Assembly (NCBI RefSeq): GCF_022288725.1 | Contig: NZ_JAKNTA010000013.1 | Location: forward strand, 6,580 to 30,579 | Origin: Kitasatospora sp. A2-31 | Lineage (GTDB): Bacteria > Actinomycetota > Actinomycetes > Streptomycetales > Streptomycetaceae | Length of the DNA stretch: 24,000 nucleotides | Direction: 5' to 3' | Made by a program: the position numbers and the translations under genes | The notes under the pieces: model-generated | Told to the model about the DNA's origin: nothing | Seen by the model: only the letters and a program-made list of their open reading frames with translations | The model's database searches: none | Shown: positions 1 to 24,000 of the stretch, one piece after another | How the letters are laid out: each line of letters opens with the position of its first letter | How positions within the stretch are numbered: position 1 is the first letter of the stretch

Positions 1-785
1 AGGCGATGACCGCGCACCGCCACCAGGCAGCCGCGCTGCGCTTCGTCCACGAGGGCACCGGCGCCTGGACGATCGTGGACGGCCAGAAGCTCAAGGTCGG
101 GCCGCGCGACTTCGCGATCACGCCCAACAACACCTGGCACGAGCACGGCAACGAGGCCTCGGACGAACCGGTGATCTGGCAGGACGGACTGGACATCCCG
201 CTCGTCAACGCCCTCGACGCGGGCTTCTACGAAGTCCACCCCGAGCTCTACCAGCAGCCCGGCACGGTGGTGAACTCCTCGCTGCTCAGCTACGCCGGCA
301 CCCTGCTGCCGTACGGGGTCGAGAAGTGGAGCCGCCCGTACTCCCCGCTGCTCGGCTGGCCCTGGGAGCCCAGCTACGAGGCGCTCCGCCGGCTGGCCCG
401 CGCGGGCGAGGGATCCCCGTACGACGGCGTGATCATGGAGTACGCCAACCCGGTCACCGGCGGTTCGGTGATGCCGACCATGAGCGCCCACCTGCAACTG
501 CTGCGCCCGGGCCAGGCCACGCTGGCGCACCGGCACACCGGCTCGGTCGTCTACACGGCGGCCAAGGGGCGCGGCGTCTCGGTGATCGCCGGGCAGCGCT
601 TCGCGTGGCAGCAGGGCGACGTCTTCGTGGTCCCGTCCTGGGCCTGGCACGAGCACGCGAACGCCGACCAGGGCGAGGACGCCTGCCTCTTCTCGTTCAA
701 CGACTTCCCGGTGATGCGCTCGCTCGGCATGTACCGCGAGGAGGCCCACCCGGACAACGGCGGCCACCAGGTCGTCCTCTCGTAA
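1..785 (+). CDS. gentisate 1,2-dioxygenase (bicupin), 5'-truncated by window edge
   Basis: The frame of ORF 6..785 is open to the window edge. The translation shows two cupin modules with metal-ligand motifs ('NTWHEHGN', 'LAHRHTGSVVY', 'SWAWHEHAN') and 'VIWQDGLDIPLVNALDAGFYE', typical of gentisate dioxygenases. TAA stop at 783-785. Confidence 0.85.
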   Translation, partial: AMTAHRHQAAALRFVHEGTGAWTIVDGQKLKVGPRDFAITPNNTWHEHGNEASDEPVIWQDGLDIPLVNALDAGFYEVHPELYQQPGTVVNSSLLSYAGTLLPYGVEKWSRPYSPLLGWPWEPSYEALRRLARAGEGSPYDGVIMEYANPVTGGSVMPTMSAHLQLLRPGQATLAHRHTGSVVYTAAKGRGVSVIAGQRFAWQQGDVFVVPSWAWHEHANADQGEDACLFSFNDFPVMRSLGMYREEAHPDNGGHQVVLS

Positions 786-796
786 GGAGCCCTTCG

Positions 797-1732
797 ATGC
801 ACCTGCTCAGCTTCCGTACGGGCGGCGGCGGCACGCCCCGCCTCGGCGCACGCAGCGGTGAGCGCGTGGCCGACCTGGTGGCGCTCGCCACCGCGGCCGG
901 CGCCCACCTGCCCGGCGATCTGGCCGCGCTGATCCGGGCCGGCGAACCCGCCCTGGCCACCGCCCGAGCGCTGCTGGCCACTGCTCCGGCCGACGCCTGG
1001 CTACCGCTCTCCCGGGTCACACTCTGTGCGCCGCTGCGCCCCGGCAAGATCATCGGCGTCGGCCTCAACTACGTCGAGCACGTCGAGGAGTCGCACCGCT
1101 CGCTCGACACCGAGCGCGAACTGCCGGACCGGCCGGTGCTGTTCGGCAAACCGGCCACCGCCGTCACCGGCCCCGGCGGGCCGATCCTGCACAACGCCGA
1201 CCTGACCAAGCAGCTCGACTGGGAGTGCGAACTGGCCGTGGTGATCGGCCGGACGGCTCGCCGGGTCACCGAGGCCGACGCGCTGCGGCACGTCTTCGGC
1301 TACAGCATCGTGAACGACGTCAGTGCGCGTGACCAGCGTCGCTCCGGGCAGTGGTTCTTCTCCAAGGGCCAGGACTCCTACTGCCCGTTCGGACCGGTCG
1401 TGGTCACCGCCGAGGAGATCCCGGACCCGCAGAACCTCGACCTCTCGCTCAAGGTCAACGGCGTGACCAAGCAGGACTCCAACACCCGCCACATGCTCTT
1501 CGGCGTCGCCCGGCTGATCGCCGACATCTCCTCCGGCATGACCCTGGAGCCCGGCGACGTGATCGCCACCGGTTCGCCGTCCGGCGTCGGGGCCGGCCTC
1601 GTCCCGCCGCAGTTCCTGCAGCCCGGCGACGTGGTCGAGGCCACCGTCGAACGGATCGGCACGCTCGCCAACCCGGTCGTCGACGCCCGTGACCACGACC
1701 CCCGTGACCACGGCGATGGGGCGGGTGCATGA
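797..1732 (+). CDS. fumarylacetoacetate hydrolase (FAH) family hydrolase; candidate fumarylpyruvate or maleylpyruvate hydrolase
   Basis: ATG at 797 is preceded by AAGGAG (784-789). FAH-family blocks are present: 'KIIGVGLNYVEHVEE', 'PVLFGKPATAV', 'LDWECELAVVIG', 'VFGYSIVNDVSARD', 'GDVIATGSPSGVG'. The longer ORF-track start at 326 overlaps the dioxygenase and is Arg/Pro-rich junk. Confidence 0.85.
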   Translation: MHLLSFRTGGGGTPRLGARSGERVADLVALATAAGAHLPGDLAALIRAGEPALATARALLATAPADAWLPLSRVTLCAPLRPGKIIGVGLNYVEHVEESHRSLDTERELPDRPVLFGKPATAVTGPGGPILHNADLTKQLDWECELAVVIGRTARRVTEADALRHVFGYSIVNDVSARDQRRSGQWFFSKGQDSYCPFGPVVVTAEEIPDPQNLDLSLKVNGVTKQDSNTRHMLFGVARLIADISSGMTLEPGDVIATGSPSGVGAGLVPPQFLQPGDVVEATVERIGTLANPVVDARDHDPRDHGDGAGA

Positions 1733-2634
1733 CCACCCACCGGGCCACCCACCGGACCACCCACCGGACCACCTACCGGATCGGCCAGATCGTCCCGAGC
1801 TCCAACGTCACCATGGAGACCGAGGTGCCGGCCCTGCTGCGGGCGAGGGAGCGGGTCGCCCCCGAGCGCTTCACCTTCCACTCCAGCCGGATGCGGATGA
1901 CCAGGGTCACGCCCGAGCAACTGCGCACGATGGACGCCGACTCGGACCGCTGCGCGCTCGAACTCTCCGACGCCCGGGTCGACGTGCTCGGCTACGCCTG
2001 CCTGGTGGCCGTCATGAGCAACGGGCCCGGCTACCACCGGGAGTCCGAGCGGCGGCTGCACCGGCGCACCGTCGAGAACGGCGCACCGGCGCCGGTGGTG
2101 ACCAGCGCGGGCGCCCTGGTGGCCGGGCTGCACGTCCTCGGGGCGAAGAAGGTCGCGCTGGTCGCGCCCTACCTGCGACCGCTCGCCCGGACGGTGGTGG
2201 ACTACCTCGCGCACGAGGGCATCACGGTGACCGACCACGCTGCCCTGGAGATCCCCGACAACCTGGCGGTCGCCGCCCACGACCCGGCCCGGCTGCCCGG
2301 GATCGCCGCCCGCCTGGCGCACGCCGAGGCGGACGCCGTGGTGCTCTCCGCCTGCGTGCAGATGCCCTCGCTGGCGGCCGTCGAGGAGGCCGAGCAGCGG
2401 CTCGGCAAACCGGTGGTCTCCGCCGCGATCTGCACCGTCCACCAGCTGCTGCGCGCGCTCGGGCTGCCCGCCTTCGCCCCCGGCGCGGGGGCGCTGCTCT
2501 CCGGCGCCTACCAGGCGAGCACGTCACCGGCCCCGGCTCCGGCGCCCACCGCGCCGTTCCGGCCCCCACCGGCCGTACCGCAGCCGTCCGCCGTCCCGCC
2601 GTCCGGACCACCTGGCGGCGCTCCGACAGTATGA
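1729..2634 (+). CDS. maleate cis-trans isomerase family protein (Asp/Glu racemase superfamily) with N-terminal THR-repeat and C-terminal Pro-rich extensions
   Basis: ATGA start/stop overlap with the upstream FAH gene (ATG 1729, TGA 1730-1732). The core 'YRIGQIVPSSNVTMETEVPALL' plus two candidate catalytic Cys contexts ('LGYACLVAV', 'VVLSACVQMPS') match the maleate isomerase/arylmalonate decarboxylase family. Confidence 0.8.
   Translation: MTTHRATHRTTHRTTYRIGQIVPSSNVTMETEVPALLRARERVAPERFTFHSSRMRMTRVTPEQLRTMDADSDRCALELSDARVDVLGYACLVAVMSNGPGYHRESERRLHRRTVENGAPAPVVTSAGALVAGLHVLGAKKVALVAPYLRPLARTVVDYLAHEGITVTDHAALEIPDNLAVAAHDPARLPGIAARLAHAEADAVVLSACVQMPSLAAVEEAEQRLGKPVVSAAICTVHQLLRALGLPAFAPGAGALLSGAYQASTSPAPAPAPTAPFRPPPAVPQPSAVPPSGPPGGAPTV
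1732..1779 (+). repeat. 4 x 12-bp in-frame tandem repeat (ACCACCCACCGG-like) encoding TTHR/ATHR/TTHR/TTYR
   Basis: Direct reading gives accacccaccgg | gccacccaccgg | accacccaccgg | accacctaccgg immediately after the ATG. An adjacent 15-bp-period repeat of cgtgaccacg lies at 1688-1697 and 1703-1712, at the end of the upstream gene. Confidence 0.9.
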
Positions 2635-2704
2635 TCACGCCGGACGGCCGCGGTCGCCGGCGCCGCCGCGCGCCCCGCGAGGCCACGACGGGAGGAGGGC
2701 CGCC

Positions 2705-3547
2705 ATGCCGGAGAACACGCCACGCCCCAGCTCCCTGATCCACACGATCTACGGCGAGTTCGTGCGGCGGCTCGGCGGCTGGATCTCGATAGCCGACCTG
2801 ATCGCGCTGATGGCCGAACTGGACGTCGACGCACCCGCCGTCCGGTCGGCGATCTCGCGGCTGAAGAAGGCCGGCACCCTGCTGCAGGAGCGGCGCGCGG
2901 GCACCGGCTACCGGCTGAGCCCGGCGATGGGCCCCGTCTTCGACGAGGGCGACCGCCGGATCTTCCACAGCCTGGCGCCCGCCGAGCTCGCCGACGGCTG
3001 GGTGGTCGCGGTCTTCTCCGTCCCCGAGTCGGAGCGGGCCAGCCGCCACCAGCTGCGGTCGCGGCTGGGCTGGCTCGGCTTCGGCAACGCCGCCCCCGGT
3101 GTCTGGCTGGCGCCCGCCCGGGTGCTGCCGGACGCCCGGCGGCTGCTGGAACGGCTCGGGCTGAGCGCGTACGTCCACCTCTTCCTGTCCGAGTACGCGG
3201 GGTTCGCCGAACTGCGTTCGGCGGTCGGCTCCTGGTGGGACTTCCCGGCGATCGAGGCGCAGTACGCCGAGTTCACCGCGGCCTGGGGGCAGGTGGCCGA
3301 CGGCCTGCGCCACGCGCGGATCGAGCCGGTCGAGGCGTTCCGCGCGTACGTCCCGATGCTCACCCAGTGGCGCCGGCTGCCCTACCTCGACCCGGGGCTG
3401 CCGGCGCCGCTGCTGCCGCCGGAGTGGAACGCCGTCGCGGCCCGCGCGGTCTTCACCGAACTGCACGGGCTGCTCGCCGAACCCGGTCTCCGGCACGTCG
3501 AGCAGCTCACCGGCCTGTCGCGCCCGGCGCTCGACGCCCGGCCGTAG
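2705..3547 (+). CDS. PaaX-family transcriptional regulator
   Basis: ATG 2705 is preceded by GGGAGGAGGG. The N-terminal wHTH-like 'SLIHTIYGEFVRRLGGWISIADLIALMAELDVDAPAVRSAISRLKKAG', the middle block 'WVVAVFSVPESERASRHQLRSRLGWLGFG', and the C-terminal 'YVPMLTQWRRLPYLDPGLP' are characteristic of PaaX-like repressors. Confidence 0.85.
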   Translation: MPENTPRPSSLIHTIYGEFVRRLGGWISIADLIALMAELDVDAPAVRSAISRLKKAGTLLQERRAGTGYRLSPAMGPVFDEGDRRIFHSLAPAELADGWVVAVFSVPESERASRHQLRSRLGWLGFGNAAPGVWLAPARVLPDARRLLERLGLSAYVHLFLSEYAGFAELRSAVGSWWDFPAIEAQYAEFTAAWGQVADGLRHARIEPVEAFRAYVPMLTQWRRLPYLDPGLPAPLLPPEWNAVAARAVFTELHGLLAEPGLRHVEQLTGLSRPALDARP

Positions 3548-3615
3548 CGCCGCGTCCCCGCCCGCCGGCCCGATCCCGCTGCCCGACCAGACGCCGTGAC
3601 CGAGGAACTGCCGCC

Positions 3616-5229
3616 GTGACCGACCACGCCCCCGCCGACCTGCTGATCCGGTCCGGCGCCGTCCACACGCTCGTCCCCGGCGAGGCGCCGCGCCGTGCGC
3701 TGGCCGTCACCGGCGACCGGATCACCGCGCTGTCCGCCTCGGCGGCCGGCCTGGACCACCTGATCGGCCCGGGGACGGAGGTGCTGGACCTGCCCGGCGC
3801 CACCGTGCTGCCCGCCTTCGACGACACCCACACCCACCTGATCCTGGCCGCGCACAGCGTCCACGACGTGCCGGTCCACCGGGCCGGGGACCTCGGCGAG
3901 TTCCTCGGCCTGATCCGTGAGCGGGCGGCCCGCACGCCCGCAGGTCAGTGGATCCGCACGACGATCAACTGGCAGGAGGTCAACCTCGCCGAACAGCGCC
4001 TGCCCCGCACCGAGGAGCTGGACGCGGCCACCGACCGGCACCCGGTGCTGGTGCGGCGCGGCGCCTACAACATGGTCCTCAACACGCCTGCGCTGCGGCT
4101 GGCCGGCATCACCGCCGCCACCGAACCCCCGCCCGGCGGCGTGATCGAGCGGGACGATCAGGGCCGGCTGACCGGCCGGCTGGTCGACAAGGCGGTCGCA
4201 CTGGCCGAACGGGTCCTGCCGCGCCCCGCGCTCGCCGATCGCATCGACGGCCTGCGAGCCGCGTCCGCCGACTACGCCGCGACCGGGATCGGTACCGTCC
4301 GCGACTGCCTCGTCCCGGTGGAGGACCTCGACGTGCTCCGCGGGGCCCGGCAGGCCGGTGCGCTGAGCGTGCGGGTGCGTGCCCTGGTCTCCGGCTTCGG
4401 GGCCCGTACGCCGGCGCAGGTGGACGAACTGCTCGACCGGATGGAGCCCTGGCGCGCCGAGGGCGATGCGTGGCTGAGCGTCTGGGGCGTCAAGTTCGGC
4501 ATCGACGGCGGCATCGAGGCGGGTGCGCTGGACGAGCCGTACGAAGGCCGCCCGTGCTACCACGGCACCCTGCTCTGGGAGCCGGAGGAGCTGGCCGCGG
4601 CGGTCGACCGGGTGGTCGCGCGCGGCTGGCGGGTCGGCGTGCACGCCTGGGGGGACCGCGGCCTCCGCACGTTGCTGGACGTCTTCGAGCAGGTGCTCGG
4701 GGGGCGCCCCGGCCTGGCTCCGGGCACCCTGGTGGTCGAACACGGCGGCCTGGCCCGGCCCGACCAGCGAGCGCGTGCGATCGCGCTCGGCATCCCGGTC
4801 ACCGTCCAGCATCCGCTGCTGCACGATGCGGCGACGGCCCAGATCCGGGCCTGGGGCGCCGAGCGGGTGCGCGGGATCTTCCCGCTGCGCGAGTGGCTGG
4901 ACGAGGGCGCGCTGCTGGCGGCCGGCTCGGACTTCCCCGTCGGGCCCTACGGGGCGATGGTCTCGGTCTGGGGCATGACGACCCGGCAGACCGTGGCCGG
5001 CGCACAGGGCGCCGAGCACGCGATCACCCGGGCCGAGGCGATCGCGCTGCACACCGTCGACGCCGCCCGCCTGCTCGGCGAGAGCGGCACGCGCGGGAGC
5101 CTGCGCCCCGGCGCGCTGGCCGACCTCACCCTCTGGCCCGCCGACCCGCTGACCTGCCCGCCCGACGAGCTGGCGGAGCTGAGGCCGCTGCGCACCGTCC
5201 TGGGCGGCCGGACGGTCCACCGGGCCTGA
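3616..5229 (+). CDS. metal-dependent amidohydrolase (Amidohydro_3 / YtcJ-like)
   Basis: GTG 3616 follows GAGGAA (3602-3607). Motifs include 'ATVLPAFDDTHTHL' (HxH metal motif), 'GVKFGIDGG', 'VGVHAWGDR' and 'LAAGSDFPV'. The ORF-track N-terminal extension from 3235 overlaps the paaX-like gene and is Arg/Pro-rich. Confidence 0.8.
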   Translation: MTDHAPADLLIRSGAVHTLVPGEAPRRALAVTGDRITALSASAAGLDHLIGPGTEVLDLPGATVLPAFDDTHTHLILAAHSVHDVPVHRAGDLGEFLGLIRERAARTPAGQWIRTTINWQEVNLAEQRLPRTEELDAATDRHPVLVRRGAYNMVLNTPALRLAGITAATEPPPGGVIERDDQGRLTGRLVDKAVALAERVLPRPALADRIDGLRAASADYAATGIGTVRDCLVPVEDLDVLRGARQAGALSVRVRALVSGFGARTPAQVDELLDRMEPWRAEGDAWLSVWGVKFGIDGGIEAGALDEPYEGRPCYHGTLLWEPEELAAAVDRVVARGWRVGVHAWGDRGLRTLLDVFEQVLGGRPGLAPGTLVVEHGGLARPDQRARAIALGIPVTVQHPLLHDAATAQIRAWGAERVRGIFPLREWLDEGALLAAGSDFPVGPYGAMVSVWGMTTRQTVAGAQGAEHAITRAEAIALHTVDAARLLGESGTRGSLRPGALADLTLWPADPLTCPPDELAELRPLRTVLGGRTVHRA

Positions 5230-5253
5230 CACCCGCCAGGCCACGGCCGGGCC

Positions 5254-5286
5254 GCCCTCCGGCGCTGCGGCTCCGCCCCGGAGGGC
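5254..5286 (+). terminator. candidate hairpin terminator after the amidohydrolase gene
   Basis: gccctccgg (5254-5262) pairs with ccggagggc (5278-5286), giving a 9-bp GC stem with a 15-nt loop. It lies 25 nt after the stop and has no U-tract. Confidence 0.35.
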
Positions 5287-5305
5287 CGCATCCCGGACGG
5301 GTGCT

Positions 5306-5336
5306 TCATCGGGTTGTCATCGGGCACTGGCACGGT
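5306..5336 (+). promoter_or_regulatory. SARP-box-like element: TCATCGG(5306-5312)-N4-TCATCGG(5317-5323)-N7-CACGGT (-10-like, A2/T6)
   Basis: Two identical heptamers (octamers TCATCGGG) have 11-bp periodicity and lie 75-105 nt upstream of the cutinase-like start codon. The 20-mer 5303-5322 is 19/20 identical to 6228-6247. Confidence 0.45.
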
Positions 5337-5410
5337 CGTCCCGTGACCTCGGCCGAGCGCGTGCCGCACCCGAGAGCGGGCGCGCGGGCCGACTGCATGG
5401 GGAGGAACGA

Positions 5411-6079
5411 ATGCGAGCACGACGGATCGCGGCCGCGGCAGCCGGAATCCTGCTGACGGTCGGGCTGACAGCGGCACAGGGGGCCACGGCACAGGGGGCG
5501 CCCGCGCGCGTGACGGCTCCGTGCGAGGGCACCTACACGATCGTGGTCGGGGGCACCGGCAGCTCGTGGAACAACGACGGGTTCACCGGCAACATCCAGC
5601 AGCACGTCGGGTATCCCACCCAGATCCCCAACGGTGCCAGCACGCGGGCCGGCGTCAACGAGCTGAACCGGCTGGTCCGCGACCAGCGCGCCGCGTGCCC
5701 GGGCCAGCACGTCAAGATGGCCGGGTACTCGCTGGGAGCCGGTGTGGTGCACGTCTGGGTCACCGAGAACTGGCAGACCTTCGACAACGTCAACGCCATC
5801 CTCGTCTCGGACCCCAAGCGCCAGGGCCCGCCCGGGGCCAACGGCGGGGCCGTGCCGTTCGGCGGCATCATCGGAGCTCCGCTCGCGGGTGCCGACAGGT
5901 TCTTCGGCAACGTGCCCGTCAAGACGATCTGCCACTGGGACTACGTCTGCGACGAGTCCGCCGGGATCTGGACCTACCCGTACAACCACGTCCACAACTA
6001 CCCCGAAGACTTCAACATGGATCACCACAACGACAGCGCCAACGAGGTCTGGTACAACGGCGCCTGGTACCCCGCGTAG
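5411..6079 (+). CDS. secreted cutinase-family (cutinase/PE-PPE-like) serine hydrolase
   Basis: ATG 5411 follows GGGGAGGA. The N-terminal signal peptide is 'MRARRIAAAAAGILLTVGLTAAQGATAQG'. Cutinase-like order of blocks: 'CEGTYTIVVGGTGSS', 'ACPGQHVKMAGYSLGAGVV' (GYSxGA nucleophile elbow), 'AILVSDPKR', 'KTICHWDYVCDES'. Confidence 0.75.
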   Translation: MRARRIAAAAAGILLTVGLTAAQGATAQGAPARVTAPCEGTYTIVVGGTGSSWNNDGFTGNIQQHVGYPTQIPNGASTRAGVNELNRLVRDQRAACPGQHVKMAGYSLGAGVVHVWVTENWQTFDNVNAILVSDPKRQGPPGANGGAVPFGGIIGAPLAGADRFFGNVPVKTICHWDYVCDESAGIWTYPYNHVHNYPEDFNMDHHNDSANEVWYNGAWYPA

Positions 6080-6120
6080 GCAAGAGGACGCCCGTCGGCC
6101 GGGTCCGTGGCCGCGCACCT

Positions 6121-6168
6121 TCACCGCCCGTCGGCGACCGGGAACGTCCGGCCGCCGACGGGCGGTGA
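6121..6168 (+). terminator. strong stem-loop terminator after the cutinase-like gene
   Basis: tcaccgcccgtcggcg (6121-6136) is the perfect reverse complement of cgccgacgggcggtga (6153-6168). Four more pairs inside (6138-6141 with 6148-6151) leave a 6-nt loop. It is followed by gccgtttcc. Confidence 0.7.
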
Positions 6169-6230
6169 GCCGTTTCCGCCGCCCGGCGGCTAAGGAGCCC
6201 GGCGGCTCCGGAGCCCCGGCCCGCGACGCT

Positions 6231-6261
6231 TCATCGGGATGTCATCGACCCTTCCTAGCCT
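6231..6261 (+). promoter_or_regulatory. SARP-box-like element: TCATCGG(6231-6237)-N4-TCATCGA(6242-6248)-N7-TAGCCT (-10-like)
   Basis: Same architecture and spacing as 5306-5336. TAGCCT fits the Streptomyces TAnnnT -10 and lies 48 nt upstream of the acylase ATG. It sits downstream of the strong terminator at 6121-6168, so this is an independent transcription unit. Confidence 0.5.
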
Positions 6262-6308
6262 GGCCGTGTTCAGCCAAACGACCGGACCGCAGGGGGAAGG
6301 ACGACTCG

Positions 6309-8810
6309 ATGGCACGGAGCAGACTCAAGGCGAGGCTGCCGATCGCGGTCATGGCCGCGACGGCACTGATGGGCACGGTGGCGGCAGCCGGGACACCGGG
6401 CACCGGGACCCCGGACGACAGGCGCCCGGCCGCCGTACGGGTGCCGGCGCCGGACCGACCGACGATCCGGTACACCGAGTACGGGATCCCGCACATCATC
6501 GCCTCGACCATGGAGGGACTGGGCGAGGGGTACGGCTACGCGGCGGCCAAGGACAACATCTGCACCCTGGCCGACACCTACCTGATGGTCAACGCCCAGC
6601 GGTCCCGCTACCTGGGGCCCGACGGCAGGGCGAGCCCCGGCCAGAACCAGAACAGCACCAGCAATCTCAACAGCGACCTCTACTTCCAGCGGATGAACGA
6701 CAACCGGGTGGTGGAGCGGCTGCTCGACCAGCCCGCCCCCAACGGGCCGGAGCCGGAGGTCAAGGAGGGCATCCGCGGCTACGTCCGGGGGTACAACCGC
6801 TACCTGGCCGAGACCGGCGTGAACAACCTCTCCGACCCGGCCTGCCGGGGCGCGGCCTGGGTGCGGCCGATCACCGAGCTGGACGTCTACCGGCACGCGC
6901 ACGCCGAGATCGTCATGGGCAGCGCCGATCCGCTGCTGGACGGCGAGGTGACCGCCGCACCCCCGGGGGCGCCGGGCGCCGCGCCGTCCCCCGCCGCGGC
7001 GCCGGCGGTCTCCCCCGAGGAGACCGCGGCGAAGATCCGCGAGGCGATGGCCGCGAGCCGGCAGCAGGGCAGCATGGGCAGCAACGCCCTGGCGGTCGGG
7101 TCGCAGGGGGTGGCCCCGGGCACCGGCACCAGCATGCTGCTGGCCAACCCGCACTTCCCGTGGCAGGGCAAGAACCGGATGTGGCAGAGCCAGCTGACGA
7201 TCCCGGGGAGGATCAACGTCTCCGGGGCCAGCCTGCTCGGACTCCCGGCGGTGAACATCGGGCACACCGACGACGTCGCCTGGAGCCACACCGTCGCCAC
7301 GGTGGCCCCGTTCGGGCTGTTCGACGTGCAGGTGGACCCGCTGCACCCGACCAGCTACCTGGTGGACGGCGGCTGGCAGCAGATGACCTCGCAGCAGGTC
7401 GGTGTCGACGTGCTGCAGCCGGACGGCTCCGTCGGCAGGGTCACCAGGACGCTGTGGTCCACCCGCTACGGCCCGATCACCACCTCGGTGCTCGGCGTCG
7501 CCCTGCCCTGGGTGGTGAGCGCCCACGCGGTGCGCGACGCGAACATGGACAACCTGCGGGCGTTGAACACCTGGTTCCACCTCGACCAGGCCAAGGACGT
7601 CGGCGACGTGGTGAGCACCCTGGAGACCACGCAGGGCGTGCCGTTCTTCAACACGGTCGCCTCCGACCGCAAGGGCAACGCGCTGTACGCGGACATCCAG
7701 GCCGCCCCGAACATCACCGATGCGCACGCGCAGTCCTGCCTGACCCTGACCGGCCAGGTGCTGTTCAACCAGCAGCTGCGGCTGCCCAACGTGCCGCCGG
7801 TCTCCGTCTTCGACGGCAAGCGCAGCGAGTGCGACTGGCCAAACGACCCGAACGCCGTCGCGCCGGGACTGCTGGACCCGCACAAGCAGCCGCGCCTGAT
7901 CCGGTCCGACTTCGTGGGCAACGCCAACGACAGCCCCTGGCTGGCCAACCCCGAGCAGCCGCTGTCCTTCCCCCGGGTGATGGGCGACAGTGCGGCGCCC
8001 CGCTCGCTGCGCACCCAGGAGCTGGTCCTGACCGCGCAGAACCGGATCAGCGGCAGTGACGGTCTGCCGGGCCGCGGCTTCACCCCGGAGACCATGCGGC
8101 AGTTGCTGTTCGCCGACGGCAGCAGGGCGGCCGACCTGGCCCTCGACGCCACCGTGACCACGTGCCGCAGCCAGCCCTTCGGGCTCGTCCTGGTGGACGG
8201 CAACCTGGTCGACGTGAGCGAGGCCTGCCCGGTCCTGGCCGCCTGGAACCACAAGTACACCGCGGACAGCCGGGGGTCCTGGCTGTTCGAGAACCTCTGG
8301 TACCTCCTGACCAACGGCCAGGCGATCGAGAAGCTGCCGTGGCGGGTGCCCTTCGATCCCAAGGACCCGGTGCACACGCCCAACTCGCTGGACCCCGGGA
8401 GCTCCGCCGTCCGTGACGCGCTCGGCCGGGCCGTCCTCGCGCTGCGCAAGGCGGGCGTTCCGCTGAACGCGCCGCTGTCGGACGTCCAGAGGATCACCCG
8501 CAACGCCGAACGGATCCCGATCCACGGCGCGATCCACGAACTGGGCGTGCTGAACGTGGTCACCCCCGGAACGGTCGACGGAAAGCTGGACATCACCTTC
8601 GGCTCCAGCTTCGTCCAGGAGACGCGGTTCACCGCCGACGGCCCGCCGCAGGCCGCCTCGCTGCTGGCCTACTCCCAGTCGGCGAACCCGAACTCGCCCC
8701 ACTACTCGGACCAGACCAGGCTGTTCTCGGCCGGTCAGTGGGTGACCGAACGCTACACCGAGGAGCAGATCGCGGCCTCACCGGCGCTGGAGATCAAGGT
8801 CCTGGACTGA
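6309..8810 (+). CDS. secreted Ntn-hydrolase of the penicillin amidase (S45) family: AHL acylase / aculeacin-A (lipopeptide) acylase-like
   Basis: ATG 6309 follows GGGGGAAGGA. Signal peptide 'MARSRLKARLPIAVMAATALMGTVAAAG'. Alpha-subunit start 'IRYTEYGIPHIIAS...GYGYAAAKDNICTLAD'. An Ala/Pro-rich spacer leads to 'QQGSMG|SNALAVGS' (beta-subunit N-terminal Ser nucleophile, codon at 7080-7082), then 'LLANPHFPW'. Confidence 0.85.
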   Translation: MARSRLKARLPIAVMAATALMGTVAAAGTPGTGTPDDRRPAAVRVPAPDRPTIRYTEYGIPHIIASTMEGLGEGYGYAAAKDNICTLADTYLMVNAQRSRYLGPDGRASPGQNQNSTSNLNSDLYFQRMNDNRVVERLLDQPAPNGPEPEVKEGIRGYVRGYNRYLAETGVNNLSDPACRGAAWVRPITELDVYRHAHAEIVMGSADPLLDGEVTAAPPGAPGAAPSPAAAPAVSPEETAAKIREAMAASRQQGSMGSNALAVGSQGVAPGTGTSMLLANPHFPWQGKNRMWQSQLTIPGRINVSGASLLGLPAVNIGHTDDVAWSHTVATVAPFGLFDVQVDPLHPTSYLVDGGWQQMTSQQVGVDVLQPDGSVGRVTRTLWSTRYGPITTSVLGVALPWVVSAHAVRDANMDNLRALNTWFHLDQAKDVGDVVSTLETTQGVPFFNTVASDRKGNALYADIQAAPNITDAHAQSCLTLTGQVLFNQQLRLPNVPPVSVFDGKRSECDWPNDPNAVAPGLLDPHKQPRLIRSDFVGNANDSPWLANPEQPLSFPRVMGDSAAPRSLRTQELVLTAQNRISGSDGLPGRGFTPETMRQLLFADGSRAADLALDATVTTCRSQPFGLVLVDGNLVDVSEACPVLAAWNHKYTADSRGSWLFENLWYLLTNGQAIEKLPWRVPFDPKDPVHTPNSLDPGSSAVRDALGRAVLALRKAGVPLNAPLSDVQRITRNAERIPIHGAIHELGVLNVVTPGTVDGKLDITFGSSFVQETRFTADGPPQAASLLAYSQSANPNSPHYSDQTRLFSAGQWVTERYTEEQIAASPALEIKVLD

Positions 8811-8854
8811 TGCTCCCGTTCCGCACGACGACGACACCGACGAGGGGAAACACC

Positions 8855-9937
8855 GTGACGAGGACATCGAGCCGGTGGCGCAGGGTGGTGGCCCTGGTGG
8901 CCGCCGTCCTGGCGACGGCCACCACGGCGGGTGCCGCACGTGCCGCCGCCGGCACGGGGGCGCCGCCGCCGATGGCGAACGGGTTCGGCCTGACCCAGGT
9001 CGAACCCGCCGTGGGCGGTCCGACCGACTTCTACCTGACCGTGACCACTCCCGAGGTCACCGGCCGGCACCACATCAAGATCATCCTGCCGAGCGGGTAC
9101 TACGACGACCCGACCAGGCGCTACCCCGTGCTGTACTTCCTGCACGGCTCACCCGACGACCCCGTCCAGCAGAACTATCCGGCGCTGACCATGTCCCACT
9201 CGATGATCACCGTCATCCCGGACGGCGGCGCCCGGGGCTGGTACGCCAACTGGCTCGACCAGAACACCCGGCTGGGAGCCCAGAACTGGGAGAACTTCCA
9301 CCTCCAGCAGGTGATCCCGTTCATCGACGCCAACCTGCGGACCGTCGCCGCCAAGAAGGCCAGGGCCGTCGCGGGCGTCTCCATGGGCGGCTTCGGCGCC
9401 CTCCACTACGCCCAGGACCACCCGGAACTGTTCGGCCAGACCGCGTCCCTGTCGGGCGACATCGATCTGTCGGCCGACTCCATGGACCTGAGGCTGGCCG
9501 TCGTCGCCTCCCTCATCGACGCCCAGGGCGCGCTCTGCGGCTCGTCCTCCGGATTCTGCGGCGACCCCGCGAACGACCCGTACAAGCCCGGCGTGGACAG
9601 CGACGCCCTGTTCGGCTCGCCCTACCCGGTGTTCAACGTGGACTGGCGTTGGAACGCGGCCGACCCGTCCCAGCACATGGACAGGCTCGCCGGGGTCGGG
9701 GTCTCCATCTACGTGGGCAACGGACGCGGCGTGCCCACCGACCTGGAGTTCTGGCTCGAAGGCGCGTCCAAGCACGTCAAGGACCGCATGGACGCCCTGG
9801 GCATGTCCTACCACTACGTCGACTACGGCGACGGCTCCGGCTGGGGCACCCAGTGCAACGGCGGCCACAACGCCGGCTGCTGGGAACAGGACCTCCGGGA
9901 CCTGATCCCCCGGCTCGAACGGGCCTTCGCCTCCTGA
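8855..9937 (+). CDS. secreted esterase (esterase D / antigen-85 mycolyltransferase-like alpha/beta hydrolase)
   Basis: GTG 8855 follows GAGGGGA. An alternative ATG at 8810 overlaps the acylase stop (TGATG). Signal peptide 'RWRRVVALVAAVLATATTAGAARAAAG'. Motifs: 'YPVLYFLHGS', 'VIPDGGARGWYANW', and 'AVAGVSMGGFGALHYA' (GxSxG). Probably co-transcribed with the acylase. Confidence 0.8.
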   Translation: MTRTSSRWRRVVALVAAVLATATTAGAARAAAGTGAPPPMANGFGLTQVEPAVGGPTDFYLTVTTPEVTGRHHIKIILPSGYYDDPTRRYPVLYFLHGSPDDPVQQNYPALTMSHSMITVIPDGGARGWYANWLDQNTRLGAQNWENFHLQQVIPFIDANLRTVAAKKARAVAGVSMGGFGALHYAQDHPELFGQTASLSGDIDLSADSMDLRLAVVASLIDAQGALCGSSSGFCGDPANDPYKPGVDSDALFGSPYPVFNVDWRWNAADPSQHMDRLAGVGVSIYVGNGRGVPTDLEFWLEGASKHVKDRMDALGMSYHYVDYGDGSGWGTQCNGGHNAGCWEQDLRDLIPRLERAFAS

Positions 9938-9960
9938 GCGTGACCCGGGGCCGTCCCGTG

Positions 9961-10008
9961 GGTCGGCCCAGGCCTCACCGCGCGGCCGCGGTGAGGCCGG
10001 GGCCGACC
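9961..10008. terminator. bidirectional hairpin between the convergent esterase (+) and LuxR-SARP (-) genes
   Basis: ggcctcaccgcg (9971-9982) pairs with cgcggtgaggcc (9987-9998) around a 4-nt loop. The stem is extended by ggtcggccc (9961-9969) pairing with gggccgacc (10000-10008). This gives about 21 bp with one mismatch and overlaps the last codons of the minus-strand gene. Confidence 0.55.
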
Positions 10009-11048
10009 TCGTCCCCGCTCAGGATCAGCCGGTGCGTCTGCCGCAGCAGCCGGCTCGGCGCAACCCCCAGGTCGTCGGCCAGCCGGCGGCGGGTGCGGTC
10101 GAACACGGCCAGGGCGTCGGCCTGTCGGCCGCTGCGGTACAGCGCGCGCATCAGCATCGCGGCCACCGGCTCGTTGAGGGGGTGCTCCGCGGCCAGGGCG
10201 AACAGCTCGGCCGCCGCCTCGCAGCACTGGCCCAGACCCAGCTGCCACTCCAACTTCCGCTGGGCGACGGCGATCCTGCGCTCGGCGAGCCGCAGCCGCT
10301 CCAACTCTGCCAGCGGGCCGGGCAGTCCGGCCAGGAGCTCGCCGCGGAACAGGTCCAGCGCCCGCGTGCAGAGGCGGACCGCCTCGGTCGGGTCGCCCGC
10401 CCGGTGGGCCGCCCCGGCGTCGGTGACCAGGCGCTCCATGCGCGCCAGGTCCACCTCGACCGCACCGGGCACCAGCCGGTATCCGCACCGGTCGTGCTCG
10501 ATCACCGAGTCCGGGCCGTCCCCGATGCGCAGGGTCTTGCGGAGGCGGTAGATGTGGACCGGTACCACGTTCGTGACCGGCTGATCCGAGCCCCAGACGC
10601 CGTCCAGCAGTTCCTGCTGGCTGACGGTCCGCCCCGCGTGCAGCGCCAGTGCCGCCAGCACGGCTTGCTGGCGCAGGTGTCCCAGCTCCAGGGACCGCCC
10701 GCCCCATCGGGCCCGCAGCGGGCCGAGTACGGAGATCTGCACCTTCGGTCCTGCCGTCGGGCGGACGGCGCTGCAAGGAAGCGACCCCGCTGCCGCCCGC
10801 GTGCGGGGGCCGCGGCCCGGGGCGACCACTCCGCAGTCGAAGGCGTGGACGATGGCGGCGGCCCGGTCGCGCAGCCCGAGCTTCCCGAGGATCCGCGCGA
10901 CGTGCCCGGCCACGGCCTCCTCGGAGATGGCGAGGACGGCGGCGATCTCGTCGTCCCGCAGGCCGCAGCCGACCGCGTGGAGCACGTCGCGCTCCCGGGG
11001 CCCGAGCACGACGGCGCTCGGCCGGCTGGTGGTGGCGTTCGTCGGCAT
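9975..11048 (-). CDS. hybrid transcriptional regulator: N-terminal LuxR/GerE-type HTH + SARP (OmpR-type winged helix + BTAD)
   Basis: ATG 11048 is preceded by AGGGAG. Residues ~15-75, 'LGPRERDVLHAVGCGLRDDEIAAVLAISEEAVAGHVARILGKLGLRDRAAAIVHAFDCGVV', form a GerE HTH. 'VQISVLGPLRARWGGRSLELGHLRQQAVLAALALHAGRTVSQQELLDGVWG...IYRLRKTL...GYRL' is the SARP wHTH. 'VDLARMERL...ALDLFRGELLAGLP...LMRALYRSGRQADALAVFDRTRRRLADDLGVAPS' is the BTAD. Confidence 0.8.
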   Translation of the reverse strand: MPTNATTSRPSAVVLGPRERDVLHAVGCGLRDDEIAAVLAISEEAVAGHVARILGKLGLRDRAAAIVHAFDCGVVAPGRGPRTRAAAGSLPCSAVRPTAGPKVQISVLGPLRARWGGRSLELGHLRQQAVLAALALHAGRTVSQQELLDGVWGSDQPVTNVVPVHIYRLRKTLRIGDGPDSVIEHDRCGYRLVPGAVEVDLARMERLVTDAGAAHRAGDPTEAVRLCTRALDLFRGELLAGLPGPLAELERLRLAERRIAVAQRKLEWQLGLGQCCEAAAELFALAAEHPLNEPVAAMLMRALYRSGRQADALAVFDRTRRRLADDLGVAPSRLLRQTHRLILSGDEVGPGLTAAAR

Positions 11049-11116
11049 CGCTGCTCCCTGGACTCCGGGCCGGCCGGTCCGGCGGACGCCGTCGACGGTA
11101 GTGACGGGGCCCCGGG

Positions 11117-11139
11117 CCCGGAATCCGGAACGATCCGGA
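11117..11139 (-). promoter_or_regulatory. clustered TCCGGA palindromes (minus strand: TCCGGAT-cgt-TCCGGAT-TCCGGG) upstream of the LuxR-SARP gene
   Basis: atccgga occurs at 11123-11129 and 11133-11139 (10-bp period), with a third tccggg-type copy adjacent. The cluster lies 70-90 nt upstream of the ATG at 11048. Function is unknown. Confidence 0.2.
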
Positions 11140-11172
11140 GGAGCACGCGCGGCCGGCCCTGCGTGCACCCGA

Positions 11173-11254
11173 TCAGGAGCAGCGGCAGACCCCTGCGGCC
11201 ACCCGGTGAGGACCGCCGGCAGACCCCTGCGGCCACCCGGTCAGGAGCAGCGGC
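11173..11254. repeat. about 2.4 copies of a 34-bp tandem repeat spanning the kinase stop codon and the kinase/SARP intergenic region
   Basis: Unit 1, 11173-11206: tcaggagcagcggcagacccctgcggccacccgg. Unit 2, 11207-11240: tgaggaccgccggcagacccctgcggccacccgg. Partial unit 3, 11241-11254: tcaggagcagcggc, which is the stop plus last codons (..GRCS*) of the kinase. Confidence 0.9.
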
Positions 11255-12602
11255 CCAGGGTGGGGTGGTCCTTGGTGCGGACGGCGGGGAGCCAGGCGGT
11301 GGTGGGGCCGGGGAGGTGGACGCGGTACCAGAGGGTGGAGGTGCGGTCCTCCTCGTCGATGACGGGGAGGCCGGTGGGGAGCTGGCAGTCGGCGTCGAGG
11401 AGGTCGCCGTGCCAGACACGGGTGGGAACGACGTTCCCGGCGGTGTAGGCGCGCAGGGGATCGACGGCGAGGCCGAGGCTGCACCGGGGGTCGCGGTCGG
11501 TGCGGTCCTGACAGCTGCGTTCGGCGTTGAAGACCCGGATGCGGGTGGGGTGTTCCGCCGGACCGGAGTGCGGCCAGAGCACGGTGGCGGCGACCGCGGC
11601 CGTGGCACAGGCGGCGAGGGCGAGCAGGGCGGTGCGCGGTCGTGGGCGACCACGACGGCGGCCGGACCGGTGCGCGCGGATCCGGGTGAGCAGGCTCTCG
11701 GCGGTGTGCGGGGCCCGCGCGGCGTGGGTGGGGGCGAGGCAGTCGGCGGCGAGGGCGCGCCAGAACGGTGGGACTTCGGGGGCCAGGCGCAGGGCGGCGC
11801 GGCCCTGGGCGTACTGCTGGGCGGCGGCGCTGCGGGCGGTGGGGGTGGCGCCGGGGAAGGGCGGGACACCGGCGGCGAACACCTCGTGGATCACGATGCC
11901 GAGCGCCCAGATGTCGGCGGTGGGGCGGATCTTGACGCCGTGTTCGCCGAGCGGCTCCCCCCAGCGCTCCGGCGGGAGGTAGTCGGGGGTGCCCATGGGG
12001 GCGGCGTGGCCGTGGGTGCCGGTGAGTTCGATGGCGAGGCCGAAGTCGGAGAGGCGGACCTCGCCGTCCTCGCCGATGAGGACGTTCTCGGGCTTGAGGT
12101 CGGTGTGGACCCAGCCGGAGCGGTGCAGGTGGGCCAGGCCCTCGCAGATGCCGGCGACGATCCGGCCGCCCCGGGCCTCGTCGACGCCGGTGGCGAGCAG
12201 GTCGCGCAGGGTGCCCCGGGCCCGTTCCATCACCAGCACGATCGCGCCGTCGAGCGCGGGGTGGTCGGGACAGTCCAGGACGAGGGTGTCGAGCAGGCGG
12301 ACCAGCCGGGGGTGCGGGGCGGTGCGGCCCAACTCGGCTTCGCGGCGAGCGGCTTCGGCGACCTGGCGGGCCTGGCGAGGGGCGAGTCCGGCGATCGGCA
12401 GCACCTTGAGCGCCACCGTGCCGTCCACGCCGGCCGTGCTGTCCGAGCCGTCGCAACGAGTGGGGTCGTCCGCCCGGCGGGCGGCGTAGACGGTGGCCCA
12501 TCCGCCCTCGCCGATGGGCTCGGTGACGATCCAGTCGCCGATCCGGTGACCGGCGGGCAGCAGTTCCTGGCCGGACCCGCGGAAGGCCGGGGCGTGCACC
12601 AT
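11241..12602 (-). CDS. single-pass transmembrane Hanks-type Ser/Thr protein kinase (non-RD: HTD catalytic loop) with Cys4 extracellular domain
   Basis: Kinase motifs: 'IGEGGWATVY' (G-loop), 'VALKVL' (beta3 Lys), 'HTDLKPENVL', 'LSDFGLA', 'GTPDYLPPE'. An Arg-rich stop-transfer segment 'RSGRRRGRPRPR' is followed by the TM helix 'TALLALAACATAAVAATVLW'. The C-terminal domain is about 110 aa and has 4 Cys. Confidence 0.85.
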   Translation of the reverse strand: MVHAPAFRGSGQELLPAGHRIGDWIVTEPIGEGGWATVYAARRADDPTRCDGSDSTAGVDGTVALKVLPIAGLAPRQARQVAEAARREAELGRTAPHPRLVRLLDTLVLDCPDHPALDGAIVLVMERARGTLRDLLATGVDEARGGRIVAGICEGLAHLHRSGWVHTDLKPENVLIGEDGEVRLSDFGLAIELTGTHGHAAPMGTPDYLPPERWGEPLGEHGVKIRPTADIWALGIVIHEVFAAGVPPFPGATPTARSAAAQQYAQGRAALRLAPEVPPFWRALAADCLAPTHAARAPHTAESLLTRIRAHRSGRRRGRPRPRTALLALAACATAAVAATVLWPHSGPAEHPTRIRVFNAERSCQDRTDRDPRCSLGLAVDPLRAYTAGNVVPTRVWHGDLLDADCQLPTGLPVIDEEDRTSTLWYRVHLPGPTTAWLPAVRTKDHPTLGRCS

Positions 12603-12608
12603 CGGGCC

Positions 12609-13376
12609 CTACCTTCGGGGCTCGGCGGCTTCGGGGCGCGGCAGGAGCGCCAGGTGCTCCTCACGAACGATGCCGAACTTCAGGGCGAGGCCCACGACGG
12701 CCTCGCGCTTCCCGCTGCGGCGGTCCGCGCGGCCCGCGTCGTCGGGCAGGTCGATGCGGAGCTTCTCGTCGGCGAGGTAGTCGAGGTGCGAGCTGACCGC
12801 GCGGGCGGTGAGCCGGGCGCAGGCGGGGTGGTCGCGCAGCCGCGCGACCACCTGGAGAGTGGTGGGTACGGCGGCGGGGGAGCGGTCACGCAGCCACGGC
12901 TCGCAGAGCGCGACCAGGACCAGGAAGTAGGTGGCGGTCTCGTCCAGCGAGTACGCCGTCATGGTACGACTCTCCCAGGAGCCGCCACCGCGGGCGTCCG
13001 GATCCAGGTAGACGTGGTCGGGCGCGAACACCTGGAAGGACAAAGGCGTTTCACGTCGTGAGGGCAGCACCACCCGGGAGAACTCGAACGGGATCGGCGC
13101 GCCGATGCGCCGCGGCGGCACCCGCAGGTACTCGCCGGCGCCCTCCGGGTTCTCCACCAGATAGGCGTGGGTGCTGCTGAGGTTGCTCAACTGCCAGTGG
13201 TCGTCGGTCGCGTGGATCTCGCCGGCGAGGCGGGACACCGTCTCGTCGCCGAGTCGGAGCTCCACCGGCGTGCCGGCGGAGCCGCGGCCGAAGCGCGCCC
13301 GCTCACCCGGACCGAGCCGCAAGGTCACCGCGTCCTGGCCGTTCCCCTCCGGCAGGTGGACGAGAATCCCGCTCAC
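12609..13376 (-). CDS. FHA-like domain protein (partly degenerate pThr-binding motif) with uncharacterised C-terminal helical domain
   Basis: GTG 13376 follows GGAGGA. 'RFGRGSAGTPVELRLGDETVSRLAGEIHATDDHWQLSNLSSTHAYLVEN' follows the FHA pattern GR...SR.H...S.NG..vN, with His->Ala and Asn->His substitutions. The stop is 6 nt before the kinase ATG, so the two form an operon. Confidence 0.55.
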   Translation of the reverse strand: MSGILVHLPEGNGQDAVTLRLGPGERARFGRGSAGTPVELRLGDETVSRLAGEIHATDDHWQLSNLSSTHAYLVENPEGAGEYLRVPPRRIGAPIPFEFSRVVLPSRRETPLSFQVFAPDHVYLDPDARGGGSWESRTMTAYSLDETATYFLVLVALCEPWLRDRSPAAVPTTLQVVARLRDHPACARLTARAVSSHLDYLADEKLRIDLPDDAGRADRRSGKREAVVGLALKFGIVREEHLALLPRPEAAEPRR

Positions 13377-13434
13377 CGCTCCTCCGTCCCGCGCACCGCT
13401 TACCCCGTTTCGCCTGCCGATCGTTGTCGGACGG

Positions 13435-13463
13435 ACGGAACGTTACCTCCTTGAGCATGACAA
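13435..13463 (-). promoter_or_regulatory. candidate promoter of the FHA-kinase operon (TTGTCA-N17-TTCCGT) in the only AT-rich patch of the region
   Basis: The minus strand reads GGTTTATTGTCATGCTCAAGGAGGTAACGTTCCGT. The -35-like TTGTCA is at 13463-13458. The -10 candidate is weak. Confidence 0.25.
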
Positions 13464-13592
13464 TAAACCGCACGGTGGCGCAGGCCACGTGACGGGGGAG
13501 CGGAGGAGCGCGGGAGCGCGGGAAGGGGCGTGCGGGAGGTCAGGGCATCGGCGCCGCCGGGTGCGGCCGCCGCCCGTGGCGGTACGGCCCGC

Positions 13593-13618
13593 GAGCGGGA
13601 GCACGCGGGCTCCCGCTC
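13593..13618 (-). terminator. hairpin downstream of the M23-lectin gene
   Basis: gagcgggagc (13593-13602) is the perfect reverse complement of gctcccgctc (13609-13618), with a 6-nt loop. It lies about 70 nt after the stop at 13686. Confidence 0.4.
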
Positions 13619-13685
13619 CGGCCGCCCGCAGCGGGCTGCGCCTGCTGATCGGGGACGTCGTCGCTCTCCGGTGGTTCCGGTGCGG

Positions 13686-15230
13686 TCAGGGGACGGCGGG
13701 TCCGGCGGTGGTGTGGAGCCAGGTCCAGTCGGACCAGGTGGAGAAGCCGGTCTGCCACTTGTGGTGGACGCCGGCGTTGCTGGTGCCGAACACTTCGATC
13801 CGGCCGTCGGCGTTGGCGGTGGCGGTGATCTCGGTGCCGGCGCCGCCGAAGGTGTCCCACGGGCCGTAGGGTGCGTTGACGCCGGTCTGCCAGGTGTGTT
13901 GGGCGGTGGTGGTGTTGATGGCGAACACTTCGATGCGGCCGTCCGCGGTGGGCTGGCTGGTGAGTTGGGAGTCGGCGGGTCCGCCGGTGGGTTGCCAGTC
14001 GGACCAGGTGGTGGGGTTGGTCTGGTACTTGTGGAAGACGCCGGCGGGTCCGGAGGCGAAGACTTCGAGGCGGCCGTCCTGGTTGTGGTCGACGGTGAGG
14101 TCGTGGCCGCCGCCGCCGAAGGTCTCCCAGGTGGACCAGGTGCCGTTGGCGGTGGTCTGCCATTGGTGTTGGAAGGTGGTGGTGTTGAGGGCGAAGACTT
14201 CGAGTCGGCCGTCGGGGGCTTTGCCGAGTGAGATGCGGCTGTCGGCGGGTCCGCCGGCGGGTTGCCAGTCGGACCAGCCGCTGTTGGGGGCGCTCTGGTA
14301 CTTGTGGAAGACGCCGGCGGGTCCGGAGGCGAAGACTTCGAGGCGGCCGTCCTGGTTGGAGCCGGTGGCGAGGGAGTGGCCGCCGCCGCCGAAGGTCTCC
14401 CAGGTGGACCAGGCGCCGGAGGGCTGGAGCTGGTAGCGGTGTTGGAGGGTGGTGCCGTTGAGGGCGAACATCTCCAGGCGGCCGTCGGGGTTCGGGCCGA
14501 TCGCCAGCTCGGCACCGCCCGGGCCGCCCAGGGACTCCCAGTCCGACCAGGCACCGCTCACCGCGGTCTGCCAGGCGTGCGAGACGCCGTCGGCACCCGC
14601 GGCGAACACCTCCAGCCGGCCGTCCGCCGAACGCGCCGACACCACCCTCCCCGACTGCGCCGGATACACCGGCGGGGTGGGGCGGGGGCCGGTTCCCGGA
14701 GTGCAGGGCATGGTGATCCCGCGCTCCGCCAGGTAGGGGATCGGGTCGGTGCGCACGGTCGCGTCCGAGTCGGCCCAGACCCGTAGGTGCAGGTGCGGGC
14801 CGCTGGAGGTGCCCTCGCTGCCCATCAGTGCGATCAGCTGACCTGCCGTCACGTGGTCGCCGGCGGCCACGTCCCGCTCGCGCATGTGCCCGTACTCGGT
14901 GATGGTCCCGTCCGGGTGCAGGATGCGGATCCACTGGCCGTAGCCCTGCGCCGGGCCGGAGACCAGCACCTGGCCGTCGCCGACCGCGTAGATCGGGGTG
15001 CCGTAGTCGTTGGCGATGTCGATGCCGTTGTGCTCGGGGGTGTAACCCTGGGAGATGTAGCCGGCGGCCGGGCAGGACGCGGTGAATCCGGCGGCCGCAG
15101 CAGGGGTGGCCGACGCGGGCGCGGCCGGCACGGTGACGGGCAGCAGCAGGGCGACCGCGGCGAGGGCCAGGCGCGCGGCGCGGGAGTACGTTCGACGGCC
15201 GAAGGAGGGGAGCACCGGCGCGCCCCTCAT
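13686..15230 (-). CDS. secreted M23 (LytM-type) metallopeptidase fused to a seven-bladed PLL-type lectin beta-propeller
   Basis: ATG 15230. Signal peptide 'MRGAPVLPSFGRRTYSRAARLALAAVALLLPVTVPAAPASA'. M23 motifs 'HNGIDI' (HxxxD) and 'GPHLHLRV' (HxH). Seven repeats follow of 'DGR[LI]E[VM]F....H.[WY]Q.....WS.W...GG', as in Photorhabdus PLL-family fucose/O-methyl-sugar lectins. Confidence 0.85.
   Translation of the reverse strand: MRGAPVLPSFGRRTYSRAARLALAAVALLLPVTVPAAPASATPAAAAGFTASCPAAGYISQGYTPEHNGIDIANDYGTPIYAVGDGQVLVSGPAQGYGQWIRILHPDGTITEYGHMRERDVAAGDHVTAGQLIALMGSEGTSSGPHLHLRVWADSDATVRTDPIPYLAERGITMPCTPGTGPRPTPPVYPAQSGRVVSARSADGRLEVFAAGADGVSHAWQTAVSGAWSDWESLGGPGGAELAIGPNPDGRLEMFALNGTTLQHRYQLQPSGAWSTWETFGGGGHSLATGSNQDGRLEVFASGPAGVFHKYQSAPNSGWSDWQPAGGPADSRISLGKAPDGRLEVFALNTTTFQHQWQTTANGTWSTWETFGGGGHDLTVDHNQDGRLEVFASGPAGVFHKYQTNPTTWSDWQPTGGPADSQLTSQPTADGRIEVFAINTTTAQHTWQTGVNAPYGPWDTFGGAGTEITATANADGRIEVFGTSNAGVHHKWQTGFSTWSDWTWLHTTAGPAVP
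13971..14413 (-). repeat. intragenic tandem duplication, 270-273-bp period (two propeller blades)
   Basis: 14021-14084 is identical to 14294-14357 (64/64 nt). 13971-14007 vs 14241-14277 and 14103-14140 vs 14376-14413 are near-identical. One 3-bp indel lies between the blocks. Confidence 0.9.
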
Positions 15231-15355
15231 GCCGCGCGCAGACGGCCGACGGTGCCGCCGGCCGCCGCCGGGTCGGCGGCGCCCGGTGCCGGGGCGGTGC
15301 CGAGCCCGCCGGGGGGCCCGGGGACGTTCCTGCGGGTGCGGTGGTGCGCGGTCAA
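15227..15355 (-). CDS. candidate 42-codon leader ORF (TTG start) translationally coupled to the M23-lectin gene
   Basis: A perfect AGGAGG (15366-15361) lies 5 nt before TTG (15355-15353). The stop TGA (15229-15227) overlaps the M23 ATG (15230-15228) as ATGA. The M23 ATG has no SD of its own. Third-position GC is very high within the ORF but drops upstream of the TTG in the same frame. The peptide is 'LTAHHRTRRNVPGPPGGLGTAPAPGAADPAAAGGTVGRLRAA', with no recognisable family. Confidence 0.3.
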   Translation of the reverse strand: MTAHHRTRRNVPGPPGGLGTAPAPGAADPAAAGGTVGRLRAA

Positions 15356-15799
15356 CGTGACCTCCTGAGGGCGCGTGACGGCCATCTGTCCGGACCGCCG
15401 GGAGTGGAGCGGTTGGGACGTTAGCCACGCACCGCGCGGCGCAGAACCCGGAACCATCCGGACTGACGGGCGCGGGACCGGCCGAGGAGACTGTCGGGCG
15501 GACCGTCTGTCCTGCGGGCGGGGGGTGTGCCGGACAGCGACCGTCATGGGTCGTCAGCAGGAGTCGAGGAGGGGCCGACCGAGCGCGACGAGCCGCGGAC
15601 GGGGACGGAGAGCACCGCGGCCCGGCCGAGACGGCCGCACACCGGCCGGATCGGGGCAAGCCGCTACGCGGCGTCGCCGGGCTACCCGGCAGGTCGTCCT
15701 GCCGAGGGGCCTGTTGAGTGCCCGTCCGGCGCGGCGGGTGGTCGCCGAGGCCGCCGGGTGAGGCGCCGCTGCCGGCCGCTCGGAGGGCGGACGGCAACC

Positions 15800-15820
15800 G
15801 CCTCGCCGGTGGAGCGAGGC
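15800..15820 (-). terminator. short hairpin abutting the MFS stop codon
   Basis: gcctcgc (15800-15806) pairs with gcgaggc (15814-15820) around a 7-nt loop. The stem is only 7 bp. Confidence 0.3.
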
Positions 15821-17395
15821 TCAGACCTGTCCCTCGCGGCCGGTCGGCAGGGGCTGCTGCTCCTCGGTGGCGGCCTCGGACTGCACGCCGGCACGGAGGC
15901 CGACGATCGCCACCACCGCGGCCACGGCCATGATGACCGCCATCCAGTAGAAGACCGTCTGGGTGGCGTGGGCGAAGTCGACCCGGAAGAACTGCGGGAT
16001 GTCCGCGGTGCCCCCGCTCCCTCCGCTCTGCGCCTGGACCTGGGAGAGGTGGGCGGCCGTGGAGGACGCCTGGGCGGGCGGCAGGCCCTGGGCCACCAGG
16101 GAGTCGGTCAGCCGGGAGCGCAGGTCGGTGACCAGGACGGTGCCCAGCACGGCCAGTCCCAGGCTCGCGGCGTAGTTGCGGACCGTCTGGGTGATGCCGG
16201 TCGCCTCGCCGTAGGAGAGCCGCGAGGCACGGTTGACGGCGTCCGTGCTGGCGGGCGAGAGCATGAAACCCATGCCGGCGCCGGCCAGCACGACGTCCCA
16301 CTGCTGCTCGCTGAAGCTCAGCGTAGTCACGTCGCCCGCCCACAGGTAGAAGCCGACCGCGGCCAGCACGCACCCGAGCACCACCGGTCGCTTCGCGCCG
16401 CCCCGGTCGAGCATCCGGCCGCCGATCTGCGAGGCGATCACGAACCCGATGAAGAAGTAGAGCAGGAAGACGCCGGCCTCCGAGGAGGAGTCACCCAGCG
16501 CGATCTGCGCGTACTCGCTGGAGAAGAAGAACACGGGGACGAAGACCAGCATCGAGATGCCGAGCACGAGGTTCTGCACGAAGAACGCGCGGATGCGGAA
16601 GATGTCCACCTGGATCAGCGGCGAGGCGGTGCGTCTCTCGACGACCGCGAAGACGACCAGCAGCGCGGCACCGGCCGCGATGCAGAGCCCGATCGCCGGG
16701 TTCGACCAGCCCCAGACCTGCGACTGCTGGAACCCGAAGACGCTCAGTCCGACACCGCCGGCGATCAGGGCCAGGCCCCGGTAGTCCATGGGCGCCGGAC
16801 GGATCTCCGTCACCGGCTTGGAGACCGCGACCAGCACCAGCGCGACGGCGGCCACCGGCAGGTTCACCCAGAAGATCGCCCGCCAGGTCCATTCGGTCAG
16901 GTAGCCGCCGAGGACCGGGCCGATCGCGGTCAGACCGCCCGCGATGCCGAAGAACAGGGCCAGCGCCCGCCCCCGCTCGCGCAGCGCGAAGCTCTGCACC
17001 ACGATGGCGAGGGCTGCCGGGAACATGATCGCGCCGCCGAAGCCCTGGACGGCACGGAAGGCGATCAGCCATCCCTCGGCCAGGCTCCCGGTGGGGGTGA
17101 GGCCGCAACAGGCCGAGGCACCCGCGAACACCACCACCCCGAGGACCACCATCTTGCGGTGACCGACGGTGTCGGCGAGCCGGCCGCCGAACGCGAAGAA
17201 CGCGGCCAGGGTGAGCAGGTAGGCGTTGACCGCCCACTGCACCCCCGTGCTGGTCAGCTCCAGCTCGTGCTGGATGTTCGGTACGGCGATCGACACGATG
17301 GTCTGGTCGATGAAGGTCATCGCAACGGCGAAGATCATCGCCGTCAGCACCAGGTAACGCGAGGATCCGCCGACGGTAGCAGTCTGCATCGTCAT
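15821..17395 (-). CDS. MFS transporter, DHA2 (EmrB/QacA-like, 14-TMS) family
   Basis: ATG 17395 ('MTMQTATVGGSSRYLVLTAMIFAVAMTFIDQTIVSIAVPNIQHEL'). 'GGRLADTVGHRKMVVLG' is the MFS motif A-like loop. The protein is 524 aa and hydrophobic throughout. The ORF-track upstream extension is Arg/Pro-rich. Confidence 0.85.
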   Translation of the reverse strand: MTMQTATVGGSSRYLVLTAMIFAVAMTFIDQTIVSIAVPNIQHELELTSTGVQWAVNAYLLTLAAFFAFGGRLADTVGHRKMVVLGVVVFAGASACCGLTPTGSLAEGWLIAFRAVQGFGGAIMFPAALAIVVQSFALRERGRALALFFGIAGGLTAIGPVLGGYLTEWTWRAIFWVNLPVAAVALVLVAVSKPVTEIRPAPMDYRGLALIAGGVGLSVFGFQQSQVWGWSNPAIGLCIAAGAALLVVFAVVERRTASPLIQVDIFRIRAFFVQNLVLGISMLVFVPVFFFSSEYAQIALGDSSSEAGVFLLYFFIGFVIASQIGGRMLDRGGAKRPVVLGCVLAAVGFYLWAGDVTTLSFSEQQWDVVLAGAGMGFMLSPASTDAVNRASRLSYGEATGITQTVRNYAASLGLAVLGTVLVTDLRSRLTDSLVAQGLPPAQASSTAAHLSQVQAQSGGSGGTADIPQFFRVDFAHATQTVFYWMAVIMAVAAVVAIVGLRAGVQSEAATEEQQPLPTGREGQV

Positions 17396-17757
17396 CCGTT
17401 CGGGGATGCGTCCGCGCGTCACTGCCGGCGGACCACCTGGGGGACGGGCCCGTCGTGGAGCAAGGGGCCCGGATCCCTGCCGTTGGCTCGGCGGCTCCCA
17501 TGCTAGCGACCGGTCCGCGGCGCACGGCGGAGCCGCGCCCGGAGCCCCCGGCCGCCCTACTTCCCGCCGCGGCTGCTCGCGGCGGCCGCATGCGCCTGAC
17601 GCGCGCCCCGCACCCGGTCCGGCGCAGCGACGCCACGCGTTCGGCACGGAATCTCCGTGCGGGCGGGACGGTTGATGTTCGGAGAGACGATCCGACGGTT
17701 CCGGCACCGATGTGCCGGACCGGCGTCCGGACGAGCCCGCATCGTGAGGTGTGTCCC

Positions 17758-18117
17758 ATGGCTGAAAGCCCTATCCGGGGGATCGATCCCGCGGCCCGGC
17801 CGAGCGGGGACGGGTGTGTGGAGTGCCTGGCAGGGGACGGACCGGGGTGGTGGTTCCACCTGCGGCGCTGCGCCGCGTGCGGGCACATCGGGTGCTGCGA
17901 CTCCTCGCCGTCCCAGCACGGCACACGGCATGCCCGGGAGGCAGGGCATCCGTTCCTGGCCAGCTTCGAGCCCGGTGAGGCGTGGCTGTGGAACATCGAG
18001 ACCGAGCAGTACTACGAGGGGCCGGAGCTGGCGGCGCCCGTGGCGCACCCGGCCTCGCAGCCGACGCCCGGCCCGCAGGGCAGGGTCCCCGCGGACTGGC
18101 AGTCGCACCTGCACTGA
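17758..18117 (+). CDS. UBP-type zinc-finger domain protein
   Basis: ATG 17758 follows GTGAGGTG. 'CVECLAGDGPGWWFHLRRCAACGHIGCCDSSPSQHGTRHAREAGHPFLASFEPGEAWLWNIETEQYY' matches the Cys/His spacing of ZnF-UBP domains. Confidence 0.8.
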   Translation: MAESPIRGIDPAARPSGDGCVECLAGDGPGWWFHLRRCAACGHIGCCDSSPSQHGTRHAREAGHPFLASFEPGEAWLWNIETEQYYEGPELAAPVAHPASQPTPGPQGRVPADWQSHLH

Positions 18118-18122
18118 GGAGC

Positions 18123-19067
18123 TCAGAGCGGTGGGACCGGCAGGCGCGGGTCCGTGATGCCGCCCGGGCAGGCGAGAGCGCCGACGTCCCAGCCGGAACG
18201 GAGGGCTCCGGCCCGGTACGCGCTCTCGTAGAAGGCGAGTGCGGCCGCTCGCGGATCGGTCTCGCTGCGGGCCGCGTCGTAGCCCAGGACCGCCAGCGGG
18301 CTGCCGTTGAGCTCGGTCCACCGCGCGGAGGCGGGTGTCAGCGGGCACTCGGCCAGCCGCTCGGGAGCGGGGGTGGTGTAGGAGTAGAAGGCCGGCTCGC
18401 CCAGCTCGGCGTCCCCGAACCAGAACCCGAAGCTGATCAGCTCCCTGGAGTACGCCTCGCGGGTCACCGGGTCCGTCTGCGGCGGCTGGTCGAGGGCGTG
18501 GTCGGAGAAGCGGGTGTGGGCGAGGTCGAACGAGTGCCAGAAGAGGTGGACGGGGCTGACCTTGCCCGAGAAGCGCGCCGCGAACTCCTCCAGCACCAGC
18601 CCGACCTGGCTGAGCACCTGCCAGTGGCGAGTCGCCCAGGCGGGATCGTAGCCGGCGTGCTCGACGTCCTCCGCGAACGGCCGGTCCGTGTCGGCCAGTC
18701 GGTAGGGCCGGGGCACCCGGATCGACACCCGGACGCCCAGTGAGTCCAGCGTCTCCAGGGTCTGCCGGTAGAACGAGGCGACGGACTGGCCGAGGAGCGG
18801 GAAGGACCCCTCCCTGCCGTCCACCGTCGCGACGACCAGCCGGTGGTCGACGAAGTCGAAGTCGATGGTGAAGACCGGGTTGCCGTCGACCAGTCCCATG
18901 GGCCGTGTGGTGATGCCGCGCCCGGTGAGGTGGAACGGGACGTTCCACCAGTGGTTGCGCCGCACGCTCGCCGCGAGGCGGATCTTGCCCACCACCTGGG
19001 AGAAGCGGTGCAGGGTCTCCTTCGTGTCCTGCCACTCGGCGAGTGGCATCGGCGGGAACAGCTCCAT
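18123..19067 (-). CDS. DUF5996-family protein
   Basis: ATG 19067 follows AGGAGGG. 'PPMPLAEWQDTKETLHRFSQVVGKIRLAASVRRNHWWNVPFHLTGRGITTRPM' and 'VHLFWHSFDLAHTRFS' resemble the conserved actinobacterial DUF5996 family (recognised from memory, not searched). Confidence 0.7.
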   Translation of the reverse strand: MELFPPMPLAEWQDTKETLHRFSQVVGKIRLAASVRRNHWWNVPFHLTGRGITTRPMGLVDGNPVFTIDFDFVDHRLVVATVDGREGSFPLLGQSVASFYRQTLETLDSLGVRVSIRVPRPYRLADTDRPFAEDVEHAGYDPAWATRHWQVLSQVGLVLEEFAARFSGKVSPVHLFWHSFDLAHTRFSDHALDQPPQTDPVTREAYSRELISFGFWFGDAELGEPAFYSYTTPAPERLAECPLTPASARWTELNGSPLAVLGYDAARSETDPRAAALAFYESAYRAGALRSGWDVGALACPGGITDPRLPVPPL

Positions 19068-19257
19068 CGCGCATCCCTCCTGCCGGGCGGCCGTGGTTCC
19101 ATGATGGGCGCGACGGTGCGGACGCGCAGACCGGTGGACCTGCTCGGCCCGCCGGGAGGGCGGGGGCGTGGACACCCGGGTGGCTCTCGGCGTCACCAAG
19201 GCGTCTCCCCGGTCCGTCCTGTCAGGGCATGGTCGGACGGACCGGGGAGGGGGCGCC

Positions 19258-19292
19258 GGGCCGGAGCGAGGGGAGGGGGGTCGCTCCGGTCC
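19258..19292 (-). terminator. hairpin after the aminopeptidase gene
   Basis: ccggagcga (19261-19269) pairs with tcgctccgg (19281-19289) around an 11-nt G-rich loop, extendable by 2-3 pairs. It lies 15 nt downstream of the stop at 19307. Confidence 0.5.
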
Positions 19293-19306
19293 GGCGGGCT
19301 CGCGTG

Positions 19307-20923
19307 TCAGTCGGCGCAGCGGGTACCGGGGGCGGGCAGCGTGCCGACCACCAGGTAGGCCTCGTACGCCGCGCCGACGCAGGTGTTGCCCCGGCCGAAG
19401 GCGCCGTGCCCCTCGCCCTCGCGGGTGAGCAGGGTGGCGTGGGCCAGGCCCTTGGCCAGGTTCTCCGCGGCGGCGTACGGGGTGGCCGGGTCGCCCGTGC
19501 TGCCGACGACCAGGATCGGGGCGCTGCCCTCGGCCCGGACGACGTGCGGCTTCTCGGGGGACCGGAAGGGCCAGTTCTCGCACTTGCCGTGCTGGTAGTC
19601 CTCGACGGAGACGCCCTGGGTGACCAGCGGGGCCTCGGCCTTGAGCTTGGCCACGACCTGCTGCGCGCGTTCCGGGGACGGCGCGGCGGCGGCCCCGTCG
19701 GCGCAGGAGATCGCGTCGCGGGAATCGCTGAAGGCGGTGTAGTGGCCCTTCTCGTCACGGCCGTGGAGGCGGTCGGCGGATGCGAGGAGGAGGTCGCCGC
19801 GCCTGCCGACCATGGCCATGGTGAGGGCGGCGCGCAGGGCCGGCCAGGCGTCCGTCTCGTCGCCGTAGAGCAGGGCCTGGGTGCCGGCCCAACCCAGGTC
19901 GCTGGTGAGCTTGCGCCCGTCGGCGGTGTCCAGCGGGCCGTCGTGCAGGCTCTCCAGGTAGTCCGAGGCCTTCCTCGCCGCGGTGTCCGGGTCGCTGCCG
20001 AGCGGGCACTCGGCGGCGTGGGCGCGGACGCAGTCGTCGGCGAAGCGCCGGAAGGAGGACTCGAACCCGATGGTCTGGTCGATGGACTCGTCCAGGGCGT
20101 CGGCGGCGGGGTCGACCGCGCCGTCCAGGATCAGCCGACCGGTCCGGGCGGGGAACTCCTCGGCGTAGAGGGCCCCCAGGTACGTGCCGTAGGAGATGCC
20201 CAGGTAGTTGAGCTTCGGGTCGCCGAGCGCCTGGCGCAGGACGTCGAGGTCGCGGGCGGTGTTGCGGGTGCCGACGAAGGGGAGCAGCCTGCCCGACTTC
20301 CCCGCGCAGGCGGTGGCGAGCTCCGTGTCCCGCCGGTCGAGCACCACACGACGTTTCGCCGGGTCGACGGGGAGGTCGACCTGGTCGCGGTCGTCCCGCT
20401 GCCGGTCGGTCAGACAGATCACCGGGGAGCTCGCCCCGGAGCCCCGCGGGTCGAAGCCCACGACGTCGAAGCGGTTGTGCAGGGCGCCGTCGAAGAGCTT
20501 TCGCCCCATCTCGACCATCTCCACGCCGGACCCGCCGGGGCCGCCGGGGTTGACCACCAGGGAGCCGATCCGGTGGGCGGGATCGGCCGCGGGCAGCCGG
20601 ACCAGCGCGAGGCCGAGCGCGTCGGCGGCCGGGTCGGCGTAGTCCAGCGGAACGCGCAGTTCGCCGCACTGCAGTCCGGTCAGGTCGACCGGTCGGCTCC
20701 CGGCGCCCGGCCGGCAGGCGTGCCAGTCGACGTGCTGGCCGTAGAAGGTGCCGAGCCGGGGGTCGGCGGTTCCGGCGGGCTTCGCGGCGCCACCGGCCGG
20801 GCCCACGGTCCCGGCGTCGGCCGGTTTGACGGTCGTCAGGTCGTTGCAGGCGGTGGTGAGCAGCAGGTTGCCGACGACGAGTGCCGCCAGCAAGAGGCGG
20901 CGGCCGGTCCGGTGGGTGGTCAT
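19307..20923 (-). CDS. alpha/beta hydrolase, S33 tripeptidyl aminopeptidase-like (Streptomyces Tap/SlpD/SlpE type), probable lipoprotein
   Basis: ATG 20923 follows AGGAA. 'MTTHRTGRRLLLAALVVGNLLLTTAC' is a lipobox-like signal. Motifs: 'VVNPGGPGGSG', 'VGFDPRGSG', 'NYLGISYGTYLGALYA' (GxSxG). The C-terminal TAP-like region ends in Cys. Confidence 0.8.
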   Translation of the reverse strand: MTTHRTGRRLLLAALVVGNLLLTTACNDLTTVKPADAGTVGPAGGAAKPAGTADPRLGTFYGQHVDWHACRPGAGSRPVDLTGLQCGELRVPLDYADPAADALGLALVRLPAADPAHRIGSLVVNPGGPGGSGVEMVEMGRKLFDGALHNRFDVVGFDPRGSGASSPVICLTDRQRDDRDQVDLPVDPAKRRVVLDRRDTELATACAGKSGRLLPFVGTRNTARDLDVLRQALGDPKLNYLGISYGTYLGALYAEEFPARTGRLILDGAVDPAADALDESIDQTIGFESSFRRFADDCVRAHAAECPLGSDPDTAARKASDYLESLHDGPLDTADGRKLTSDLGWAGTQALLYGDETDAWPALRAALTMAMVGRRGDLLLASADRLHGRDEKGHYTAFSDSRDAISCADGAAAAPSPERAQQVVAKLKAEAPLVTQGVSVEDYQHGKCENWPFRSPEKPHVVRAEGSAPILVVGSTGDPATPYAAAENLAKGLAHATLLTREGEGHGAFGRGNTCVGAAYEAYLVVGTLPAPGTRCAD

Positions 20924-21033
20924 GGTGGTTCCTGTCGAGCGGGATCGGGTGTGACGGTGGTGCGGTGGGGGAGGGGCCCGGCCGCCGACGGCAGGTGGTC
21001 CGGCGGGCTGTCGCGCCGGTCGCCGCCCGCCGG

Positions 21034-21087
21034 GGGTCAGCGCCATGCGGCGGCCGCTCGGGGTCAGCGCCGTGCGGCGGCCGTGTC
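21034..21087. repeat. 2 x 27-bp tandem duplication containing the stop codon and last codons of the 139-aa gene
   Basis: 21034-21060 is gggtcagcgccatgcggcggccgctcg and 21061-21087 is gggtcagcgccgtgcggcggccgtgtc (22/23 identical over the first 23 nt). Both copies carry an in-frame tca (TGA) at 21037 and 21064. Confidence 0.85.
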
Positions 21088-21483
21088 CAGGCCGGCGGCG
21101 AACCGCGAGAATTCCCTCCGCCAGCCGCGGCGGACGTTCATCCGGGTGGGTGCGTCGTGCCCGGGGAGGGCGAACGGGAAGGAGCTCCAGAGCAGTCGGC
21201 GGCGGACCTCGCCCATCCGGCGGACCGCGTCGTCCCGGTCGAAGCTGTAGACGAGGCCGCCCGGCCGCTGCCCCAGCCCCCTGGTGCTGACCCGGTGGAA
21301 GTGGACGGACCGCGCGGTGGCGGTGACGAAGTAGGTGTCGGCGTCGAGGCCGCCGCCGAGGCAGGAGAGCCACGGGCTGTCGTCGAGGAACACGCCGAAG
21401 ACGGTGAGCGGGGGATCGGCCGGATCCATCTCGCGCACCGTCTGCTCGACCTGCTTGATCATGGCGGCCTTGCGCACTGCCAT
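21064..21483 (-). CDS. hypothetical protein (139 aa)
   Basis: ATG 21483 is preceded by GGGAGGA. Third-position GC is high. I recognise no family. The ORF-track extension to 22173 overlaps the usp gene and has poorer codon bias. Confidence 0.55.
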   Translation of the reverse strand: MAVRKAAMIKQVEQTVREMDPADPPLTVFGVFLDDSPWLSCLGGGLDADTYFVTATARSVHFHRVSTRGLGQRPGGLVYSFDRDDAVRRMGEVRRRLLWSSFPFALPGHDAPTRMNVRRGWRREFSRFAAGLDTAAARR

Positions 21484-21869
21484 CCGTCCGTCCTCCCGCC
21501 CCGGTCGGCCCGGCTTCGGGGCCGGCCCTGTCCGTGACCGATCGGGCGTCGACTGTCGCCCGGGGTGGCCGGGGCGCATCCCGTGCCCCGGCCATGGCCC
21601 AACGTAGGCGCGGCGGGAGCCGGAGTGGATGACGGTGGGCACCGAAAGACTTGCGAGGTCCGGGGACCCCTCGGTCCGCAGGAGCCGGGCCGTCCGGCTG
21701 TCCCGGCCTCGGCGGAGCTCGGTGTCGCGGCCTCCCATGTGCCCTTCCTCCAGGACGTGTTGGAGGCCGAGCCGGTGTCCTGGGCGGACGGCGGCGTGGT
21801 GACGGACGCCGCCCTTGGTCGCCTTCGCCGCCGCTCGTGCGAGTGTGGTGGCGGCCTCGGCGGCCAGGG

Positions 21870-22754
21870 TCAGGACGGTCGCGGAACCGTGACGACCGGG
21901 CTGTGGGCGCGGTGCAGCAGCCCGTGCGGGACGGAGCCGAGCCGCATTCCGGTGAAGCCGCCGCGGCCGCGGCGCCCCACCACGACGGCGAGGGCGTGCT
22001 CGGAGGTCTTGGCCAGTTCTTCGACCGGGTGGCCGCGGATCACCTCGTGGGTGAGGTGCAGATCGGGAAAGGACGCGGCACGCCCGGCCGTGGTCTCGGC
22101 GAGCTGTCGCCGCAACGTCTGGACGGCCGCCCGCTCGTCGACGTGAGCGATCAGCTGGGACTGCCACACCCATACCGCCCGCAGCGCGGCTCTCCGTCGG
22201 GCTGCGAAGTCGAAGGCGACGTCCACGGCGGCCGCGGACGATTCGCTGCCGTCGACCCCGACCACCACGTAGGGCGGGTCCTGGGTGACGTGCTCGGGGC
22301 CGCGCACCACCACCACCGGGCAGTTCGCCTGGGCGCTCACCGGGACGGTCACCGAGAAGGCGCTGAGCAGCTCCTCGAGCCGGTTCATCCGGCGTGAGCC
22401 CAGGACGACCAGCTCGGCATGAGCGGACTCCCGCCCCAGCACCCGCGCCGCGCTGCCGTCCGTGACGACGGTGGCGATCTCCAGCCCCGGGTGGCGCGTG
22501 CGGGCGAGGTCGGCGGCCTTGGCGAGGGCGGCGTCACCGCGTTCGCGCAGCAGTTCGTGATAGCGGTCCTCCTCGGAGCCGCGCCGCTCGTGAACGACCG
22601 GCGGTACGGCGTGGAGCAGCCGCAGCGGCAGGCCCCGCCGGTCGGCCTCGTCGGCTGCCCAGGCCAGCGCCATGGGCTCCGGTTCGAGGGCGTCCACGCC
22701 GAAGACGACCGTCGGGCGGTCGCCGGCGGACATCATGGCGCTGGCGGACATCAT
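21870..22754 (-). CDS. universal stress protein, tandem UspA domains
   Basis: ATG 22754 follows GGAGG-N6. There are two Usp modules: 'TVVFGVDALEPEPMALAWAADEA...AELVVLGSRR...SAQANCPVVVV' and 'YVVVGVDGSESSAAAVDVAFDFA...ALAVVVGRRGRGGFTGMRLGSVPHGLLHRAHSPVVTV'. Confidence 0.8.
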   Translation of the reverse strand: MMSASAMMSAGDRPTVVFGVDALEPEPMALAWAADEADRRGLPLRLLHAVPPVVHERRGSEEDRYHELLRERGDAALAKAADLARTRHPGLEIATVVTDGSAARVLGRESAHAELVVLGSRRMNRLEELLSAFSVTVPVSAQANCPVVVVRGPEHVTQDPPYVVVGVDGSESSAAAVDVAFDFAARRRAALRAVWVWQSQLIAHVDERAAVQTLRRQLAETTAGRAASFPDLHLTHEVIRGHPVEELAKTSEHALAVVVGRRGRGGFTGMRLGSVPHGLLHRAHSPVVTVPRPS

Positions 22755-22760
22755 GGCGCT
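22725..22760. repeat. perfect 2 x 18-bp tandem duplication spanning the usp start codon
   Basis: ggcggacatcatggcgct occurs at 22725-22742 and again at 22743-22760. On the minus strand this reads AGCGCC-ATGATGTCCGCC twice, giving 'MMSASAMMSAG'. Confidence 0.9.
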
Positions 22761-23050
22761 CCTCCACCCGGTCGGCGGGGCCGGCGAGCCGTGGCCGACC
22801 GCCGTGCCCACACCGGCACCGTAAGCCCGGCGAAGATCCGCCGCGAGGGCCGACAGTCCCACGACGCACGGGGCCACCCGGCTCTCGGCCCGCCGGGCGG
22901 CCTACCGTGAGGGTGGCCGCGGCACGGCAGGCGACACGGTGGAAGCGTCCATCCGGCCCCCGCAGCAGGGGCCGATCGGTCCTAGGAGGGGCCGGGGGCT
23001 GCGGCGAGGCTGGAGATCGGGGCATCCGCGCTGTCGGCGAGGAGGCGGCC

Positions 23051-23803
23051 ATGGACATCCGGACGCAGGACGGACGACGCCCGCTGCTGGCCGCCACCGG
23101 AGTCCGCAAGGTCTACCGGACCGGAACCGTCGAGGTGACGGCGTTGCGCGACCTCGACCTGACGGTGCAGCCGGGCGAGCTGGTCGGGGTGATGGGGCCG
23201 TCGGGCTCCGGCAAGACCACCCTGCTCAACTGCCTCTCCGGCCTGGACGACATCGACGCCGGCCGGGTCGAGGTGGACGGCCGCGACCTGTTCGCCATGT
23301 CGGACGCCGCACGCACCGAGCACCGGGCCCACGCGATGGGCTTCGTGTTCCAGGCCTTCAACCTGATCCCGGTCTTCTCCGCCGTCGAGAACGTCGAACT
23401 CCCGCTGCTGCTCACCGGCACGCCGCCGCGCGAGGCCCGGGCCCGGGCCGCCGCGATGCTGGAGCGGGTCGGCCTCGGGCACCGGGTGGCACATCGCCCC
23501 AGCGAACTGTCCGGCGGCGAGCAGCAGCGTGTCACCATCGCCCGCGCCCTGGTTGCCCGGCCCGCCGTCGTCTGGGCGGACGAGCCCACCGGCAATCTCG
23601 ACAGCGCCATGGCCGACCAGGTGATGGAGCTGTTGGCCACGCTCAACCGCGACGAGGGCCAGACCATCGTGCTGGTCACCCACGACGAGGCGATCGGCCG
23701 CCGGCTGCCCCGCCTGGTGCGGATGCGCGACGGCCGCCTGGTCTCCGACTCCCTCCCCCAGCCTCCGGCCGGGGGTGCCCCCACGGCCGGACTGGTGGGC
23801 TGA
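23051..23803 (+). CDS. ABC transporter ATP-binding protein (MacB/LolD/FtsE-like)
   Basis: ATG 23051 follows GAGGAGG. Walker A 'GPSGSGKTT', Q-loop 'FVFQAFNL', signature 'LSGGEQQRV', Walker B 'VVWADEPTGNLD', H-loop 'VLVTHD'. Confidence 0.9.
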   Translation: MDIRTQDGRRPLLAATGVRKVYRTGTVEVTALRDLDLTVQPGELVGVMGPSGSGKTTLLNCLSGLDDIDAGRVEVDGRDLFAMSDAARTEHRAHAMGFVFQAFNLIPVFSAVENVELPLLLTGTPPREARARAAAMLERVGLGHRVAHRPSELSGGEQQRVTIARALVARPAVVWADEPTGNLDSAMADQVMELLATLNRDEGQTIVLVTHDEAIGRRLPRLVRMRDGRLVSDSLPQPPAGGAPTAGLVG

Positions 23804-23806
23804 CCG

Positions 23807-24000
23807 GTGTACCCCGACCTCCTGCTCCCGCTGCTCGGCATCCTCGGCATCGCTTTGCTGACGCTGCTGCTGGTCGCGGCCCGGCAGCCGGTAGTCCGGC
23901 GCCTCGCGCTGCGCCAGGTCGCGCGGCGGCGTACCGAGGCCGCCCTGGTGATCGGCGGCTCCGTGCTCGGCACCGCGATCATCGTCGGCGCTCTCGTCGT
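23807..24000 (+). CDS. ABC transporter permease (FtsX/MacB-type), 3'-truncated by window edge
   Basis: The frame opens right after the ATPase stop (TGA 23801-23803), with GTG at 23807. 'RRLALRQVARRRTEAALVIGGSVLGTAIIVG' is the typical FtsX-family N-terminus. The exact start is uncertain, and this ORF is not in the supplied track because no stop falls inside the window. Confidence 0.6.
   Translation, partial: MYPDLLLPLLGILGIALLTLLLVAARQPVVRRLALRQVARRRTEAALVIGGSVLGTAIIVGALV

Follow-up and report, generated by a model that had tools for sequence, protein, structure and literature searches.

SARPs are regarded as the switches of antibiotic gene clusters and serve as markers for them. The heptamers of three such regulators, ActII-ORF4, DnrI and RedD, are of the TCGAG type. 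These three regulators combine an OmpR-type domain with a BTAD, use 11-bp-phased heptamers that lie over the -35 region, and are encoded next to their targets, inside antibiotic clusters whose biosynthetic genes they activate (PMC10972967). In described SARP sites the direct repeats are 11 or 22 bp apart, and 8 bp separate the 3' repeat from the -10 element (PMC10936776, PMC11301090). Among the structures matched by the regulator considered here, AfsR of S. coelicolor is the only SARP-domain regulator for which an RNA polymerase-promoter complex has been solved (8HVR, 8JKE, 8K60). At its target promoter, afsS, the box is 22 bp long, consists of two 11-bp direct repeats and has its centre near -29.5. 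A distance of 8 bp separates its 3' heptamer from the -10, and its upstream repeat stands in place of the -35; the -10 is CACTGT and the upstream repeat contains TTCAGC (PMC10936776, PMC11301090). The described SARP architectures are small, medium with NB-ARC, large with TPR, and SARP-LAL (PMC10972967, PMC12224297), and a SARP gene found away from any cluster is at present interpreted as a beacon for a cryptic one (PMC12224297).

The locus studied here lies in a 24-kb stretch of DNA (the window, taken at its full length) from Kitasatospora sp. A2-31. The source was recognized from the regulator, which is 100% identical to a protein of this strain; the cutinase protein of the window has no database record. 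It shares the promoter layout of these systems and differs from them in its regulator and in its target genes. Its features are the following.

5303-5324, + strand: cutinase-promoter box, SARP-type, two 11-bp direct repeats, GCTTCATCGGG and TTGTCATCGGG
5331-5336, + strand: -10-like hexamer CACGGT of the cutinase promoter, 8 bp after heptamer 2
5411-6079, + strand: secreted cutinase-family protein of 222 aa (PF01083; homologues), with an N-terminal signal peptide (N-terminal hydrophobic segment)
6121-6168, + strand: long GC-rich hairpin that separates the cutinase unit from the acylase unit (fold of -56.6 kcal/mol; z = -5.7 relative to shuffles)
6228-6249, + strand: acylase-promoter box, SARP-type, two 11-bp direct repeats, GCTTCATCGGG and ATGTCATCGAC
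6256-6261, + strand: -10-like hexamer TAGCCT of the acylase promoter, 8 bp after heptamer 2
6309-8810, + strand: secreted S45 Ntn-hydrolase (PF01804, Penicil_amidase), a PvdQ/MacQ-like long-chain N-acyl amidase
8855-9937, + strand: third hydrolase gene, a PF00756 esterase with an SRWRR twin-arginine-like signal peptide
9975-11048, - strand: putative cognate regulator, 357 aa, with an N-terminal GerE/LuxR helix-turn-helix, a low-complexity linker, an OmpR-type winged helix and a BTAD (Pfam)
11124-11139, - strand: TCCGGATCGTTCCGGA element, about 80 nt upstream of the regulator start codon, candidate operator
11241-12602, - strand: receptor-type Ser/Thr protein kinase (Pfam kinase domain), with a single transmembrane segment and about 105 aa of extracytoplasmic tail
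12609-13376, - strand: conserved cytoplasmic protein of 255 aa, with a weak FHA-fold match (PF16697, E = 0.006, below cut-off)

The earlier note reported two near-identical 20-bp elements in front of the two secreted-hydrolase genes. These elements, gcttcatcgggttgtcatcg at 5303-5322 and gcttcatcgggatgtcatcg at 6228-6247, are identical at 19 of 20 positions, and a repeat search of the window pairs them as one family (95% identity). They are also A/T-rich for the host DNA, as the note had claimed (55% G+C against 73.5% for the window), and the 11-bp phasing of their TCATCG heptamers is borne out: direct reading of the sequence gives TTCATCG at 5305 and GTCATCG at 5316 in the first copy, and TTCATCG at 6230 and GTCATCG at 6241 in the second. 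In both copies the complete box is a 22-bp pair of 11-bp direct repeats with the core [T/G]TCATCG. The exact pattern TCATCG-N5-TCATCG occurs twice in the 24-kb window, at 5306-5322 and 6231-6247, each time on the + strand, upstream of a gene and in the sense orientation. Scored with a box matrix, the cutinase copy reaches 32 bits and the acylase copy 34 bits; a scan of the window with this matrix finds no match beyond these two, including before the esterase or the regulator gene, and a search of the 24-kb window for a third, degenerate copy, with three mismatches allowed, returns 18 hits for 17.3 expected, which is background. Such a repeat could be a chance one, or the remnant of a local promoter duplication, devoid of regulatory meaning. 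The GC-rich DNA of the window holds many imperfect chance repeats of 15-30 nt, only two copies of the box are present, and since chance GC-rich repeats of like length are so frequent, a 20-nt repeat is unremarkable on window evidence alone. Against this reading, shuffles predict 0.10 exact matches for the two found, and two matches occur in 0 of 100 shuffles; that the box is not a chance repeat is shown, at the level of sequence, by its conservation across genomes described below.

Each 22-bp box ends 6 bp before its -10-like hexamer, and CACGGT and TAGCCT are both found where the earlier note had placed them. The 3' heptamer is thus exactly 8 bp from the hexamer on the coding strand in both window copies, as in the afsS promoter. 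The likeness to afsS extends to the sequences themselves, as the repeat core begins with TTCA in both systems, and the hexamer of the cutinase-promoter orthologues is mostly CACTGT, the same as the afsS -10 (PMC10936776). In the acylase-promoter orthologues this hexamer is mostly TAGCGT. The spacing is fixed and equals the published SARP spacing: an nAnnnT hexamer is found at one exact offset in 125 of the 132 promoter-type sites of related loci, and in at most two at any other offset. A consensus scan of 5000-6500 finds no sigma-70 consensus promoter, in agreement with a poor -35 that is overlapped or replaced by the repeat. If the hexamers are -10 elements, the upstream repeat would occupy -40 to -30 and, by analogy with the AfsR/afsS geometry, transcription is predicted to start at about 5343 for the cutinase-like gene and at about 6268 for an acylase and esterase operon. 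The box could instead be no activator site but what an alternative (ECF-type) sigma factor recognizes in the -35 region, since it is conserved, keeps a constant distance to a -10-like element and is accompanied by no canonical -35. We regard this as very improbable, because a tandem heptamer with one-helical-turn spacing is the signature of two protomers and not of a single sigma region 4, because the hexamers vary by target class yet all fit the housekeeping TAnnnT/CAnnGT, and because the window contains no sigma or anti-sigma gene.

The comparative evidence comes from 80 genomes or loci sampled solely by similarity to the regulator (71-94% identity, 1.53 Mb in total), which were scanned with the box matrix at a cut-off of at least 18 bits, with dinucleotide shuffles and the reversed matrix as controls. 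The scan yields 134 sites, against 0-2 in the dinucleotide shuffles and none with the reversed matrix, although these site counts are not independent events because most of the 80 loci are orthologous; the truly independent lines of evidence are the different target families and the four or five distant genera. All 134 sites, like the two window copies, have direct heptamers spaced by 11 bp. At least one site of 18 bits or more is present in 73 of the 80 loci, and those site-less loci that were inspected carry weaker variants about 0.7-0.8 kb downstream of the aligned region of the regulator gene. The box is not scattered inside coding DNA: 124 of the 134 sites lie at most 140 nt upstream of a codon-biased open reading frame on the same strand. 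Conservation in orthologous intergenic regions, which the earlier note had singled out as informative, is found before both the cutinase and the acylase genes in Kitasatospora and Streptomyces, and before the cutinase gene in Saccharothrix, Amycolatopsis and Actinomadura. In total, the box precedes cutinase orthologues in more than 40 genomes, and it also precedes acylase orthologues. Before the cutinase orthologues of five genera the flanking sequences diverge, while the box and the 8-bp gap to the nAnnnT hexamer are kept. The related sites hardly vary at T6 and G8 of the heptamer. The idea of a chance or duplicated repeat is already effectively refuted by these sequence comparisons, and we give it a negligible probability: the box is kept across genera and the flanking DNA is not, 134 sites are found in related loci where about one is expected, their offset to the -10 is fixed, and the related loci are not duplicates of one sequence, given the 71-94% identity of their regulators and their different gene orders.

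The identities proposed earlier for the genes concerned hold in Pfam: Cutinase for 5411-6079, Penicil_amidase for 6309-8810, and GerE, Trans_reg_C and BTAD for 9975-11048. The acylase scores 562 bits with the NCBIfam PvdQ model, below the equivalog cut-off, and its best PDB matches are 5c9i and PvdQ. The esterase gene, absent from the earlier note, starts 45 nt past the acylase stop codon and has no box of its own in the window, for which reasons it is probably co-transcribed with the acylase gene; standalone PF00756 esterase genes of other genomes do have their own box. At least five unrelated families are preceded by the box, namely the cutinase, the S45 acylase, the PF00756 esterase, a PLL lectin-domain protein and a second cutinase type. 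Boxed operons of Actinomadura and Kutzneria include beta-lactamase-fold genes, and the boxed target in Amycolatopsis benzoatilytica is a WXG100/ESX-type operon. The earlier proposal of a small regulon, in which two promoters are controlled by the adjacent SARP regulator, is strongly supported by the comparative evidence as regards its principle but not its size. Each computational check suggested in the note gave a favourable outcome, but the regulon would also include the esterase here and, elsewhere, the PLL lectin-domain protein, the second cutinase type and others. In contrast with ActII-ORF4, DnrI and RedD, the regulator is not in a secondary-metabolite cluster within the 24-kb window, which contains no biosynthetic genes (PKS, NRPS or other); its conserved neighbours are secreted hydrolases.

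A SARP regulator is indeed encoded near the hydrolase genes, as had been claimed, but it lies on the minus strand, convergent with them (its stop codon is 38 bp from that of the esterase gene), and it is not a plain SARP, as it carries an additional N-terminal LuxR-type helix-turn-helix. Its SARP module scores 52 bits for Trans_reg_C and 133 bits for BTAD, which places it in the SARP family by its domains, and among solved relatives the SARP domain of AfsR is the best match (E = 7e-47), followed by EmbR (E = 4e-24). AfsR, in contrast, is a 993-aa NOD-TPR protein, unlinked to its targets, that controls afsS and secondary metabolism, whereas the present regulator has 357 aa and its N-terminal LuxR helix-turn-helix, is associated with the box core TCATCG and adjoins secreted-hydrolase genes. 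Upon realignment the recognition helix reads VVPVHIYRLRK, compared with AAVRTYASRLRK in AfsR; the Arg of the AfsR helix that contacts a T is conserved. This helix, NVVPVHIYRLRK, also resembles that of PhoB, which is TVDVHIRRLRK, and the regulator matches the PhoB DNA-binding domain with E = 7e-5. Wherever the box is kept, the recognition helix of the regulator does not vary, as seen in the 62 sampled orthologues retrieved with a sequence pattern. The GerE helix-turn-helix is complete (Pfam positions 2-57 of 57), the protein has no ATPase, and with this extra domain ahead of the SARP module it fits none of the described architecture classes. SARP-LAL regulators (PimR, SanG, FilR) come close in that they associate a SARP module with LuxR-family-related sequence and bind heptameric direct repeats (PMC5930380, PMC10972967). 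Their SARP module is N-terminal, however, and followed by a C-terminal LAL-like ATPase half without the LuxR helix-turn-helix (PMC10972967), whereas here a complete GerE helix-turn-helix precedes the SARP module and there is no ATPase. The subfamily gives 579 database clusters at E <= 1e-20. Relatives with receiver, GerE and SARP domains also exist, and in some Amycolatopsis a receiver domain is present together with a histidine kinase. A 358-aa GerE protein at one related locus (L006), considered as a diverged orthologue, was rejected, as its GerE domain is C-terminal and it shows no similarity to the regulator.

Members of this subfamily adjoin boxes in five genera, Kitasatospora, Streptomyces, Actinomadura, Amycolatopsis and Kutzneria. 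The order and orientation of genes around the regulator are highly variable, and the linkage of box and regulator persists: the box stays with the regulator despite numerous rearrangements, also in genera with different target genes. In Actinomadura the orthologue is a medium-type SARP, with NB-ARC and without GerE, that is 54% identical over the SARP module and adjoins two boxed promoters, and the orthologues of Kutzneria and Amycolatopsis benzoatilytica adjoin boxes that precede entirely different genes. Cutinase and regulator are both present in A. albispora, A. magusensis and S. luteireticuli. On the other hand, the box might be bound by another OmpR-type protein that recognizes tandem repeats, such as PhoP, AfsR or another response regulator, the SARP gene being linked for other reasons or its product only co-regulating. 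The 11-bp direct-repeat layout is common to the whole OmpR/PhoB family, PHO boxes being likewise made of 11-bp direct repeat units with a 7-nt conserved core that overlaps the -35, and the core TTCATC/TGTCATC resembles two PHO cores, GTTCACC of S. coelicolor and CTGTCAT of E. coli (PMC4415409), with four to five of seven positions matching the Streptomyces core when core sequences are compared. It is also like the afsS repeat with TTCAGC, and AfsR and PhoP are known to have overlapping sites. The second DNA-binding domain of the regulator counts against binding by the adjacent SARP, as do the lack of a box at the regulator's own promoter and boxed cutinase genes without a linked SARP gene: in S. 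fradiae and Saccharothrix no regulator is found within 10 kb of the boxed orthologue, and in A. marina none is nearby.

We nevertheless consider a different binder unlikely. A global regulator leaves unexplained why boxes cluster within a few kb of this SARP subfamily (73 of 80 loci), and why they do so in Actinomadura, Kutzneria and A. benzoatilytica with unrelated targets; the almost invariant T6 and G8 of the heptamer correspond to C/Y in the PHO core; and A. marina does encode the SARP orthologue, on another contig. PhoB and PhoP are moreover receiver-domain response regulators without a BTAD, which act globally and control phosphate scavenging, and the box does not precede phosphate-scavenging genes: it is found before genes for a cutinase-like protein, a PvdQ-like acylase, an esterase and a lectin-domain protein. 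From the resemblance of the cores, AfsR or PhoP may still cross-recognize the box.

Altogether, we find it highly probable that the two boxes are the operators of activator-dependent promoters and that they are bound by the adjacent LuxR-HTH-SARP protein encoded at 9975-11048. The box, located 6 bp upstream of the -10-like hexamer, would stand in for the -35 element, and its most likely binder would be this LuxR-HTH-SARP fusion with its AfsR-like SARP module. The cryo-EM structures of AfsR at afsS suggest, by analogy, how this could work: each repeat would be occupied by one of two neighbouring SARP protomers, both on the same face of the DNA, and the pair would carry region 4 of sigma-HrdB and contact the alpha-CTD and the beta flap; we infer that RNA polymerase would thereby become able to use a promoter without a usable -35. 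The regulon so controlled would consist of secreted proteins, mostly acyl and ester hydrolases, and not of an antibiotic cluster.

How the regulator gene itself is controlled, and by which signal, can be approached from its neighbourhood. Autoregulation through the TCATCG box was rejected, as a matrix scan of the window and related loci finds no box upstream of the regulator or of the kinase operon, hence none at the regulator's own promoter. An exact TCCGGATCGTTCCGGA is carried by 55 loci, and every one of them has it just upstream of the regulator orthologue; six of these 55 list a second match, which is elsewhere in the locus in three cases and is the same site on both strands in the other three. 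This element is possibly an operator for the regulator's own GerE helix-turn-helix. The neighbouring receptor-type kinase (hydrophobic segment at 323-345) is linked to the regulator in 29 of 80 loci, and the 255-aa FHA-like protein, always paired with the kinase, co-occurs in 34 of 80. This arrangement resembles EmbR-PknH of Mycobacterium tuberculosis and AfsK-AfsR, in which a SARP-type regulator is likewise associated with a Ser/Thr kinase and an FHA-type element. EmbR, however, has the FHA domain within the regulator itself; here the FHA-like protein would be separate, the kinase and its partner accompany the regulator in only 29-34 of 80 loci, and phosphorylation is hypothetical. By analogy with AfsK/AfsR and PknH/EmbR, the kinase is a possible signal input to the SARP: the signal would enter through the receptor Ser/Thr kinase and the FHA-like protein or, in some Amycolatopsis, through a receiver domain and a histidine kinase.

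These elements can be assembled into a wider proposal, whose chances of being right or wrong seem to us evenly balanced: an undescribed and widely conserved actinomycete regulon, in which a LuxR-HTH-SARP with two DNA-binding domains controls a mobile set of secreted proteins, with TCCGGATCGTTCCGGA-type autoregulation and a kinase/FHA-like input. Activation would be the task of the SARP module, acting on the TCATCG repeats, and autoregulation that of the LuxR helix-turn-helix, acting on a separate element in the regulator's own promoter. The set would comprise the cutinase-like protein, the PvdQ-like N-acyl amidase, the esterase, beta-lactamase-fold enzymes and the PLL lectin-domain protein. 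In some Amycolatopsis the regulator would take the form of a complete receiver-LuxR-SARP response regulator, served by a histidine kinase of its own. The regulon could plausibly act as an inducible response outside the cell, directed at acylated molecules or lipid surfaces that belong to other organisms, for instance acyl-homoserine lactones, lipopeptides or cutin-like polyesters.

The cis-element is of a known kind. This subfamily of regulators appears to be undescribed, and so does its regulon of secreted proteins, most of which are hydrolases, with no biosynthetic gene cluster in view, as no prior description of this regulator type or of a SARP-hydrolase link was found in the literature searched, which was of limited coverage. 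A whole SARP subfamily appears to be dedicated to secreted proteins, mostly hydrolases. If true, this would widen the roles of SARPs and call for caution against inferring a gene cluster automatically from a SARP gene. The compact and well-defined operator and promoter (22-bp box, 6 bp, -10), with its many natural variants, would be well suited to the study of SARP specificity, for which a recognition helix unlike that of AfsR is also of value. A further benefit would be a way to study how actinomycetes control their PvdQ-type acylases and cutinase-like enzymes. Such enzymes draw interest in work on quorum quenching, the deacylation of lipopeptides and the degradation of polyesters.

Several RNA features were considered around the two promoters. 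The 5' leader of the cutinase mRNA is conserved in sequence from Kitasatospora to Amycolatopsis and absent in some Streptomyces; a structured leader was rejected, as RNAalifold gives almost no consensus structure, and a hairpin drawn by hand, with one pair showing double changes, is within the shuffle range and has no covariation support. A terminator upstream of the cutinase box (5228-5302) was also discarded, the fold being no better than shuffles (z = -0.8). In the 5000-6500 region a consensus scan finds no canonical terminator, and an Rfam scan gives only sub-threshold matches of microRNA models to the 6121-6168 hairpin, and no relevant known RNA element. This hairpin had been described as a terminator separating the cutinase and acylase units. 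The structure is real, but it has no T-run and the terminator scan makes no call, and it is likely a terminator or an insulator without a U-tail. An equivalent hairpin, with different stem bases, is present at a related locus (L001).

The 20-mers at 5303–5322 and 6228–6247, which an earlier note had proposed from the sequence alone as parts of two SARP-box promoters controlled by a nearby regulator, are 19/20 identical as claimed (they also form repeat family D9), and both the 11-bp phasing of their TCATCG cores and the hexamers CACGGT (5331–5336) and TAGCCT (6256–6261) are borne out by the sequence of 5100–6500. We delimit the element as a 22-bp box of two 11-bp direct repeats with the core (T/G)TCATCG (5303–5324 and 6228–6249). 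The window has exactly two occurrences of TCATCG-N5-TCATCG, both on the + strand, against 0.10 expected, and 0/100 shuffles reached two; with 3 mismatches allowed, the whole window yielded only background. Judged from the window alone, the 20-nt repeat is suggestive and not compelling, since GC-rich repeats that arise by chance are plentiful. The genes of the window are the following.

1–3547: aromatic-catabolism genes and a PaaX-like regulator (Pfam)
2705–3547: the PaaX-like repressor gene, preceding the Amidohydro_3 gene (Pfam)
ending at 5229: amidohydrolase (Amidohydro_3; Pfam)
5411–6079: cutinase-family gene (Pfam)
6309–8810: S45 Ntn-hydrolase, closest to PvdQ/MacQ acylases (Pfam and homology)
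8855–9937: PF00756 esterase, likely start GTG 8855, 45 nt past the acylase stop (Pfam)
9975–11048, minus strand, convergent with the hydrolases: regulator of 357 aa, GerE + Trans_reg_C + BTAD (Pfam)
11241–12602, minus strand: Ser/Thr kinase; single transmembrane segment, extracytoplasmic tail (Pfam, hydrophobic segment)
minus strand, convergent with the hydrolases: 255-aa protein with a weak FHA-fold match (Pfam)

Signal peptides are present in all three hydrolases; those of the cutinase and the acylase look Sec-type, and the esterase carries an SRWRR motif ahead of its hydrophobic segment (8855–8960), suggesting export by the twin-arginine route. The acylase and esterase genes are probably co-transcribed, given the 45-nt gap and the fact that a scan with a matrix built from box instances found no box between the acylase stop and the esterase start. 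A very stable hairpin (6121–6168, -56.6 kcal/mol, z = -5.7) lies between cutinase and acylase. No biosynthetic genes were found by Pfam in the window.

Conservation was checked on contigs that encode cutinase homologues (53–91% identity). A Kitasatospora locus with the gene order of the window has the box ahead of both cutinase and acylase, and a Streptomyces locus in which acylase and esterase are inverted and the regulator directly follows the cutinase has three boxes, one each before cutinase, acylase and esterase. The cutinase orthologues of S. fradiae, Saccharothrix, Amycolatopsis marina and Actinomadura viridis lie in unrelated neighbourhoods and keep the box (TTTCACCGCGATGTCATCGG, TTTCATCAGGAATTCATCGC, TGTCATCAGGATTTCATCGG and TGTCATCGAAATTTCATCGG, respectively), followed 8 bp on by CACGGT, TACGGT, TAGCGT or TAACGT, within flanking DNA that cannot be aligned. 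In about 160 kb of these contigs the matrix found no further site above 20 bits, with one exception, an Actinomadura site before a beta-lactamase-fold gene that adjoins a SARP gene. The cutinase 5' leader (5337–5410) is itself conserved from Kitasatospora to Amycolatopsis (GGTGACCTCGGCCGA..GCGTACCGCATCGGA..GCGG in the alignment of orthologous leaders) and could form a GC-rich hairpin, for which the same alignment gave no convincing covariation; several Streptomyces cutinase genes have a short leader without this sequence.

The link to the regulator is seen in 80 Kitasatospora and Streptomyces loci picked only by similarity of the SARP module (71–94% identity), most of them orthologous, so that site counts are not independent. 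Their 1.53 Mb contain 134 sites scoring 18 bits or more, whereas five dinucleotide shuffles gave 0–2 and the reversed matrix none. At least one such site is present in 73/80 loci, and the inspected loci without one have weaker variants about 0.7–0.8 kb downstream of the aligned region of the regulator gene. A codon-biased ORF starts on the same strand within 140 nt downstream of 124 of the 134 sites; two weaker matches fall inside another gene. The classes of downstream genes have no common sequence except the box, and each has its own -10-like hexamer: CACTGT for the cutinase (43 assigned sites and a few more wrongly assigned to acylase), TAGCGT for the acylase (about 40), TACGTT for the esterase when it stands alone (8), TACTGT or TACCGT for a secreted 553-aa protein that carries PLL beta-propeller lectin repeats (12), and TAACGT for a second protein of the cutinase/PE-PPE type, about 265 aa long (9). 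A hexamer with A2 and T6 lies exactly 8 bp past the second heptamer in 125/132 sites, and at any other offset from -4 to +4 in 0–2. These comparative data exclude a chance repeat. Gene order and orientation around the regulator vary greatly, cutinase being linked to it in 49/80 loci, acylase in 42/80, esterase in 48/80 and the pair of Ser/Thr kinase and FHA-like protein genes in 29–34/80. In several genomes two boxes stand back to back, some only about 18 bp apart, between divergent genes, either cutinase and acylase or cutinase and the PLL lectin-domain protein (loci L038 11556–11613, L056 11556–11613 and L063 11555–11612; also L047, L061, L064, L067 and L071); we predict that these are compact bidirectional activator-dependent promoter regions.

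The earlier note was right in calling the box a SARP-type cis-element; it is a textbook SARP box, of a known kind. SARP promoters have direct repeats 11 or 22 bp apart, a 3' repeat 8 bp from the -10, and a box that overlaps a poor -35; the afsS promoter has a 22-bp box from -40 to -19, whose upstream repeat contains TTCAGC, and CACTGT as its -10 (PMC10936776, PMC11301090). At the cutinase promoter, box 5303–5324 would be followed after six bp by CACGGT at -12 to -7, with a start near 5343, and at the acylase promoter box 6228–6249 and TAGCCT would place the start near 6268. Since both map onto the SARP/afsS geometry, AfsR-like activation is likely: two protomers would sit side by side at the -35 position, hold sigma region 4 ('sigma adaptation') and touch the alpha-CTD and the beta flap. 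That the box is instead the -35 element of an alternative sigma factor is unlikely, in view of the tandem duplication of the heptamer and of -10 hexamers of the housekeeping type. Some sites (L043 11547–11577, L044 13902–13932, L053 12650–12669, L073 12914–12933 and L084 6995–7025) have three 11-bp-phased repeats, the third being TTCAGCG or TCCAGCG, which recalls the TTCAGC of afsS; the genes downstream are small or of no recognized identity.

The regulator matches a Kitasatospora sp. A2-31 protein at 100% identity and belongs to a family of 579 clusters (E <= 1e-20). Its best solved relative is the AfsR SARP domain (E = 7e-47), followed by EmbR. Aligned on the RLRK motif, its recognition helix NVVPV(H/Y)(I/V)YRLRK is invariant in 62 sampled orthologues, themselves retrieved by pattern, and nearly so in Actinomadura. 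The AfsR helix is AAVRTYASRLRK; the equivalent of AfsR R92, which contacts the first T of each repeat (PMC10936776), is conserved, whereas AfsR T88 is a Val in the regulator, which is compatible with a DNA specificity related to that of AfsR yet distinct. The regulator's helix is also like the one in PhoB. The E. coli PhoB box has the core CTGTCAT (PMC4415409). The only serious rival is binding of the box by another OmpR-type protein, PhoP or AfsR, whose boxes look like this one and which are known to share sites; this would leave unexplained why the box is so closely and repeatedly linked to this SARP subfamily, and none of the targets is a phosphate enzyme. Co-regulation by PhoP or AfsR is possible. 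The complete N-terminal GerE helix–turn–helix, joined by a low-complexity linker, places the regulator outside the four described SARP classes, small, medium, large and SARP-LAL (PMC10972967, PMC12224297). In the literature searchable here we found neither this architecture, nor its wide conservation, nor a SARP regulon that comprises secreted proteins (mostly hydrolases) and not a biosynthetic cluster, which is the regulon that we predict for this subfamily. Roles for the GerE domain and for the kinase pair are conjecture.

Searching with the SARP module from Actinomadura retrieved regulator orthologues from several Pseudonocardiales (58–69% identity). One is encoded by Amycolatopsis marina, where it and the boxed cutinase lie on separate contigs, which answers for this species the objection of a box without regulator; cutinase and regulator also occur together in A. 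albispora, A. magusensis and S. luteireticuli, to judge from contigs of equal length in the cutinase and regulator searches. The Kutzneria box scores 24 bits, has TACCGT at the expected offset and lies 2.4 kb from the regulator, the boxed genes being a 474-aa gene of no known identity and a beta-lactamase-fold gene. In A. benzoatilytica a 31-bit box (L089 15570–15589) precedes a WXG100/EspG/EspC (ESX-type) operon, 4 kb from the regulator; shuffles give about 0.005 expected matches of at least 22 bits per 21-kb locus. The A. benzoatilytica regulator (483 aa; receiver + GerE + Trans_reg_C + BTAD) is by its domain composition a complete response regulator joined to the SARP module; its gene follows and overlaps a HisKA_3 histidine kinase gene (region L089 8838–11452), and several other receiver-GerE-SARP proteins of about 480 aa exist. 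Across genera the box appears to follow the regulator gene, with the boxed cutinases of S. fradiae and Saccharothrix, which have no regulator gene within 10 kb, as unexplained cases.

The regulator gene has a conserved element of its own, TCCGGATCGTTCCGGA (11124–11139, minus strand), followed after about 23 nt by a TACCGT/TACCTT hexamer and after about 80 nt by the start codon. Exact TCCGGA-N3-TTCCGGA is present in 55/87 loci, in all 55 just upstream of the regulator orthologue; six of the 55 have a second match, three elsewhere in the locus and three being the same site on both strands. This element could be the operator of the regulator's own GerE helix–turn–helix. In the regulator subgroup that accompanies the second cutinase type, and in the orthologues of Amycolatopsis and Kutzneria, the TCCGGA repeat is absent and the palindrome ACCGGCC-N4-6-GGCCGGT lies upstream of the regulator gene (at about 9550–9650 in L043, L044, L046, L051, L053–L055, L058, L059, L070, L073, L075, L079, L081 and L084; also L088 9890–9925 and L090 9890–9935), preceded by GACTCTAGCGCGG in the Streptomyces subgroup and in Kutzneria. 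Neither was found upstream of the GerE-less Actinomadura orthologue. A near-copy of the TCCGGA element of the window, with one mismatch, TCCGGATGGTTCCGGG (15447–15462, minus strand), sits some 4 kb from it, close to small ORFs and to a gene for an MFS transporter.

The PaaX-like repressor and Amidohydro_3 genes (2705–5229) are directly upstream of a module that holds a penicillin-amidase-family gene, and PaaX controls penicillin G acylase in E. coli. This closeness looks coincidental, because the upstream block is not conserved in a related Kitasatospora locus (L001).

What the first reader, a model, noticed from the sequence alone, without database searches (positions are those of the whole stretch)
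5303..15366. Candidate integrated 'sense-and-degrade' locus: regulatory cassette and lytic lectin convergent on a battery of secreted acyl/ester hydrolases
This combines the separate observations. On the minus strand, in one direction, lie the leader ORF, the M23-lectin, the FHA-like protein, the receptor kinase and the LuxR-SARP. Converging on them from the plus strand are three Sec/Tat-signal hydrolases that attack ester or amide-linked acyl chains. Two of their transcription units carry SARP-type boxes. A peptidoglycan-type endopeptidase targeted by a sugar-binding propeller, together with cutinase, acylase and Ag85-like esterases, is what one would expect of a kit for attacking the envelope or signals of other microbes, or for remodelling the producer's own envelope. 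I know of no described system with this composition. This is a hypothesis built on adjacency and one shared cis element, not a demonstrated unit.
Basis: inference. Interest (0 to 1): 0.7.

Follow-up and report, generated by a model that had tools for sequence, protein, structure and literature searches.

The report
Conserved SARP-controlled secreted hydrolase locus
This stretch of a Kitasatospora genome is a conserved, modular set of genes in which an antibiotic-type (SARP) regulator, a receptor kinase and a phospho-binding protein appear to control secreted fat-, amide- and cell-wall-cutting enzymes rather than an antibiotic pathway.

Summary
All seven gene and domain calls and both SARP-type boxes are real. 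The window comes from Kitasatospora sp. A2-31.

Comparative genomics (80 loci anchored on the SARP and 3 anchored on the FHA protein) shows that G1–G7 form a conserved but modular neighbourhood, while the outer flanks are not conserved.

Two separate cis elements tie the parts together:
- E1 (TCATCG-N5-TCATCG, 8 nt before the −10, similar to the AfsR box) precedes the cutinase-like gene in 49/49 loci and the acylase(-esterase) operon in 37/40. In other genomes it also precedes a lectin-tagged lysozyme-like gene and a PE-PPE/cutinase-like gene.
- E2 (TCCGGAT-N3-TCCGGRT, 22 nt before the −10) precedes the SARP gene (60/80) and the lectin-hydrolase operon.

- The "leader ORF" is the 5′ remnant of a deleted Tat-signal esterase gene.
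- The M23-lectin does not share the hydrolases' box.
- The two modules can separate (S. fradiae).

G6 has an FHA fold. G4's SARP module is AfsR-like with an extra GerE HTH.

The best reading is a kinase/FHA → SARP → secreted lytic and lipolytic enzyme regulon, a new variant of PknH–EmbR / AfsK–AfsR signalling. Its biological target is untested.

The parts
5305..5322 (+). E1 box upstream of G1 (TTCATCGGGTTGTCATCG). It is followed by 8 nt and a -10-like CACGGT at 5331-5336.
   Evidence: Conserved upstream of 49/49 G1 orthologues.
5411..6079 (+). G1, secreted cutinase-like serine esterase (222 aa; GYSLG nucleophile, 4 Cys)
   Evidence: Pfam PF01083, 37.4 bits. Motifs. PHROG hits phrog_6187 (E 1.5e-21) and phrog_102 in the lysis category (E 1.7e-11).
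6120..6168 (+). Strong hairpin after G1, a likely terminator separating the G1 and G2-G3 units
   Evidence: -61.3 kcal/mol, z -2.8.
6230..6247 (+). E1 box upstream of G2 (TTCATCGGGATGTCATCG). It is followed by 8 nt and the -10 TAGCCT at 6256-6261.
   Evidence: Conserved upstream of 37/40 G2 orthologues.
6309..8810 (+). G2, secreted Ntn-hydrolase N-acyl amidase of the PvdQ/MacQ/AHL-acylase group (833 aa; nucleophile Ser258)
8810..9937 (+). G3, secreted PF00756 esterase. The ATG at 8810 overlaps the G2 stop; an alternative GTG lies at 8855. Co-transcribed with G2.
   Evidence: The best solved relative is C. glutamicum mycoloyltransferase PS1 (E 3e-19), followed by feruloyl esterases, Cmt1 and Ag85.
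9961..10008 (.). 22-bp-stem bidirectional hairpin at the convergence point of G3 and G4
   Evidence: I21; z -4.9 on the + strand and -5.8 on the - strand.
9975..11048 (-). G4, GerE-HTH + OmpR-type wHTH + BTAD regulator (357 aa; the SARP module is AfsR-like)
   Evidence: AfsR E 7e-47; EmbR 4e-24. 100% identical to a Kitasatospora sp. A2-31 protein.
11123..11139 (-). E2 element upstream of G4 (TCCGGATCGTTCCGGAT). It is followed by 22 nt and the -10-like TACCGT at 11100-11095.
   Evidence: Invariant in 12/12 aligned loci. Present upstream of G4 in 60/80 loci.
11241..12602 (-). G5, receptor Ser/Thr kinase (453 aa): active-site motifs intact, HTD (non-RD), TM at ~324-342, conserved Cys-containing ectodomain
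12609..13376 (-). G6, cytoplasmic FHA-fold protein with a helical C-terminal half (255 aa). Its stop is 6 nt from the G5 start.
13440..13483 (-). Conserved G6-G5 promoter region (…GTAACGTT…, -10-like TAACGT at 13445-13440). It has no E1 or E2.
13686..15230 (-). G7, secreted M23 endopeptidase (HxxxD, HxH intact) fused to a 7-blade PLL/PHL-type lectin propeller (514 aa)
   Evidence: seven 135-nt repeats; PHL E 4e-51.
15227..15355 (-). 'Leader ORF': the 5' remnant (RBS, TTG, TAHHRTRR Tat-signal start) of a PF00756 esterase gene (family F15) lost by a ~860-bp internal deletion
15442..15467 (-). E2 element upstream of the esterase-remnant/G7 operon (GTCAGTCCGGATGGTTCCGGGTTCTG). It is followed by 22 nt and the -10 TAACGT at 15423-15418.

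Best explanation
The block is one copy of a conserved, modular accessory regulon of Kitasatospora and Streptomyces. It places secreted hydrolases under a SARP-type activator instead of an antibiotic pathway.

Shown by sequence and comparison:
(1) G4 combines an AfsR-like SARP module with an extra N-terminal GerE helix-turn-helix.
(2) The promoters of G1 and of the G2-G3 operon carry E1, two TCATCG repeats 11 nt apart that end 8 nt upstream of the -10. This is the geometry and nearly the sequence of the AfsR site. E1 is conserved at these genes across dozens of species and precedes further secreted enzymes elsewhere.
(3) The promoters of G4 and of the (esterase)-M23-lectin operon share a second element, E2, at a fixed 22 nt from the -10.
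(4) G6 (FHA fold) and G5 (receptor Ser/Thr kinase) form a translationally coupled pair with their own promoter.

Inferred:
- A cell-surface or extracellular cue is read by the G5 ectodomain.
- G5 phosphorylation, read by the FHA protein G6, changes the activity of the regulator(s) acting at E2 and/or of G4. This resembles PknH-EmbR and AfsK-AfsR.
- A G4 dimer then binds E1, replaces the weak -35 contact and recruits RNA polymerase. That switches on the cutinase-like esterase, the long-chain N-acyl amidase and the mycoloyltransferase-like esterase.
- E2 co-induces G4 and the lectin-targeted peptidoglycan hydrolase.

The output is a burst of extracellular enzymes that strip ester- or amide-linked acyl chains and cut glycan-marked cell walls. 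The most plausible targets are competing microbes or their lipid signals and antibiotics.
For: Domain content. E1 occurs twice in the window against 0.07 expected. In 1.56 Mb of related loci there are 135 E1 hits against 0-5 in shuffles. E1 lies within 260 nt upstream of G1 in 49/49 loci, G2 in 37/40 and G3 in 4/42 (otherwise G3 is in an operon with G2), and never upstream of G4, G5 or G6. The box + 8 nt + -10 geometry holds in every promoter class. It matches the published AfsR/SARP geometry (PMC11301090) and the AfsR repeat CGTT(T/C)ATCGNN (PMC10972967). E2 occurs twice in the window against 0.05 expected. Across the loci there are 77 core hits against 0-3 in shuffles. They lie upstream of G4 and of lectin or F15-esterase operons, including the S. 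fradiae locus that has no SARP within 10 kb. Synteny is conserved through rearrangements while the flanks are not. G6 has an FHA fold, with GR and SR motifs invariant in 32 sequences. G5 catalytic motifs are intact and its ectodomain is conserved and confidently modelled. No biosynthetic cluster is in the window.
Against: No binding, phosphorylation or expression data exist. Nothing shows that G4 rather than the global AfsR (same type of box) or PhoP occupies E1. The E2 binder is unknown: E2 is absent from the ~20 'type B' loci whose G4 still has the GerE domain, and it is present in S. fradiae without a linked SARP. G5-G6 accompany the SARP in only ~40% of loci, so they are not obligatory partners. 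The EmbR-PknH precedent is itself contested in vivo (PMC9239209). The enzyme families are broad, so substrates are not established. The G5 ectodomain has no significant structural relative.
Confidence: 0.6

Rival explanations
1. The hydrolase genes belong to the regulon of the global regulators AfsR and/or PhoP, which recognise the same kind of repeat. G4 is a neighbour with a different or redundant job.
For: E1's core T(T/G)CATCG is close to the AfsR site CGTT(T/C)ATCGNN, which PhoP also recognises (PMC10972967). Secreted lipases and esterases are typical nutrient-scavenging outputs.
Against: E1-bearing genes are physically tied to G4 in species after species, and through inversions. G4's DNA-binding module is itself AfsR-like, so it is expected to read such a box. 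Different cargo genes acquire E1 precisely when they sit next to G4.
Confidence: 0.13
2. The locus serves plant or fungal polymer breakdown (cutin or suberin, feruloylated hemicellulose, arabinans) for nutrition or root colonisation.
For: There is a cutinase family hit. G3 and F15 resemble CE1 feruloyl esterases nearly as well as mycoloyltransferases. GH43-like lectin fusions occur in related loci. PLL-type lectins bind fucose-type sugars in the solved Photorhabdus structures (own knowledge).
Against: The same lectin is fused to peptidoglycan-specific modules (M23, SLT_3 lysozyme-like). G1 and the alternative cargo match a phage lysis family. A PvdQ/AHL-acylase-type amidase has no obvious plant-polymer substrate.
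Confidence: 0.14
3. The enzymes remodel the producer's own envelope (hyphal autolysis, sporulation septation, germination) under kinase control.
For: M23 and lytic-transglycosylase-like enzymes and STPK/FHA pairs commonly act in actinobacterial growth and division (own knowledge; FhaA is among the top G6 fold hits).
Against: Distribution is accessory and modular, with variable gene content and non-conserved genomic position, mostly towards chromosome ends. Lectin targeting, cutinase-like enzymes and the acylase are not known parts of Streptomyces wall growth. The window has lost two members (the F15 esterase and the SLT_3-lectin), which shows these genes are dispensable.
Confidence: 0.08
4. 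The neighbourhood reflects co-inheritance in a variable chromosome arm without functional coupling.
For: Membership is incomplete (31-49 of 80) and the two modules can be apart.
Against: Linkage is retained through multiple independent rearrangements. Two conserved promoter elements are shared exclusively among member genes.
Confidence: 0.05

Closest known systems
AfsK-AfsR-afsS signalling in Streptomyces coelicolor
   Same: A Ser/Thr kinase lies upstream of a SARP. G4's wHTH+BTAD module is most similar to AfsR (E 7e-47). The target box has the same repeat core, 11-nt period and 8-nt distance to the -10 (PMC10972967, PMC11301090).
   Different: G4 is 357 aa and lacks the NOD/ATPase and TPR domains (NCBIfam score 206 against a cut-off of 1430). 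It carries an extra N-terminal GerE HTH. The kinase is a small receptor kinase with a novel ectodomain, and a separate FHA protein is present. The targets are secreted hydrolases next to the regulator, not afsS or antibiotic clusters.
PknH-EmbR of Mycobacterium tuberculosis
   Same: A receptor Ser/Thr kinase, an FHA domain and a SARP-family regulator are encoded together and linked to cell-envelope biology (PMC9239209). EmbR is the second-best solved relative of G4, and its FHA domain is among the G6 fold hits.
   Different: Here the FHA domain is a separate 255-aa protein with an additional helical domain. The regulator has a GerE HTH instead. The outputs are secreted degradative enzymes rather than arabinosyltransferases.
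Cluster-situated small SARPs (ActII-ORF4, RedD, DnrI)
   Same: Similar size class, wHTH+BTAD, heptamer-type direct repeats overlapping the -35, and direct activation of adjacent genes (PMC10972967).
   Different: There is no biosynthetic gene cluster. The cargo is hydrolases. G4 has an extra DNA-binding domain. The gene is conserved as an orthologous family across at least 256 species-level genomes, rather than travelling with one pathway.
PLL/PHL seven-bladed lectins of Photorhabdus
   Same: The G7 C-terminal propeller matches them at E ~1e-50, with seven 45-aa blades. Pfam's Beta-prop_PLL is recorded on the syntenic homologues.
   Different: In Photorhabdus the lectins are stand-alone. Here the propeller is a targeting module fused to M23, SLT_3, GH43-like and other catalytic domains.
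Actinomycete AHL / penicillin V / lipopeptide acylases (AhlM, SlPVA, AuAAC) and PvdQ/MacQ
   Same: G2 has the same Ntn-hydrolase architecture, signal peptide and Ser nucleophile, and its best solved relatives are MacQ and PvdQ. Enzymes of this group hydrolyse long-chain AHLs, aliphatic penicillins and aculeacin-type lipopeptides (PMC8388760).
   Different: G2 is below the PvdQ equivalog threshold (562 against 950 bits). Its substrate is untested. SARP-box control and an operon with an esterase have not been described for these enzymes in the papers searched.

Membership tests
SARP family regulator (G4) | OmpR-type winged HTH followed by a BTAD domain | tested here: met
   Trans_reg_C E 5e-14 and BTAD E 1e-38. 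AfsR SARP module E 7e-47.
SARP family regulator (G4) | Target promoters with direct repeats of 11-nt period, the last repeat 8 bp upstream of the -10 and overlapping the -35 | tested here: met
   E1 lies at G1 and G2 in the window and at more than 100 orthologous promoters. Geometry is as in PMC11301090. Actual binding by G4 was not tested.
AfsR orthologue (G4) | Central NOD/ATPase and C-terminal TPR domains; NCBIfam equivalog cut-off | tested here: not met
   G4 is 357 aa. NF053617 scores 206 bits against a cut-off of 1430 and covers only AfsR positions 5-270.
EmbR-type SARP (G4) | FHA domain fused to the C-terminus of the SARP module | tested here: not met
   G4 has no FHA domain. The FHA fold is on the separate protein G6.
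LuxR-type quorum-sensing receptor (G4) | N-terminal autoinducer-binding domain plus C-terminal GerE HTH | tested here: not met
   Only the GerE HTH is present (residues 14-69), and it is at the N-terminus.
FHA domain protein (G6) | 11-stranded beta-sandwich FHA fold | tested here: met
   In the AF2 model, residues 1-125 have pLDDT 72-90. All top Foldseek hits are FHA domains, with TM ~0.7 normalised to the target.
FHA domain protein (G6) | Sequence-profile match and canonical pThr-binding residues (GR…SxxH…N) | tested here: inconclusive
   No Pfam FHA hit, only Yop-YscD_cpl at E 0.006. The G30-R31 and S48-R49 motifs are invariant, but the His and Asn positions are replaced.
Hanks-type Ser/Thr kinase (G5) | VAxK, HxDLKPxN, DFG and APE-like motifs | tested here: met
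   VALK63, HTDLKPEN166, DFG186, PPE210. Pkinase E 3e-35.
Peptidase M23, active lysostaphin type (G7) | HxxxD and HxH zinc and catalytic motifs | tested here: met
   H67-D71 and H146-H148. PF01551 E 1e-30. Lysostaphin and LytM hits.
PLL/PHL lectin (G7 C-terminus) | Seven-bladed propeller of ~45-aa repeats homologous to PLL | tested here: met
   Seven 135-nt repeats. PHL, PLL2 and PLL hits at E 4e-51 to 5e-49. Sugar binding cannot be tested here.
Ntn-hydrolase AHL/penicillin acylase group (G2) | Precursor with alpha and beta subunits and an N-terminal Ser nucleophile on the beta chain | tested here: met
   PF01804 E 2e-123. The PvdQ beta chain aligns from G2 residue 258, which is the Ser of GSNALAV.
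PvdQ equivalog (G2) | NCBIfam NF051460 score at or above 950 | tested here: not met
   561.8 bits.
Cutinase family (G1) | Pfam gathering score, GYSxG nucleophile, disulfide Cys pairs | tested here: met
   37.4 bits against 25.9. GYSLG at 105-109. Four Cys. Similarity to solved cutinases is very weak (E 0.02), so the substrate is open.
Mycolyltransferase (Ag85/PS1) (G3) | Esterase-D fold with GxSxG; acyl transfer of mycolates | tested here: inconclusive
   PF00756 E 9e-31. GVSMG motif. The best solved hit is PS1 (E 3e-19), but feruloyl esterases are nearly as close. Activity cannot be tested here.

The most novel reading that the evidence does not exclude
The locus is an inducible, receptor-kinase-triggered extracellular weapon aimed at mycolic-acid-containing actinobacteria (Mycobacterium, Rhodococcus, Corynebacterium, Nocardia). 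It would work as a cellular counterpart of the mycobacteriophage LysA/LysB strategy. A LysB-like cutinase and mycoloyltransferase-like esterases strip the mycolate layer. PLL-type lectins, whose solved relatives bind fucose and O-methylated sugars, guide M23, lysozyme-like and GH43-like modules to the exposed wall. An acylase removes lipid tails from envelope lipopeptides or signals. All of this is run by a SARP subfamily that has been re-purposed from antibiotic to enzyme warfare.
Probability: 0.15. Interest if true: 0.85.

Novelty: new variant of a known kind. Interest (0 to 1): 0.62.

Why it matters
SARPs are treated almost exclusively as switches for antibiotic gene clusters. This is a widely conserved SARP subfamily (at least 256 species-level genomes, with only generic annotations) whose conserved boxes sit in front of secreted hydrolases, with no biosynthetic cluster present. 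It is paired in many genomes with a receptor kinase and an unannotated FHA-protein family (1331 sequence clusters, often mislabelled 'serine/threonine protein kinase').

The finding offers:
- a directly testable promoter-regulator pair (E1/G4)
- a second orphan operator (E2) that links the regulator gene to lectin-guided wall hydrolases
- a set of lectin-enzyme fusions that could be useful as targeted lysins
- a natural system for asking what extracellular cue makes Streptomycetes deploy lytic enzymes against neighbours

Tried and rejected
- **E1 near G7, G6, G5 and G4.** I searched with up to 3 mismatches and found nothing. The idea that one box unites all units is rejected.
- **The 'leader ORF' as a regulatory leader peptide.** Rejected in favour of a gene remnant.
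- **Consensus sigma-70 promoter and T-tract terminator scans.** Uninformative in this 73% GC DNA: 0 promoters, and terminator hits at chance level.
- **NCBIfam.** It gave no family for G1 or G6.
- **Literature searches.** Searches for SARP+cutinase/acylase, PLL lectin+Streptomyces/M23 and LuxR-SARP fusions found no description of this system.
- **Is E2 the target of G4's GerE domain?** I looked for co-occurrence. Type-B loci keep GerE but lack E2, and S. fradiae has E2 without a linked SARP, so the question stays open.
- **A biosynthetic cluster in the window.** I looked for one and found none.

Full report
**What is in the window**

The DNA is 70-77% G+C. Third-position GC identifies the real reading frames. 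Three + strand genes converge at 9.94/9.98 kb on four - strand genes:
- + strand: G1 5411-6079, G2 6309-8810, G3 8810/8855-9937
- - strand: G4 9975-11048, G5 11241-12602, G6 12609-13376, G7 13686-15230

- G1: Cutinase
- G2: Penicil_amidase
- G3: Esterase PF00756
- G4: GerE+Trans_reg_C+BTAD
- G5: Pkinase
- G7: Peptidase_M23 plus a repeat propeller

G4 is 100% identical to a protein of Kitasatospora sp. A2-31. The nearest species representative is K. hibisci.

The flanks are unrelated. On the left is an aromatic-catabolism cluster (bicupin, FAA hydrolase, PaaX regulator, amidohydrolase). On the right are an MFS transporter, zf-UBP, DUF5996, a TAP-like hydrolase and USP. No biosynthetic cluster is present.

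**The proteins**

- **G2.** Its best solved relatives are MacQ and PvdQ. The PvdQ beta chain aligns from Ser258 of GSNALAV, the Ntn nucleophile. It scores below the PvdQ equivalog threshold. Characterised actinomycete members of this group hydrolyse long-chain AHLs, aliphatic penicillins and aculeacin-type lipopeptides (PMC8388760).
- **G3.** Its best solved relative is the Corynebacterium mycoloyltransferase PS1 (E 3e-19). Feruloyl esterases, Cmt1 and Ag85 follow.
- **G1.** It has a GYSLG nucleophile and four Cys. It matches a phage lysis-category family, phrog_102. Similarity to solved cutinases is very weak.
- **G7.** It has intact M23 HxxxD and HxH motifs. Its seven 45-aa blades match the Photorhabdus PLL/PHL lectins at E ~1e-50.
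- **G5.** It has all the kinase motifs, with HTD in place of HRD, and one TM segment. Its 110-aa ectodomain is conserved in orthologues, including four invariant Cys. The ectodomain models confidently (pLDDT 89) but has no significant structural relative, only weak SH3-like matches.
- **G6.** It belongs to a family of 1331 sequence clusters with no Pfam domain and inconsistent names. In its model, residues 1-125 match FHA domains only (FhaA, GarA, OdhI, EmbR-FHA). The GR and SR motifs are invariant.
- **G4.** Its SARP module is AfsR-like (E 7e-47), with EmbR the next-best solved relative.

**Is the block a unit?**

Using G4 as anchor, I retrieved 80 loci with ±10 kb flanks out of 256 relatives. 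All were Kitasatospora or Streptomyces, at 68-90% identity over the full length.

tblastn with every window protein gave these counts:

| Gene(s) | Loci with an orthologue (of 80) |
|---|---|
| G1 | 49 |
| G2 | 41 |
| G3 | 45 |
| G5 / G6 / G7 | 31 / 34 / 33 |
| Outer flank genes | only the 2-3 closest relatives |

Gene order varies between loci. For example, G2-G3 may be inverted and divergent from G1, or the lectin-G6-G5 unit may sit on the other side of the SARP. The genes nevertheless stay within 10 kb of each other.

Unbiased clustering of all genes called in the 80 loci recovered the same families. It also found further recurrent members:
- SLT_3-lectin, GH43-like-lectin and other lectin fusions
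- a second Tat-signal PF00756 esterase (F15)
- in about 20 'type B' loci, an XRE-NB-ARC-TPR regulator, a DUF6585 protein and a PE-PPE/cutinase-like protein

Starting instead from G6 in three other genomes gave the same picture:
- In all three, an esterase or lectin-hydrolase operon is followed by G6 and the kinase.
- In L082 and L083 the cutinase is adjacent, with the GerE-SARP in L082 and the acylase-esterase pair in L083.
- S. fradiae has no SARP within 10 kb.

The neighbourhood is therefore real but modular, and it consists of two separable modules.

**Cis elements**

*E1.* The sequence TTCATCGGGNTGTCATCG occurs exactly twice in the window, against 0.07 expected by chance. In both cases 8 nt separate it from a -10-like hexamer (CACGGT for G1, TAGCCT for G2).

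| Gene | Loci with E1 (≤1 mismatch) within 260 nt upstream |
|---|---|
| G1 | 49/49 |
| G2 | 37/40 |
| G3 | 4/42 (otherwise in an operon with G2) |
| G4 | 0/80 |
| G5 | 0/29 |
| G6 | 0/33 |

There are 135 E1 hits in total, against 0-5 in shuffled sequence.

The same box with the same geometry precedes a 553-571-aa lysozyme-like-lectin gene in 11 loci. It precedes the PE-PPE/cutinase-like gene in 8.

The published AfsR site is two repeats of CGTT(T/C)ATCGNN (PMC10972967). SARP sites end 8 bp upstream of the -10 and are bound by a side-by-side dimer that replaces the sigma region 4 contact (PMC11301090). E1 fits both points.

*E2.* The sequence TCCGGAT-N3-TCCGGRT, a 10-nt period, also occurs exactly twice in the window, against 0.05 expected.
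- One copy lies upstream of G4, at 11123-11139.
- The other lies upstream of the esterase-remnant/G7 operon, at 15446-15462.
- Each lies 22 nt from a TA(C/A)CGT -10.

E2 is invariant in 12 aligned G4 promoters and present upstream of G4 in 60/80 loci. A core version precedes lectin or F15 operons about 28 times. This includes all three G6-anchored loci. The core gives 77 hits against 0-3 in shuffles.

G6-G5 has its own conserved promoter with neither element.

Hairpins mark the end of G1 and the convergence point.

- The 'leader ORF' aligns with the promoter, RBS and first ~31 codons (Tat signal TAHHPTRRS…) of the F15 esterase gene, which is intact in L008, L012, L020, L025 and others. The alignment then jumps about 860 bp to the start of G7. 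L001 and L002 share this deletion.
- The window also lacks the SLT_3-lectin gene that lies between G7 and G6 in K. hibisci. The alignment pattern indicates recombination between the near-identical propeller-coding regions.

**Mechanism**

These steps are shown:
- the domain architectures
- the conserved neighbourhood
- the two promoter elements and their exclusive partition among member genes

These steps are inferred:
- G4 binds E1 and activates G1 and G2-G3.
- E2 co-controls G4 and the lectin-hydrolase operon through an unidentified binder. Candidates are G4's GerE domain, G4 itself in a 10-bp mode as reported for PimR (PMC10972967), or an unlinked regulator.
- The G5/G6 pair supplies the input, by analogy with AfsK-AfsR and PknH-EmbR (PMC9239209).

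The enzyme set points to attack on other microbes' envelopes or lipid signals:
- active M23 and other wall hydrolases guided by a lectin
- LysB-like and mycoloyltransferase-like esterases
- a long-chain N-acyl amidase

Plant-polymer degradation and self-remodelling remain possible.

**Novelty**

The literature searches found no description of this system. All database names for G4 are generic. The system is best classed as a new variant of SARP plus Ser/Thr-kinase signalling that controls secreted hydrolases instead of an antibiotic pathway.

Noticed in passing
window 11157-11258: Three tandem 34-nt copies span the G5 stop codon and the start of the G5-G4 spacer. Each copy repeats the last codons of G5 (…CTGCTCCTGA…). 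Related loci have one or two copies, so this is a local tandem duplication.
   Followed up: partly
window 13686-14670 versus L001 4371-7408: K. hibisci has two tandem lectin genes, M23-lectin and SLT_3-lectin. The window has one. The window's propeller region aligns to both copies (93% and 92%), which suggests a ~1.5-kb deletion by recombination between the propeller repeats.
   Followed up: partly
L031-L033, L035, L037, L039, L042, L043, L047, L056, L057, L062 and others ('type B' loci): About 20 SARP orthologue loci lack G1-G7 and E2. Instead they carry a divergent XRE-NB-ARC-TPR regulator (~800 aa), a DUF6585 protein overlapping the SARP stop, and an E1-boxed PE-PPE/cutinase-like secreted protein.
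   Followed up: partly
L032, L035, L037, L042, L043, L057, ~5 kb upstream of the SARP: Condensation-domain proteins (452-465 aa) are preceded by an E1-like box (TTTCATCTTTNTTTCATCG + 8 nt + TAGNTT). They sit next to a ketosynthase and a methyltransferase. This may be a small lipid or peptide pathway under the same or a related SARP.
   Followed up: no
window 11241-12602 (G5): The kinase is non-RD (HTDLKPEN), and this position varies among orthologues. The ectodomain has four invariant Cys and models as a compact beta-rich domain with no significant match in the PDB.
   Followed up: partly
G6 family (P0001-P0120): Most database entries name this 255-aa FHA-fold protein 'serine/threonine protein kinase', although it has no kinase domain. 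This is probably annotation spill-over from the adjacent kinase gene.
   Followed up: partly
window 6-5229: The left flank is an aromatic-catabolism-like cluster: bicupin dioxygenase-like, FAA hydrolase, Amdase/maleate-isomerase-like, PaaX-family regulator and Amidohydro_3. It is shared only with the closest relatives (L001, L002, L005).
   Followed up: partly
window 15821-22750: The right flank holds an MFS transporter, a zf-UBP protein, a DUF5996 protein, a lipoprotein-signal TAP-like alpha/beta hydrolase, a small unknown protein and a tandem-USP protein. In K. hibisci the small unknown protein lies directly next to G7, so the window carries a ~5.8-kb insertion there, or K. hibisci carries a deletion.
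   Followed up: no
L048 14702-15724 and similar Streptomyces loci: A DUF5937/ArsR-type HTH regulator gene sits just upstream of the E2-bearing M23-lectin operon in several Streptomyces loci. It is another candidate for the E2-binding factor.
   Followed up: no

What the first reader, a model, noticed from the sequence alone, without database searches (positions are those of the whole stretch)
9975..11048. Small regulator carrying two different DNA-binding domains: N-terminal LuxR/GerE HTH fused to a complete SARP
The 357-aa product begins with a canonical GerE-type HTH ('RERDVLHAVGCGLRDDEIAAVLAISEEAVAGHVARILGKLGLRDRAAAIVHAF'). A Pro/Ala/Arg linker of about 35 aa follows, and then a full small SARP (OmpR-type winged helix plus BTAD). 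In established families the LuxR HTH is normally C-terminal, as an output domain of response regulators, LAL or MalT proteins. SARP-LAL hybrids such as PimR place the SARP first and are very large. A minimal HTH-first LuxR+SARP with no receiver, ATPase or ligand domain is an unusual architecture. It could read two operator types, for example the TCATCGG direct repeats and the palindromic TCCGGA cluster in its own upstream region. It is also an orphan SARP, since no PKS, NRPS or other biosynthetic core gene lies in the window.
Basis: partly seen in the sequence, partly recalled or inferred. Interest (0 to 1): 0.6.

Follow-up and report, generated by a model that had tools for sequence, protein, structure and literature searches.

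The report
LuxR-headed SARP regulator of secreted hydrolases
This Kitasatospora gene encodes a real, conserved but unstudied activator of the antibiotic-regulator (SARP) type with an extra LuxR-type module in front, inherited from a two-component response regulator, and it most likely switches on neighbouring secreted lipid/ester-cleaving enzymes rather than an antibiotic pathway.

Summary
The 357-aa product of 9975-11048(-) has GerE, OmpR-type winged-helix and BTAD domains, all above Pfam thresholds. The ATG start, N-terminus, RBS and leader are conserved, and the LuxR-type part is translated under purifying selection.

The architecture is not rare. It occurs in about 8% of sampled Streptomycetaceae and in Pseudonocardiaceae, but neither of two SARP classifications I read lists it, and I found no characterised member.

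Its origin explains the "HTH-first" order. Pseudonocardiaceae relatives are full REC-GerE-SARP response regulators with an overlapping HisKA_3 kinase gene, and the window's form lacks the receiver.

The SARP half keeps AfsR's fold and most DNA contacts.

Its own promoter carries a conserved TCCGGA-N4-TCCGGA palindrome, but palindrome type does not covary with the LuxR recognition helix. That helix lacks the canonical T-V-K, while the dimerisation helix is nearly invariant. The LuxR module is therefore more likely a dimerising tether than a second sequence reader. This remains unproven.

The parts
9975..11048 (-). Coding sequence of the 357-aa GerE-SARP regulator (stop codon 9975-9977, ATG 11046-11048)
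   Evidence: ORF and translation. Domains. About 120 listed homologues of 69-90% identity with the same domains. Conserved N-terminus.
10824..11009 (-). LuxR/GerE-type four-helix module (residues 14-75). Recognition helix A-V-A-G-H-V-A-R. Helix 4 and its tail (LRDRAAAIVHAFDCG) are nearly invariant.
   Evidence: Pfam GerE 42.7 bits. AF2 helices 17-27, 32-39, 43-57, 62-71 with pLDDT about 75-95. Superposes on the VraR C-terminal domain, TM 0.89, rmsd 0.9 A over 62 columns. Mean entropy 0.56 bits, and 0.23 bits for helix 4 plus tail. CviR, VraR and NarL have T-V-K where this protein has A-V-A.
10743..10802 (-). Variable Pro/Ala/Arg-rich linker (residues 83-102)
   Evidence: pLDDT below 50 for residues 84-100. 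Entropy 1.75 bits, the highest of any internal region.
10464..10742 (-). OmpR-type winged-helix DNA-binding domain of the SARP (residues 103-195)
   Evidence: Trans_reg_C 52.5 bits. Aligned with AfsR: W74, P79, R92, R94 and K95 are conserved as W152, P157, R168, R170 and K171, while Q48 is R126 and T88 is I166.
10020..10454 (-). BTAD (bacterial transcriptional activation domain), residues 199-343
   Evidence: Pfam 133.3 bits. The SARP body superposes on AfsR in the RNAP initiation complex (8K60, 8HVR) with TM 0.84-0.85 and rmsd 2.7 A over 250 columns.
11124..11139 (-). Conserved 6-4-6 palindrome TCCGGA-TCGT-TCCGGA in the regulator's own promoter, about 22 nt upstream of the -10-like hexamer
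   Evidence: Nearly invariant in 9 aligned orthologous upstream regions even where the upstream neighbour differs. Only 3 exact sites of this pattern in the 9.29-Mb genome. Exact in 48 and within 1 mismatch in 57 of 60 type A loci, median 94 nt upstream of the ATG, and present in 0 of 19 type B loci.
11095..11100 (-). -10-like hexamer TACCGT of the regulator's own promoter (inferred)
   Evidence: Conserved block CACTACCTTGTCGACGGCG in orthologues. No transcription start data are available.
11054..11058 (-). Ribosome-binding site GGGAG, 5 nt before the ATG
   Evidence: Invariant in 9 orthologous loci.
5306..5323 (+). Candidate SARP box 1: TCATCGG-N4-TCATCGG (11-bp period), followed by 7 nt and CACGGT (5331-5336), 88 nt upstream of the cutinase ATG
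   Evidence: The same arrangement lies before cutinase orthologues in the related loci.
6231..6248 (+). Candidate SARP box 2: TCATCGG-N4-TCATCGA, followed by 7 nt and TAGCCT (6256-6261), about 60 nt upstream of the acylase ATG
   Evidence: Conserved before acylase orthologues.
5411..6079 (+). Putative target gene: secreted cutinase-family hydrolase (222 aa)
   Evidence: Pfam Cutinase. Within 7 kb of the regulator in 49 of 80 family loci. A cutinase gene also precedes the kinase and REC-GerE-SARP genes in Amycolatopsis.
6309..8810 (+). Putative target gene: secreted Ntn-hydrolase acylase of the penicillin-amidase/PvdQ type (833 aa)
   Evidence: Pfam Penicil_amidase E=4e-123. Best NCBIfam model is the bifunctional acylase PvdQ, at 562 bits, below its 950-bit cutoff. 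Syntenic in 42 of 80 loci.
8738..9937 (+). Putative co-transcribed target: PF00756 esterase (start codon uncertain), convergent with the regulator gene
   Evidence: Pfam Esterase E=1e-30. Syntenic in 47 of 80 loci. It directly follows the acylase gene. An esterase of the same family precedes the kinase and regulator genes in L114.
11241..12602 (-). Ser/Thr protein kinase gene directly upstream, on the same strand; a possible lineage-specific input
   Evidence: Pfam Pkinase E=3e-35. Present upstream of the regulator in only 28 of 80 loci, mostly Kitasatospora.
12609..13376 (-). 255-aa protein of unknown function that travels with the kinase gene
   Evidence: No Pfam hit at E<=0.001. Only a sub-threshold FHA-fold hit (Yop-YscD_cpl, E=0.006, 17 bits against a cutoff of 33). 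Syntenic with the kinase in 27 of 80 loci.

Best explanation
The gene encodes a compact member of an unstudied SARP subfamily that carries an N-terminal LuxR/GerE-type module.

Shown:
- All three domains are present, folded in the model, translated and under purifying selection.
- The family is one clade. It also contains full REC-GerE-SARP response regulators of Pseudonocardiaceae, which are paired with HisKA_3 kinases.

Inferred with good support:
- The SARP half works like the AfsR SARP domain. Two protomers sit side by side on two TCATCGG repeats 11 bp apart that replace the -35 element, 7-8 nt upstream of a weak -10. From there they recruit RNA polymerase to the neighbouring promoters for a secreted cutinase and a PvdQ-like acylase with its downstream esterase.
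- The regulon is therefore a small set of secreted acyl/ester hydrolases, not an antibiotic cluster.

Inferred with moderate support:
- The LuxR-type module is the former output domain of a NarL/VraR-type response regulator to which a small SARP was fused, and the receiver was later lost.
- Its main remaining role is to dimerise through its nearly invariant helix 4. This holds two otherwise monomeric SARP modules together on a flexible linker and favours cooperative box binding. It is less likely to read a second operator.
- Expression of the regulator is controlled at its own promoter through the conserved TCCGGA-N4-TCCGGA palindrome, by a binder that is still unidentified.
- In Kitasatospora the upstream Ser/Thr kinase may add an input.
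For: - **Domains and fold:**
- **Start codon and selection:**
- **SARP DNA-contact residues:** W, P, R, R and K are conserved relative to AfsR.
- **Box geometry:** it matches the published SARP rule of direct repeats at 11-bp spacing with the 3' repeat 8 bp from the -10 (sequences).
- **Box specificity in this genome:** the exact pattern occurs at 3 sites in 9.29 Mb. Two are these promoters, and the third is an unrelated infB leader element.
- **Box-regulator co-occurrence:** 57 of 60 hydrolase-linked loci have at least one box, with 76 exact boxes in 0.85 Mb. The three loci without a box are cut by contig ends. Within the genus, regulator-positive genomes have about 2.8 extra exact boxes each against about 0.5 in regulator-negative genomes (hand tally).
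- **Deep conservation:** boxes and hydrolase genes also accompany the REC-bearing relatives.
- **REC ancestry:** 49% identity across GerE, linker and SARP to a Kutzneria REC-GerE-SARP protein. There is a whole family of such proteins. The HisKA_3 gene overlaps the regulator gene by 4 nt in 4 of 4 loci. REC forms are basal in the tree.
- **Dimeriser reading:** helix 4 plus its tail is the most conserved segment (0.23 bits) and resembles the VraR dimerisation helix, whereas the recognition helix varies across the superfamily and lacks T-V-K. SARP is monomeric in solution and dimerises only on DNA.
Against: - There is no binding, expression or transcription-start data. The tool for sequencing runs was unavailable.
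- The A-V-A-G-H recognition helix is itself well conserved within Streptomycetaceae, which could mean that it still reads DNA.
- The own-promoter palindrome has the 6-4-6 geometry typical of LuxR-type dimers. It is not a genome-wide motif, and in type A loci no other linked regulator is conserved, so self-binding remains a natural candidate.
- The deep nodes of the tree have weak support (47-54), so receiver loss rather than gain is not proven.
- Dimerisation by the GerE module is inferred from homology only. The AF2 monomer model gives no information on it.
- Q48 and T88 of AfsR are changed, and the SARP recognition helix is two residues shorter.
Confidence: 0.5

Rival explanations
1. Dual reader. 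One polypeptide uses two independent DNA-reading heads. The LuxR-type module binds as a dimer to the TCCGGA-N4-TCCGGA palindrome centred near -43 of its own promoter, giving autoregulation. The SARP half binds the TCATCGG direct repeats at the hydrolase promoters.
For: - The palindrome is exact in 48 and near-exact in 57 of 60 type A loci, at a fixed distance from the ATG. It travels with the gene whatever lies upstream.
- Only 3 such sites exist in the genome, about what chance gives, so it is not a global regulator's motif.
- The 6-4-6 inverted-repeat geometry suits LuxR-type dimers (my own knowledge of LiaR/NarL-type sites).
- The GerE module is confidently folded and under purifying selection.
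Against: - Type B relatives have a different palindrome (ACCGGCCG-N4-CGGCCGGT) but the same recognition helix. AVAGHLAR is the commonest variant in both types.
- None of 47 positions in helices 2-4 discriminates the two types.
- Within type A, Gly to Glu at a DNA-facing position occurs with an unchanged palindrome.
- The Thr and Lys that are canonical in CviR, VraR and NarL are both Ala here.
- In type B, a divergently encoded XRE-NACHT protein is an alternative binder.
Confidence: 0.25
2. The LuxR-type module is a protein-contact or autoinhibitory domain. It resembles sigma region 4 and docks either on the SARP body or on RNA polymerase, modulating the sigma-adaptation step. It neither binds DNA nor dimerises.
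For: - There are weak Pfam hits to Sigma70_r4 and Sigma70_r4_2 (E=0.013-0.027).
- In AfsR complexes, sigma region 4 sits on top of the SARP dimer.
- The extra domains of large SARPs inhibit the SARP domain.
- Helix 4 is nearly invariant, which suggests a protein interface.
Against: - The sigma-region-4 hits are far below threshold.
- The helix 4 motif is the ordinary VraR/LiaR-type dimerisation motif.
- A pTM of 0.72 with a disordered linker gives no sign of a fixed intramolecular dock.
- There is no direct evidence.
Confidence: 0.12
3. The TCATCGG boxes belong to a different regulator, and this protein controls unlinked genes. The association with the hydrolase genes is mere synteny.
For: - No binding data exist.
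- The genome encodes many other SARP-domain proteins.
- A TCATCG triple repeat exists in every Streptomycetaceae genome.
Against: - The universal repeat lies in the ylxR-infB leader, in antisense orientation, and is unrelated.
- Boxes occur next to the regulator gene in three different gene contexts and in two bacterial families.
- Boxes are enriched in regulator-positive genomes of the same genus.
- The box geometry is SARP-specific.
Confidence: 0.08

Closest known systems
AfsR SARP domain of Streptomyces coelicolor (PDB 8HVR, 8JKE, 8K60) and its afs box
   Same: - The winged helix plus BTAD is 45% identical, with TM 0.84-0.85.
- DNA contacts W74, P79, R92, R94 and K95 are conserved.
- The candidate sites share the layout: two direct repeats 11 bp apart overlapping the -35 region, 8 bp from a weak -10. 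The cutinase promoters here even show afsS-like CACNGT hexamers.
   Different: - AfsR has C-terminal NOD and TPR domains and nothing in front of the SARP. Here there is an N-terminal LuxR-type module and nothing behind.
- The box sequence differs (TCATCGG).
- Q48 and T88 are changed.
- The likely targets are secreted hydrolase genes, not afsS.
Small SARPs (ActII-ORF4, RedD, DnrI, CcaR and others)
   Same: Similar size class, the same winged-helix plus BTAD core, and no ATPase domain.
   Different: - By definition these contain only the two SARP domains and are mostly situated in biosynthetic clusters (82% in a 2025 survey).
- This protein has a third domain and lies outside any biosynthetic cluster.
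NarL/FixJ-type response regulators, closest to the VraR/LiaR type
   Same: - The N-terminal module is a GerE domain, with TM 0.89 to the VraR C-terminal domain.
- It carries a VraR-like helix 4 motif.
- Relatives still have the receiver and a cognate HisKA_3 kinase.
   Different: - The window's protein has no receiver and no adjacent histidine kinase.
- The recognition helix has A-V-A in place of T-V-K.
- A complete SARP is appended.
REC-GerE-SARP proteins of Pseudonocardiaceae (Amycolatopsis, Kutzneria; uncharacterised, e.g. QUQ67150.1)
   Same: - Homologous across GerE, linker and SARP, at 49% identity.
- They fall in the same clade.
- TCATCG-type boxes and cutinase or esterase genes lie nearby.
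   Different: - They carry an N-terminal receiver and are translationally coupled to a HisKA_3 kinase.
- Many keep T/A-V-K in the recognition helix.
EmbR of Mycobacterium tuberculosis (PDB 2FEZ) with the kinase PknH
   Same: - A SARP core that controls non-antibiotic genes.
- It has one extra domain and is linked to a Ser/Thr kinase.
- The folds match.
   Different: - EmbR's extra domain is a C-terminal FHA domain.
- Here the extra domain is an N-terminal GerE module, and the kinase neighbour is present in only about a third of the family's loci.
SARP-LAL regulators (PimR, SanG, FilR)
   Same: Both combine SARP and LuxR-family ancestry.
   Different: SARP-LALs are large, place the SARP first, carry an AAA ATPase, and lack the LuxR HTH altogether. 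This protein has none of those features.

Membership tests
SARP (Streptomyces antibiotic regulatory protein) family | OmpR-type winged-helix DNA-binding domain (Pfam Trans_reg_C) | tested here: met
   52.5 bits against a cutoff of 26.2, residues 126-192.
SARP (Streptomyces antibiotic regulatory protein) family | BTAD directly following the winged helix | tested here: met
   133.3 bits against a cutoff of 22.1, residues 199-343.
SARP (Streptomyces antibiotic regulatory protein) family | Fold of the SARP domain as in AfsR and EmbR | tested here: met
   The AF2 model against 8K60 and 8HVR gives TM 0.84-0.85 and rmsd 2.7 A over 250 columns. Against EmbR the TM is 0.60-0.63.
SARP (Streptomyces antibiotic regulatory protein) family | Conserved DNA-contacting residues of the winged helix (AfsR Q48, W74, P79, T88, R92, R94, K95) | tested here: inconclusive
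   Five of seven are kept (W152, P157, R168, R170, K171). Q48 is R126 and T88 is I166, and there is a 2-residue deletion in the recognition helix.
SARP (Streptomyces antibiotic regulatory protein) family | Target promoters with heptamer direct repeats at 11-bp (or 22-bp) spacing, the 3' repeat about 8 bp from the -10 | tested here: met
   Two such promoters lie in the window. A consensus was derived from 18 promoters, and 101 boxes were found in 57 of 60 related loci. Binding itself was not tested.
SARP (Streptomyces antibiotic regulatory protein) family | Activates transcription by binding these repeats and recruiting RNAP | not testable with these tools
   This needs EMSA, in vitro transcription or genetics.
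Small SARP subclass | Consists only of the winged helix and BTAD (about 300 aa) | tested here: not met
   An additional GerE domain and a linker occupy residues 1-102.
LuxR/GerE HTH family (PF00196) | Profile match above the curated threshold | tested here: met
   42.7 bits against a cutoff of 23.5, covering 56 of 57 profile positions.
LuxR/GerE HTH family (PF00196) | Four-helix fold with a helix-turn-helix | tested here: met
   AF2 gives four helices with pLDDT about 75-95. TM 0.89 and rmsd 0.9 A to the VraR C-terminal domain 7VE5.
LuxR/GerE HTH family (PF00196) | Canonical recognition-helix motif T-V-K/R-x-H, which carries the base and phosphate contacts | tested here: not met
   The query has A-V-A-G-H, whereas CviR, VraR and NarL have T-V-K-x-H. 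A47 is nearly invariant in the family. That these NarL positions contact bases is from my own knowledge of the NarL-DNA structures.
LuxR/GerE HTH family (PF00196) | Sequence-specific DNA binding as a dimer | not testable with these tools
   The indirect covariation test was negative.
NarL/FixJ-type two-component response regulator | N-terminal receiver domain with a cognate histidine kinase | tested here: not met
   There is no Response_reg hit in the window's protein and no histidine kinase in the window. Relatives have both.
SARP-LAL (PimR type) | N-terminal SARP followed by an AAA/LAL ATPase region, large size, no LuxR HTH | tested here: not met
   The protein is 357 aa, has no AAA domain, and has the LuxR HTH at the N-terminus.

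The most novel reading that the evidence does not exclude
A single 357-aa polypeptide carries two independent DNA-reading heads used at two promoter classes. A LuxR-type dimer reads the TCCGGA-N4-TCCGGA palindrome centred near -43 of its own promoter, giving class-II-like autoregulation. A SARP pair reads TCATCGG direct repeats in place of the -35 at the hydrolase promoters. The same LuxR module also couples phosphorylation to SARP activity in the receiver-bearing relatives. That would make two-component control of a SARP a previously undescribed signalling route.
Probability: 0.25. Interest if true: 0.7.

Novelty: new variant of a known kind. Interest (0 to 1): 0.55.

Why it matters
SARPs are the best-known activators of antibiotic gene clusters and are widely used to awaken silent clusters. 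Their accepted classes are small, medium, large and SARP-LAL. This family adds two unrecognised forms: REC-GerE-SARP and its receiver-less derivative GerE-SARP.

It matters for three reasons:
- It points to a direct wiring of histidine-kinase signalling into a SARP.
- It gives a clear case of a SARP whose conserved regulon is a set of secreted cutinase, acylase and esterase enzymes, not a biosynthetic pathway. That cautions against using SARP genes as simple beacons for antibiotic clusters.
- It offers a compact system for an open question raised by the AfsR structures, namely how small SARPs that are monomeric in solution are assembled on their boxes. The system has a 357-aa protein, two nearby promoters, a 17-nt box and a 16-nt palindrome.

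The target enzymes (cutinase-like, PvdQ/AhlM-like acylase) are also of interest for polyester degradation and for cleavage of acyl-homoserine lactones or lipopeptides.

Tried and rejected
1. **Sequencing runs.** I looked for RNA or DNA runs to map the transcription start and test the start codon.
2. **Second element beside the boxes.** I looked for a second conserved (LuxR-type) element next to the SARP boxes by aligning 18 box promoters in register. Nothing is conserved upstream of the box.
3. **Helix-palindrome covariation.** The first small sample hinted at a difference at the position equivalent to NarL K192. The 80-locus census removed it.
4. **Other box-like sites in the genome.** I inspected sites with 1 mismatch (C112, C256, C234, C90, and C35:171894). 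They lie inside genes or lack a plausible downstream gene, so I did not count them as targets.
5. **The third exact site.** The exact box site at C1:1052298 looked like a further target. It is a universally conserved element in the ylxR-infB leader, in antisense orientation.
6. **Two-stretch matches.** Many matches in the representative search come in two stretches, which suggested further X-GerE-SARP fusions. They are tandem SARP-SARP proteins.
7. **Internal start near residue 103.** This is not needed to explain the data, because the GerE region is under purifying selection at the protein level. A minor SARP-only isoform cannot be excluded, because the codon there is GTG, TTG or ATG in 55 of 80 genes.
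8. **FHA claim for the 255-aa neighbour.** There is only a sub-threshold hit.
9. **Literature.** Searches for a described LuxR-SARP hybrid or for SARP control of a cutinase found nothing relevant.
Full report
**1. Observation.**
The minus-strand ORF 9975..11168 is real, and the ATG at 11048 gives a 357-aa product. Pfam finds three domains, all above their gathering thresholds:

| Domain | Residues | Score (bits) | Cutoff (bits) |
|---|---|---|---|
| GerE | 14-69 | 42.7 | 23.5 |
| Trans_reg_C | 126-192 | 52.5 | 26.2 |
| BTAD | 199-343 | 133.3 | 22.1 |

NCBIfam agrees in kind. There are partial matches to AfsR over residues 79-347, and to NarP, NarL and similar regulators over residues 6-75. All are far below the full-length cutoffs.

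An AlphaFold2 model built on 72 family members has mean pLDDT 82.9 and pTM 0.72. It shows a confident four-helix module (helices 17-27, 32-39, 43-57 and 62-71), a disordered linker (residues 84-100) and a confident SARP body. The SARP body superposes on AfsR in the RNA polymerase initiation complexes 8K60 and 8HVR (TM 0.84-0.85, rmsd 2.7 A over 250 columns). The N-terminal module superposes on the VraR LuxR-type domain (TM 0.89, rmsd 0.9 A over 62 columns) (sequence matches).

**2. Start codon.**
Three results argue against it.
- The N-terminus MPTTATT is conserved and no homologue extends further.
- The RBS GGGAG and about 50 nt of leader are nearly invariant in nine orthologous loci.
- Against its type A orthologues, the GerE region has the lowest divergence at codon positions 1 and 2 (0.09 per site, against 0.17 at position 3). 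Its mean column entropy is 0.56 bits, compared with 0.66 for the winged helix, 0.67 for BTAD and 1.75 for the linker.

The LuxR-type module is therefore translated and under purifying selection. One oddity remains. Codon 103, the first residue of the SARP body, is GTG, TTG or ATG in 55 of 80 genes and otherwise a very rare codon (GTA, TTA, ATA, CTA). A minor internal start cannot be excluded.

**3. How common is the architecture?**
It is not rare.
- A search of 5.8 billion clustered proteins returned 565 hits. The best 120 are 69-90% identical, 341-393 aa long, nearly all with the same three domains, from Kitasatospora and Streptomyces. They are named only as BTAD domain-containing putative transcriptional regulators.
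- In an even sample of 201 Streptomycetaceae genomes, full-length matches occur in about 15 genomes besides the window's own, roughly 8%. One genome has three copies. In all other genomes only the SARP part matches, in AfsR-like proteins of about 1000 aa.
- A scan of one genome per prokaryotic species found 273 loci encoding a relative. The best 80 are all full length, and the nearest is Kitasatospora hibisci at 90% identity.
- Compact members also occur in Amycolatopsis, Kutzneria, Saccharomonospora, Solihabitans and Actinocatenispora.

The form is nevertheless not a described class. A 2024 review lists small, medium, large and SARP-LAL types. A 2025 survey of 128,993 regulators from 440 Streptomyces genomes lists the same types plus "other", with no GerE-containing subclass in its supplementary table. 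Full-text searches found no described LuxR-SARP hybrid of this kind.

**4. Origin of the HTH-first order.**
The exhaustive search of 50%-identity representatives found a 505-aa Kutzneria protein with Response_reg, GerE, Trans_reg_C and BTAD domains. It is 49% identical to the window's protein across GerE, linker and SARP. Searching with it revealed a family of such REC-GerE-SARP proteins, 476-541 aa long, in Pseudonocardiaceae.

In all four of these loci that I read, a HisKA_3 histidine-kinase gene overlaps the regulator's start by 4 nt, the usual layout of a NarL-type two-component pair.

A maximum-likelihood tree of the shared SARP region puts all GerE-bearing proteins in one clade.
- REC forms are basal and paraphyletic.
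- Streptomycetaceae compact forms are a supported clade (97) nested among compact Pseudonocardiaceae forms.
- The deep nodes are weak (47-54).

The simplest reading is that a complete NarL/VraR-type response regulator was fused to a small SARP and the receiver was later lost. The LuxR HTH is "first" only because it was the C-terminal output domain of the upstream partner.

**5. What the SARP half most likely does.**
Two nearly identical 20-nt elements lie in front of the neighbouring genes.

| Position | Gene downstream | Repeats | After the second repeat |
|---|---|---|---|
| 5306-5323 | cutinase | TCATCGG twice, 11 bp apart | 7 nt, then CACGGT |
| 6231-6248 | penicillin-amidase/PvdQ-type acylase | TCATCGG and TCATCGA, 11 bp apart | 7 nt, then TAGCCT |

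This is the published SARP promoter rule: direct repeats at 11-bp spacing with the 3' repeat 8 bp from the -10. The afsS -10 is CACTGT.

- **Specificity.** The exact pattern TCATCG-N5-TCATCG occurs at only three sites in the 9.29-Mb genome. I calculate about 0.25 expected from base composition. Two sites are these promoters. The third is a universally conserved element in the ylxR-infB leader in the opposite orientation, unrelated to SARPs.
- **Conservation.** The boxes travel with the regulator. A first set of 17 loci had 10 exact and 6 one-mismatch boxes in 266 kb. Their in-register consensus is T-TCATCGGGAT(T/G)TCATCG-G-N7-TAnnnT. In the 80-locus set, 57 of 60 hydrolase-linked loci have at least one box (101 boxes, 76 exact, in 0.85 Mb). 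The three loci without a box are cut by contig ends.
- **Genes downstream of boxes.** These are the cutinase, the acylase (with a PF00756 esterase directly behind it) and, in many Streptomyces, a secreted FG-GAP protein of about 560 aa.
- **Within-genus contrast.** Within the window's genus, regulator-positive genomes carry about 2.8 exact boxes beyond the infB element, against about 0.5 in regulator-negative genomes. This is my hand tally, and related genomes are not independent.
- **Depth of the link.** In Amycolatopsis a cutinase gene with a TCATCGG/TCATGAT box precedes the kinase and REC-GerE-SARP genes. In another Pseudonocardiaceae genome a PF00756 esterase with such a box does so.
- **DNA contacts.** Of the AfsR DNA contacts, W74, P79, R92 (the base-specific contact), R94 and K95 are conserved. 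Q48 and T88 differ, which fits a different box sequence.

I conclude, by inference and without binding data, that the SARP half activates these local promoters as AfsR activates afsS. I read it only after finding them independently.

**6. The regulator's own promoter.**
- The 16-mer TCCGGA-TCGT-TCCGGA (11124-11139) is nearly invariant in nine orthologues even where the upstream neighbour differs. It is followed by a conserved -10-like block and leader.
- Genome-wide there are only three exact sites of this pattern.
- In the census it is exact in 48 and within one mismatch in 57 of 60 hydrolase-linked ("type A") loci, at a median of 94 nt before the ATG.
- A second group of 19 loci ("type B") has a divergent XRE-NACHT gene and a downstream DUF6585 gene. 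These loci never have this element. Instead, 17 of 19 have an 8-4-8 palindrome, ACCGGCCG-N4-CGGCCGGT, at the equivalent place.

**7. Does the LuxR-type helix read these palindromes?**
The evidence leans against it.
- The commonest recognition-helix variant, AVAGHLAR, is the same in type A (19 loci) and type B (9 loci).
- None of the 47 positions of helices 2-4 discriminates the two types, although 14 positions in the SARP domains do.
- Within type A, Gly to Glu at a DNA-facing position coexists with an unchanged palindrome.
- Within type B the palindrome is constant while the helix varies.
- CviR, VraR and NarL all have T-V-K-x-H where this family has A-V-A-G-H. The Kutzneria REC form keeps T-V-R, and many REC forms keep T/A-V-K.
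- Helix 4 and its tail are the most conserved 24 residues of the whole protein (0.23 bits). They are nearly invariant across the entire superfamily and resemble the helix that forms the dimer interface in VraR/NarL-type regulators.

The AfsR work reports that the SARP domain is monomeric in solution and dimerises only on DNA. The most economical role for the module is therefore a dimerising tether that pre-assembles two SARP heads. In the receiver-bearing relatives this would make assembly depend on phosphorylation.

The case is not closed. The A-V-A-G-H helix is itself conserved, the 6-4-6 palindrome has LuxR-type geometry, and no other linked regulator is conserved in type A loci. I give the dimeriser role about 45%, dual reading about 25%, and other roles the rest.

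**8. Other inputs.**
The Ser/Thr kinase gene (11241-12602) and the 255-aa gene upstream of it accompany the regulator in only 28 and 27 of 80 loci, mostly in Kitasatospora. An AfsK/AfsR-like or PknH/EmbR-like input is therefore at most lineage-specific. The 255-aa protein gives only a sub-threshold hit to an FHA-fold family.

**9. Verdict.**
- The protein is a member of the SARP family by domains, fold and promoter logic, but not of the "small SARP" class as that class is defined.
- It is a member of the LuxR/GerE fold family, with an atypical recognition helix.
- The architecture is common in databases and has an ordinary evolutionary origin.
- It is uncharacterised and missing from current SARP classifications, and it appears to control secreted hydrolases instead of a biosynthetic cluster.

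I rate it a new variant of a known kind, with interest 0.55.

Noticed in passing
G000:C1:1052287-1052325 (outside the window): A three- to four-fold TCATCG repeat with an 11-nt period lies in the ylxR-infB intergenic leader. It is present with almost the same sequence in essentially all 201 sampled Streptomycetaceae genomes. It reads as CGATGAG repeats on the infB sense strand. Its function is unknown, possibly a leader RNA or a regulatory element for IF2 expression.
   Followed up: partly
window 11157-11254: Three copies of a 34-bp tandem repeat span the kinase stop codon and fill part of the kinase-regulator intergenic region. The aligned orthologues lack the expansion, so it is specific to this genome.
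   Followed up: partly
window 10740-10742 (codon 103 of the regulator) and the same position in L030-L109: The first codon of the SARP body is start-capable (GTG 44, TTG 8, ATG 3) or very rare for these genomes (GTA 11, TTA 4, ATA 2, CTA 2). TTA codons, which depend on the bldA tRNA in Streptomyces, occur somewhere in 7 of 61 type A genes and 4 of 19 type B genes, but not in the window's gene.
   Followed up: partly
L060-L062, L064, L066, L068 and others (type B loci); also L019, L024: A second conserved context for the same regulator family has a divergent XRE-HTH-NACHT NTPase gene (about 780 aa) upstream and a DUF6585 gene directly downstream. An 8-4-8 palindrome ACCGGCCG-N4-CGGCCGGT lies in the shared intergenic region, and box-like TCATCG repeats lie behind DUF6585.
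   Followed up: partly
L018:5485-7164, L022:10172-11857 and about 30 of the loci L030-L109: A secreted protein of about 560 aa with FG-GAP repeats is often divergent from the cutinase gene. It has its own variant box, CCATCGGTATTTCATCG, followed by TACTGT or TACCGT.
   Followed up: partly
L113:10571-10587: In Amycolatopsis benzoatilytica, a TCATCG-type box near the REC-GerE-SARP gene lies in front of an ESX/WXG100-like operon (EspG, EspC, YbaB), and an IS110 transposase sits just upstream of the kinase gene.
   Followed up: no
L110:3880-3930: A long, AT-rich, near-perfect inverted repeat (CTTGAATGACTCATTCAGG ... CCTGAATGAGTCATTCAAG) lies about 170 nt upstream of the box of the Amycolatopsis cutinase gene. 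It could be a terminator of the preceding gene or an operator.
   Followed up: no
window 12609-13376: The 255-aa protein that travels with the Ser/Thr kinase has no Pfam family above threshold. There is only a weak hit to the FHA-fold family Yop-YscD_cpl (E=0.006).
   Followed up: partly
G146 (contigs C63, C51, C41; loci L017, L023, L027): One Kitasatospora genome carries three paralogues of the GerE-SARP regulator in three different contexts, one of them next to a gene with a weak Condensation-domain hit.
   Followed up: no

What the first reader, a model, noticed from the sequence alone, without database searches (positions are those of the whole stretch)
13686..15230. Secreted M23 metallopeptidase fused to a seven-bladed PLL-type lectin propeller
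Seen: after a signal peptide comes an intact LytM/M23 catalytic core (HNGID ... GPHLHL). A Pro-rich linker ('CTPGTGPRPTPPVYP') follows, and then exactly seven repeats of DGR[LI]E[VM]F-x6-8-H-x-[WY]Q ... W[SD]xW...GG. Established: this repeat defines the PLL/PHL family of heptabladed beta-propeller lectins from Photorhabdus, which bind L-fucose and O-methylated sugars. M23 enzymes cut peptidoglycan cross-bridges and usually use SH3b, LysM or PG-binding targeting domains. Inference: the lectin propeller would retarget a lytic endopeptidase to fucosylated or methylated glycans, for example on foreign cell surfaces, glycosylated envelopes or exopolysaccharide. I have not seen this domain combination described.
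Basis: partly seen in the sequence, partly recalled or inferred. Interest (0 to 1): 0.7.

Follow-up and report, generated by a model that had tools for sequence, protein, structure and literature searches.

The report
Wall-cutting peptidase with lectin-type propeller
A Kitasatospora gene encodes a probably secreted enzyme that joins a peptidoglycan-cutting M23 peptidase to a seven-bladed propeller of the Photorhabdus lectin family; the fusion is real and common in streptomycetes, the propeller most likely anchors cell-wall-degrading enzymes to a wall glycan rather than to fucose, and nobody appears to have tested it.

Summary
Window 13686-15230 (minus strand) is one uninterrupted 514-aa ORF: signal peptide, intact M23 core, Pro-rich linker, seven PLL-type blades. 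Sequence (PHL E=4e-51) and predicted fold (TM 0.81-0.86 to PLL/PHL; M23 52% identical to bacteriolytic StM23) confirm both domains.

The fusion is not an artefact. About 50 Streptomyces/Kitasatospora genomes carry the same ORF, auto-annotated as "peptidoglycan DD-metalloendopeptidase family protein".

The fucose/O-methyl-sugar inference is not supported. The first of the two tryptophans of the PLL hydrophobic pocket is replaced in all seven blades (W in 4 of 756 blades of actinobacterial homologues). The polar-site residues are retained.

The same propeller is fused to SLT_3, amidase_2, GH25, phage-lysozyme, NlpC/P60-like and GH43-like domains. It is usually encoded in tandem with the M23 gene, and the tandem copies stay 94% identical within a genome against 80% between genomes. 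I read it as a shared cell-wall-targeting module.

The window holds a reduced cassette. It lacks the tandem SLT_3-propeller gene of its closest relative, by repeat recombination or assembly collapse. An FHA protein, a membrane Ser/Thr kinase, a SARP/LuxR regulator and a cutinase are conserved neighbours.

No experimental description was found. Verdict: new variant of a known kind, moderate interest.

The parts
13686..15230 (-). Complete CDS (514 aa plus stop) of the M23-PLL propeller protein
   Evidence: ORF and translation. (GC3 0.92 inside, 0.64 upstream). (full-length orthologues, 66-91% identity).
15108..15230 (-). Signal peptide, residues 1-41: charged n-region, LALAAVALLLPV core, ASA cleavage motif. 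Sec versus Tat is undecided.
   Evidence: Read from the sequence. AF2 pLDDT is below 50 for residues 1-46. The orthologue consensus is SRRAL...LAA...AAA. No signal-peptide predictor was available, so this is inferred.
14706..15092 (-). M23 metallopeptidase domain, residues 47-175. Zn ligands and catalytic residues are H67, D71, H115, H146 and H148. Also a conserved Cys53/Cys176 pair.
   Evidence: Pfam PF01551, 1.3e-30. PDB 9GY1 StM23: E = 2.6e-37, 52% identity, TMt 0.85. H67, H115, H146 and H148 are invariant and D71 is present in 37 of 38 orthologues. C53 and C176 are each present in 36 of 38.
14646..14705 (-). Pro-rich interdomain linker, residues 176-195
   Evidence: Sequence CTPGTGPRPTPPVYP. 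pLDDT is below 50 at residues 180-188.
13689..14645 (-). Seven-bladed PLL-family beta-propeller, residues 196-514. Blades start at 203, 249, 294, 340, 385, 430 and 475, and two blade types alternate.
   Evidence: phmmer to PHL/PLL/PLL2-5, E = 4e-51 to 8e-45. Foldseek TMt 0.81-0.86. Seven DNA copies at 135-138 nt spacing and a two-blade unit of 270-273 nt. Blade alignment.
12609..13376 (-). Conserved neighbour: 255-aa protein with an N-terminal FHA fold and a C-terminal helical domain. Its link to the hydrolase is inferred from gene linkage only.
   Evidence: It lies next to the propeller-hydrolase gene(s) in most of the 78 loci and in S. microflavus. The AF2 model matches FHA domains at TMt 0.73-0.75. 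Weak Pfam hit to Yop-YscD_cpl.
11241..12602 (-). Conserved neighbour: membrane Ser/Thr protein kinase, with kinase domain, a transmembrane segment and a Cys-containing C-terminal extracytoplasmic tail of about 110 aa. It starts 6 nt after the FHA gene ends.
   Evidence: Pfam Pkinase, 3.1e-35. Co-located with the FHA gene in the loci. The transmembrane segment and tail were judged by inspection of the translation.
9975..11168 (-). Conserved neighbour: regulator with GerE (LuxR HTH), Trans_reg_C and BTAD (SARP) domains
   Evidence: Pfam. NCBIfam gives an AfsR-like SARP. An orthologue (66% identity) sits in the S. microflavus propeller-hydrolase cluster and in the Kitasatospora loci.
5411..6079 (+). 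Conserved neighbour: 222-aa cutinase-family esterase
   Evidence: Pfam Cutinase. An 84%-identical orthologue lies directly next to the propeller-hydrolase genes in S. microflavus, and a 92%-identical one in L067.

Best explanation
The gene encodes an exported, two-module peptidoglycan hydrolase.

Catalytic module: the M23 domain is a zinc endopeptidase that cuts peptide stems or cross-links of peptidoglycan. The family assignment and intact catalytic residues are shown. The activity and the bond cut are inferred.

Targeting module: a flexible Pro-rich linker ties the M23 domain to a seven-bladed PLL-family propeller. I propose the propeller is a multivalent cell-wall-targeting module, playing the role that SH3b, LysM or choline-binding repeats play in other lysins. 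It would hold the enzyme on a repeating glycan of the bacterial envelope, either the peptidoglycan glycan or a wall-linked polymer.

Binding site: binding is more likely through the retained polar-type inter-blade sites than through the fucose/O-methyl hydrophobic pocket, which is remodelled in every blade.

Cassette: in streptomycetes this propeller is the common handle of several hydrolases (M23, SLT_3 or another lysozyme-like domain, GH43-like). They are encoded in tandem and kept alike by gene conversion, next to an FHA protein, a membrane Ser/Thr kinase, a SARP/LuxR regulator and a cutinase. The window carries a reduced form with only the M23 member.

Which wall is attacked is not settled. 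I favour an accessory, regulated lytic toolkit used on other microbes' envelopes (about 0.45) over remodelling of the producer's own wall (about 0.3).
For: M23 domain:
- Pfam 105.9 bits.
- All five Zn/catalytic residues are conserved in orthologues.
- It is 52% identical to StM23 (PDB 9GY1) with TMt 0.85. StM23 lyses Gram-positives with meso-DAP peptidoglycan and works better once a wall-targeting domain is attached (PMC12052989).

Propeller fold:
- Confident AF2 model, pLDDT 85.9.
- It matches PLL/PHL structures over their whole length.

Targeting role:
- The same propeller (60-83% identity) sits C-terminal to SLT_3, SLT, Amidase_2, GH25, Phage_lysozyme2 and NlpC/P60-like modules, and to a GH43-like domain.
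- In 32 loci the tandem M23 and SLT_3 genes have propeller DNA that is 94.3% identical within a genome (median, range 81-100%). Between genomes it is 79-80%, whichever catalytic partner is compared.
- The propeller is at least as conserved as the catalytic domain (entropy 0.73 against 0.96; median identity 72.7% against 69.8%).

Binding sites:
- Equivalents of the polar-site residues (R and E of DGRLE, H, W/Y, Q, first W of WSxW) are nearly invariant.
- The most variable positions ring the H-pocket equivalent: the T2 tip, the x of WSxW, and the position two residues after the second Trp.

Accessory, cassette character:
- 7 of 8 complete chromosomes carry it within 1.35 Mb of a chromosome end.
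- The cutinase, SARP/LuxR, FHA and kinase neighbours are conserved between Kitasatospora and S. microflavus despite rearrangement.
Against: - There are no binding or activity data for any member.
- The retained 'polar-site' residues are also the signature of the repeat itself, so their conservation may be purely structural.
- Propeller relatives are also fused to phospholipase C + PLAT, matrixin and PIG-L deacetylase. The module is therefore not intrinsically wall-specific.
- No phage lysin in 50,697 phage records carries it. A dedicated binder of streptomycete walls might have been expected there.
- Blades 3 and 5 keep Phe at the Trp position, so a modified hydrophobic pocket for 6-deoxy or methylated sugars is not excluded.
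- Linkage to the FHA/kinase pair could be positional. That pair is much more widespread (1331 homologues) than the M23 fusion.
- Secretion is inferred by eye only.
Confidence: 0.65

Rival explanations
1. One reading: the propeller is a fucose/O-methyl-sugar lectin like PLL/PHL. It would redirect the peptidase to fucosylated or methylated glycans on foreign, possibly eukaryotic or mycobacterial, surfaces or on exopolysaccharide.
For: - Clear homology and shared fold with PLL/PHL.
- The second H-site Trp is kept in all blades (756 of 756 across the family).
- Phe replaces the first Trp in blades 3 and 5.
- PHL and PLL2 bind an O-methylated Mycobacterium leprae disaccharide.
- The cassette contains a cutinase, esterases and a GH43-like enzyme. 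These could act on a mycolyl-arabinogalactan-type envelope; this is my speculation.
Against: - The first H-site Trp, which stacks on C4-C6 of fucose, is absent from all 7 blades. It is present in only 0.5% of blades in the actinobacterial clade.
- The T2 turn that supplies the Ser/Thr hydrogen bond is one residue shorter.
- Nearly all fusion partners in the clade are peptidoglycan hydrolases, which points to a bacterial wall ligand.
Confidence: 0.1
2. Self-directed autolysin: the enzyme remodels the producer's own wall (hyphal branching, septation, spore maturation or germination). The propeller would bind the producer's own wall glycopolymer, and the FHA/kinase pair would couple hydrolase activity to growth signalling.
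For: - There is tight, widely conserved linkage to an FHA protein and a membrane Ser/Thr kinase. From general knowledge, such pairs commonly control wall synthesis in actinobacteria.
- Homogenisation of the propellers within a genome fits recognition of a lineage-specific self polymer. The analogy, from general knowledge, is pneumococcal choline-binding hydrolases.
Against: - The gene shows patchy, chromosome-arm distribution.
- The cassette is easily reduced or recombined: the window, L033, L034 and L067.
- A GH43-like glycosidase and a cutinase belong to the conserved cluster, and neither has an obvious role in peptidoglycan remodelling.
- No actinophage lysin uses the module.
Confidence: 0.3
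3. The propeller is not a carbohydrate binder here. It would be a protein-interaction or auto-inhibitory domain that occludes or regulates the M23 active site, as accessory domains do in LytM or ShyA.
For: - Beta-propellers are frequent protein-binding platforms (general knowledge).
- The canonical H site is lost.
- The AF2 pTM of 0.68 leaves the inter-domain arrangement open.
Against: - One and the same propeller accompanies at least seven unrelated catalytic folds. That is hard to reconcile with specific occlusion of each active site.
- The linker is long, Pro-rich and predicted to be disordered.
Confidence: 0.07
4. Artefact: the fusion, or the present form of the locus, results from mis-assembly of repeats.
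For: - Relative to K. hibisci, the window lacks exactly one 'propeller + SLT_3 catalytic' unit. Its propeller aligns to both tandem copies.
- The tandem copies are 97.8% identical there.
- Several draft assemblies break or carry N-runs inside this gene: L062-L064, L066, L069, L072-L075.
Against: - The M23-propeller fusion itself is present as an uninterrupted ORF in about 50 loci, including complete chromosomes.
- The single-gene arrangement followed directly by the FHA gene also occurs in the complete genomes L033 and L034.
- The window ORF has seven in-register blades of the standard 313-aa length.
Confidence: 0.05

Closest known systems
PLL-family heptabladed lectins of Photorhabdus: PLL, PLL2-5, PHL (PropLec7A, Pfam PF26607 / DUF346)
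   Same: - Seven W-motif blades with the DGRLEVF...H-x-W-Q...W-S-x-W...GG signature.
- 35-37% identity.
- Predicted fold superposes over the whole lectin, TMt 0.81-0.86.
- Polar-site residues are retained.
   Different: - The first Trp of the fucose/O-methyl hydrophobic site is replaced in all seven blades, and the T2 turn is one residue shorter.
- Two blade types alternate.
- It is not a free-standing lectin but the C-terminal module of an enzyme with a signal peptide.
- It lacks the inter-subunit Cys of PHL/PLL.
Modular M23 bacteriolysins and autolysins: lysostaphin, ALE-1, LytM, zoocin A, EnpA
   Same: - Exported M23 endopeptidase joined by a linker to a C-terminal non-catalytic targeting domain.
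- HxxxD and HxH motifs and the extra catalytic His are present.
   Different: - The targeting domain is a 320-aa lectin-type propeller instead of SH3b, a target-recognition domain or LysM.
- Substrate chemotype is unknown.
- No immunity gene was recognised nearby.
StM23 (PDB 9GY1), a bacteriolytic M23 catalytic domain (PMC12052989)
   Same: It is the closest solved catalytic domain: 52% identity, E = 2.6e-37, TMt 0.85. It is active from outside on Gram-positives with meso-DAP peptidoglycan.
   Different: The native StM23 protein has no propeller. Its activity was improved by artificially adding an SH3b domain, whereas here a natural targeting module is present.
Pneumococcal choline-binding hydrolases LytA/LytB/LytC (analogy from general knowledge, not tested here)
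   Same: One wall-binding repeat module is shared by several hydrolases with different bond specificities in one genome.
   Different: - The fold is unrelated (choline-binding repeats, not a propeller).
- The ligand here is unknown.
- Here the modules are tandemly encoded and homogenised by gene conversion.

Membership tests
Peptidase family M23 (LytM/lysostaphin type) | Profile match above the curated threshold | tested here: met
   PF01551 scores 105.9 bits against a cut-off of 28.7, residues 66-156.
Peptidase family M23 (LytM/lysostaphin type) | Zn ligands HxxxD and the second His of HxH, plus the two catalytic His | tested here: met
   H67-x3-D71, H115 and H146-L-H148 align to lysostaphin and StM23. 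They are conserved in 37-38 of 38 orthologues.
Peptidase family M23 (LytM/lysostaphin type) | M23 fold | tested here: met
   The AF2 domain has pLDDT of about 90. Foldseek to 9GY1 gives TMt 0.85 and rmsd 2.3 Å.
Peptidase family M23 (LytM/lysostaphin type) | Peptidoglycan endopeptidase activity and the bond cleaved | not testable with these tools
   This needs zymography and muropeptide LC-MS.
PLL-family beta-propeller lectins (PropLec7A) | Seven W-motif blades with the family sequence signature and significant sequence homology | tested here: met
   Seven repeats. phmmer E = 4e-51 to PHL. Orthologues carry a precomputed PF26607 hit.
PLL-family beta-propeller lectins (PropLec7A) | Seven-bladed propeller fold | tested here: met
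   Foldseek TMt 0.81-0.86 to 6T96, 8Q7U, 5MXE and 6RFZ.
PLL-family beta-propeller lectins (PropLec7A) | Hydrophobic (H) site with two conserved Trp that bind L-fucose and O-methylated sugars | tested here: not met
   The first Trp is S/Q/F/Q/F/Q/H in the seven blades. The second Trp is kept in 7 of 7. Across the clade the first position is W in 4 of 756 blades.
PLL-family beta-propeller lectins (PropLec7A) | Polar (P) site residues: R and E of DGRLE, H, the Trp of HxWQ, Q, and the first Trp of WSxW | tested here: inconclusive
   The residues are present in 6-7 of 7 blades (W/Y at the stacking position) and nearly invariant in orthologues. They also define the repeat, so their presence does not prove a functional site.
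PLL-family beta-propeller lectins (PropLec7A) | Demonstrated carbohydrate binding | not testable with these tools
   This needs glycan arrays, ITC and cell-wall pull-downs.
Modular cell-wall hydrolase (catalytic domain + wall-targeting domain) | Export signal, catalytic module and separate non-catalytic module joined by a linker | tested here: met
   Architecture. The signal peptide was judged by inspection only.
Modular cell-wall hydrolase (catalytic domain + wall-targeting domain) | The non-catalytic module recurs with other wall-hydrolase catalytic domains (module shuffling) | tested here: met
   Partners are SLT_3, SLT, Amidase_2, GH25, Phage_lysozyme2 and NlpC/P60-like.
Modular cell-wall hydrolase (catalytic domain + wall-targeting domain) | The module binds cell walls | not testable with these tools
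   This needs binding assays with purified sacculi, with and without secondary wall polymers.

The most novel reading that the evidence does not exclude
Streptomycetes possess a previously undescribed, regulated 'envelope-demolition' cassette. Several enzymes with different bond specificities (M23 endopeptidase, lysozyme-like SLT_3, GH43-like glycosidase, with a cutinase alongside) would share one lectin-type propeller. Gene conversion keeps that propeller near-identical within a genome, and it would set which prey envelope (or which wall polymer) is attacked. An adjacent FHA / Ser-Thr-kinase / SARP module would switch the cassette on. The PLL propeller would then be a new class of bacterial cell-wall-targeting domain whose specificity has been re-tooled away from fucose.
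Probability: 0.3. Interest if true: 0.7.

Novelty: new variant of a known kind. Interest (0 to 1): 0.5.

Why it matters
Wall-targeting domains decide the host range and potency of lytic enzymes, and they are the parts that are swapped when enzybiotics are engineered. The known repertoire is small: SH3b, LysM, choline-binding repeats and phage cell-wall-binding domains.

A multivalent seven-site lectin propeller that actinomycetes reuse on at least seven hydrolase types would add a new targeting scaffold. It would also extend the PLL lectin family from insect-pathogen virulence factors to bacterial cell-wall biology.

The within-genome homogenisation of the propeller offers a natural experiment on how targeting specificity co-evolves across an enzyme set. 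The conserved FHA/kinase/SARP neighbours suggest a testable regulatory circuit for deploying lytic enzymes.

If the propeller turns out not to bind walls, this remains an ordinary, already auto-annotated M23 paralogue.

Tried and rejected
- **Frameshift or two-gene artefact: rejected.** The region is a single frame with uniform GC3, and about 50 intact orthologous ORFs exist.
- **Longer ORF starting at 16373: rejected.** GC3 is 0.64 upstream of 15230.
- **Riboswitch or other known RNA in the 590-nt upstream gap: none found.** Wall-hydrolase genes of Streptomyces are known to carry ydaO-type elements, but no Rfam hit at gathering score appeared anywhere in the window.
- **Sigma-70-type promoter scan: nothing.** This is uninformative for a high-GC actinomycete.
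- **Terminator: weak evidence only.** A 10-bp GC hairpin lies at 13593-13618, but the fold z-score is only -1.29.
- **Phage origin or use as an endolysin binding domain: not supported.** tblastn of the propeller against 50,697 phage records gave no match.
- **Plasmid carriage: not supported.** No full-length match was found. Only distant propeller relatives with other partners appeared.
- **Blade-number variants: mostly not real.** The apparent 3-5-blade variants are N-runs in the stored contigs (L064, L066, L069). L049 (5 blades) and L067 (recombinant with the GH43-gene propeller, in a complete chromosome) look genuine.
- **'Fast-evolving propeller' idea: rejected.** The propeller is slightly more conserved than the M23 domain.
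- **NCBIfam:** this gave only sub-threshold M23 equivalog hits and no family for the FHA protein.
- **PLL 2016 paper (PMC5122772):** this is not held, so I could not check what it says about actinobacterial homologues.
- **One literature search was mis-specified and uninformative.**
Full report
**1. The observation**

The window is about 72-76% G+C. On the minus strand an ORF ends at 13686. The ATG at 15230 gives a 514-aa protein. The mechanical ORF continues in frame to 16373, but third-position GC falls from 0.92 inside 13686-15230 to 0.64 upstream.

Every listed element is present:
- A signal-like N-terminus (n-region with five Arg, the core LALAAVALLLPV, then ASA). This was judged by inspection only.
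- HNGID, a GH motif and GPHLHL.
- The linker CTPGTGPRPTPPVYP.
- Exactly seven DGR[LI]E[VM]F repeats, starting at residues 203, 249, 294, 340, 385, 430 and 475.

At the DNA level the repeats appear as seven copies 135-138 nt apart. There is a superimposed two-blade period of 270-273 nt.

**2. Domain identities**

The M23 domain:
- Pfam places Peptidase_M23 at residues 66-156, at 105.9 bits against a cut-off of 28.7.
- NCBIfam gives only sub-threshold hits to named M23 equivalogs.
- The closest solved catalytic domain is 9GY1, StM23, at E = 2.6e-37 and 52% identity.
- The paper describing StM23 shows that it lyses Listeria and Bacillus (meso-DAP peptidoglycan) from outside. It also shows that adding a wall-targeting domain improves it (PMC12052989).
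- H67, D71, H115, H146 and H148 align with the Zn and catalytic residues of lysostaphin. They are conserved in 37-38 of 38 orthologues.

The propeller:
- Residues 200-466 match the Photorhabdus lectins PHL, PLL and PLL2-5 at E = 4e-51 to 8e-45.
- An AlphaFold2 model built on 38 orthologues is confident, with mean pLDDT 85.9. Only residues 1-46 and 180-188 fall below 50.
- The propeller part of the model superposes on the whole of PLL3, PLL, PHL and PLL2, with TMt 0.81-0.86.

Both assignments are confirmed.

**3. Is the fusion real and how common is it?**

A protein search returned about 46 clusters (at 90% identity) with PF01551 + PF26607 ('PLL-like beta propeller'). They come from Streptomyces, Kitasatospora and Actinocorallia. 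Most are named 'peptidoglycan DD-metalloendopeptidase family protein'.

In representative genomes, 133 stretches encode a relative. Of the 78 loci kept, about 50 carry an uninterrupted M23 + seven-blade ORF whose propeller part is a constant 313 aa. The best match is Kitasatospora hibisci at 91% identity, so the window comes from a Kitasatospora.

The fusion is therefore not a frameshift or assembly artefact, and it is already machine-annotated. I found no paper that describes or tests it. LectomeXplore only notes that DUF346 is 'a PLL-like lectin'.

**4. Does the lectin specificity transfer?**

PLL-family lectins have two rings of inter-blade sites.

The hydrophobic (H) site binds L-fucose, and its authors suspect it also binds O-methylated sugars. 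It uses two conserved Trp that stack on C4-C6, plus a Ser/Thr of turn T2 (PMC12203525; PMC6943638; PMC5584973). I rebuilt PHL numbering from the alignment and checked it against the residues named in the paper. I then aligned all blades.
- The first H-site Trp (PHL W104/151/199/247/295/343) is S, Q, F, Q, F, Q, H in the seven blades here.
- Turn T2 is one residue shorter.
- The second Trp is kept in all seven blades.
- Across 756 blades of 120 actinobacterial homologues, the first position is W only 4 times (F 222, Q 132, Y 107, H 74 and others). The second Trp is W in 756 of 756.

The polar (P) site residues are retained in 6-7 of 7 blades. These are R and E of DGRLE, H, the stacking W/Y, Q, and the first W of WSxW. 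They are nearly invariant among orthologues. The most variable blade positions are the T2 tip, the x of WSxW and the position two residues after the second Trp. These ring the H-pocket equivalent.

The fucose/O-methyl inference is therefore not supported. A lectin function through polar-type sites, or through a re-tooled pocket (Phe in blades 3 and 5), remains plausible but unproven. One caution applies: the P-site residues also define the repeat itself.

**5. What the comparative data say about function**

The same propeller (60-83% identical) is the C-terminal module of proteins with other N-terminal domains:
- SLT_3 / SLT lysozyme-like domains, Amidase_2, GH25 muramidase and phage-tail lysozyme.
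- NlpC/P60-like modules with the motif YRTDCSGFV.
- A Tat-signal GH43-like domain.

In most loci the M23 gene is followed on the same strand by an SLT_3-propeller gene. Often a GH43-like-propeller gene follows that.

In the 32 loci with tandem M23 and SLT_3 genes, the two propeller-coding regions are 94.3% identical within a genome (median, range 81-100%). Between genomes they are 79-80% identical, whichever partner is compared (protein examples 99.7% and 91.9%). This is concerted evolution by gene conversion or unequal crossing-over. It implies that the enzymes of a cassette share one targeting specificity.

The propeller is slightly more conserved than the catalytic domain, which argues that it is functionally essential.

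More distant propeller relatives are attached to phospholipase C + PLAT in a Eubacteriales MAG and an unassigned metagenome assembly, to a matrixin in Paenibacillus and to a PIG-L deacetylase in Deinococcus. The fold thus serves generally as a handle for envelope-active enzymes.

**6. The window's locus**

Aligned to the complete K. hibisci chromosome:
- Window (minus strand) 15496-13692 matches the upstream region plus the M23-propeller gene at 92.5%.
- Window 14670-12600 matches the propeller of the SLT_3 gene plus its downstream flank at 93.2%.

The window therefore lacks exactly one 'propeller + SLT_3 catalytic domain' unit, about 1.5 kb. This is the product expected from recombination between the two tandem propellers, which are 97.8% identical in K. 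hibisci. It is also what assembly collapse of that repeat would produce.

Evidence on the two possibilities:
- Complete genomes L033 and L034 show the same single-gene arrangement.
- L067 carries a natural recombinant between the M23 gene and the propeller of the GH43-like gene. Such rearrangements therefore do occur.
- Several draft assemblies break inside this gene, so collapse cannot be excluded for the window.

Either way the M23-propeller ORF itself is standard.

**7. Neighbours**

Downstream lie a 255-aa protein and, 6 nt after it, a membrane Ser/Thr kinase. This pair flanks the propeller-hydrolase genes in most loci, in either orientation, while other flanks vary.

The AF2 model of the 255-aa protein has an FHA fold at its N-terminus (TMt 0.73-0.75) and a helical C-terminal domain. 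Its family is widespread in Streptomyces, with 1331 homologues, and is often mis-named 'serine/threonine protein kinase'.

In S. microflavus the orthologous cluster, in order, holds:
- a SARP/LuxR regulator (66% identical to window 9975-11168)
- a cutinase (84% identical to window 5411-6079)
- a 573-aa protein with a propeller and an unassigned N-terminal domain
- an M23-propeller protein
- a GH43-like-propeller protein
- the FHA protein (71%)
- the kinase (61%)

The association of regulators, cutinase and propeller hydrolases therefore survives rearrangement across genera. In 7 of 8 complete chromosomes the locus lies within 1.35 Mb of a chromosome end, which fits an accessory function. No Rfam element, including wall-hydrolase-associated riboswitches, is present.

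**8. Mechanism and alternatives**

Shown:
- An intact M23 domain close to a proven bacteriolytic enzyme.
- A PLL-fold propeller.
- Modular reuse of that propeller on wall hydrolases.
- Homogenisation of the propeller within genomes.
- A conserved regulatory neighbourhood.

Inferred:
- Export.
- Peptidoglycan cleavage.
- Glycan binding by the propeller.
- Which wall is attacked.

I favour an exported lytic enzyme whose propeller anchors it multivalently to a wall glycan (core reading about 0.65). Use against other microbes (about 0.45) is somewhat likelier than self-remodelling (about 0.3). The reasons are the arm location, the patchy and plastic cassette, and the non-peptidoglycan enzymes in it. 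The FHA/kinase linkage and the absence of the module from phage lysins cut in opposite directions.

The other readings are less likely:
- Fucose/O-methyl retargeting, about 0.1.
- A non-lectin regulatory role for the propeller, about 0.07.
- An artefact, at most 0.05, and that applies only to locus structure.

**9. Comparison and novelty**

The protein works like lysostaphin-type modular lysins (catalytic domain + targeting domain). It is a bona fide M23 member.

Its propeller is a structural and evolutionary member of the PLL family, but it fails the family's defining fucose-site test. It should be called PLL-like, not a fucose lectin.

The architecture is already abundant in databases, so the gene itself is a member of an existing but uncharacterised group. 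Three points appear to be new:
- The PLL propeller read as a wall-targeting module shared by a cassette of hydrolases.
- Its concerted evolution within genomes.
- Its conserved signalling neighbours.

I rate it a new variant of a known kind, with interest 0.5.

Noticed in passing
window 11241-13376 (minus strand); loci L001-L071, L079-L081: An FHA-fold protein (255 aa, no Pfam family, often mis-named 'serine/threonine protein kinase') and a membrane Ser/Thr kinase form a 6-nt-spaced pair. The pair flanks propeller-hydrolase genes in most streptomycete loci, in either orientation. The FHA protein is 70-97% identical across genera, more conserved than the hydrolase.
   Followed up: partly
L001 7560-9026; L004 7401-8876 and 8909-10945; 32 loci: The M23-propeller gene is usually followed by an SLT_3-propeller gene, and often by a Tat-signal GH43-like-propeller gene. 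Propeller DNA of the first two is a median 94% identical within a genome against about 80% between genomes, which indicates concerted evolution. The window lacks both extra genes.
   Followed up: yes
window 13692-14670 versus L001 6560-7542 and 8042-9026: The window's propeller aligns to both tandem propellers of K. hibisci, and its 3' flank aligns to the flank of the second gene. The window is therefore either a natural deletion by repeat recombination or an assembly collapse of a repeat of about 940 bp. This cannot be decided from the sequence.
   Followed up: partly
L067 5932-7182 (Kitasatospora sp. NBC_00085, complete chromosome); L049 5956-7257: L067 carries M23 + blade 1 joined to the last blades of the divergent propeller of the GH43-like gene, a natural recombinant. 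L049 has a five-blade version that has lost one two-blade unit.
   Followed up: partly
L062, L063, L072-L075; N-runs in L064, L066, L069: Several draft assemblies end or carry N-runs inside this gene, as expected for a near-identical tandem repeat. Apparent 3-4-blade variants in these loci are not real.
   Followed up: yes
window 13689-14645 (residues 196-514): Two blade types alternate. Blades 1, 3, 5 and 7 read 'xGxxGV.H..Q...WSDW'. Blades 2, 4 and 6 read 'LNxTT.QH..Q...WSTWETFGGGG'. A two-blade DNA unit of 270-273 nt is 84% identical between copies. The propeller therefore looks built from a duplicated blade pair plus one.
   Followed up: partly
window residues C53 and C176 (nt about 15072-15074 and 14703-14705): Two Cys bracket the M23 domain. 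Each is present in 36 of 38 orthologues and each is replaced in two aligned sequences. I did not check whether these are the same two sequences. This suggests a disulfide stapling the domain ends, but it was not verified on coordinates.
   Followed up: no
L076 4327-7194 (unassigned metagenome assembly); L078 4540-7347 (Eubacteriales MAG); plasmid hits H2, H4: PLL-like propellers are also fused to zinc phospholipase C + PLAT, to a matrixin metalloprotease (Paenibacillus) and to a PIG-L deacetylase (Deinococcus). The fold is a widely reused handle for envelope-active enzymes.
   Followed up: partly
P0064, P0112 (about 553-573 aa); P0056, P0059, P0070: Many streptomycete proteins named 'peptidase M23' carry the propeller but have no M23 domain. 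Their N-termini are an unassigned domain of about 240 aa (P0064/P0112) or an NlpC/P60-like module with a 'YRTDCSGFV' motif. These names look like mis-annotations.
   Followed up: partly
window 5411-6079 (+), 5742-8810 (+), 8738-9937 (+), 19307-21595 (-): The neighbourhood is rich in hydrolases whose families are typically secreted: a cutinase, a penicillin-amidase-family protein, a PF00756 esterase and a TAP-like alpha/beta hydrolase. The cutinase is 84% identical to the one inside the S. microflavus propeller-hydrolase cluster. A PF00756 esterase paralogue lies just upstream of the M23 gene in many other loci.
   Followed up: partly
window 13593-13618 (minus strand): A 10-bp GC-rich hairpin (GGAGCGGGAGC...GCUCCCGCUC) lies 68 nt after the stop codon and has no T-run. 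The fold z-score of the region is only -1.29, so it is at best a weak terminator candidate.
   Followed up: yes
window 15231-15820: A 590-nt gap separates the M23 gene from the upstream MFS transporter gene (15821-17707). About 265 nt of it is conserved with K. hibisci (92.5% over the aligned block). No Rfam family and no sigma-70-like promoter were detected.
   Followed up: partly
window 1-5229 and 17455-23982: The other genes appear unrelated to the finding. They include a cupin, an FAA hydrolase, an arylmalonate-decarboxylase-like protein, a PaaX-like regulator, an amidohydrolase, a zf-UBP protein, a DUF5996 protein, a tandem-Usp protein and an ABC ATPase.
   Followed up: no
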